From positions 604,774-668,773 of the forward strand of contig CAVNZM010000001.1 in assembly GCA_963693365.1 (NCBI GenBank): 64,000 nt of DNA. Reading direction: 5' to 3'. The position numbers were made by a program, and so were the translations under genes. The DNA comes from Amoebidium appalachense. Lineage: Eukaryota > Protista > Ichthyosporea. Under the pieces are notes generated by a model. The model searched no databases and had not been told where the DNA came from. It was given only the letters and a program-made list of their open reading frames with translations. Within the stretch, counting starts at the first letter, position 1. Each line of letters begins with the position of its first letter. This document shows, piece after piece, positions 1 to 64,000 of the stretch.

Positions 1-320
1 AATATAATTATTCCTAATAGTTGAAGAACATAGCACAATGCTACGTCGTGGGAAAGGAATGAGAAAGGAATGTAAGTTACTATATTTGGGAAAATACAAA
101 CGAGATATGATTGGATGACATATATAGATTTTGACGCAAACGACAATACGTGTGCGCGAGCTAAGTATGTCGATACGTACACAGATCTAAGATGTCGTGT
201 ACACGGAAACGGAAAAGAAAGAAAGAAATGAAGAAAGGAAAAGGAAACAAACTACAACAACTAATAAATAAATACCAAACTCAACTTCTAAGTCTTGCTG
301 AGAATTAAGTGAAGATGACA
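1..320 (-). mobile_element. Copia LTR family A, partial (5' part of the LTR, runs off the window)
   Basis: Reverse complement matches the start of the TSD-bounded LTR at 40770 (TGTCATCTTCAC..CTCAGCAAGACTTAGAAGTTGAG). It interrupts the coding exon at 321-565. Confidence 0.85.
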
Positions 321-1795
<1,475 letters not shown>

Positions 1796-2085
1796 TTTCA
1801 AAGGATGAGAAACACGTAGCTGCAGCTGCAATGAGAAGAAAAAGGCCGCAGCCACTGCCACACTACACGCCGCAGTGTATTGTATAGTAGCAGGTATCAC
1901 GTGGTACTGCAACGACTTTCTGCATTGAAATTAGCGAGCCTACCCAAGAATGATTGTGCTAAAAATTTTCGGGTTTGCCGTTTACATACCGTCACACCAT
2001 GCTGAGTCGGCACACGCGAGGCGCCCGCCGGCCGGGCCGTGCGGGGCGATTTGGCGCCAAAGTTTGCGCAAACTATGTAAACCCT

Positions 2086-2269
2086 AGGTGCACTGAATTC
2101 AAGTTGCACTGAATTGAATTTACATGAGCACTGGCGACGCCGGCGAGCTTTTGCACTGAATTCGATGCACTGAATCATCATGTGCCGGCCCGGGTTCGCG
2201 CCCCCCGCCCGCGCCGGTCGGTTTCAGTGCCCGGAAAGCGATTCAGTGCACCCAATTCAGTGCATCATA
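2086..2269. mobile_element. Small MITE-like palindromic element
   Basis: Four TGCACTGAAT motifs on the left are mirrored by TTCAGTGC motifs on the right. Ends are TAGGTGCACTGAATT and AATTCAGTGCATCATA. No clear TSD. Confidence 0.5.
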
Positions 2270-2689
2270 CCCCCCACCCCAGGACATGCAGTACAACCCT
2301 AGCTGGCCCCTTTCCAGCTATGCACGCGTGCGCCGCGCTCGTCCCGATCGTGCCAAAGGTATGTGCTACGTCATAGGGAGTCGAATTCCAATGACTCATC
2401 TCAAGGAATGTTATCAAGGGCACTTTTTTGAGCTCCGAATATCTGCCGATAGGCTGCCGGCCGCTCAATTCCATAACCTCCGATAGCCCCAGATCACCGC
2501 GAGCCACCGCGGCGGCACCCCAGGGTAGCCGCCGCTAAAAATCGAATCCAGCCAATCACGAATTCTGTCCACTTGCCATACGATTATCTCCGATCGGTTT
2601 TCGGTCCGCAATCCGCAGATAATCGGGGTTAAATGAGTCAAAATGAGCCAACGGGCGCGGCGATTATCTGCGGGTACGGGAGGGAGGTT

Positions 2690-3952
2690 TTCGCAGAGCA
2701 TGGTAGTCGGTGTCGAGGAGGATTTGACGAGCACGATCTTCACGTTCAGCCGCATAGGTCATACGGAGGTTGTGGAAAGCTTGGGCAGGTGACACATCAT
2801 CGTGGATTTGACCAGAGTTATACAGCTCATCATTGGAGACGAGTTGAGTAAACATCTGTTCAAGGAAGTTGGAAGCCTCGGTGTAGGCCTCCTCAGTGTC
2901 ATAGCCGTGCCACTCGTTCTCGTCCGAAGGGTCGACCCACTCGGGGGCCTTGATGACGGGCACTAACTTGGCCGCGGTGGTAGTACGTAGGTACCGGAAG
3001 ATGACGGGTTCCCACTCATAATAGGTGAGACGTTTGCCGGACTTCTTGTCCGTGGTGTCATCCCCTTTCCAGGGGGTGAGGTTGAGATATGCAGGTTTCT
3101 CCAACATGGTGATCAATCAGTCAGATGATGCGTGAGAGAGGAATCAGATCGGTATTCAAATTTGAATATTTTCGATTGCAGCGAGAGTATGTGTTGCGAG
3201 AGCGTGCGAAAATGGGCCCATAACCTGTTGTTTTGTACGGGTCTAAGGGAGCAGAGTGCACAGAGGTGTCATGTAAAACACGACTAACACATTAATGAGA
3301 GGGCAATCGGAGTTGTTCACGAGACATTGAAAGATTCAAACAACAACTGATTCTTTATTGTACTCTCGGTTCCTTTTGTACTTGCGACTTATCACCTTAT
3401 CACAACTAAAGAGGGAGAACCAATCGGTTCTATCAGAAGATAGAAAAACACATTCCGACAGAGCATGCGCATTCCAACTTCCGATTAAACTAAAGTTTAG
3501 AAACTCTTACTTAAATAAATTAAGTAATTATACATCTAGTCACTATTAACTCACATATATATTTATGTTCGTCTCTATAAAGAAACTTATTTAAATACAT
3601 ATATTTCCTAATAGTCGACACTCTCAAAGTGAAGACACTTTGCAATAAACCGAATTCCATATATGTCTATTGTCCAATAACAACACACATATATTAATAG
3701 ACAGGAATGCACAACACAATCTACAGATGTACTCGCTCGCGACTATTGGCGAGCCATCCTTTTGAGAACAAAACTAAGCCATTTTGAAATAAAGGAAAGA
3801 CAACGAGTGTAGCTAGCCAATCACGCTACCTCTTAGATAAACAGAGGAGAGCAAACAGAAATAAAATACAATAAGTTCTTATCAGGCAAGAGAGCCAGGT
3901 GTGCACAGATCTACAGATATCTGTGCCCACAGAAACAAAGGAGAGAGAGATA

Positions 3953-3988
<36 letters not shown>

Positions 3989-4122
3989 GAGAGAGAGAGA
4001 GAGAGAAAGAAAAGAGAAAAGAGAAAGAGCACAAAGAAGGAAAGCAGACACGAATACAAACAAGCTAAGACACATACATACTTCAAGGCTCTTGCTGTCA
4101 TACATGGTGACGTATTCTAACA
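2690..4122 (-). mobile_element. Ty1/copia fragment: 5' LTR family C (3226 to ~4122), PBS, truncated gag
   Basis: On the minus strand the LTR ends ..AAAACAACA, followed by PBS GGTTATGGGCCC (3214-3225). Gag ORF 2664-3116 (KPAYLNLTPW..WEPVIFRYLRTT..FHNLRMTYAAERE) is homologous to the gag at 47057+. The distal LTR boundary is approximate. Confidence 0.8.
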
Positions 4123-4472
<350 letters not shown>

Positions 4473-5383
4473 AATGGGGTCAAGTTATGATAAGCATGAA
4501 AGATCCTCATGTGGGACTCAGTTGACACTTTGGATATACACTTCACCAGCCCCCAGGAAAGCTGCATTTGCACATCGAAGCTTCCTGGTACTACGATTAA
4601 TGTTCCAGTTTAGAATATCAGTGTGATAAAGAGTCCTTTTCCCTGAATCCACCCCCGCCGCTGCACAATTGCGTACATGCAAGTACAAGCATGCATGTGC
4701 ATAACATCATCAGTTTGGTTCATACGACATACAGCCTCTCTTGCACCCGACTGGTCAGATCATGATCTGAGTGCTTCAAATTAGGGAGGATTGTTTGGAT
4801 TCTGTCTGGCCCAGTGCAGCACCCCATTTAGGGCTCGAACACACACACTATTCTTGTGTTGGGTTTATTTTTTATTTTGGTGGTGAAGTATTGAATACTG
4901 TGTATTCCACCTTCGTACGGACCTACGTTCAGTTCCTTCACAATCAATACTGTTAGATTTTATATGTCTCGCTGACCATAGCGGCAGTAGAGGTGTCAAA
5001 TAAACACGTAGATCTTTGACTAGCCGCTTTACCTTCAATTTTATTAAAACATCTTTTTTTTGACTATCCTCTTTACCTTCAATTTTTCTAAAAGGGTAAA
5101 GGGTCACTCCTATGGGGAGAAAATATGAATTCTCAGGATACGGAAAAAAGCAGCACATCACGTTTGAAAACAAAAAGAGCGAGAAACCCATTCATCCGCA
5201 CCCATTCATCCGTAAAGATTGTATGACATAACATAATGGTTGTCCTTGGTGGAGAGGTGGAGGTGGATACTCTAATTCATGGTCACACCAAGAGTTGCGT
5301 CACTCCCCCAAAATCGGCTTAATCACAAGAAGTTTCATTTCAACACTCGAATCCGGAATCAGCAATTCTGGCAATTTCTCCTA

Positions 5384-11389
<6,006 letters not shown>

Positions 11390-12245
11390 TTTGGTATTGT
11401 ATACACTGACAGTTGACGTGTTAAGAGACGATTCACAGTTGGTTGAGAGGTAGGTTCGCAGTGGAAGCGCTCCAGCTAAACGAACGATTGTCATGCTGGC
11501 CAACTGACCGTTCAGGGCCAGTCAGCATGGGTATAGTTTTAAGCGCACCAACCATCATGGCGGTGTAGCCTGGGCAAACCAGCTGTTATCAGGGTTTGCA
11601 AGCGACCGTATCAGTTTTGTCAAATTTCTAATTGATTCGGTAGGGTTTGCTTTTTTGCTTTTTTGTAGAATTATAAGAAAAGTAAGAATAGTCGGAGTAA
11701 GCGTAGAAAACCTAACATTCCGCCTAAGCCTTCTTCCGCTGGTGTACACAGGGCTTCGTATTCCAGCGTTTTCTTGGAGCGCCAGACATCTCACAATCAA
11801 ACGAACATCAGCAGCTCTGGGTTTCCAATTGGCCCGCCCCAGGGTTTGAAGTCCATACAACCCAAAATCGTTTTCAGGGTTTGCGTCACGAATCGTATCG
11901 ACCCAAAATACGGTTTAGAAAACCCCGTAATACGATTAAAAGGGTCGTTCAATTAGTCAATACGAATCTGAAGGGTGTCAAAATACTCGAAATTTGCCTA
12001 AATACGATCAAAGGCGCCAAACCCAGGCAACCCATGATCGTTATGATGGAGTCCACTCAGCCCAGGGGGTGATGTAGCTACGTGGGTGAGCTATTAGTAA
12101 AAGCCTCACCTCAGGGAGGCTCTGGGCTGAGCCACTGGATGAGTCAAGATGTGAGCAGGCGTTCATATAATGCGCCCGATAAGTTTTATTTTGATGGGCT
12201 ATAGCGCTGTTACGGAACGAACGCCACTCGAGCTCTCCGACTCTC

Positions 12246-13417
12246 CAGGGGTTGTGTGGATTTGGCTGCGCTACCCGTGTTACCCAAATGGAAATCGTAT
12301 TGTCGGAATTTTTTTTTTCTTCTGAATCGGTTTTATTGATCCGTTAATGAAGGCAACGTGCAGCCACAGGCTACATAACCACCAAGAGAACTGAAAAAGC
12401 CAAAGCGCTACGAAATAAAAATAAAGCGACAAGTGACAAAGGACACCAGCGGGCAAAACCTTAAGTGTACGTGTATGCGTGAAACTAGTTTGCTCCAACT
12501 AGTCATATGCATCGATGTTGACCAGACCACACTCCGCAAGAAGACATCATTACTGCTGCTTCCCAACAGGCCCCCCTCAAAACCTACCGAGGCACAGCAA
12601 GCAAGTCAGCCTCTAAAAGAGCAATGCAGACCAAATCTGAGCTAAAAAGCAATCCCAACGGGCCCGGCCCCTAGATAACCCGGAGAAACTGCATCTATCT
12701 CTCGAGAGCTCTGATAAGGTGGCCTAGTTGTGGCAGGACACACAGAAAAACACAATTACAGAATGCATGCAAGCAAACACGGTCATTGCCATAGCCCACC
12801 GCCAATAGGACGCATAGAAGCGTAGACAGCGTGTAGAAGTTACCATACTTAGGTTGCAGTGGACCACCAGGCGTTGAAGAAACCACTTCTCAAGCGAGAA
12901 ACTCCGCGAAAGGGAGATGCCCCCACATTCTCACAGCAGTAGGAATACACCAGGCCACACCACACACATGCTGCAGTCACGTTCCCCTGAGTGGGACTCC
13001 CTCCCACCACAAAAAGAAGAAACGAAAGCCTTATATACCTGCCATGGTGAAGAATCGGGAAAAAAGTTGACGTGACAGCTAAGAGATCGAAGTGAAAGTT
13101 TAAATCCTAATGGCGGGGGGTTCACCTCGAGCTCGTATAGACCCCTACATTACTGACTTTTCTTACAATTTAATACTCCGTTAGCAATTTTACGCCCCGA
13201 CAGCGAAAACAGGGCTTCATATTCCTCTTTTAAAAATAGCCACCTGATCACTTTTTACCTAGAAAAACACCAGTTTTCGTATGAAAGCACACCAAAATAC
13301 ACTATGGGGCATACTTGACTGCTACGATAAACCAATACAGCACCTCCCAGCGTTAGTCGTGTTGACCCCCTGGGCTAATAGTAAATACGACGAGTTTGAG
13401 TCGTAATTCAACCCCTG
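12246..13417. mobile_element. Non-autonomous hAT-type DNA transposon (1172 bp)
   Basis: TIR CAGGGGTTG...CAACCCCTG. Perfect 8-bp TSD CGACTCTC at 12238-12245 and 13418-13425; an 8-bp TSD is diagnostic of hAT. Confidence 0.85.
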
Positions 13418-14177
13418 CGACTCTCCGGCTGGTGATTGGGCGTTATAAACTTAGATCTCCCTAAACTTGTTTGTTTGTAAACCTACGCAGGCTTGCAATT
13501 CCTTGTTGCGCTACATATAAGGCCAGGTCGGATTTCTTTAGTGTTCGTTACCGGTAGTGGAAATGGTTGGGGCATTCTACACAAATTTAGAATGCCGCTA
13601 TCATACAAAAAAATCAGGCCGCGTGGGTCATGGCGTCACGGGACCAATGAAAACAGGGGGAGTACACAGTGCGACGAGTGCGTAGGGCGCAATTTAACCC
13701 CCCAGCAATATCAAATTATTTGTTACGAATGACTAATGCGGCACCAATGAGCGTTACACGTATTGACCCCTTGTACTTGTTCCTAAATACTGTGACATTT
13801 TGGGTAAGAGTGTAGGTGATCTGGTCCACCGTCCGACTGCCTACAGTATTGGTATTGGTCACTGAGAATTGCTACCCTGGCCGCTGACTGCCCCTACCAG
13901 CTGACAGAAATCTCCTAGAAAGCCTGCAGCATTTGCCTCAAATGCGCCAGATTCTATGCACTTAGTGTTTCCAGACTTATTGATGTGAGGTAGTTCCTCG
14001 AAAGTTAAGAGTTCTGCTACATGTAAGTCCTTAACTTCGGGAAAAATACCGTGACACCCGTCAATGTATATACAATCACCCCTAGGACATCTGCAGAAGT
14101 GTTGCCGTTGTGTCCGCGAATTGCTACCTTCTGGTTCGTGCCCTACTTGTTGTTGACATGTTCGTATGCAGGCCAAC

Positions 14178-17100
14178 ATGTCGACCGAGAGCATTGACCA
14201 TGTAGCCATTCAGTTCGAGAAGGCAGTCACCATCACCGACAGCCTCGAGCTGCCAAAATGTAGGTGCATACGTGGGGGCCGTGTGGTGTAGAGTGGGGGG
14301 ATTACAAGCCTTATTCCAAGAGACTTTAAGCTGACGTATACAGCATTGACCAAGCTTAGACAGGAGGTATCACACAGTTAAGCCACATGAGAATTGCCCA
14401 AAAGCAAGCAAATTTGGCTCGTCCCGCTGTTCTGACGATTACCTCTAACACACTCGCCTCACAGGCAAAAATGGCAAGTCACTGAGTCTGGTGCGTGAAA
14501 GCAGCAGCAGCAGTGTGAGGAGTTTGGATCTCAGTGAGGTGGGGTGTAAGTGTTTGATGACAAATAGAATGTTGTGCGAGTGTGGATTTGCCCGTGGCAC
14601 AAAAAGATATTTCGTTGGTTTTGACACTGGACGAAAAAGCGAGCATCTCTTTGGTTCATTTGTTTTCGATACCTGCCCAAGCTTCCGCCGGTTACTCTAG
14701 AATGATTTTGGAGCTAGATACTGTTGTGTAAGGATCGTCAGTTGGGTGGGAAGTTGGGTCGTATAACAGAGCAATAAAAGCAGCAGAGGTACTTAATATG
14801 GATGGGGCAGTTTATTTTATTTTATTTGTTTGTTTGTTTTTTTTTCATTTTTTTTTTGTTGGGGGGGAGGGGGGGGGGGGATAAGAAAGCAGCCGTTCAA
14901 CAAATTATTGCTTGTGCAATAATCTGATGTGTGTTTGTGTGTTTCTCTTTGTTTCACCCAACCACCAACATCACCATTGCCGCCGCCACCAACCATAGAA
15001 ACCACCACCACCATTTATAAAGGACCTCAGCAGCTTAGCCGGTCTGATGTTTTGACACAAAACGCACAGCCCGATGCTGAAGAAACAGCCGAGGCACGGG
15101 AGGCAGCGGCGGCGCAAGTGATTGCAGAGTTTCAGTGCATGTTGGAGGAACGCACAAAGTTCCATCTAGGCTACCCATACAACCTGGATTTCGACTATGG
15201 TGCCCTGGGCCCCCTCCAGAAATACTCCATCAACAACCTGGGCGACCCTTTTGTTGAGAGCAACTACGGCGTTCACTCACGACAGTTCGAGGTTAGGCTT
15301 CCATCACAGTAGCAAAACGCTGCTAATGGTTCATGTGACGGTGCGCCTGCATTCTTTTTACCTGTACCCTCATATAATGCAACTGGCTGTGCACCTGTAT
15401 ACATTCCACCTCTACCTCGTATCATCATTTATTTGCATGGAAAAACACATTAGATATGATCATTCTAACCTACAAGGAGATGATTTGCAAAGTGCACAAT
15501 GTCATGCAAGAGTCGTATTCTTACGTCAAAACAAATCTGCTGCGTGCTAACACTGGGGGGCAGGTTGGGGTGTTGCATTGGTTTGCCCGACTGTGGGAGA
15601 TTGAGCTGGACGACTATTGGGGCTACATAACAAACTGTGGCACCGAGGGCAACCTGCACGGCATTCTGGTTGGCCGAGAGGTGCTGGCCGATGGTGTGCT
15701 CTATGCCTCGCGTGAGACGCACTACTCCGGTGGGTCTATGTGTTTTGTGTGTTATGAGATCGTGGTGAATGCATTACATGAATTTTGTTCAAACCACTCT
15801 GCTTATATAACATTGAATCCTTCGCACCACTTGAGGCCGGCACGTTGTTCTAAGGGATTGGGGCCGTGTCACTGTATGCATTTTCTCTTTTGCCTATGTC
15901 TGTCTTTGTCTGATACCCCTGTATCAGACAAAGACAAAGTTATTTGTGTTCTAACGTGAGCATGAAATTGATAGGAGCCAACAAAAAGTGAACGTAAAAA
16001 ATAAGCAAATTTATCTAATATCTCTGAAGCAAAATTATCTAATGACTTTGTGTCAAGTTTCATAACTTTCCTTCAGCATTCGAGAGGTCCAGCCAACGAC
16101 GATTTTCACGTTTTTTTTATATTCAATATTCAGTGCAGTACATAACTTCACTCAAGCATTGCAGGGGTTCAGTGAAGACGATTTATTTCCTATCAAGCTG
16201 AATCCTCAACAGAGTCCGTAAATCCTGGCTGGGCAGACCGGTTAAGTCAGTTAGAATCAGTGTGAACAGGTGTAAGCACAGCTGTTTTTCTTCAAGAACA
16301 AAATGCACGAAGCGCCCGGGCTCCATCACCATCATAGGCCAACGCAATAGTTTATGCACGAGAGTGCTTCTGCAGGGCCGACTGGAAGGGATGGGAGTGG
16401 GGGGTGGGGGGGAGGGGAGGGGGGTTGGGAAGAGGTACACTACGGCTGGAGTGTGGTCCGGGGAGGAGGGGGGAGGGGGAGGGGGGATAGGCTATTTTGT
16501 GCATGCTTTGTAAGTAGATTGAACCGATTACCCATACATACTCTCGTAAAAGAAGATGCTGACGTTGGGGGTGGGGGGCAGTATTTAAAGCCGGCATGAT
16601 GTACCGTATGCCCCTGGTCAAGGTGGCCACCCAGCTTACCGGAGAGATAGACCTGGAAGACTTCCGCACACAGCTTCTGGCCAACGCGGGGCGGCCAGCC
16701 ATTGTCAATGTCAACATTGGCACGACGGTCAAGGGTGCCGTTGACGACCTAGACGGTGTCATTGCTACACTCAAAGCCTGTGGTTACAGCGAGGACCGCT
16801 TCTTCATCCATTGCGACGGCGCGCTTTTCGGGCTGATGCTTCCCTTTGTGAAGCAGGCAGCTCAGGTCAATTTCAAGAAGCCCATCGGGTCAGTCTCAGT
16901 TTCAGGCCACATGCCCCACGCCCTGCGGCGTCGTCATTACGCGACAGTGCCACATCAAGAAGCTGTCCCAGGAGATCGAGTACCTCAACAGCAAGGACGC
17001 AACCATTATGGGTAGCCGTAACGGCCATGCACCACTGTACATGTGGTACACGCTCAATCGCAAGGGCTAAAGCGGTACAAGCCCCAATGCGCACAGGCAT

Positions 17101-18422
17101 GCACACACAGAAACAAACAAACACGGACACATGCATGCACACCTATACAAGCCTGATACAAGCGTAGCTTGACGTAATAGCCCACACGTCCCTGGACATG
17201 TGGTAGACCCCCCCCCCCCCCCCCCCTATCCCCCGCCCGCTCCTTTCCCTACAGCCCCCCACACAGTATCTTTCCTAAGCAGCATTAATCGACCGATTTT
17301 CAATCAATAGGGTTCACTGCTGGGCCTTGCCATCGCACCACCAGCTATCTCGTTTCTCACCTTTAGCTTACTTTAGTTCTTGGTGAAGTTAACTGTGTGC
17401 CCTGCAGGCATCCGCAAGGACGTGCAGAAGTGCATCCGTAACTCGCATCTGCTGAAAGACCTGCTCGCTGATGCCGGCATCGGGTAGGTGTCACCTGGAA
17501 GGTGTGATTTGGATGTCACATGTGGAAGCAAATAAGTAAATTCTGTAGGATGGTTTCTATTTAAACCTTGAAGGGTAATCTAATTATGTAGTGAACCAAA
17601 CACCTCTGAATACACAATAGAATACATGCATCTGAATTCACACATTTGAGCTCAAATATATACGAATTTACACAGCTGAACGTATTCAAAGGACGAATAG
17701 GGGAGGCATACTGGGTTCGTGTGGTTCTTGAGATGCCAGTGGAATGCTGATGCGGGTGGCTGCAGGGTGATGCTTAACGAACTCAGCAACACATTAGTCT
17801 TTGAGCGCCCCGAGGAGACGGCCTTTGTACGCAAGTGGCAGCTAGCCTGCGAGGTGGGTTATGGTTGGTGCATTGAGTGTGCAAACATTGAGTACTGCTG
17901 CATGAGTGGTTCCTTGCTGCCTGCATATTATGGCATGGTTGGTCCCTGGTGTGAACCACATCGTTGCTGCAATGGTGTGAACCGCTACTCCATGTTTGGT
18001 GTGTAACATAGCATATGTTATATGCTAGTGAGGCCTGCAATGCTCCTTGGTTATATACATTGTATGCTAATATAATAGTGGGGCCTGGTTATAGGTGTTG
18101 TATGCCAGTGAGGCATGTAATGCTTTTGGGTTAGTGAAGTTTGCAAGTGCAAAGGACACAATGAAGCAATATATATCAGGACAGGCTTTCTACACGAAGC
18201 TCGTTTGTTTGGCGTAGCTATTGACAGGCAGTGCAGGGGCCCATAGCTCACGCTGTGGTAATGCCTAACGTTAACCCCGACAAGCTGGAGCTGTTTGTAC
18301 AAGACTACGTGGAATCACGCGATCGTGTGGCTGCCAAAAACGGCTATGCACAGCCCCACAACATCTGCGTTGCCTCCCACATCGGCAAGGTGCACTGTCG
18401 CTGCACAAGCTGCAGAACATAA
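14178..18422 (+). pseudogene. SDC: Serine decarboxylase-like (group II PLP decarboxylase, SDC/HDC clade), disabled. Exons 14178-14259, 14465-14538, 15070-15291, 15564-15729, 16582-17074, 17408-17483, 17766-17853, 18237-18422
   Basis: Motifs [108 protein letters not shown]. At 16908-16912 SVSGH joins out of frame to [11 protein letters not shown] (the K-F-x-G codons are missing), and there is an in-frame TAA at 17068. Confidence 0.9.
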
Positions 18423-19203
18423 GAATGCCTGTGGTTGGCCTCTGCTGGGGATTACCGTGCCTAGGCATTTGTTCTTTGTGTAAGTATAAGACCTTGTCTT
18501 GCTTGTCGGCAAATTGATGTGTTTTTATGGAACCCTGTAGTGCTCATTGGTTACTAGTGGTTAGGTCACTTGTGTGCGTACGGAACTTTCTAGGGCTGGT
18601 CGGTGTAGATTTGATGGTATGGAATCTTGTAGTGCTGTTGCTTATTGGTGGTTGGAGTGGGATGCCATACAGTGATTGCTCCACCTCCAACAATGTGTAT
18701 GGAATAAGTCGATCAGGAAGTTAAACCACGCTGGCAGTCCATACTAGTTTAACGGCAAGTATCTTTTCCATTAGCAACTTGTTATTAAATTGGTGAAGGT
18801 AAATTCAATGGGTGTGATGTAACGGGTGTGGCATCTATGTGAATATATGTAGGCCTGGGCGTGGCCGCCATCAGATGCAACTAGAGTCTACAAGTCCAGA
18901 CACCGAGAAGCTGGAATCTGAAAGCTGGGTAATAGAAGTCTGCAGCGTCATTCGCAACCCCCCCCCCCCCCCCCCTCCCCCCTCCTCCTCCCCCTGTTGT
19001 TTTGTACGGGTCTAAGGGAGCACAGTGCACAGAGGTGTCATGTAAACACGACCAACACAATAAAGAGAGGGCAATCGGAGGTGCTCACGACACATGAAAG
19101 ATATCAAACAACAACTGATCCTTTATTGTGCTCTCGGTTCTTTTTTGTACTTGCAACTTATCATCTTATCTCAACTAAAGGGGGAGAACCAATCGGTTCT
19201 ATC

Positions 19204-21715
<2,512 letters not shown>

Positions 21716-22487
21716 CGGTTCTATCAGATGATAGAAAAACACATTCCAACAGAGCATACGCATTCCAACTTCAGACCTAACTAAAGTTTAGAAACTCTTA
21801 CTTAAATAATTTAAGTAATTATATATCTTGTCACTACTAATACACACATATATTTATACTCGTCTCTATAAAGAAACTCATTTAAATACATACATTTCCT
21901 CAGCCTGCTTACGTTTGAATACATGGGCGGGTCCGGACATACGTTTGATTGGCTGGTAGGCCAGGCATCAATCGCCAGAGGAGGGGTAAAATCAATTAGA
22001 GCCAAATGATTACATATGGGATTTCCATCGTTTTGTACCGTGTGTGCCTCAAGCTGCAAGGCGCACACTGAACCACAGGCAGCTGAAGAAGCTTATTTAT
22101 ATAGTGCCGGTTCTTGCTGCAAAAGCCAATAGCTTTACAGGTTACCGTAGCTCATGATAAAGAACCACTTAGGTAGCGACTTAGCCCAGCTTGGCGGCTG
22201 CCGGGGCCGCCGTCAGCCCGCCGAGCCCGGCCGCCGCCTATAGGGAGCGCCTACTTGACTGATCGTTTTGCCGTACTGAAAGCTGCTTTAAAAGCAGCGC
22301 CAACTGTCAAATTGACATAGCTTTACAATAGTATAAACAAAAAAGTTATTTTTCTTCATGTAAATAACGTTTTTGTTGTTGTTATATTGGGTCTGTAACT
22401 TAGGGTTGCTTCAGCCCAGTGGCGGCCCTTACATTCTCTCGCACCCCCTCTAAAACCAAATGTCCCTTCACTGGTTACACCCTCGTT

Positions 22488-22538
<51 letters not shown>

Positions 22539-23323
22539 CCGCCGCCGCCGCCGCTGCAAACGAAAATTTCGAGGGGGGGGGGGGTTTGAATGCGGAACAC
22601 GGTACGAGGGGGGGGGGGATTTTTTTTGGTGGGGGGGGGGGGGGGGGGGAACGAAAGTTCGAGGGGCGGGGGGGGGGGGGGGAACGAGGGGGGAGGGGGG
22701 GGGGTTTGAATGCGGAACACGGTACGAGGGGGGGGGGGGGGGGGTTTGTGGGGGGTGGGGCCGGGGGGGGGGGGGGGGGGGGGGGAATCCGAGTCTGCAG
22801 TGTGCTTGCCATTAGTGTCATTATTAATTAAACAGCTGCAGCATGTGAAAGTGACCTGCAATCACTTCTACACATTAATATTATGGTATTTTGACTACGC
22901 GTAATGATATCATAGGTATTAACAAGGCGAATGTCGCATGCATGGATGTAGTGTGTGCTTGACATGTATGTGGTTGCGTGTGTGCATGTGTGGTATATTA
23001 TACCGGATATCTAGTATGGATGTACACAGGTTGAGATATACGCGCGTGTGTACATGTATATATACCACTGTGTTTGATCTTAGGTAGGCCAGTATGCATG
23101 TCCCCCCCCAGTCTTGTGCACATGAGCATGGAATTAGACATATGTGCACGTGCAGCTTGCATGATTATTCATGGGAAAACAGATATAATAGCCGCATGGG
23201 ACCGACACGTAGTAGAGGAACCATGAGCGTTTATGTCAGAGTTTTGTCATGGGATAATTAAAATTTTCAGAGGGGCCCGAAGTGGAAGCTCCGTGTGTTG
23301 CCATGTGTGTGTGTGTGTCACAC

Positions 23324-23373
<50 letters not shown>

Positions 23374-23392
23374 TGTGTGTTTGTGCGTGTGT

Positions 23393-23423
<31 letters not shown>

Positions 23424-24290
23424 GGAGGGACTGTGCAAGGGTAGCCTGACTTCTATGAAATACTAATAACGCATCAAGCTACCAGCCAAGCTTGTGTGTT
23501 CACGTTTTATAATTATATGGGGTACCGCGGCCCGATGCTGGAATACATGCCATGGGATTTTTAAATTTGAAATGTGCCAGGATGGAGGGGCGAGGGGAGG
23601 GGGGGGGGGGGGGGAGTAGTAAATATCGACGTCCCCCCCCTCCCCCCCCCCCCCCCCCCTTCTTTGAGGGGTGGTACTGGTAACTATCCCCCCCCCCCCC
23701 CCCCCCCCTCCCCCTCCCCCTCCCATCAGCAGCACCGTGGGTCCCCCCCCCCCACCCCCCACCCCCTGCCCCCCGCCTGGGTATTAAATCTGGTGAAAGT
23801 ATGTGTTTGTGTGTGTACGCGCGATGGCCATGGGGAGCCTGGTTGCGAGTCCCTCCCAGGCCTGCGAAGGGAGTGAGGGGACCCCGGGGGGGGAGGGGAG
23901 GGGAAGGGGGGGGGGGGGGGGGGGGGGGGGAGGGGGGGGGGGGGGGAGGGGCTGCTCTCTTGTGACTGTATGTGCCACGCCTGAGTTTCAGGTGATCAAA
24001 GAGTCCTGTTCGAGCAATAGGCTCCAATGTTACGGTTTTTGGGGTATACTATGATGTTAACGGTTACCACTGCTAAATCATAGCACTACTGTTATATGAT
24101 CACCGGGTTATCTAATTACAAATATAGTCATATGCATGGTGGCCTGGGGGGTGGGGCCCCGGGAGGAGGGGGAAGGGGGGGGGGGGGGGGGGGGGGGGGG
24201 GGGGCTAAGGGGGAGGGGGACCCAACAGACCACCTGTTCGAAGGGGAGGGTTCAAAGGGGAGGGGTGGGGGGTGGGGGAGTGGGGGGGAG
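22488..24290. repeat. Poly-G/poly-C low-complexity region with a repeated GGGTTTGAATGCGGAACACGGTACGAG unit
   Basis: Directly visible. The unit occurs at ~22582 and ~22703. Confidence 0.8.
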
Positions 24291-25164
24291 ATAAAAACTA
24301 CAACTGGAGTCCCCCCAACCCCGGGGTTCATGATCAGAATCAAGAACACACCCTCAGTGCTGTCTGATTACTATACCATATAACACAGGCCTGCGCGGCT
24401 ACAGGACCACAGCGAAGTCGATTCAGTTTATAAATTCCTACTAAATTTGGTTGTTTTATACACCTTTCTCAACATCCACGACGTGAGACCAAAAGAGTAC
24501 CGACCACATTATACGTAGGTATTCAGCAGACCTGCTGATCATGGTATTGTATCTGTTAAATTATAATAAAGAGGAATGCTGCAGATGCTGTGTGCATACT
24601 AATAATAATAATGATGACTGTCTAATAACATCCAGTCCAAAGAATTGCTAACGGCAGTATTTCGCCGGCACCTGTATATGTGCCATATGCATCGCGCAGG
24701 CAGACGTGTGCACGTGTATGTGCACAACCAATATGATGACTGTACACCTGATGTATGTCCATGCATGTACATGTGTGTGCACGCCGCATGATCATGATGC
24801 CACAGTGCAACAAACCCGTCCATAATGATGCCACGCTGCAGTATTGTTCATGTGGCACATGTAGTATTGGGCACTATGCTCGCTCGCCCACGTGACTGGC
24901 AATGATTCAGGTTGCGCGCATGCAAGGGATTCTTGACTTCTATTCTAGGCATGTGTCACGATATAAGATGAAAATAAAAATCCTAAATCCAGATAATGGT
25001 AAATTGTCAAAAATACGGAAAAATGTCAAAAATCTGGAAAAATGTCAAAAATCTGGAAAAATGTCATTTTTTTAATTTTTAGCAGATCATAATTGGAATT
25101 TTATGGACTTAATATTAATCTTAACTGTAAGCTAGGAATCCAGTACTATGTTCCTAGTACTCTA

Positions 25165-26847
25165 AGAATAGGAAAGAATAATTGAAAATAAAGGCTTTGG
25201 AAGAAGACCAAGGCTCTAACGAGAAGCGCCGTATCAGGACACGAAAGGTCAGCGAATATAAGTATCAAGCAATTGGTAATAAAGCTGGATCGCGCAAAGG
25301 AAACGTAGTGCTAGTCCCGTTGACAGGACTTGGCCCCAGAACTAATGAGGAACGAAACAACGGAGTATCATTAGAGACAGAAATCAACAGAGATCCCGAA
25401 AGTAGTGGCGAACGAAATCGGATTATCCCACGTTTAATGGATAGGTTCTGAGGAATCCATAGAGGGTAACTAGTCTAGACCCTGCATTCAGATCCCTAAT
25501 CCAGTCCATCGGGGTGTTCATTAATTTACACCCCTGATTGATGACGTACGATGAGTAGGTTGCGTGATGAGCGTTACTGAAGAGGAGGACCTCCTTCAAA
25601 GGATAAGAGTAGTTAGAGACCGATAGTGAACAAAGTAGCGTGAGCGAAAGGATGAAAGAGAACCCAATCGGGGATTGAAATAGAACTGAAATTCAAAGCT
25701 TAAGAGCAGTAGGAGTTCCATAAGGATGACTACGTACCTTTTGCATAATGGGTCTACGAGTATATAGTGTTAGCGAGGTTAATTCGAGAGATGTAGCCGA
25801 AGCGAAAGCGATTCAGAGTTAGCATTATATGACCCGAAACGGGATGATCTAAGCGTGTTCAAGTGGATACTTGAGTAATATCGAGTTGAAGGCTGAACCA
25901 GTTTACGTGGCAATGTAATTGGATGAAATGCGCTTAGGGGTGAAAGGCTAATCAAATTCCGTAATAGCTGGTTTTCCGCGAAACATATTGAAGTATGACG
26001 GTTCCGGGATTGTAATAAATGAAATCCCCAATATTCATCATGAAAGGTAAAGCACTGCAAGGATTCGAAAGACGTTCTGTAATAGAATGTAGGGTGGAGT
26101 GAAATCCATACCTAATCTAAGCAAACTCAGAATTAGCATGATGGAGAGAACTAGTCGGACTGTAAGCGATAAGGTTTATAGTCAAGAGGGAAAGAGCCCT
26201 GATCAAAAGCTAAGGTCTCAAAGTGGAATTAAGTGTGAAAGGAAGTTTCAATGCGGAGATAACAAGAAAGTAGGCTTGGAAACAGCCATCTTTGAAAGAA
26301 AACGTAACAGTTCATTGAATAATTATGCAATAGCCTAGTTCTAAACAAGCTTAGTTATTGCTAACGCATTGAAGCACCGAAGATTTCGGAGGCTAAATTC
26401 CAGCACCGAAGCTTTGAACTTAGAGATATTATGCTCTGAGTGGTAGCGGAAGAATCTGAATTTATTGAATCGATCTGAAAAGATCATAGTCAATTACTTT
26501 CATCGCAAGATAAATCTTTGACTCGTGTCTTTACTGACACACTTTGGAATTCAGATGACAAAATGTAGACATGAGTAAACAAAAGTCAGTGGATTGGAAG
26601 TCTGATACGTTGAGATTAGATGGAAGATCTGTGACACTGACTCGCCGAAAGTCCTAGGTTTTCTGCGTCCAGATAGACTGCGCAGAGTGCAACAGCTCCT
26701 AAGAGAAAAGCGAAAGCTGTACTCGATGGATTAACTAGAATGACAAGAGAATCGCAATGGCATTTAGGGTATCACTACTCTAATGACAATGGTTTCGTAT
26801 TCAGGAAACAATTCTAGTATATAGACTGTACTTAATCTGACACCAGG
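25165..26847 (+). rRNA. rnl: Mitochondrial large-subunit rRNA, 5' half (domains I-III), truncated; nuclear copy
   Basis: 23S-like landmarks in the correct order: AGAAATCAACAGAGATCCCGAAAGTAGTGGCGAACGAA, GACCGATAGTGAAC, CGTACCTTTTGCATAATGGGTC, GACCCGAAAC, GGGGTGAAAGGCTAATCAAA..ATAGCTGGTTTTCCGCGAAA, GTAGGCTTGGAAACAGCCA, CTGACACCAGG. The 5' end is approximate. Confidence 0.9.
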
Positions 26848-27589
26848 CCCCCTCCTCCCTTCTTCTATTCTAGGCTTCTGTCACGATATAAGATGGAATT
26901 TCCAATCCTAAATACAGAAAATGGCAAATTTCCGGAAAATCATCAAAATCTGGAAAATTGTCAAAAATCTGGAAAATGTCAAATTTCGGGAGTGACGACC
27001 TTGAGATTTGTAATTATAGCAGATCATATTTAGGATTTTATAAGAATCTTAAATTGTAATTAACCTATTTATAAGGGAAAATAAGGGTAAATAATTTAAA
27101 AATCCTAAATACAGAAAATGGTAAAATCGATTTTTCGGAGTGACGATCTTGGAAATTGTAATTTTAGTATGCCGTATTTTGGAATTTATAAGAATCTTAA
27201 AGAGGTATTAACTGATTTATAAGGTAAAATAAGGGGAAATAGTTTAAGATTAGGGGTACAGAAGATATCGAAATGTCAATTTTCGGGAGTGACGATCTGG
27301 AAAATTGTAATTTTAGCTGAGCAGGAATTGGGTACCTACGGAAGCCTATGGAACTTTCGCGGTGCTCCAAATTATGGATTTTATATGATTCTTAAGGCAA
27401 AAAAGAAGAAAGTAAGGAAGTACTATGTTATAGTACTTAATTCTTAGGAAATTTTAAAAGTAGGGGCGAGTTGCAAGTCCTAGAGCATAAGTTTCTTAGC
27501 GATAAGGCTCTTTAGAGACTCTCACAATCAACTTGTCGATCGTAGGGATAAAAGCATAAGACTTTTATCTTAGTGAGAAAGCTCGACTG

Positions 27590-28200
27590 AGACTCAACCA
27601 GAAGGGAGTCGAGAGTATAATTGGGTTAACTACCAGAGGAGAATCAAAAGTCTGATTGGGGGGAATTACGAGAGGCGAGAGTATGATTGGGTGACCTACC
27701 TGAGGCGAGTCGAAAGTCTGATTGGGGGAAACTACCAGAGGCGAGTCAAGGGTAGGTAAATTGGCATTTTTATTACTTTACCTAATCAAAATCGGGGATT
27801 TAACCGATCAGGGACTGGGTACCTACGGAAGCCTATGGAACTTTCGCGGTGCCCCCCCCCCAATTTATGGACTTAATACTATTTATTAGAGCAGGTAATT
27901 CCTAAGGGTTAATAAGGTCGTTGTCGTTCCTTTTTATCTCTTTATACTATTGAGTATCTACAATAGTATACTCTATTAAATATTTATAATCTATTTTTTT
28001 TTGTGCGTACCTTGATTCTTATTGAAAGAGGTATCCTTTAGTTTGTACCTTGGTTCTTATTATTTGCATTAGAGTACTAGACGAGTGGTGGCTCAAGCGA
28101 GACTCTCACAATAAATACCAGAGGCGAGTCGAAAGTCTGATTGGCGGAATTACCAGAGGGGAGTCGAGAGTATGATGGGATGAATTACGAGAGGCGGCTC
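27590..28200. repeat. Two clusters of ~34-bp GC-richer repeats (ACCAGAGGCGAGTCGAAAGTCTGATTGG type)
   Basis: Units visible at 27590-27752 and 28113-28200. Confidence 0.75.
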
Positions 28201-28531
28201 AAGCGAGACTCTCACGACGAGTTGCAAGTTCTAGACGAGCTTGTTGTCGTATGAGGACAAGAGCATAAGACTATTTTCTTAGGGAGGAGGCTCTCCAAGA
28301 TTTAGAATGCCACAATGATTGAATTAGTTGAAAAGAATAAAGATGGCATCATTATTATCAGTATCAGTATTAATATGTTTATCTCAACTCGTCCTAGAAA
28401 TATATATAATGATGTATATTAAAGCAGGTGCCTTTGTAGGATTATTAATAACAAATTTTTCCCTATCAATTTATATCGAAGTGATTGTACCAGATACGGT
28501 ACTCGGAGACCATCATATTAAAAATATGATC

Positions 28532-28925
28532 ATGACAGCACATGTATTATCGAATCCCATATCAATTAGTTTTACCAAGTCCATGGCCAATTTACGCCTC
28601 TTTAGCAGCATTAGTATTCACAGTAAGTACTGTATGTTGATTTCATAATTATAAAAATGGAGATATAATGATGATTATCGATTTAGAACCACTTAGTTCC
28701 GAGGAGGAAATTCCTTGAATTGTTTGAGTTAGAAATTTCTCTTGAAGAGAAGAAGTAATGATTCCTTTCAGTGTATCATAAGCTTTATTATTCTTTTTAA
28801 ATTTATGAGTTTACTTTAATAGCTGCCTTCCTCCTCGGTTGAATTAGGATTTAGTATCTCAAATTACTATATTCTATTGAAATTAAGGTATTAAAATCCA
28901 ATACCTCTTAAATACTGCTATTCTT
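28532..28925 (+). pseudogene. cox3: cox3 fragments (degenerate, frameshifted)
   Basis: MTAH../PYQLVLPSPWPIYASLAALVFTVSTVC(TGA=W)FHNY at 28557-28687; LFFLNL(W)VYFNSCL../SVELG at ~28786-28850; IKVL..IPLLNTAIL at ~28880-28925. Confidence 0.8.
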
Positions 28926-28926
28926 A

Positions 28927-29236
28927 ACTCCATCATCACTTCTATTAGGGCCATCAGCATTAGTAAAACAAGGTGCGGTAAGTGGTACTAACATAAATGG
29001 TATACTTTAAATTTAGCCATATGTTGAGATGTAACAATGGACAATCAGCAGAAAACCAAAATAAATTATATATTTATTAGTAGGATTCTCAGAAACTACA
29101 GGCTAAACTAACTATTTCATTATTATATAGAAACGTTTGGATAAAATATTCTAACTGCGTATAATATTGTATGCTGTTATCCATTCTTATTCTAATTATA
29201 AACTCATTCTGGAGACTTAGTTAATTTAGCTATTTC
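28927..29236 (+). pseudogene. cox1: cox1 fragments
   Basis: TPSSLLLGPSALVKQGAVSG at 28927-28990 resembles PPSLILLLxSALVEQGAGTGW. THSGDLVNLAI at ~29201-29236 resembles HSGxSVDLAIFS. Confidence 0.65.
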
Positions 29237-30690
29237 AACACCCATAGATTTTAAGCCTGATACGTTGAAGTACAATAAAAAATCTGTAATGTTGATTAGC
29301 CGAAAACCCTAAGTTTTCTACTTCCAGACAGCCTACGCTGAATGTAACTTTATCATTTAGAGTGTCTAAAGAGCCTTATCGCTAAGAAACGTTCTTATGC
29401 TCGGATAAATTCTACTTACTCGTACAAGGTGAATTGGTAATCTGATGATTACAAGAGTCTCTCTTGAGCCTTATCGCTAAGAGAAGAGTCTTATACTCTT
29501 GTCCTCATATGACGACAAACTTGTCTTATATTTACAATCTGATAGCAGTGAATAGACGTTAATGTAATAAAGTGTTGATGTAATGTTCTTTTTGGAACTT
29601 GATATAAAGAATATCTTAATTTTGGTATAGGCTAAAACAACCTAAAACTTTAAGTACTTTTAATATTAATAACCTTAAATCTACAACAACTCTGGACACA
29701 AGTAGCAAGCCTTCTTTAATTTTGCATTTTATGTGTATTCACTAGAATATTATTATTATCAACTAAAGGAATATTATTTTTAGTTAGTATTTTACTTCCA
29801 TTAGTTATATTTGCAGGATCAAAATTTAATTAAGCTCTCTTTGTTATTTAAACTTATGTATTCATATTCTTTAGCATGATTACTTTTTATAAGTAATAAA
29901 ATTTTCTCTCCCTCCCTAGTTAAGTAGTTATTTAATACTAACTCTTGTTATTACATAATTGGAGATTTACATCATGATGTAACGATGCTTGAATTATCTG
30001 GGATACCAAATTCATAAGTTAAATTAACTATGTAGTAATATAGCTAGGTATAAAAGATGGCAACTTCTAAATTCAAAATATGTAATGCATAGTTAGGTTT
30101 CCTTGAGAAATTTGTTCTTATGAGTTCGTACTAGAGTCTCAGTATAGTCACTGGTTTAAGGGCACTCGCATTAAAGTAGTTATAACTTGAAAGCTCTTTC
30201 AGTAGCTGATTGTGGGATGGGAGAACAAGATTAATAGATCATTGTATCAGATTGAATAAACGAGTAGTATTAAGGATGGGGATTAGGTTTAAGAGTTCAA
30301 ACTTCATATGAGATACGAGATGATGATTGAATAGTTAATAATGGATTACTAAAAAGTATACCCTTTAGAGGTTTAAGCTACGCCTTGTATGAGAAGAATA
30401 CTTAACCTTTTTAATGTTATAAAAGTCTAGATAAAGACCTTGGTTATAGGGGAGGGAGGGCCTATACTTGTCTTGCGATTTACTTTTACATAGTGAGTAA
30501 ATAGTTAGGAATGTAAAATAAATCAGCGGATGTTTACAATCCATAACAGAGGTTTTTAAGCAAGGAGATATGGGAGACTTCGGGCTATCTATATTGTTGA
30601 AAAAGCTGAGGTAGCAGATGAATAGTAATAGCTGGATTAGATAACTAAAGCAGAAAAGCATATGGAACAGAGAATAATAACGATTATAGT

Positions 30691-31170
30691 TTGGGAGGTA
30701 AACGTGTTAAGGCTTCGGTAAAGGAGTTTAGGGTTAATTCTTTGAGAAAGATATTGCTTGCGGGTCTTATTAAACTCGGAGAACTTATCAAAGCAAATGC
30801 TAATAACGAATTGCTTATTATTACTAAATTACGTATCATTATTAGTAACATGGACATACTTATGACCGCATATTCTGTTAATAAGTCAAAACCTGGTAAC
30901 TTTACTCCAGGATACAATAGAGGTCTTTTAAATGATATTACCCAAAGAGATTTGAGCCCTTAGCCAGAGCCATTGGGTTTAGAACTTTCAGCTTTATACT
31001 TTCACGTTATGTTAAAATATCAAAGCCTAAAATAAGATTACATCTCAAGGCATTATCTCTCCTGGAAACAAAATTATTTTAAAAACTATGATAATTGTGT
31101 TTGAAATCCTCTTAGAGTCCACATTCTTACTACAGTTCCATGATTTCCATATAGAGAGAGACTGTTATAT
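30691..31170 (+). pseudogene. Degenerate group II intron reverse transcriptase/maturase N-terminus
   Basis: AYSVNKSKPGNFTPG, then across frameshifts FSF..SRYVKISKP and GIISPGNKII..MIIVFEILLESTF..FHDF. This matches RT-0/1/2 of mitochondrial group II intron proteins (IKSKPGNMTPG..RRVxIPK..LGIxSPRDKIVQ..EPxF..SHGF). Confidence 0.7.
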
Positions 31171-31978
31171 TGCATTGAAAAGCTAACCCTGTGTACACTA
31201 AACTAGTTCTAATAAAAATTCAGACTAATGATGAAAAGGTTAAGCGTATTCTCATAGCTAAATTGCATACTAAAGGAATTAGAGGTGGCTTAGTCACTAA
31301 CTCAAACGTTAAAAGAAGCAATTTGTAATATATGCAGATAACATTCTTAGCGTTTTCATGGATATTAAAGAAGCTCTTTAAGCTTTCTAGGTTAAAGAAC
31401 TTAAGTCTCCATTATTAGACGAATAATTTCCCATCACCTCCCCACGCTAAGGATAAGGAGGCGATGTTTCTTATACCTATGGTAACATTCATACGATACA
31501 AAAAGCAAATTATAAAAGCAATCTACGTTAAGAACAAACGTGGAGTAGTAAGTTTAATAAAATGCACACACCTGTTAGTTCTTAGCATTAAACTCGTAAT
31601 GAAATTGTAGGAAAAAGATTATTGTAATAAAGGTAAAACTAGAATCTCCACTAGCTTAAAGAAGTTTTTGTGCACTTGGAAGAAACTTTGTCGTTAGACA
31701 GAAATTTATACTTTTGTTTACAAGACAGATGATTTACCATTAAGTTATACTAACTAAAACTGTTCATCCAAGAGCTTGAATTAATAACACTTATATTGGA
31801 GAGACCCTAACAGAGTAACTCTGAATATTCAAAGTATTAAACTAATTTAGTTATAAAGATAATATAAATCTATAAAAGATTCTAAGTATTGAAAAAGTTT
31901 TACTGTAATAATAATACAACTTTAGTAGAAAAAGTCAAACTTTCATAGGAAGGGTCCAACTAGGTTAGGAGAGATAAT

Positions 31979-32174
31979 ACACACTTAGGAAAGATCATGC
32001 ACACTTAGTAAAGATCGTGCACACTTAAGAAAGATATTACGCACTTAGAACAAAATCATGTGCATTTAGGAGAGATTCTGCACACTTAGGAAAGATCATG
32101 CGCACTTAAGAAAGATCTTGCGCACTTAGGAGAGATTTTGCACACTTAGAAAAGATCCTGTGCACCTGGAAAGG
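31979..32174. repeat. ~20-bp tandem repeat (CACTTAGGAAAGATCATGCA) x ~9
   Basis: Directly visible; units are contiguous with no unique spacers. Confidence 0.9.
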
Positions 32175-32477
32175 TACCTTGTGATTTAATAGGAGTCTAT
32201 ACTCTTATCTTAGTATATATACAAATAATATTTATTTCAATTATCAGTCGCATACTTTACCTATTAAGCTAAATACCTTGAAAATTAGAAGACATTTAAG
32301 ATTTGAAAATGCAAATTTTTGGTAGGAAGACAAATCTCATAACTAAAATATAAGACTATCTGTCTTAATAATAAAGTACTAAACAAATGGTGGTTCTATT
32401 GTAACTTAATACGAGCATAGGAATTTAAGATTACTTTAACAATCATAACTTGAACCCATAATATCTTAATAGAAAGT

Positions 32478-32941
32478 AACTCTGTACGTCTTAAATACCC
32501 TATCTATTAAGCTACAGGGATAATCAATATTAAAAGGAGTTACATTAACATGCTTCACCAATTAAGTTTGATGCTTGTAACATATCTCGAATAAGAATTG
32601 AATTTATAACATTTACATTGGAAGAGAAAGTAGAATTACCGTCGAAACTCTGTACGTCTCAAATATCCTATCTATTGAGCTACAGGGATAATCAATATTA
32701 AAAGAAGTTACATTAACATGCTTCACCAATTAAATTTGATGCTTGTAACATATCTCAAATAAGAATTGAATTTATAACATTTACATTGGAAAAGAAAGTA
32801 GAATTACCGTGGAAACTCTGTACGTCTCAAATACCCTATCTATTGAGCTACAGGGGTAATCAATATTAAAAGGAGTTACATTAACATGCTTCACCAAATA
32901 AGTTTGATGCTTGTGACATATCTCGAATAAGAATTAAATTT
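32478..32941. repeat. 168-bp tandem repeat x ~2.8
   Basis: AACTCTGTACGTCT at 32478, 32646 and 32814. Confidence 0.9.
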
Positions 32942-34668
32942 CTACTCTACTAAATTACAAAAATGGTAATTCACCCTAATCGGCTAAAATTACAAGAATG
33001 ACAATTCACCCTGGTTGGCTAAAGTTACAACGATGGCAATTCACCCTGATCGGGATTTAGGAATTGGATTTTCATCTTATATACTAATAGAAACTAGGTG
33101 TAAGAGTAGAGTACAAGTGGGTACCTACGGGAATCGACGGAACTTTCGCGGTGCTTCAACCTACGAATTAGACTTAGGAGTCTAATGGACTAATACGTCT
33201 CGACTCAAAAAGTACTTGATTTACTATTAAAGATTATTATTAATTCCATAAAGTCCAATTCTTGATCTGCTAAATTTCCGATTACCAAATTCGTTCCTTC
33301 TGGATCAAGATTTTTAACAATTTACCATTATCTGTAAATAGGATCTTAATTATCATCTTATATACTGAAGCTTGGAGCCCCGCGAAAGTTCCGTCGATTT
33401 CCGTAGGTACCGAATGATTTGATGCTACTTCTAACATTGAATAGTTTAATTCAACTTCTAACATTGAATAGTTTAATTCTACTCCTTTCTTCCATTTAAG
33501 ATCTATAATTTGTTAAGCCTCCGATTATCAGAATCGTCACGTCTGAATCGAGATTTTCAAAATCGGCTTCTAACCCTATTCCATTTTCCTACTATTGAAG
33601 GATTTAATTCAACTCCTAGGGTATTAATAACCTAATACTCTATTCTTTCATTGTCTTTAATATTCTTATTAATTGCCTAAACTGGAGCACCGCGAAAGTT
33701 CCGTAGATTTCCGTAGGTACCAAATTATAATCTGTTTAAACTCCAATGGCAGATGCGTCACTTCTGTATTCTGAATTTTAAACTAAATTACCCTTATTTA
33801 CCCTTATAAATATGTTAATAACAATTTAAGATTTCTATTGCATCCAAAAATCCAAGACGGCCACTCGGCAATCCAAGACGGCCACTCGGAAATCATAAAA
33901 TTACCCCTCCCTAGTTACATGCCTAGAATAAGAGTAGAGAGAGATATCTAATTATCATACACCCACCCTATATCTCAAAATACCCCTATATACAAAGCTT
34001 CAAGTAAGAAGAAGAGAGGAGGGGGGCGAGATGAAATAACTAGACTGGGCCTGGCCGGCACCCATTATGCGGGATTAGCAGCACACGGGGGTGGCGTTTC
34101 TCGTGCTTTGCTTATACGCACAAAGTATCAGGACCAAAACTTGCCGATCACTGTGTGGTCGTGTGTGGAAAATGGGAAAAGATGATGCGCTCATGAGAAA
34201 TGGGCTGGTGCGAAAACCGGGTTGTGTGTGCTACAATATAAAAAATGATATGGCTGTTGCAAAAAAAAAAAAAAAGGCCTCATTGCGGGGCGACGTCCGA
34301 ATAGTAAGCAAATGCATCCTCGTGTATCCGTAGTTATCCGTGGACTGCTGTGACCATCCGTCCGTAAAAATGAGCTATCGTAGCATGCTAGCAGAGCGCG
34401 CGTGTGGAAGCGTGTTTACCTGGTTACCCCCGAGGGAGACCTTCCTTTTCTGCTACCATGCGACATCGAAATGTGATGGGAACATGAATTTGAACACGGA
34501 TGAAAGTCGGATGGGGGAGGGATGGTCACAGCTTTCATTGACAAGAAATAAGTTTTGGACAAGGAAAAGACTGAGGACGCCAGGTCCCGGAAGCCCCATT
34601 TACATCGTGATGTTTATTGATCTGGGGGGCTTCCGTGTCTGGGGTGACTCGATGTATATCTACGTCAC

Positions 34669-35240
34669 AATTTTCCAATCAGAGAGACGAAAACTATGAG
34701 GGTAACTAAATCGATCGAAATGCCTGTCGACACATAGAAGATAAAACGCAATCCTCTAATGAAAGTAATCTTCTAATAAAAGCACGGAAACATTTAACAA
34801 AATGAAACCACTTATGTATCTATTAGTTCACATCATATATCTATACATGTTCTTAACATAGCACGTCTAAATATAAGTATTCCTAATAGTTGGGGAACAT
34901 AGAACAATGCTGCGTCGTGAGAAAAGAAGGGAAAGGAATGAGGATAGAAATGAATGGAATGGGAAAGGAATCGAATAGAATTAATGAGGAATGTAGTTAC
35001 TATATTTGGGAAAATACAACGAGATCTGATTGGACGACATATTTAGACATTGACACAAACGACAATACGTGTGCGCGGGCTAAATATCTCGATGTGTACA
35101 CAGATCTAAGATATCTGTGCACACGGAAACAGAAAGGAAAGAAAGAAAGGAAAAGGGAAAAGGAAACAAACTACAACAAACTAATAAACATATATTAAAC
35201 TCAACTTCTAAGTCTTGCCGATAATCATGGGAAGATGACA
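34669..35240 (-). mobile_element. Copia LTR family A, truncated diverged copy
   Basis: Reverse complement of 40770-41280; terminus ..GGGAAGATGACA at 35240. Confidence 0.85.
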
Positions 35241-36038
35241 CTCAGACAGGTGTCTCTAGCAGTAAATACTGTGTAAACCATTGTCATCAGCCATTTACGG
35301 TCTCAAACCCCAAGGTTGAAATAATAAATATTCACAATCTTATCATAATCAAGGCTGCTTCAGGCCCCAGCGCAGATCGAGCTAAGACCTACAATGACTG
35401 TATGTCCAAGCAATACCTTCCTATTTTGACAATGAACTTTGCGCCGGACGACCCTATAATCTTATGTATACCAATATTATGCGTTTTTTTGATTACCAAC
35501 TTTTCCCCTAAACCCTTTTTTCTAATTAGAACTGGTTTTAGCTTCTTTCCAAAGGGCCGATCAGAGAATTTGGCCAAGCATATCTAAGGTGTATTCTAAA
35601 CTGTTTCCGTGCATTTGGGAGCTCAAAAATGCAACCGACCTCCACAATTTAAGAAAGTTTTGCTCTTCCCCATTTATTCTTTTGCATCAAGAATGCGACC
35701 TACCTCCACAATTTGAAGAAAGTTTTTGCTCTCCCCCATTTATGTTTTTGCATTTGCAGATAAAAGCCAATCACGTTACACAGTTAAGACAAAAAAAAAC
35801 TCCTGTAGCCGTTGAAAGTTAAACAAGTGTTATTGAGTAATTGTTCCTATAGCCAAAAGACAATTATCTTTTTTCGCTTTGCCGATATATATTATGGGCA
35901 ACATAACGTCTTCCGTCTCTCAAAGTTGTCCTGGTATCTTCAATACATCCGATTGGGGGGGAATGCGCTGCTTATTAACGATGGGTAGGTGAGCTGTGGT
36001 GAGTTGTTGGCACCAACGCCAACGGCAGTTCTAGATAC

Positions 36039-38189
36039 TGTTGTAGTACCTAGTACCTACATCAGGTAAGATCTTCTCAGTTTTTGTTATGTTTCAGTTT
36101 GTGTGCTTAGTACATATGTCACACTCCCACTATGAAAAATGTCCCATTGATCTCCAATGTATCTGTACACATAGTAATCGTAATAGATCAATTTCTAATC
36201 GTGTATTTTATCACTGGTTAGTATGTTGATATGTGTGTACCCGTTTCCACCCACTCAGGGAGAAACGTGTACATGTTTATGTGTACATGAATATCTTCGA
36301 TTACAACTGTGTTTTCGTGTTCGTGTTTTCTGTCCTGCTTTTTTTTCTCTTTCCTCCTCCTTCTTCTTTCTTTTCTCTTTCTTTTCTCCCTTGTTTTCTT
36401 TCACATAATTATATTTCTTTTTCACTAATATACGTTGAGTAGATTTATATTACTCGTTATGTTTTGATTGGTAGAAAAACACTTAGGCTACACTTTAGCC
36501 TGTCATGTATGATTCATAGCTTAGTCAACCACTTTAGCTTTGTGTGTTGCCGTACTATATCCAATCAGTAGACTTAGTCAGAAAATGTCTGAGTCTTTGT
36601 AGCCGGTGATGGTTAGAAACATCACCTCTTTCCTCGTTACCCACCTCATTACTTTCTTATAGCTGTGACCTATGGTGTGGGTTCCTGTGTCTCCGGATCT
36701 ATCCGGGAAATAATCAGTTAATTTTGATTGGTTACTTTAGACATAGATCTGATTTCCGACTGGTCGGAAATCATGTGGAAATCATGTATGGATTTGACTT
36801 AAGGGAATTTCAAGTATTTATGCGAGATCAAAATAAATTGAGTTCAGTCGTGTCTAAACATTGATGTCTGTTGTGTACACTGCTCCGATCGTTCCGTATT
36901 TTGTTGTTGTGTGTCTGTGGTGTTTTCACACTGCACCACTGTGTCTCTGCTTCCGTCCCAAATACTTATACAATTTTACAGGTTATGCAGCCCTTTTGCA
37001 CGCTCCCTACACACATCTAGACCCAGCGATCGTTTTTCAATCATGGATCCAAACAAAACTGGTGTGAACAAAATAACCATGTGGAAAGGTGAAGGGAAGA
37101 CTGGCCCCGATAGCAAAACCACCTATTTTCGATGGGAAATCATCTTTCTCGGAATGATGACCGGCACCAAAGGTGTCCGACTCGTGGACGTTGTTCTTGC
37201 TGACAACTACATCCCTCCTACCACCATCGCGGTCGACGGTGAGCTCCCCTTCTACGGCTACGGCACTGCTGCGGAACTCAAGGAGGCCCGCAATTGCCTC
37301 CTGCTCCATATGATTCAGAACATCGACCCTTCCGTGCTCACCACCGTCGCCCAGTACCGCATTGGCATGGACCCTGAACGGGCCATGTGGAAATTCCGTC
37401 AACACTACCTCCAAGACAAACGCGATCAGATCCGCATCCTTCACCGTCAGTCGGATGCCTGTGCCCTCCAGCCCGGTGAATCATTCACCACCTACCTGTG
37501 CCGTCTGCAGACCAAACCAGCTCAAGTCCCTCCAAGATGAGTCCATTCACTTCACTCGTCTGGCTGAGAAGTTCTTCAATGAACTCACCACCCGTGACGA
37601 CCTCACCCCTGAGTTTAACCGTCTCATCGAAGACTACCACTTCGGTGATAAGATATTCCCCGACTTTGAGCCCCTGCACAACCACATCAAGGGCATCGGG
37701 TTACGTCAAGACCTCAAGATGCAACTCCGGAACAACCGTGAACACCGTCCCTTCAAGTCCAGCATGGCATTGAATGCCAGTGCTCCCCCCCCGTGATCTT
37801 CCCCGCCGTGACTTACGCCACCATCTTGACCGTGCCTCCGGCACGGACCTCCGAACTCGTCTCTCCCGTCAGCACACCCGTTCCCGTTCCCCCCACCGGC
37901 TTGCCTTCCGGTCCACGTCCCGTTCCCCCAGTTGTTCCCGTTTCTCGGGTTCCCGGCGTTCTGATTCCCCGGCTCGTTCTGATAGAACCGATTGGTTCTC
38001 CCTCTTTAGTTGTGATAAGATGATAAGTCGCAAGTACAAAAGGAACCGAGAGCACAATAAAGAATCAGTTGTTGTTTGAATCTTTCAATGTCTCGTGAAC
38101 AACTCCGATTGCCCTCTCATTAATGTGTTAGTCGTGTTTTACATGACACCTCTGTGCACTCTGCTCCCTTAGACCCGTACAAAACAACA
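36039..38189 (+). mobile_element. Chimeric copia remnant: LTR family B (36039-36980), PBS, frameshifted gag, fused to the 3' end of an LTR family C (37977-38189)
   Basis: TGTTG..TTACA LTR, PBS GGTTATGCAGCCC, gag MDPNKTGVNKITMW..YFRWE with an Arg/Ser-rich tail. The last 213 bp match the reverse complement of 3226-3438. No TSD. Confidence 0.8.
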
Positions 38190-38439
38190 TGGTCCATGTT
38201 CCCAAAAACATCAGATTCGGTTTCCCTGAACATCAGTTCCCTCAACAGCTGAAGCCCGCGGCTCTAGCACCACTGTTTCCTTGCTTAGGCACCCGCCTTT
38301 ACTTAGGCATCCACCTCTACTTAGGCCCCTAGAGGGGCAGCTAGAACCCACCCATGGCTTCTCAGGACGCATCCTTGTCCCCGGACCCTCCTAGGACACC
38401 GCCTGGGAGCCGCAAACGTGATACACGGGAAGGAGAATC

Positions 38440-41400
38440 TGTAAAATTATATAAGTATTTGGGATGGAAGCAGAGACACAGCGGTGCAGTGTGAATACAT
38501 CAGAAACACACAACAACAAAACACGGAGCAGTGTACACAACAGACATCAATGTTTAGACACAACTGAACTCAATTTATTTTGATCTTCGAATAAATACCT
38601 GAAATTCCTTTAAGTCTAATCCATACATGATTTCCGACCAGTTGGAAATCAGATCTGTCTCTAATAGAAACCAATTACTAAGAACCAATTGCTTTCAGAG
38701 AGATCTGGTACGCGGAGACGTACACGATAGGACACAGACACTAGTTAAGATCAACTCGTGTCATCATCAAGGAAGTTCTAACCTATGACATACTGCAAAG
38801 ACTCAGACATGTCACACTTATCCTTGATGATTGGTTAAAGCCCGGCAACACATGAAAACTAAAGTCAATTGAAGTCTAATCACACATGTCAATCTAAGTG
38901 TAGCCTAAGTGTGTTACCGTCCAATCAACACATATTAAGTAACACAAATCTACCCAACATATATTAGTAGAAAAGAAATACGATTATACACATGAAGACA
39001 AAGAGAGAAAGAAAAGAAAATAAGGAAGGAGAAAGAGGAAGGAAAAGAGAGCACAGATCAACAAACAAGATAGCAATGTCATAACTATAACCAGAGATAT
39101 TTATGTACACACGAACATGTACACGTCTCCCCCTGAGTGGGTGGATCCGTGTACACACATGTAAATAATCTAATTGATATTACAATACACGATTAAAGCC
39201 GATACAAGACGATTACAAGTATACAAGCATATCGGAGATCGATGCTACACTTTACATAATAGGAGTGTGGCATTTACACTAAGCATATGAACTGAAACAT
39301 AACACAAACTGAGAAGATCTTACCATATGTAAATACTACGTATTACAACATCCCCACTTAAGACTTTGAAGTTTGTGTTATCATATCCCCACTAAACTAG
39401 TGAAATCTCCCCACTTGAGAACAGAAACGGAAAAAAAAATTTAAGTGTGTACTTTTCCGGGGGGGGGGGGGGGGGGGGGGGGGAAGGGGGCGGGGGAAAG
39501 GGGGGGGGGGGGGAAGGGGGGGGGGGGGGAAAGGGGGGTGGGGGGAGGGGGGGGGGGGGAACCGGGGCAAAAACAACGAAAATGTATAACGTTTATAGTC
39601 GGGGTGTGACTAACTGGGTTTGAAACCAGTGAAAGATAGAGTAGAATCGCGGTACAGGTCAAACCATATATAAAAACCCTAAGTGGGCATACCCACAAAG
39701 GCAATATACATATGAAATAATGATGGTGGTAAATTAATTAGTAATCATTCCAGCCGGGAGGCAGTGTTGATGCATCTGCTGTCCAGGGCCCCGGCCGTAG
39801 TAGAAAACCACACGTGAAGTAAGACGGTTCAATCTTCAATGTCCGGCACACAAAGTCGTGCACGATGGGTGACGTGACTCGGGCCAGGGAGGGGCTTGGT
39901 GAGGATGAAGGCCAAGTTGTGAGCTGACTCGACGTAGTGGACAACAACATCCCCACTGGCAATGTAGTCTTTGGTGTTATGGTACCGGACGGCAATGTGT
40001 TTGGTACGGTGCTTGATGCCGGTGGAGTTGACGATGGCAATGGTCGACTGGTTGTCACAGTACACCGGAGTCGGAGCAAGCATGGGGCAGACGAGTACCT
40101 TGAAGAGGTCACGGACCCAAGCAACCTCCTGGGTGCCGGCATTGAGAGCAATCAGCTCAGCTTCGGTGGTGCTGGTGGCCGTGATGGGCTGGAGCTTGGA
40201 GTACCAGATGATGGGCATACCAGCAAACTCGATGATGTAACCGGTGGTAGACTTCTTGCTGTCAGCACAACCAGCAAAGTCAGCATCCGTGTAGCACTCG
40301 AGGATGGGGGGCTTGGTGGCCGAGTACTTGTAGTCAATGCCAAGGTCAATGGTACCGAGCAGGTACCAGGCCACACGACGGAGAAGGTCCCAGTGAGTTA
40401 TGCCGGGGTTGGTGCTGAACCGACCAAAGAAGCCGATGGCATAGGCAATGTCGGGACGTGTGCACCGTGCCACCCAGAGAAGACGGCCGAGTAACTCACG
40501 GTAGGGCAAGGTGAACGGTTGGGGGGGGCAGTCAGCCAGGGAGACGGTGGTGCCTGCAGGGATGGGGGTAGACTTGGACTTGGCATCGGTGAGGTTGAAG
40601 TCGTGGATGATATCCATGATGTAACACCTCTGGTGCATGTGTAGGTGATGGGGATCGGAGTGATTAAAATCAACACCGAGCATACGGTCAAATGGACTCA
40701 TACGACAGCTGGCCATCTTGCTGATGTGGGCAGCCAGGTCACTGGCAGCAGTAGAACCCCGGGTGTTGGTGTCATCTTCACTTGATTCTCAGCAAGACTT
40801 AGAAGTTGAGTTTTGTATTTGTTTATTAGTTTGTTGTAGTTTGTTTCCTTTTCCATCTTCCTTTCCTTTCTGTTTCCGTGTACACCGATATCTTAGATCT
40901 GTATACGTATCGACATACTTAGATGGCGCACACGTATTGTCGTTTGTGTCAAATCTATATATGTCATCCAATTAAATCTCGCTTGTATTTTCCCAAATAT
41001 AGTAACTTACATTCCTTTCCCGTTCCTTTCTCACGACGTAGCATTGTGCTATGTTCTCCAACTATTAGGAATAATTATATTTAGACGTGTTATGATAAGA
41101 ACATGTATAAATGTATGTTGTGAACTAATAGTTACATAAGTGGTTTAATTTTGTTAAATGTTTCCGTGCTTTTATTAGAAGTTTCTTTCATTAGAGGATT
41201 GTATTCTATTATCTATGTGTCGACAGACATTTTGATCGATATATTTTACACTCATAGTTTTCGTCTTTCTGATTGGAAAATAGAGTTTTCGTTCTTTTGA
41301 TTGGTTTATCGTTTTCACATTCCCAAGTATAAAAGGGACTTCATCTTGGAATAAATATCAAGCAGTCGTATTCATTTCCTATGGTTCCAGAAATCGTTCC

Positions 41401-43572
41401 ACCTCTCGGGTTGTGTTTCTCCCGTGTGTCTCTGTGTTGTGTATAACATAACACCCATCTGTGCTCTCTGCTTCTCCGTTTACCCACACAAAACAACAGT
41501 TGGTGATGGTGGAGTCGTCGACGTAGTTACCAGCCCGGACCACATCGTTGTTGGGGAAGAACCGGAGGTAGATGCACGGGTCAGTCTTAGTACGGGTCAG
41601 GCCATGGGCAAGAAGAATACCGTCGAGGAAGTCGTACCAGGCCTTGGAGGCTTGCTTGAGGCCATACAGGGCTTTCTTGAGTCTCCAGACCTTGCCATGG
41701 TGGCCATGGTGATGGGTGGTTGTGTCATGTAGATGGTCTCGGTGAGTGGGCTGTTGAGAAAGGCCGTAGACACGTCGAGTTGATGGATATCATGACCTTC
41801 AACAACTGCCAGAGCTAGGATAGCACGGAGAGCAGCCGGACGGATGACAGGGCTCTCAATCAACTCATAGTCAACACCGTATTGCTGACTGAAGCCTTGA
41901 GCAACACCACGGGCCTTGATCTTGGTGTCACCAGCCGAGTTGAGAGTTTTCTCAGAGACAATCCACTTGAATCCGACGATGTTAGCACCAGGGGGAGGGT
42001 CAACGAGTTCAAAGATGTCTTTGTCGACGAAGGCTTGATACTCAGCAGTGAGGGCTGACTTGACCTGGTCACCATTGGGGCCGGAACACAGTTGACGGAC
42101 AAGTTTGGGTAGTTGGGCGAGGTTGATGGGAGGACCGGGGGGAACAGGCAGGGTGGTGGTGGCTTGAAGGCCAACCTTGCCTTGCAGACGGGCAGAACGA
42201 CGGGGTGCAGGAACCGGGCCCCCGGGGGGTGGAGACGGGGGGGGGGGAACTTGGAAGTTCGGAATTGCAGGGGGGGCAACCTCCGGGCTTGACGGGGCCG
42301 AGTGGAAGTTGTCGGGGGAGCCGGGTCGGATGGGGGTAACGTTGCCAGGGGCAGGATGAATGTCGGCAGGCTGGACGGGCACGGGAGCAGGGGGGCCGGT
42401 GGGGGGGGGGGGTGTCGGTGGAACGACAACGGCAGGAGGGGGGCCAGAGTACACCAGGCAAACGTCATCTTCAGTGTCAACGGTGGGGGGTGGGATGGTC
42501 GAGGTGGCAGTGGTGTCGGGGTTCGGGAGTGTTGATGGGATTTCGGACGGGAGATAAGCTGATTCGTCGAAAATCACATCACGGAAGAGACCGACACGAT
42601 GGGTGGTGGAGTTGAAGATCCGGTGGCAGTGTGATTGAAGATCATAGCCACAAATATACATGCCGAGTTTGACGGTGGGGGCCAGCTTGTTCCGTTTAGA
42701 GGCTGGCACATGAGTGTAGGCAGGGCAACCAAACACTTTGAGCTCGGAGATGTCGGGCTTGACACCATAGAAAACTTCGAATGGAGTACGACCATTGGCA
42801 GCCGTGGACGGGGTTACGTTGACGATGTAGGCAGCATGTTGGAGGGCCTCAGCCCACAGTTTGGGGGACAGAGACTGATCTCGGACTTGATGGAGGAGGC
42901 AACGAACAATCTCTTGGAGGAACCGCATACGACGTTCAACATAGCCGTTCAGTTGAGGGCAGTCCACCGGAGCATAACTGGCCTTGATGCCCTGGGAGAG
43001 GCAAAAAGCACGGGTAGCCTGGGAGGTGAACTCAGAGCCGGAGTCGAAGTGGTAGACACCAACTTTGGAGGGGGCATGGGTAGCAACGAGGTTGGTGTCG
43101 GAGCTGTGATAGTGTCCAGGGTGGTTGTACGGTCGGCCATCGGGTAGATCTTGACGAGTCCGGAGGCACGGCAGACAGTGACGAGAGCAACCTTGGAACC
43201 TCCGTACGATGTTGTGGTAGGCTCAAAAAAATCCCAATGCCATTCATGACCGGGGATGGTGGAGTGAGGACGGTCACCCTTGAACGGAGCCTCAAGTTGG
43301 TGGTTTTACCCATAATGCAGCCATGACAATCGGGAACATCACAGTCGAGGACAGACGAGGGGAGGCCAATAACAAGGTCGTGTTTCACCATGTCCTTGAT
43401 GCTGGTCATAGCACGGTGCCCCAGACGATGGTGCCAGATGGATGGGTTAACACTGGTAGTGGCAGCCAGAGCCACAGGACGAGTGGGTGGTTGAATGGTG
43501 TAGTCCTTGAAGTAATACAGACCGTTGTGTAGACGGAGGTTGACGCGGTGACGACCGGTGAGACGGTCGAAG
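38440..43572 (-). mobile_element. Ty1/copia element (3' LTR family B 38440-39350, PPT, RNase H, RT, integrase, GAG-pre-integrase), degenerate and 5'-interrupted
   Basis: WHHRLGH, PQLNGYVERR..WAEAL, KARGVAQGFSQQYGVDY..QLDVSTAFLN, YVDD near 41520, YTDADFAG..KSTTGY..TEAE..YCDNQS..KHIAVRYH. Domain order is INT-RT-RH. PPT AAGTGGGGA lies next to the LTR. Confidence 0.93.
40770..41498 (+). mobile_element. Solo LTR family A (729 bp) inserted in the copia RT
   Basis: TGT..ACA termini; 5-bp TSD GTTGG at 40765-40769 and 41499-41503. The RT frame is restored on removal. Confidence 0.93.
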
Positions 43573-46500
43573 TGTCATCTTCCCATGATTCTCAGCAAGA
43601 CTTAGAAGTTGAGTTTTGTATTTGTTTATTAGTTTGTTGTAGTTTGTTTCCTTTTCCTTCTTCCTTCCTTTCTTTCCTTTCTGTTTCCGTGTACACCGAT
43701 ATCTTAGATATGTGTACGTATCGACATACTTAGCTCGCGCACACGTATTGTCGTTTGTGTCAAAATCTATATATGTCATCCAATCAGATCTCGTTTGTAT
43801 TTTCCCAAATATAGTAACTTACATTCCTTTCTCATTCCTTGCTCACGACGTAGCATTGTGCTATGTTCTCCAACTATTAGGAATAATTATATTTAGACGT
43901 GTTATGATAAGAACATGTATAAATGTATGTTGTGAATTAATAGTTACATAAGTGGTTTCATTTTGTAAAATGTTTCCGTGCTTTTATTAGAAGTTTCTTT
44001 CATTAGAGGATTGCATTTTTGTTGTAATACGTAGTATTTACATATGGTAAGATCTTCTCAGTTTGTGTTATGTTTCAGTTCATATGCTTAGTGTAAATGC
44101 CACACTCCTATTATGTAAAGTGTAGCATCGATCTCCGATATGCTTGTATACTTGTAATCGTGTTGTATCGGCTTTAATCGTGTATTGTGATATCGATTAG
44201 AATATTTATTTGTGTGTACACGGATCCACCCACTCAGGGAGAGACGTGTACATGTTCGTGTGTACATAAATATCTCTGGTTATAGTTATGCTATTGCTAT
44301 CTTGTTTGTTGATCTGTGCTCTCTTTTCCTCCCTCTTTCTCCTTCCTTATTTTCTTTTCTTTCTCTCCTTGTCTTCATGTGCATAATCGTATTTCTTTTC
44401 TACTAATATATGTTAGGTAGATTTGTGTTACTTAATACGTGTTCATTGGACGGTAACACACTTAGGCTACACTTAGAATAGCATGTGTGTTTAGACTTCA
44501 TTAATTTACTTTAGTCTTCATGTGTTGCCGGGCTTTAACCAATCATCAAGGTTAAGTGTGATATGTCTGAGTCTTTGCAGTATGTCATAGGTTAGAACTT
44601 CCTTGATGATGACACGAGTTGATCTTAACTAGTGTCTGTGTCCTATCGTGTATGTCTCCGCGTACCGGATCTCTCTGAAAGCAATTGGTTCTTAGTGATT
44701 GGTTTCTATTAGAGATAGATCTGATTTCCGACTGGTCGGAAATCATGTATGGATTGGACTTAGAGGAATTTCAGGTATTTATTTGAAGATCAGAATAAAT
44801 TCAGTTCAGTCGTGTCTAAACAATGATGTCTGTTGTGTACACTGCTCCGATCGTTCCGTGTTTTGTTGTTGTGTGTGTCTGTGGTGTTTTGACACTGCAC
44901 CACTGTGTCTCTGCTTTCATCCCAAATACTTATATAATTTAATAGGTTATGGGCCCAGATGCACGCTCCCTACACACACCTAGACCTAGCGATCGTTAAA
45001 TTCCTGGTACACATCATAGCTGTGGTCAGCTCCTCATGCATCTTGGTGCTGAGGCTGTGTACATCCATCCCCGGCGTCCGTCCGTAACCGGTCCCACGTG
45101 ACTCCCCTTGACAAGATCTGACTCATCTTGACAAGAGCTTTTGTCACGCCTTGACACCCGTGACATCCTCGCAAGTTCAAATTCCAGCTTGCACTCCTTC
45201 CAGCTCCGTCCTGGTTTCTCTCCGTCACGCCAAACCGTCCTCCACCCTTGGTTCTGCAATCGCGCTCCAAGTTCCTTGACACTTCACCGACGTGGTCTCA
45301 ACCGCGCCGCCCTGTCTACCCAGGCCTGAGGATCCTGCATCGAAATCCCATTCCATCCGATTTCGAACCCGTCAACCCGCATTCGAATATAATTTCACAC
45401 CCCGTCTGCGTTCCAATCGACGATAATTTGACACCCCGTCTCGATCCGACTTGACCATCATCCATCAAGTCCATCTGAAGTATCCAAATTCGGTACTTCT
45501 TTCCAGTCTACCGTGTTCCACCCCGTCCAAGCCCTTTGTGCTTCCCTCCTCCCTAGGAGTCCCGACCCTGAGTCCCTCCAGAACCGTTTACCGTGTCCAA
45601 CCTGCTTCCTTCCAGGATTTCCAACCCTGTTTTCGGCCATGTCTGCCCTTACCGTGCCGTCACTGTCAATGGCCCCCTCACATTCCATTGATCTGCCCTG
45701 CATTCCGGTAGCAGTTTCCCCCCATCACGTGGCCAACCTCGTCGAGATCCCAGCTATCACCAGCTCTGCACGGGCAACAGTTACCCCTGCAGCTGTTTCC
45801 CCCCCATTACCACCCGACCCCGGCCAGCAAGACATGCGGCCAGGTCCAGTCGTTCCCATCCACGTTTCCAGCCAGCTTGCTGTGCTGCCTTCCCCCGTTT
45901 CCAAAGCCCCTGCATCCGACCCAGTTAACCTCCTCCGTCCGGAATTACCTGCACTTGACCCTGCCTCCGTCGTGCCTCATCCCAACCCAAATTCCGTGAA
46001 GACCTACCCCCCCTCCCTGTTCGGGCTTTCCCAGTCACCCCGAGCAGCAAGCACCCTCGACGCCCCCCTCAGCGAATTCCAAACTACGACAAGTCTACTC
46101 CTCCTTGGTCATCAATCACTCCACCGGTCGCCCCACCACGTGTGGCTACCCTCGACACACCGCATCCAAATGCCGTGACCCCCGTTGTCCTGTCTACCGT
46201 TTGCGTCCTCGATACCCCCCATCCCCTATCCTCCTCCCCCCCAGCCTGAGTGGGGATGTTGTCGTCAACTACGTCGAGTCTGCCAACAACTTGGCTGACA
46301 TCCTTACCAAGTCACTGCCGGGTCCCAGCCATGTCACTCACCGTGATCGACTCTGTGTGCCCGACCTTGTGCAGTGATCATCGTGTGGTCTTCTACTACA
46401 CCTGGGGCCCTGGACAGCAGCTTCCTCTACACTGCTTCCCAGTTGGAACGTCTACTACTACGATTCTGTATATGTATTTTTTTTTTTTGCCTTAAGTGGG

Positions 46501-48613
46501 GTTTGCCCACTTTAAGGGTTCATCGATTAGCACAACACATATACACCTGAGGCTAGCCACCTTTGCGAATACTGGCCGACTCCCAGTCCCACTGAGTCAC
46601 AACACATAGGTTAATGTGTCTGTGGTGTTTTCACACTGCACCACTGTGTCTCTGCTTTCATCCCAAATAATTATATCATTCAACAATTTTATATTCTATG
46701 TGTCGACAGACATTTCGATCGATATATTTTACACTCATAGTTTTCGTCCTTTTGATTGGAAAATAGAGTTTTCGTTCTTTAGATTGGTTTATCGTTTTCA
46801 CATTCCCAAGTATAAAAGGGACTTAATCTTGGAATAAATATCAAGCAGTCGTATTCATTTCCCATGGTTCCAGAAATCGTTCCACCTTTCTGGTTGTGTT
46901 TCTCCCGTGTGTCTCTGTGTTGTGTATAACATAACACCCATCTGTGCTCTCTGCTTCTCCGTTTACCCACACAAAACAACAGGTTTACGGCCCCTTTGCA
47001 CGCTAACACACAATCTCGTTACAACCGCGAAATTCCTCAGTCTTACTGCTTCAATCATGACTGACAAACCGTCGTATATCAACCTTCCAATATGGAATCC
47101 GTCCGAGAAAAAAAGACGAGAAATGTCTTAATTATTTCGAGTGGGAGCCACTCATTCACCGGTTCATTAGAACAACCATTGCCGAGAAATTCGTTGACGC
47201 TATCAAGAGGCCACAGTGGGTTGACGGCACCGACGCCAACCAGACTGGGCTAGGCTACGTCCCCAAGGACTCCTACAAGAAAGCTTCCGACGTCCTCGAC
47301 CAGATCCTCAACCAGTCCGTCCACCCGACCGAGCTCTACGACTCCGGCCGGATGCAAGACGGTGTCCACGGTGGAGAAGTCTTCCACAACCTACGTATGG
47401 CGTATGTAGCAGAGAAGGAGGCCCGAGTCACCCAGATTCAAGTCACCTTCGAGGAGCTTGAACTACGAGACTACCCCAACGTCACAGCATACCTCACCCG
47501 TCTCCAACGTCTGGCTACGACACTTGCCTGCCTTGACGAGCCCGTCCAGCACAAGGATGTCGTACGTAAGTTCTTCCTTCAACTCCGGAAGAACACGGCC
47601 CCGGTTTGCTCCGACATTGAACGTCTCTGCTCCGACTACAGTAACTGGATGAACAACAAGGCCTACCCGTCCTTCAACCAGCTCATCAGTGACATCCGAG
47701 GAGCTGAAATCCGTGCCGGCCTCATCGACGCAGGCACTGGTGCAACCGTCAACAACCGTCCCCTCCGTGCACTTCAGAGCAGAGTGCTTCCCCCCGGTGA
47801 CCTCCGTAACCGTATACCTCGACGTGAGCATACACCTCACCGTTCCCCGTCCCGTTCCCGTGATCCTCGTTCGTCCTCCAAGTCACCCGGCCCCCGTTCA
47901 ACTTCCCCTTACCACCGTGGTAACAGGGACAATCGTAACAGACAGCACAACACCAAGAAGGTGGAGTGTTCCTACTGCCATGAGCCCCACCACATCACAG
48001 CATGCCCGGAGCCTGGCTGTGCTGTTGCTCGTCGTGCCAAGCAGGAGAAAGGCAACAAGAGTGTGCAATTTGCACTAATCTCCTCCACCGGCACACCTGA
48101 CCGTGACGACCCCGTCTGGGACAGTGCTTGTAATGCACACATCTGCCCCATCAAGGAGTATTTCTCCTCCCTTACCCCGTGTCCCCCCACCCCCATTCAC
48201 GGCCTTGGCACCATCAATGCCACACACCGTGGCATCATCAACCTGACACTGCACTACAGCGGCCACTCAACCCCGTGCAGCATCAATGCTCTCTACGTAC
48301 CCGAGTCACCGTCCTTCCTCGTGTCTGCCTCCATGGCCTCAACTGCCGGCCTCCTGGGTCATTGTGACGATGCAGACACCCACCCGTCGTTCCTCTACAG
48401 CCGTAATGGTGACATCATTTCCGATCTCACCCCCCTCAACGGCCTCTACTACATCACTGACTATGTGATTGACACTCCACAACATCCGTGGGTCCAAGCC
48501 TACACAGCAAGGACTCAACCAACCGACGACCTCACCCTTTGGCACAACCGTCTCGGCCACCGTGCCCTCTCCACCGTCACCAGGATGGCCAAGGATGAGC
48601 TTGTCATCGGCAT
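43573..48613 (+). mobile_element. Ty1/copia family A element, 5' part: split 5' LTR (43573-44019 + 46691-46981), PBS, gag-zinc knuckle-protease-GAG-pre-integrase
   Basis: PBS GGTTTACGGCCC at 46982. Gag runs from 47057 (frameshift near 47130) into ORF 47352-48653 with CSYCHEPHHITAC, VWDSACNAH, NGLYY, LWHNRLGH. Confidence 0.9.
44020..46685 (+). mobile_element. Internally deleted family-B LTR element nested in the family-A LTR
   Basis: 5' LTR 44020-44944, PBS GGTTATGGGCCC, RNase H tail (YVESANNLADILTKSLPG, 46250-46377), 3' LTR stub 46615-46685. TSD ATTTT at 44015-44019 and 46686-46690. Confidence 0.85.
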
Positions 48614-51465
48614 GCATCAGCAATCTCCACCGGGGATCGTATACCCCTCGTAATGCCATCTCCGATGGCGTAAACCTGTCACCCATCGTAAAGCACACCG
48701 CGAGTTCATATGGAGTGGTTGCACGACCTCTTTACGATAGTGTAAAGAGTTCCATGGGGTTAACGGAGCGTCTTATGTATATACATTGGATATACGCTTT
48801 ACGACATCCATCAACCCTCTTTACGACATCCATAGGGTTTATGGATGTCGTAAAGCGTATGTCATATGTATATCCTATGTATATCCGATGTATATACATT
48901 GCACTATACATAGGATATCCAATGTATATACATTGCACTATGCATAGGATATCCAATGTATATACATTGCACTGTACATAAGATATCCAATGTATATACA
49001 TTGCACTATACATAGGATAACCTATGTATATCCAATGTATAACCTATGTATATACATACGACTATACATAGAACATACATACGAGAGCGTTACGAGGGGT
49101 CGGAAACCCATCGTAATCTTCACCATCCGAGTATCCAAACCCATCCCGTTGGATATCTTAAGTATATGTTTAGGAGCGGCTTAATACCATCGTAACCCAT
49201 GACATATGATATACATCGATGTATTTTACGAATTACCAACCATGTACATATGATATACATATGGCTGGTCCTGGGGTACATTACGACCCCCATAATACCG
49301 TCGTAGACATTTCCATAAGAGCCCGTACACCACTCGTATGTATATACATAGCATGTCGTGTATACATCATTACGACAGCTCTTTGCCCATCCATAAGATA
49401 TCCTATGCATAGCCAAATAATATGTTACGAGTATACCATGACTAACTAAATACAATATTACGGAATATCGTAATATACGATTACGAGCTGTCGTAATATC
49501 ATAATACGAAAAGTAACCACCACCGTTGTGCCCCCCCCTCCCTCCCTCCCTCCCTCCCTCCCTCCCTCCCCCCCCCCCCCCCCCCCCCTCCCTCCCTCCC
49601 CCTCCCCCCCCCCCCCCCTTCCTTCTTACCTTTCTAACTTTTTCACAATTTGTACACGAGATACCATTAAGAGTGTTGTTCCTTTATGTCTCGCTCCACT
49701 GGAGCAGAGACCGCACAAGTTGTTCATGTTTAAAAATTTCTAAGTCTCACTCCACAGGAGTAGAGACAATTTCACTCTGTTAGACTCCACAGGAGTCCAG
49801 CTTTCACCGAACAAACTAAACAAACCAACAAACAAACAAACAAAACAAAGCAAACATCATCACACAAATAAAATACGAAGTCTACATCTCCCCCCTGCAG
49901 AGGCCGGGACTACACCAAAAGAGACATAAACTAAGTATTAATTCTTTTTTTTTTCCTCCGGGGGGGGGGGGGGGTCTTTCCCTATTCCTCCTCATTCTAA
50001 TCATCCTCAACCCTCCCACCCACATCGCCTTTCTGCTGACAGGCTGAGGACTGCCTTCTCCCGGACCTTGCAGATCTTTTCCCAGGTCTTTGCATACTGG
50101 GTTGGGACAGAAGGAGATTGTGTGAGTGTTTTTAACTTTTCTGGCTAGCCTGAGCATGTATGTACCTGGGAAAAATGCTATCACAATGTTACCATACCAA
50201 ACCTAAAGATGACATGATAGGATGATACTTGCCCATGCTTAGGAGATATCCTAAAACACTACGATGATACGTAACCCATACATACGACTTATCAATATCA
50301 TCATTTCGATATCCATACGTTGTCTTTCGGACGGGAGCTAAAACACAATGATGGGGGGGGGGGGGGGGGGGGGTTTGAATGCAGAATACGGTACGAAATA
50401 CGCATACACGATGAGAAGCATGGTGCAGGACACATGCAAAGGCAAACATTCAAGCACGCAACATCAGCCATGTGCACAGTATGCGTCATAAGCAGAGCCC
50501 ATCCTCAGGGAGGACGCAAGGGGGGGGGGGGTGTCGAACAGGATAGCCATCCGGTATGCCCTGCGTTAGCGTAGCACTAGTGATCGGGAATATTCGAGAT
50601 ATTCGGGATAAACTGGTGGATAGGTTCACGATAGATCAGGATAGATCTAGAAGAGTCTAGAAGATTCTATTGGAGTGTTTTGATTGGTAGCGACTAGATC
50701 CATAGCGGCGGGTAGACCAATCGGGAATAGTATGTAACATTCCAGTGAGCCAGACCACAAGTATATAAAGGTCCCGGCGGGCCAGTCAATGCATGTCAGC
50801 AAATAATAAAGTCTCACAGAGAAACCTCTAAGTTACAGGGGGGGGGGGGTAGTTGTTTACCTTGCTGATCTCTGATGGCCGAGCACCACCCTCGTAGTCA
50901 GGCATGTCAGCTCCATACTTCACAGCTGACCACGAAATCTGAGTGGCAGACTTGTGGGCCATTGGATCCCGCAGTCCGCACTCAAATGTGTGGAGCATGA
51001 AGCTGAAGAGCTCGGGCAACGCCTTTTGAAACTCCTGTGTGGGTGTTGGTGTGTGTGTTGCGTGTACGTACACGTAAGCATGTGTGTATGTGGTGATGAG
51101 GAAAGGGGGTATTCTCCATTAGCAGCAAATAAAACCGAATTCGACAATGAAAAATCTGAAATGACTTGAGGAAGTGGGAAGCTGAATGGATACTGGATAA
51201 CCATGCATGTACCGTTTCTCTGAGTGATAAGGATTTGATGTCTTGTGTGGTTATGTGTTGGTGATTCGTACGTGGGACAACAGGGGGAGGTGGGAGGGAG
51301 GGAGTGGGAGTGAGTGTGTGTGTGTGGGGGGGGGGGGGGGGGGGGGGGTCACAGTGCATTAAGAATGAACCAATAAGGAAGAACAACAACATTAAACATG
51401 AATAAGCATGTTAAAAAAAGCAGCATGAGAAGATTTCGTCTTTGATTGGGGTGTGGTGTGTGTGT

Positions 51466-51501
<36 letters not shown>

Positions 51502-52462
51502 ATGGGCACAAACGTTTAGTGTCTTGAAGCTGCTGAGGCGGTTCTTGATGTAGGAGCCGTTGATGGGGGACATGCACATGATGCGGTGAAGGGCGGAGTT
51601 GCCCCATGGGTTGCCCCTCACCGGATCGACGCTGTACATGTGGCCACAGGGATGGTTGTTGCACTCAACTTGAACCTCCACCAACCACCCCTCCCACGTC
51701 TTCTTGCGGCACCTAACCTGGTCTGCCAACTTGTCGGGGTCGGCGGCATTGACAGGGGCAACCTGGAACATCTGTGTTGGTGGGCATGGAGGCATTTGAC
51801 AGTTTTTTGGAAGGGGGGGGGAGGGGGGGAGGGGGGGATGGGAGGGGCTTTTGGTGTGTGTGTTTTTTTGTATGTGTGGGTGGGGAAGTGAGTGAGTGAG
51901 TGTGTGTGTGTGTTTGGGGGGGGGGGAGGGGGGGGTTAGAATGAATGAATAACACTAAATGCTAACATGTGAAACACGCGTACGTTGTGCTGAAAGACAA
52001 AAGCACAAACTTATGAAGTCTAGAGAAGCAGAAAATAGCTTGAACGACTGGTGGAGGGGATGATAGCTATAGTGCTAACAGGAAAAGTAGTGCCCACAGT
52101 CGCTGGTTCATGAACGTGAAAAGGCAACGTGCATCTGCAGCCAGCAGAACACACGCACACGCACGCACACACACACACATAAACACACACGCACACAGAC
52201 ACAGACACAGACACAGATAAAATCACAGGCACGGACACAGACCAGACAGACAAACGCCATATGCACAAAAGCAGGCAACACAAAACTAACCTTCAAACGG
52301 CCTTTCAGCCGTTAGGCGAAGATGCTTCAGCATGCAGCATGGTCGAACGGTGGCTGCGCGACCTGCGGAGGGGACCTGTAACCAGGCGACCTGCGGGAAG
52401 GGAACTGCGACCAGGCGACCTGCGGGAAGGGACCTGCGGAACTTCGGACCTGCGGAACTTCG
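48614..52462. repeat. Direct segmental duplicate of 53195-~56725 (left arm of the large DNA element)
   Basis: Near-identical sequence and ORF track, for example ORF 51349-51795 versus 55568-56017. Confidence 0.95.
50532..50837 (+). mobile_element. Solo LTR (306 bp), unrelated family, inserted in a G-run
   Basis: TGT..ACA ends, TATATAAA near 50762, AATAAA near 50805. Absent from the duplicate copy (empty site 55043-55062); TSD is GGGGG. Confidence 0.85.
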
Positions 52463-53222
52463 GATCTCCTGCAGATCCCTCATCTTACGTTCAACGAAGC
52501 CGTTGAGTTGGGGGCAGTCAACCGGGGCAATTTCCTGAATGATGCCCTTGGACTGGCAGTACTGCTCCATAGCGTGGGAGGTGAACTCGGACCCAGAGTC
52601 TGAACGGAAGTGGGTCACCACCTTGTCGGGTTGCTTGTCAGTAGTCTCAACCAGGGCCTTGACGTATTCGAGAGTTTCGGATCGATCACGGAGGAGGTAC
52701 ACGATGGTGTAGCCGGAGGCATCACAGGTACACACGAGGGCCACCTTGTAGCCACCATAGGAGGCACAGGGAGGCTCGAAGAAGTCCATGTGCCACTTGG
52801 CACCGGGGAAGGGGCACTGGGTTCTGGTGCCGGAGAATGGGGCCTTGGTGGTCTTGCCGGAGACACAACCGAAGCAGTCAGTGGTGTCAGCCACTGAGAG
52901 GGATGAGGGGAGGCCTGTCACGAGGTCACCTCTCACCATCTTGGTGAGGGTGGACAGGGCACGATGGCCGAGACGGTGGTGCCAGAGCTGAGGATCATTG
53001 TTGACCTTGACGTTGGCTACTAGAGCAGTGACGGTCCGAGGGATGGAGGGACGTATCTCATAGTCAGTGATGAAGTACAGTCCATCTGTGCCTGTGAGGG
53101 AACACACGATGTTGCCACCACGAGTGTAGAGGTATGATGGGAATGCATCCTCATCATCGAGGTGGGCAAGGAGACCCGACTTGGAGGCCATTGAGCATCA
53201 GCAATCTCCACCGGGGATCGTA
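52463..53222 (-). mobile_element. Ty1/copia pol fragment (protease end, GAG-pre-integrase, integrase core)
   Basis: ORF 52286-53191: LWHHRLGH..CFGCVSGK..WHMD..FRSDSGSEF..PQLNGFVERKMR. Confidence 0.92.
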
Positions 53223-54479
53223 TACCCCTCGTAATGCCATCTCCGATGGCGTAAACCTGTCACCCATCGTAAAGCACACCGCGAGTTCATATGGAGTGGT
53301 TGCACGACCTCTTTACGATAGTGTAAAGAGTTCCATGGGGTTAACGGAGCGTCTTATGTATATACATTGGATATACGCTTTACGACATCCATCAACCCTC
53401 TTTACGACATCCATAGGGTTTATGGATGTCGTAAAGCGTATGTCATATGTATATCCTATGTATATCCGATGTATATACATTGCACTATACATAGGATATC
53501 CAATGTATATACATTGCACTATGCATACTGATATCCAATGTATATACATTGCACTGTACATAAGATATCCAATGTATATACATTGCACTATACATAGGAT
53601 AACCTATGTATATCCAATGTATAACCTATGTATATACATACGACTATACATAGAACATACATACGAGAGCGTTACGAGGGGTCGGAAACCCATCGTAATC
53701 TTCACCATCCGAGTATCCAAACCCATCCCGTTGGATATCTTAAGTATATGTTTAGGAGCGGCTTAATACCATCGTAACCCATGACATATGATATACATCG
53801 ATGTATTTTACGAATTACCAACCATATACATATGATATACATATGGCTGGTCCTGGGGTACATTACGACCCCCATAATACCGTCGTAGACATTTCCACAA
53901 GAGCCCGAACACCACTCGTATGTATATACATAGCATGTCGTGTATACATCATTACGACAGCTCTTTGCCCATCCATAAGATATCCTATGCATAGCCAAAT
54001 AATATGTTACGAGTATACCATGACTAACTAAATACAATATTACGGAATATCGTAATATACGATTACGAGCTGTCGTAATATCATAATACGAAAAGTAACC
54101 ACCACCGTTGTGCCCCCCTACCTCCCCTCCCTCCCCCCCCCCCCCCTTCCTTCTTACCTTTCTAACTTTTTCACAATTTGTACACGAGATACCATTAAGA
54201 CTGTTGTTCCTTTATGTCTCGCTCCACTGGAGCAGAGACCGCACAAGTTGTTCATGTTTAAAAATTTCTAAGTCTCACTCCACAGGAGTAGAGACAATTT
54301 CACTCTGTTAGACTCCACAGGAGTCCAGCTTTCACCGAACAAACTAAACAAACCAACAAACAAAACAAACATCATCCCACAAATAAAATACGAAGTCTAC
54401 ATCTCCCCCCTATCTCCCCCCTGCAGAGGCCGGGACTACACCAAAAGAGACATAAACTAAGTATTAATTCTTTTTTTTT

Positions 54480-55524
54480 TCCTCCGGGGGGGGGGGGGGG
54501 TCTTTCCCTATTCCTCCTCATTCTAATCATCCTCAACCCTCCCACCCACATCGCCTTTCTGCTGACAGGCTGAGGACTGCCTTCTCCCGGACCTTGCAGA
54601 TCTTTTCCCAGGTCTTTGCATATTGGGTTGGGACAGAAGGAGATTGTGTGAGTGTTTTTAACTTTTCTGGCTAGCCTGAGCATGTATGTACCTGGGAAAA
54701 ATGTTATCACAATGTTACCATACCAAACCTAAAGATGACATGATAGGATGATACTTGCCCATGCTTAGGAGATATCCTAAAACACTACGATGATACGTAA
54801 CCCATACATTAGACTTATCAATATCATCATTTCGATATCCATATGTTGTCTTTCGGACGGGAGCTAAAACACAATGATGGGGGGGGGGGGGGGGGGTTTG
54901 AATGCAGAATACGGTACGAAATACGCATACGCGATGAGAAGCATGGTGCAGGACACATGCAAAGGCAAACATTCAAGCACGCAACATCAGCCATGTGCAC
55001 AGTATGCGTCATAAGCAGAGCCCATCCTCAGGGAGGACGCAAGGGGGGGGGGGGGGGGGGGGTAGTTGTTTACCTTGCTGATCTCTGATGGCCAAGCACC
55101 ACCCTCGTAGTCAGGCATGTCAGCTCCATACTTCACAGCTGACCACGAAATCTGAATGGCAGACTTGTGGGCCATTGGATCCCGCAGTCCGCACTCAAAT
55201 GTGTGGAGCATGAAGCTGAAGAGCTCGGGCAACGCCTTTTGAAACTCCTGTGTGGGTGTTGGTGTGTGTGTTGCGTGTACGTACACGTAAGCATGTGTGT
55301 ATGTGGTGATGAGGAAAGGGGGTATTCTCCATTAGCAGCAAATAAAACCGAATTCGACAATGAAAAATCTGAAATGACTTGAGGAAGTGGGAAGCTGAAT
55401 GGATACTGGATAACCATGCATGTACCGTTTCTCTGAGTGATAAGGATTTGATGTCTTGTGTGGTTATGTGTTGGTGATTCGTACGTGGGACAACAGGGGG
55501 AGGTGGGAGGGAGGGAGTGGGAGT

Positions 55525-55557
<33 letters not shown>

Positions 55558-56136
55558 GGGGGGGGGGTCACAGTGCATTAAGAATGAACCAATAAGGAAG
55601 AACAACAACATTAAACATGAATAAGCATGTTAAAAAAAGCAGCATGAGAAGACTTCGTCTTTGATTGGGGTGTGGTGTGTGTGTGTGTGGGGGGGGGGAG
55701 GGGGGGGGGGGGGGGGGGGGGGAATGGGCACAAACGTTTAGTGTCTTGAAGCTGCTGAGGCGGTTCTTGATGTAGGAGCCGTTGATGGGGGACATGCACA
55801 TGATGCGGTGAAGGGCGGAGTTGCCCCATGGGTTGCCCCTCACCGGATCGACGCTGTACATGTGGCCACAGGGATGGTTGTTGCACTCAACTTGAACCTC
55901 CACCAACCACCCCTCCCACGTCTTCTTGCGGCACCTAACCTGGTCTGCCAACTTGTCGGGGTCGGCGGCATTGACAGGGGCAACCTGGAACATCTGTGTT
56001 GGTGGGCATGGAGGCATTTGACAGTTTTTTGGAAGGGGGGGGGAGGGGGGAGGGGGGGGGATGGGAGGGGCTTTTGGTGTGTGTGTTTTTTTGTATGTGT
56101 GGGTGGGGAAGTGAGTGAGTGAGTGTGTGTGTGTGT

Positions 56137-56170
<34 letters not shown>

Positions 56171-56720
56171 GAATGAATGAATAACACTAAATGCTAACAT
56201 GTGAAACACGCGTACGTTGTGCTGAAAGACAAAAGCACAAACTTATGAAGTCTAGAGAAGCAGAAAATAGCTTGAACGACTGGTGGAGGGGATGATAGCT
56301 ATAGTGCTAACAGGAAAAGTAGTGCCCACAGTCGCTGGTTCATGAACGTGAAAAGGCAACGTGCATCTGCAGCCAGCAGAACACACGCACACGCACGCAC
56401 ACACACACACATAAACACACACGCACACAGACACAGACACAGACACAGATATAATCACAGGCACGGACACAGACCAGACAGACAAACGCCATATGCACAA
56501 AAGCAGGCAACACAAAACTAACCTTCAAACGGCCTTTCAGCTGTTAGGCGAAGATGCTTCAGCATCACGGCCATCTAGAAACACCAGATGGCCGTGTTCA
56601 GCATGCAGCATGGTCGAAACCATGCAGCACGGTGGCTGCGCAGGGGACCTGTGACCAGGCGACCTGCGGGAAGGGAACTGCGACCAGGCGACCTGCGGGA
56701 AGGGACCTGCGGAACTGCGG
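54480..56720 (-). CDS. Multi-exon hypothetical accessory gene of the DNA element (partial duplicate at 49960-52460)
   Basis: Exon-like blocks bounded by CAG/GT between microsatellite-rich introns, e.g. ~55736-55993 (MFQVAPVNAADPDKLADQVRCRKKTWEGW..FKTLN) and ~55074-55247 (EFQKALPELFSF..SEISK). Not all exons were resolved. Confidence 0.5.
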
Positions 56721-57131
56721 ACCTGCGGGAAGGGGGAAAAGAAATGGAGCAAACAACGTGCGTACAGGCTTAAACGGACAAAAAATTGCAAACCGGATTG
56801 GGTTTAGCCAATCACTATTTGCTATTTGCTATAGTTCGGTTTAGTAACCGCCGCGCCTGATTAGGGAAAAGATAAAAATAGATTTCGGCTCGCGCGCGCG
56901 CGTGCATCAGCTTTGTGCCCTTAGCGGTGCCCTTAGTCACAACTATCAGACTATAGTTACGTGTCCTCCACGTGACCCCAGTCTTCCGAGGTGGTGTCAT
57001 AGGTGGGCGCCAACACCAATAAATTGACTGGTGACGGGTGTACAACCAAAGAAACTCAGCAGCACATATAATAACGTTGATGCTATACCCTGCCTAGTTG
57101 ACGTAATAACTAGTGCACCATCGCACACGTG

Positions 57132-57165
<34 letters not shown>

Positions 57166-57247
57166 TGGGGGGGTGTTTTTGCCACGCGGTAACCCTGATA
57201 TTGTAGGTGTACACTGCCCCCACAACCCCAACTGTGTGCTGAATATC

Positions 57248-58805
57248 TCGTGCTAGGAAACCAATAACGCGAAAGTAACACATGCTGCATGATATATGAT
57301 GTACATGGTACAAAGGGGGTTTCAATCCGGGCTACAATGTTGTGTTTTTTTCGGGTGACCCTCGTACTCCAGAGGCACACTCACCATCCCCCCCATAAAC
57401 GTTGTGGTAAATTTCTCGTTCCAGAAGCTGTTGTGTGGGTAGTTATTGAAAAAACCAATAATGTGCAAGTAACATATGTACATATACTATGCTACAAGGG
57501 GGGTTCTATACGAGCTACAACGTTGTGTTTTTTTCGTGTGACCCTCGTACTCCAGGGGCACATTCCCCATCCCCCCCATAAACTGTGTGGTAACTTTCTC
57601 GTGCTAGAAGCTGTTCTGTGGGTAGTTATTGAAAAAACCAATAATGTGTAAGCAACGCATGTACATATACTATGCTACAAGGGGGGTTCTATTCGAGCTA
57701 CAACGTTGTGTTTTTTTCGTGTGACCCTCGTACTCCAGGGGCACATTCCCCATCCCCCCCATAAACTGTGTGGTAACTTTCTCGTGCTAGAAGCTGTTCT
57801 GTGGGTAGTTATTGAAAAAACCAATAATGTGTAAGCAACCCATGTACATATACTATGCTACAAGGGGGGTTCTATTCGAGCTACAACGTTGTGTTTTTTT
57901 CGTGTGACCCTCGTACTCCAGGGGCACATTCCCCATCCCCCCCATAAACTGTGTGGTACATTTCTCGTGCTAGAAGCTGTTCTGTGGGTAGTTATTGAAA
58001 AAACCAATAATGTGTAAGCAACACATGTACATATACTATGCTACAAGGGGGTTTCTATTCGAGCTACAACGTTGTGTTTTTTTCGTGTGACCCTCGTACT
58101 CCAGGGGGGCACATTCCCCATCCCCCCCATAAACTTTGTGGTAAATTTCTCGTGCTAGAAGCTGTTCTGTGGGTAGTTATTGAAAAAACCAAAAATGTCT
58201 AGGTAACACGTGGACATATACTATGCTACAAGGGGGGTTCTATGCGAGCTACAACTTTGTGTTTTTTTCGTGTGACCCTCGTACTCCAGGGGCACATTCA
58301 CCATCCCCCCCACAAACTTTGTGGTAAATTTCTCGTGCTAGAGGCTATTCTGTGGGTAGTTATTGAAAAACCAATAATGTCTAGGTAACATTTGTACATA
58401 TTCTATGCTTTAAGGGGGGTTCTATACGAGCTACAACGTTGTGTTTTTTTTTGTGTGACCCTCGTACTCCAGGGGCACATTCCCCATCCCCCCCATAAAC
58501 TTTGTGGTAAATGTCTCGTGCTAGAGGCTGTTCTGTTGGTAGTTATTGAAAAAACCAAAAATGTCTACTGAGGTAACACATGGACATATACTATGCTACA
58601 AGGGGGGTTCTATACGAGCTACAACGTTGTGTTTTTTTGGTGTGACCCTCGTACTTCAGGGGCACATTTATTATCCCCCCCATAAACTGTGTGGTAAATG
58701 TCTCGTGCTAGAGGCTGTTCTGTGGGTAGTTATTGAAAACCCAATAATGTCTAGGTAACATATGTACATATACTATGCTACAAGGGGGGTTCTATGCTAC
58801 AAGGG
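57248..58805. repeat. 183-bp tandem satellite x ~8.3
   Basis: CTCGTACT marker at 57361, 57544, 57727, 57910, 58093, 58278, 58461, 58648. Confidence 0.95.
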
Positions 58806-60112
<1,307 letters not shown>

Positions 60113-60324
60113 CAATGATAAGCCGGCCATGTGTTTATCATGGCGCACCGGTAAATGCATGTGGCGATAATGTGGAAATATATAAACGGAAATACATTAT
60201 AAAAAAGGACTCACTCAACGAGATGAAGGAGCGTTACAGAACGTACGTGTCTGCCGCCCCCCCCCCCCCCCCCCCCAACCCCCCCTGTCTTCCCTCCTTC
60301 CCACTACGACCCCCCCCCCCCCGC

Positions 60325-61372
60325 ACGTCCATATTAGGCAAAATGCGCTATAATACGTGGGGAAAAGGGGGGGGTTCAACAGTTAATAACGTGCAGGGGT
60401 TTGATGGGAGCACAACCAAACTTTGCATTTTAGGGCAGTGTCTCTGTGTGGGGGGCTAACAAAACCGGTCGGACTGTCTCCCCATTTCTGTGGGGAAAGT
60501 TATTAACCGTTGTACGTCCATATTAGGCAAAATGCGCTATAATACGTGGGGAAAAGGGGGGATTCAACGATTAATAACGTGCAGGGGTTTGATGGGAGCA
60601 CAGCCAAACTTTGCATTTTAGGGCAGTGTCTCTGTGTGGGGGGCTAACAAAACCGGTCGGACTGTCTCCCCATTTCTGTGGGGAAAGTTATTAACCGTTG
60701 TACGTCCATATTAGGCAAAATGCGCCATAATACGTGGGGAAAAGGGGGGGATTCAACGATTAATAACGTGCAGGGGTTTGATGGGAGCACAACCAAACTT
60801 TGCATTTCAGGGCAGTGTCTCTGTGTGGGGGGTCTAACAAAACCGGTCGGACTGTCTCCCCATTTCTGTGGGGAAAGTTATTAACCGTTGTACGTCCATA
60901 TTAGGCAAAATGCGCTATAATACATAGGGAAAAGGGGGGGATTCAACAGTTAATAACGTGCAGGGGATTGATGGGAGGACAACCAAACTTTGCATTAGGC
61001 AGTGTCTCTGTGTGGGGGGTCTAACAAAACCGGTCGGACTGTCTCCCCATTTCTGTGGGGAAAGTTACTAACCGTTGTACGTCCATATTAGGCAAAATGC
61101 GCTATAATACATAGGGAAAAGGGGGGATTCAACAGTTAATGACGTGCAGGGGATTGATGGGAGGACAACCAAACTTTGCATTAGGCAGTGTCTCTGTGTG
61201 GGGGGTCTAACAAAACCGGTCGGACTGTCTCCCCATTTCTGTGGGGAAAGTTATTAACCGTTGTACGTCCATATTAGGCAAAATGCGCTATAATACATAG
61301 GGAAAAGGGGGGGTTGGGGGTTGGCAACAGTTAATAACGTGCAGGGGATTGATGGGAGCACAACCAAACTTT
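60325..61372. repeat. ~188-bp tandem satellite x ~5.6
   Basis: CGTCCATATTAGGC at 60326, 60515, 60703, 60893, 61080, 61266. Confidence 0.95.
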
Positions 61373-61496
61373 GGGAGGCCCTGGGCAATAAATTAGTACC
61401 CGGTTTACATTGGGGAGGCGTAATGGGCCGGGGGGGGTTTGAAACATGGAGAATTTATATATATATATATTTGGTTTGGGTTTGTGTGCTCGGGAT

Positions 61497-61847
61497 AGGT
61501 ACGATGACGTCATTATTGGTGCGGGGGAAGACGAGGACGGCGATGAGGTGCATTTCTACGCAAAGGTGGTGCTTCTCTTCACCTGCACTTCAGAGCATGG
61601 GGACAAGCTTCTGAATCGTGCCTTCGTTCGATACTACACAGAGCGCAGACATCTGGACGAACACACACGTTGTCCCCGACTGACATGGGAGATGGTTGGT
61701 GCGAATGCGCAGCGAAGACCGAGGTACGACGTTATTGACGTCGAGTCTATATTGGGGATTTTCCACTGCATCCCGGTGAAGGTCCCTGTAGGGGGGAGGA
61801 AGGAGTTCCTCGTTAACAAATACGTGCACATGGGTCGTAACTCTTGA
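61497..61847 (+). CDS. Terminal exon resembling the C-terminal domain of Plavaka/EnSpm-type transposases
   Basis: RYDDVII..FYAKVVLLF..AFVRYY..YDVIDVESILGIFHCIP..FLVNKY matches the recalled RxDxV..YGxVxxxF..AxVxWY..VIxxxSIxxxxHxIP..xVNxY pattern. Upstream exons were not found. Confidence 0.6.
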   Translation, partial: RYDDVIIGAGEDEDGDEVHFYAKVVLLFTCTSEHGDKLLNRAFVRYYTERRHLDEHTRCPRLTWEMVGANAQRRPRYDVIDVESILGIFHCIPVKVPVGGRKEFLVNKYVHMGRNS

Positions 61848-62409
61848 ATTGAGTGCATGGTTTGTAAATGTCTGACTCAGGTGTTTTCTATCAGATTATC
61901 TTCAGTTTTGTTTTTTTTGTTTATTAAATAAGTTCTTTTGGCACCGCTCTTGATTTACTTTTAATACATGTACACGCATATGGACTTCATACCGGCATGT
62001 TCACCGCCGTCTATACGCTACACTGTTCAGCTTTCCGCAATATAATTATCCCACTACTATAATCCCCTGCCGTTCCAGGCACCCACAAACTCTGCTAGTT
62101 CTTGTACCCCCTCCGAATCAGCATCCTATTCGTTCTCTTATGTATTCTCTCTCAAGTATGCCAGCATTCCCACGAAACCCCCATAAAACATCCATTGTTA
62201 TATGTATCCAGAAGGCCGTGCCACCAGTTATTATTTACAATTTTACAAGAAAATTATTAATAACATCTATATTACACATACCTGCCTAATGATAGTGGCC
62301 CGGTATCATATAGCTATACAGCAGCCCCTCCAGATGCTCAATTAAAATGTACACAGCTTGGTTTTTTACTACCAGTGCTAATTTATATGATTTCAACATG
62401 GCCTGCCAT

Positions 62410-64000
62410 GACCTTCCTATCGATACGGTAAACCCATCCATCAGGCGGGGTTTTCAGACGTCTTTACGACAACTAATGGTTGTCGAGGACACTCATATGG
62501 ATATTGTAAACCCATCCATTCGACAGTTGTTTCCGATGTCTTAAGACAGTCTTCCGAGGGGGTGCAGCAAGACCATCTTATGATGTCGTAATCCGGAGGT
62601 GTGCACGACATCCAGTGTACATCCAATGTATGGGGTTAGGAGTACCACCATAATATCATCTTACGATGTCGTAATGTGCAGGTGTTTACGACATACACAG
62701 TGTATCGTGGACCTTCATATGGATACTGTAAACCAATCCATGCGGGGGGTTTCAGGCGTCTATTGACAGTCTCACGTTGGGTGTCGCAAGAGCATGTTAC
62801 GATGTCGTATACTGGGGGGGTTTACGACCACTAATGGTTGTCGAGGACACTCATATGGATATTGTAAACCCATCCATTCGACAGTTGATTCCGATGTCTT
62901 AAGACAGTCTTCCGAGGGGGTGCAGCAAGACCATCTTATGATGTCGTAATCCGGAGGTGTGCACGACATACAGTGTACATCCAATGTATGGGGTTAGGAG
63001 TACCACCATAATATCATCTTACGATGTCGTAATGTGCAGGTGTTTACGACATACACAGTGTATCGTGGACCTTCAAATGGATACTGTAAACCAATCCATC
63101 CGGCGGGGTTTCAGACGTCTATTGACAGTCTCACGTGGGGTGTCGTAAGAGCATGTTACGATGTCGTACTCAGGTGGGGTTTACGACAACTAATGGTTGT
63201 CGAGGACATTCATATGGATATTGTAAACCCATCCATTCGACAGTTATTTCCGACGTCGTAAGACAGTCTTTCGAGGGGGTGCAGCAAGACCATCTTATGA
63301 TGTCGTAATCCGGAGGTGTGCACGACATCCAGTGTACATCCAATGTATGGGGTTAGGAGTACCACCATAATATCATCTTACGATGTCGTAATGTGCAGGT
63401 CTTTACGACATACACAGTGTATCGTGGGCCTTCATATGGATACTGTAAACCAATCCATCCGGCGGGGTTTCAGACGTCTATTGACAGTCTCACGTGGGGT
63501 GTCGTAAGAGCATGTTACGATGTCGTACACAGGTGGGGTTTACGACAACTAATGGTTGTCGAGGATATTCATATGGATATTGTAAACCCATCCATTCGAC
63601 AGTTATTTCCGACGTCGTAAGACAGTCTTCCGAGGGGGTGCAGCAAGACCATCTTATGATGTCGTAATCCGGAGGAGTGCACGACATCCAGTGTACATCC
63701 AATGTATGGGGTTAGGAGTACCACCATAATATCATCTTACGATGTCGTAATGTGCAGGTGTTTACGACATACACAGCCTGTCGTGGACCTTCAAATGGAT
63801 ACTGTAAACCAATCCATCCGGCGGGGTTTCAGACGTCTAGTGACAGTCTCACGTGGGGTGTCGTAAGAGCATGTTACGATGTCTGACTCAGGTGGGGTTT
63901 ACGACAACTAATGGTTGTCGAGGACATTCATATGGATATTTTAAACCCATCCATACGACAGTTATTTCCGACGTCGTAGGACTGTCTTCCGAGGGGTGCA
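62410..64000. repeat. ~359-bp tandem satellite x >4 (subterminal array)
   Basis: ATCCGGAGG at 62591, 62949, 63308, 63667. Confidence 0.95.

Follow-up and report, generated by a model that had tools for sequence, protein, structure and literature searches.

A candidate compound NUMT made of two mitochondrial chromosomes in a nuclear contig of Amoebidium appalachense

Two mitochondrial-type pieces between nuclear flanks

The window is a stretch of 64,000 nucleotides of A. appalachense contig CAVNZM010000001.1, and it hosts at positions 24937-34051 a block of mitochondrial-type DNA composed of two pieces, A and B. An earlier note had placed here one 7.2-kb mitochondrial chromosome; the borders that it gave omit the 1.9-kb LSU piece, and the left neighbour of B is mitochondrial rather than nuclear. 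In the assembly the flanks of the block are nuclear, low-copy on the left and repetitive on the right, and an intron-bearing nuclear gene lies at 14166-18416. The best single-domain match of a nuclear gene is A. parasiticum in EukProt, which makes Amoebidium the likely host. Depths, and identities with free molecules, come from contigs of public runs (X1, X3 and so on), with 32 of about 25,000 records listed and depth as a rough measure; runs with small shares (X17-X20 and X24) were left out.

Piece A (24937-26846, forward strand, 1.9 kb) corresponds to about 57% of an LSU rRNA chromosome, from its start to a break in the middle of the gene. It begins with left subterminal modules (24937-25150, forward strand) from which the tip motif and the outer terminal repeat are absent. 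Next comes an LSU rRNA gene of mitochondrial type, of which the 5' part is present (25192-26846, forward strand), broken at about position 1660 of the 2925 positions of the model. Piece A matches Rfam RF02541 with E-values of 6e-37 and 2e-117, and the match reaching the break has an E-value of 1.5e-13. A contig of run X7 continues past 26846 with 82 letters that differ from the window. An intron at 26570-26846 was ruled out by the LSU rRNA match. The left end of A aligns with 26862-27041 of B at 76% identity over 182 nt (E 1e-28). Loose contig ends indicate that it lacks about 27 nt, such ends lying before 24936/24937 in runs X3, X8 and X11, and we infer that the full loss amounts to about 48 nt.

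Piece B (26847-34051) is a 7.2-kb chromosome whose content consists only of cox1, cox3 and LSU pseudogene scraps. With these scraps and a GC content of 0.329, the interior is of mitochondrial type, as the earlier note held. At 28412-28691 (forward strand) the N-terminal part of cox1 is fused to the N-terminal part of cox3, which lies in a different frame. The cox1 scrap matches residues 18-63 of cox1 in the PDB (E 7.6e-4) and the cox3 scrap positions 2-44 of Pfam COX3 (E 7.3e-6). A full HMMER search with this region returned 74 matches at E<=1e-3, the best identity being about 55-56%, and a word-index homologue search gave no match for the cox3 scrap or for a 104-aa frame at 30649. A segment of the LSU rRNA recurs in degenerate form at 29247-29348 (forward strand), with 73% identity to 26592-26693 (E 1e-9). 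All pieces of LSU, cox1 and cox3 are on the forward strand and read away from the common left end.

The unique core of B (28649-32550) holds no intact gene. The longest stop-free frame within B is 113 aa, against a shuffle median of 119; none of the six read-through frames of 27850-32052 has a Pfam family match, and ARAGORN predicted no tRNA. A tRNA at 32222-32278 was set aside, its Rfam match being weak (E 0.33). By resemblance, 28820-29110 (forward strand) is a possible extra cox1 scrap with a group I intron core; it has no PDB match, and Rfam Intron_gpI gives E 1.3. A motif likewise hints that a remnant of a group II intron RT may lie near 30650-31600, inside the core, where an RT search over the candidate region returned no match. 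Internal tandem arrays, with units of 20 nt (x9.6), 168 nt (x2.8) and 35 nt (x2.9), occupy 31965-33053 on the forward strand.

Mirrored but trimmed ends

The two ends of B mirror each other, as had been noticed before: 18 of the 19 positions of 26848-26866 are the same in the reverse complement of 34007-34025. A degenerate version of this tip motif has two matches in the 64-kb window and none in any of 100 shuffles. Motif scans of metagenome and viral contigs gave no match. Further mirrored modules pair 26866 with 33921 and 27070 with 33788. The GGTACC mirror required correction, since the left motif is found at 27331 whereas its partner lies at 33716, and 33683 is the start of a 46-nt module. 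Overall, the left 600 nt, aligned with the right 450 nt in reverse complement, score 242; in 200 shuffles the mean score was 105 and the highest 136.

On the left, the tip motif (26847-26866, forward strand) makes up the inner portion of the terminal inverted repeat. It leads into subterminal repeats (26866-27880, forward strand) with 18-nt, 148-nt and 35/66-nt arrays and GGTACC modules at 27331 and 27818. On the right, the mirrored modules of the subterminal region (33100-34006, reverse strand) precede the terminal repeat (34007-34051, reverse strand), which comprises the previously recognized tip (34007-34026) plus 25 nt.

These tips are subterminal and both ends of B are trimmed, which does not support the earlier claim of a complete chromosome with both termini. 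Nor does the insert preserve termini that are hard to sequence, because short-read contigs of free molecules extend past its ends. On the right, terminal-type sequence continues in the window to 34045-34051 and the contigs are 9-14 nt longer still, with loose ends behind 34051 (two contigs of X1) and 34045 (X6). On the left, B is short by at least 10 nt: a B-type end in run X8 (record 24) has 10 extra nt, and there terminal-repeat letters, not LSU, precede the G at 26847. If the ends are symmetric, the left loss would be about 33 nt. Read on the opposite strand, positions 34027-34039 equal the outer letters found at free left ends.

The end modules occur in several variants and are common to many molecules, including the LSU-bearing one. 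In X1 the summed contig depth is 1377-2825 at the ends and 82.6 in the core of B. The left subterminal region also has a summed depth many times that of the core, and is hence common to other molecules. Inverted ends and subterminal repeats in a transposon-rich window might also be expected of a nuclear TIR (terminal inverted repeat) DNA transposon. We consider this reading of B highly improbable and largely refuted already: the LSU rRNA piece is flanked by the same end modules, the open frames do not exceed chance and have no Pfam match, so no transposase was found, and the ratio of core to flank depth ranges from 0.9 to far above 50 across runs. A target-site duplication is also missing with the left flank in the five boundary pairs that we compared.

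Copy number, junctions and competing readings

The core of B has a summed depth of 16,600-21,100 in run X3, including one exact 98-nt contig at 2890, where the left flank has 27.8. In X1 the flank depth is 92.8, close to that of the core; in X6 the core has a depth of 7.9 with the flank uncovered, and in X7 it is present without the flank. A free molecule must therefore exist, and the variation of the core-to-flank ratio between runs fits an organelle rather than a fixed nuclear repeat. Over the core, a 3902-nt contig of X1 and 3808 nt of X7 show no differences, and X6 contributes 2911, 810 and 534 nt identical to the window; among the contigs listed, one difference in 506 nt was found at 32868-33373. 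Both pieces are near letter-perfect compared with the free high-copy sequence in the contigs of public runs. Judged from sequence and depth, B behaves as a free high-copy molecule, likely linear in form.

The near equality of core and flank depth in X1 would also fit a NUMT that is older and fixed, and onto which polishing had imposed the sequence of mitochondrial reads. Such polishing could erase real differences of an insert, and published Amoebidium assemblies were polished, according to those parts of PMC11244446 that describe them, with no link to this window. We regard this as very unlikely, given that the core lies far above the flank in X3 and X6 and that X3 holds another allele at the left junction.

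This junction, between nuclear DNA and piece A (24936/24937), has no filler and an overlap of at most 1 nt. The left flank (24400-24936) is low-copy and polymorphic, with at least three variants at 24851/24854 in X3. It is uncovered in X6, X7, X8 and X11, which makes these four runs uninformative on the junction. Record 20 of X3 tracks the flank to 24936 and then departs from the window, representing the other allele; mitochondrial-type ends match the window from 24936/24937. Among the contigs listed, no bridge across the junction was found in X1 or X3, the two of four compared runs that cover the flank. The flanks are nuclear in the assembly, and integration in the nuclear genome, as claimed earlier, is a candidate reading rather than an established one. 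A missing bridge is compatible with insertion into one haplotype, because contigs drop minor branches. X3 contains the flank variant of the window at 24851/24854, at a depth of 11.4 of 44, and its single path toward the junction has a mean depth of 21.5, which would fit a loss of other branches. Against an insertion, the X3 depth at 24890-24929 is exactly the depth of the other allele. The contigs of X1 and X3 differ from the left flank of the window at six listed sites, and these runs may therefore come without the haplotype or strain of the window. The 30 visible nt of the other allele after 24936 are absent from the window (no match with up to 3 mismatches; best 19 of 30). Since its continuation is missing, no clean empty site uniting both flanks is seen in these 30 nt.

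At the second junction (26846/26847) the broken LSU chromosome, whose contig matches up to 26846, meets the trimmed left end of B without filler. To the right of B, the third junction and flank (34052-34700) consist of a nuclear repeat present in many copies, which includes a run of A at 34262-34277. Positions 34052-34092 have no match among the contigs listed; an X1 contig covers 34093-34478 at a depth of 342, and depth exceeds 1200 at 34519-34575. Two of the three junctions are thus free of filler, and trim lengths are unequal between ends. Of the four donor ends, three are slightly trimmed natural ends of chromosomes and the remaining one is an internal break.

A possible but less probable reading is that the cell has no such allele, and that chimeric long reads or a misjoin in the assembly linked free mitochondrial chromosomes with one another and with the ends of two unrelated nuclear contigs. 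Each of the three joins falls at a molecule end or close to one, the insert hardly differs from the free molecules, as a misassembly would also give, and the other allele departs at the very base where the listed contigs leave the left junction unbridged, with its continuation missing from the window. The flank contig of X1 extends no further than 24917 and that of X3 exactly 30 nt beyond the junction, suggesting a repeat boundary, and the consensus is imperfect elsewhere in the window, as in a 1-nt frameshift of a decarboxylase gene. However, this reading would take three separate chimeric joins, the first two junctions contain no foreign letters, and the end trims are unequal, though short-read contigs do hold the trimmed letters. 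The missing bridge is weak evidence, as Logan contigs drop low-depth branches into very deep nodes.

On balance, we think that the host DNA probably holds a very recent compound NUMT, present in one haplotype, with A and B end-joined head to tail. NUMTs arise via end-joining and are often mosaic. Small linear mitochondrial chromosomes would have entered the nucleus, where nucleases would have trimmed tens of bases off their ends; non-homologous end joining would then have ligated the trimmed molecules into a region rich in repeats, at a double-strand break. The sequence that the other allele has after 24936 would have been lost or replaced at insertion, and the insert would have no coding function.

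Related systems and implications

The mitochondrial DNA of A. parasiticum, described by Burger and colleagues in 2003, is reportedly multipartite and linear, with molecules of 0.3-8.3 kb and terminal repeats of about 45 nt. Its linear multipartite architecture is also known from passages in PMC2518934, PMC2151934, PMC7027106 and PMC8303319. The free high-copy behaviour of B and the end modules common to many molecules fit this architecture as given in the relevant passages of PMC2518934, in agreement with the earlier assignment to Amoebidium-type mitochondrial DNA. To the extent that these passages describe it, the likeness covers inverted terminal repeats, common subterminal sequences, gene fragments and, in both A and B, a shared left-end module that precedes genes on the sense strand. 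It is one of architecture, and here, unlike in A. parasiticum mitochondrial DNA, two molecules are fused in a nuclear contig.

Compound NUMTs produced by non-homologous end joining are a recognised general class. The locus resembles them in its blunt or 1-nt joins, several donor pieces, lack of a target-site duplication and polymorphic presence, and differs in that three of its donor ends come from slightly shortened chromosome termini rather than from internal breaks. The class of event is therefore known, and near-whole NUMTs of linear chromosomes were published earlier for Hydra. In Hydra magnipapillata, two linear chromosomes, 8194 and 7686 bp long, have given rise to NUMTs that reach 7684 and 7421 bp and lie in the nuclear assembly with identities of up to 100%, according to the NUMT passages of PMC3716686. 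Those two chromosomes are gene-rich in the same passages, whereas the donor here is gene-less, one of hundreds, and the insert is a fusion of two molecules. Captured termini are not discussed in section 5 and the NUMT passages of PMC3716686. Giant-virus endogenisations offer another parallel of foreign DNA with polymorphic insertion in the same kind of genome, as the corresponding parts of PMC11244446 report for Amoebidium, although the donor here is the organelle of the cell itself. The words 'NUMT' and 'organell' do not occur in the main text of that paper. We found no literature on Amoebidium NUMTs or terminal sequences in a search made mostly without subscription papers, supplements and the 2003 original.

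A wider proposal, which we put forward as an unlikely speculation, is that Amoebidium habitually repairs breaks in its nuclear DNA by capturing, end first, whole linear mitochondrial mini-chromosomes, whose ends would be kept by head-to-tail amplification of an outer unit of about 69 nt as tandem arrays or tiny circles. The natural donor ends are a hint of end-first capture. A 745-nt contig of X1, at one third of the flank depth, links other DNA to a tip. Two loose ends of X6 fit a single closed 69-nt loop via 34007-34045.

If the locus is a misjoin, it is a caution for long-read assemblies of Amoebidium. NUMT or not, it provides nearly all of the sequence of a large mitochondrial chromosome that is gene-less and built from scrambled scraps of cox1, cox3 and rRNA; its true termini are missing, and the insert thus leaves the question of end structure unsolved. 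If it is a true NUMT, it would be a clean snapshot of how, in a close relative of animals, a linear organelle chromosome was captured whole by end joining, and would open a route to measuring the rate at which the hundreds of small mitochondrial chromosomes of Amoebidium enter the nucleus.

Extent, content and ends of the mitochondrial block

The AT-rich block begins at 24937 and not at 26848, where the earlier note had placed the start of a captured linear mitochondrial chromosome. Its left part, piece A (24937-26846), opens with left-end modules that also begin the right part, piece B (76% identity across 182 nt, E 1e-28). Piece A further contains an LSU rRNA gene (Rfam RF02541) in its 5' portion, broken off at approximately position 1660 of 2925. 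Piece A is a broken molecule, since a contig of public run X7 agrees with the window up to 26846 and thereafter continues with 82 different letters. Partial and diverged LSU copies (16-26 differences, depth 7-15) were seen at 25385-26423 in one contig of run X1 and two of run X3. They may represent older NUMTs (nuclear inserts of mitochondrial origin) or scraps of pseudogenes carried by other mitochondrial chromosomes.

No intact gene is present in piece B, which spans 26847-34051 (7205 nt, GC 0.329). Read with translation table 4, its longest frame free of stops has 113 aa (shuffle median 119), none of the six read-through frames of 27850-32052 matched Pfam, and ARAGORN found no tRNA. Piece B holds scraps of cox1 (PDB, E 7.6e-4), cox3 (Pfam, E 7.3e-6) and LSU (73% to piece A). 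Stretches that resemble a group I core and the remnant of a group II RT were not confirmed as such by tool searches.

The ends of piece B mirror each other, as the earlier note had described: 26848-26866 and the reverse-complemented 34007-34025 agree in 18 of 19 nt. The inner mirrored modules are present, and GGTACC has its mirror partner, at 33716 rather than 33683. The tip motif in degenerate form occurs at just two places in the 64 kb, with any match in 0 of 100 shuffles. When the left 600 nt were aligned, with gaps, to the reverse-complemented right 450 nt, the score was 242; the highest score among 200 shuffles was 136. Without gaps, the tip match ends approximately 20 nt inside and has no outward extension within the window. 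The stretch 33900-34045 resembles a decayed tandem, whose score was reached in 15 of 1,000 shuffles.

Piece B as a free molecule

Part of the window is present in 20 of the 24 public runs listed, and half or more in 15, always as contigs. We compared six runs: X1, X3, X6 and X7 over 24400-34700, and X1, X3, X8 and X11 over 24700-24985. Among the matches listed (32 of approximately 25,000), the core of piece B recurs in single contigs with no differences (3902 nt in X1, 3808 nt in X7, 2911 and 810 nt in X6). In contig depth, which does not equal copy number, the core reaches 82.6 against 92.8 for the left flank in X1, and a summed 16,600-21,100, inflated by overlapping contigs, against 27.8 in X3, where one exact 98-nt contig has 2890. 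Core depth is 7.9 in X6 and 31 in X7, both without cover of the left flank. The core-to-flank ratio swings widely, in parallel with that of the LSU piece, which suits an organelle molecule rather than a nuclear repeat. Depth in the end regions exceeds that of the core many times over, so these regions are common to many molecules. This matches Amoebidium mtDNA as the cited passages describe it, with several hundred linear chromosomes, inverted terminal repeats and oriented 5' and 3' sequences (PMC2518934, PMC2151934, PMC7027106, PMC8303319). In every feature open to testing, piece B agrees with a mitochondrial chromosome of the Amoebidium type, and we infer that it is linear and located in mitochondria.

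The insert had been thought to include both termini and to preserve ends that are hard to sequence on free molecules. Instead, contigs of free molecules extend past it, which makes the tips subterminal, and short reads of free molecules already reach beyond it. Left-end contigs in X3, X8 and X11 carry, outside the G-C-run, at least 10-12 letters equal to the reverse complement of 34027-34039; an X8 contig with a B-type left end (inner 30 nt identical to 26896-26925) shows 10 of these letters in place of the window's LSU. At the other end, contigs track the window to 34045 (X6) or 34051 (two contigs of X1); those of X1 then run on for another 14 letters, of which the final five may, we presume, be adapter. 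The left end of piece B lacks 10 nt or more (approximately 33 if the ends are symmetric) and its right end 9-14 nt, while piece A is short by approximately 27 nt seen and, we infer, approximately 48. At 34007-34045, X6 shows loose ends on both sides, 40 nt long ahead of 34007 and 20 nt long beyond 34045, with visible letters in common. Assuming that they belong to the same contig, the two are compatible with a single closed loop of 69 nt (k = 31), a hint of terminal repeats arranged head to tail or of a very small circle.

Junctions and origin of the block

The flank at the left junction (24936/24937) is covered by two of the four runs, X1 and X3, and no contig bridging the junction was found among their listed matches. 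One X3 contig, of depth 21.5, stays with the flank as far as 24936 and then departs from the window with 30 G-rich letters; it wholly explains the X3 depth at 24890-24929, so that no bridge is listed in this run. The X1 flank contig ends at 24917. The 30 letters of the other allele are absent from the window, and the right flank is therefore not its direct continuation. Contigs lose minor branches, presumably most of all those into very deep nodes. Since X1 and X3 differ from the window's left flank at six listed sites, they may represent another haplotype or strain. X3 has three variants at 24851/24854 (depths 17.4, 15.3 and 11.4, the last being the window's own). Such a set of three sequence variants of the low-copy flank (24821-24884) within one run hints that the flank is duplicated or that more than two haplotypes are present.

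The left junction and that between the pieces (26846/26847) have no filler and overlap by at most 1 nt. After the right junction (34051/34052), 41 nt have no matching listed contig. The multi-copy stretch 34052-34277 ends in an A-run, has a summed depth of approximately 2500 in X7 (guessed to be an RNA run) and is possibly a transcribed retroposon. A 745-nt X1 contig (depth 30.9, one third of the flank's 92.8) joins approximately 705 nt of other DNA to an A-type tip (24936-24975); this could reflect either another insert joined at a tip or a fusion of ends within a mitochondrial molecule.

We consider it somewhat probable that the block is a very recent end-joined insertion of linear mitochondrial chromosomes on one nuclear haplotype. 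Such chromosomes would have entered the nucleus, been trimmed at their ends, and become linked by end joining, both to one another and into a break within repeat-rich DNA of one haplotype, with target DNA lost or replaced. An assembly chimera, with no bridge seen and no clean empty site found, is a serious but weaker candidate; insertion is favored over read chimeras because the joins are clean, the trims are unequal and a chimera needs three joins. An old NUMT overwritten by polishing fits poorly and is very unlikely. No target-site duplication was found at the block boundaries; a nuclear transposon is likewise a poor fit and scarcely credible.

Host and relation to known NUMTs

An intron-bearing serine decarboxylase gene (approximately 14166-18416) has as best single-domain match EukProt Amoebidium parasiticum P009028 (named via its cluster), with eight aligned pieces at 63-88% identity, N- and C-terminal parts included. 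Four plant or algal proteins aligned more poorly at these parts, or not at all. This sequence comparison points to Amoebidium or a close relative as the probable host. Given the moderate identity, the decarboxylase may well be a paralog of the EukProt protein. It is plant-like, its remaining top matches being mostly plants and green algae, and has a 1-nt frameshift at 16910-16912, either an assembly error or a sign of a pseudogene. Elsewhere, putative retrotransposon frames of Copia-like type and one resembling a non-LTR RT were noted by eye (39738-43574, 47061-48653, 52286-53197, 19179-20264). The window also contains a recent segmental duplication of approximately 1 kb or longer (50920-51954 and 55133-56167) and tandem arrays whose units measure 183, 188 and 359 nt (57305-58795, 60325-61373, 62463-64000).

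The mitochondrial block behaves like a compound NUMT, a membership that depends on junction support. Near-whole NUMTs from linear chromosomes, as proposed for piece B, were already reported in Hydra, where the passages cited give maximum lengths of 7684 bp for a chromosome of 8194 bp and 7421 bp for one of 7686 bp (PMC3716686). The cited parts describe only short NUMTs in Chlamydomonas (PMC10030371) and none in Hydractinia (PMC11067881). No report of NUMTs in Amoebidium was found in the literature searched, and the main text of PMC11244446 does not use the term. From two single-contig hints, routine end-first capture with tandem or circular amplification of the 69-nt end unit could be proposed, although we regard it as rather doubtful. 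In Amoebidium, where we found no earlier report, the block would add to a known kind, the compound or near-whole NUMT.
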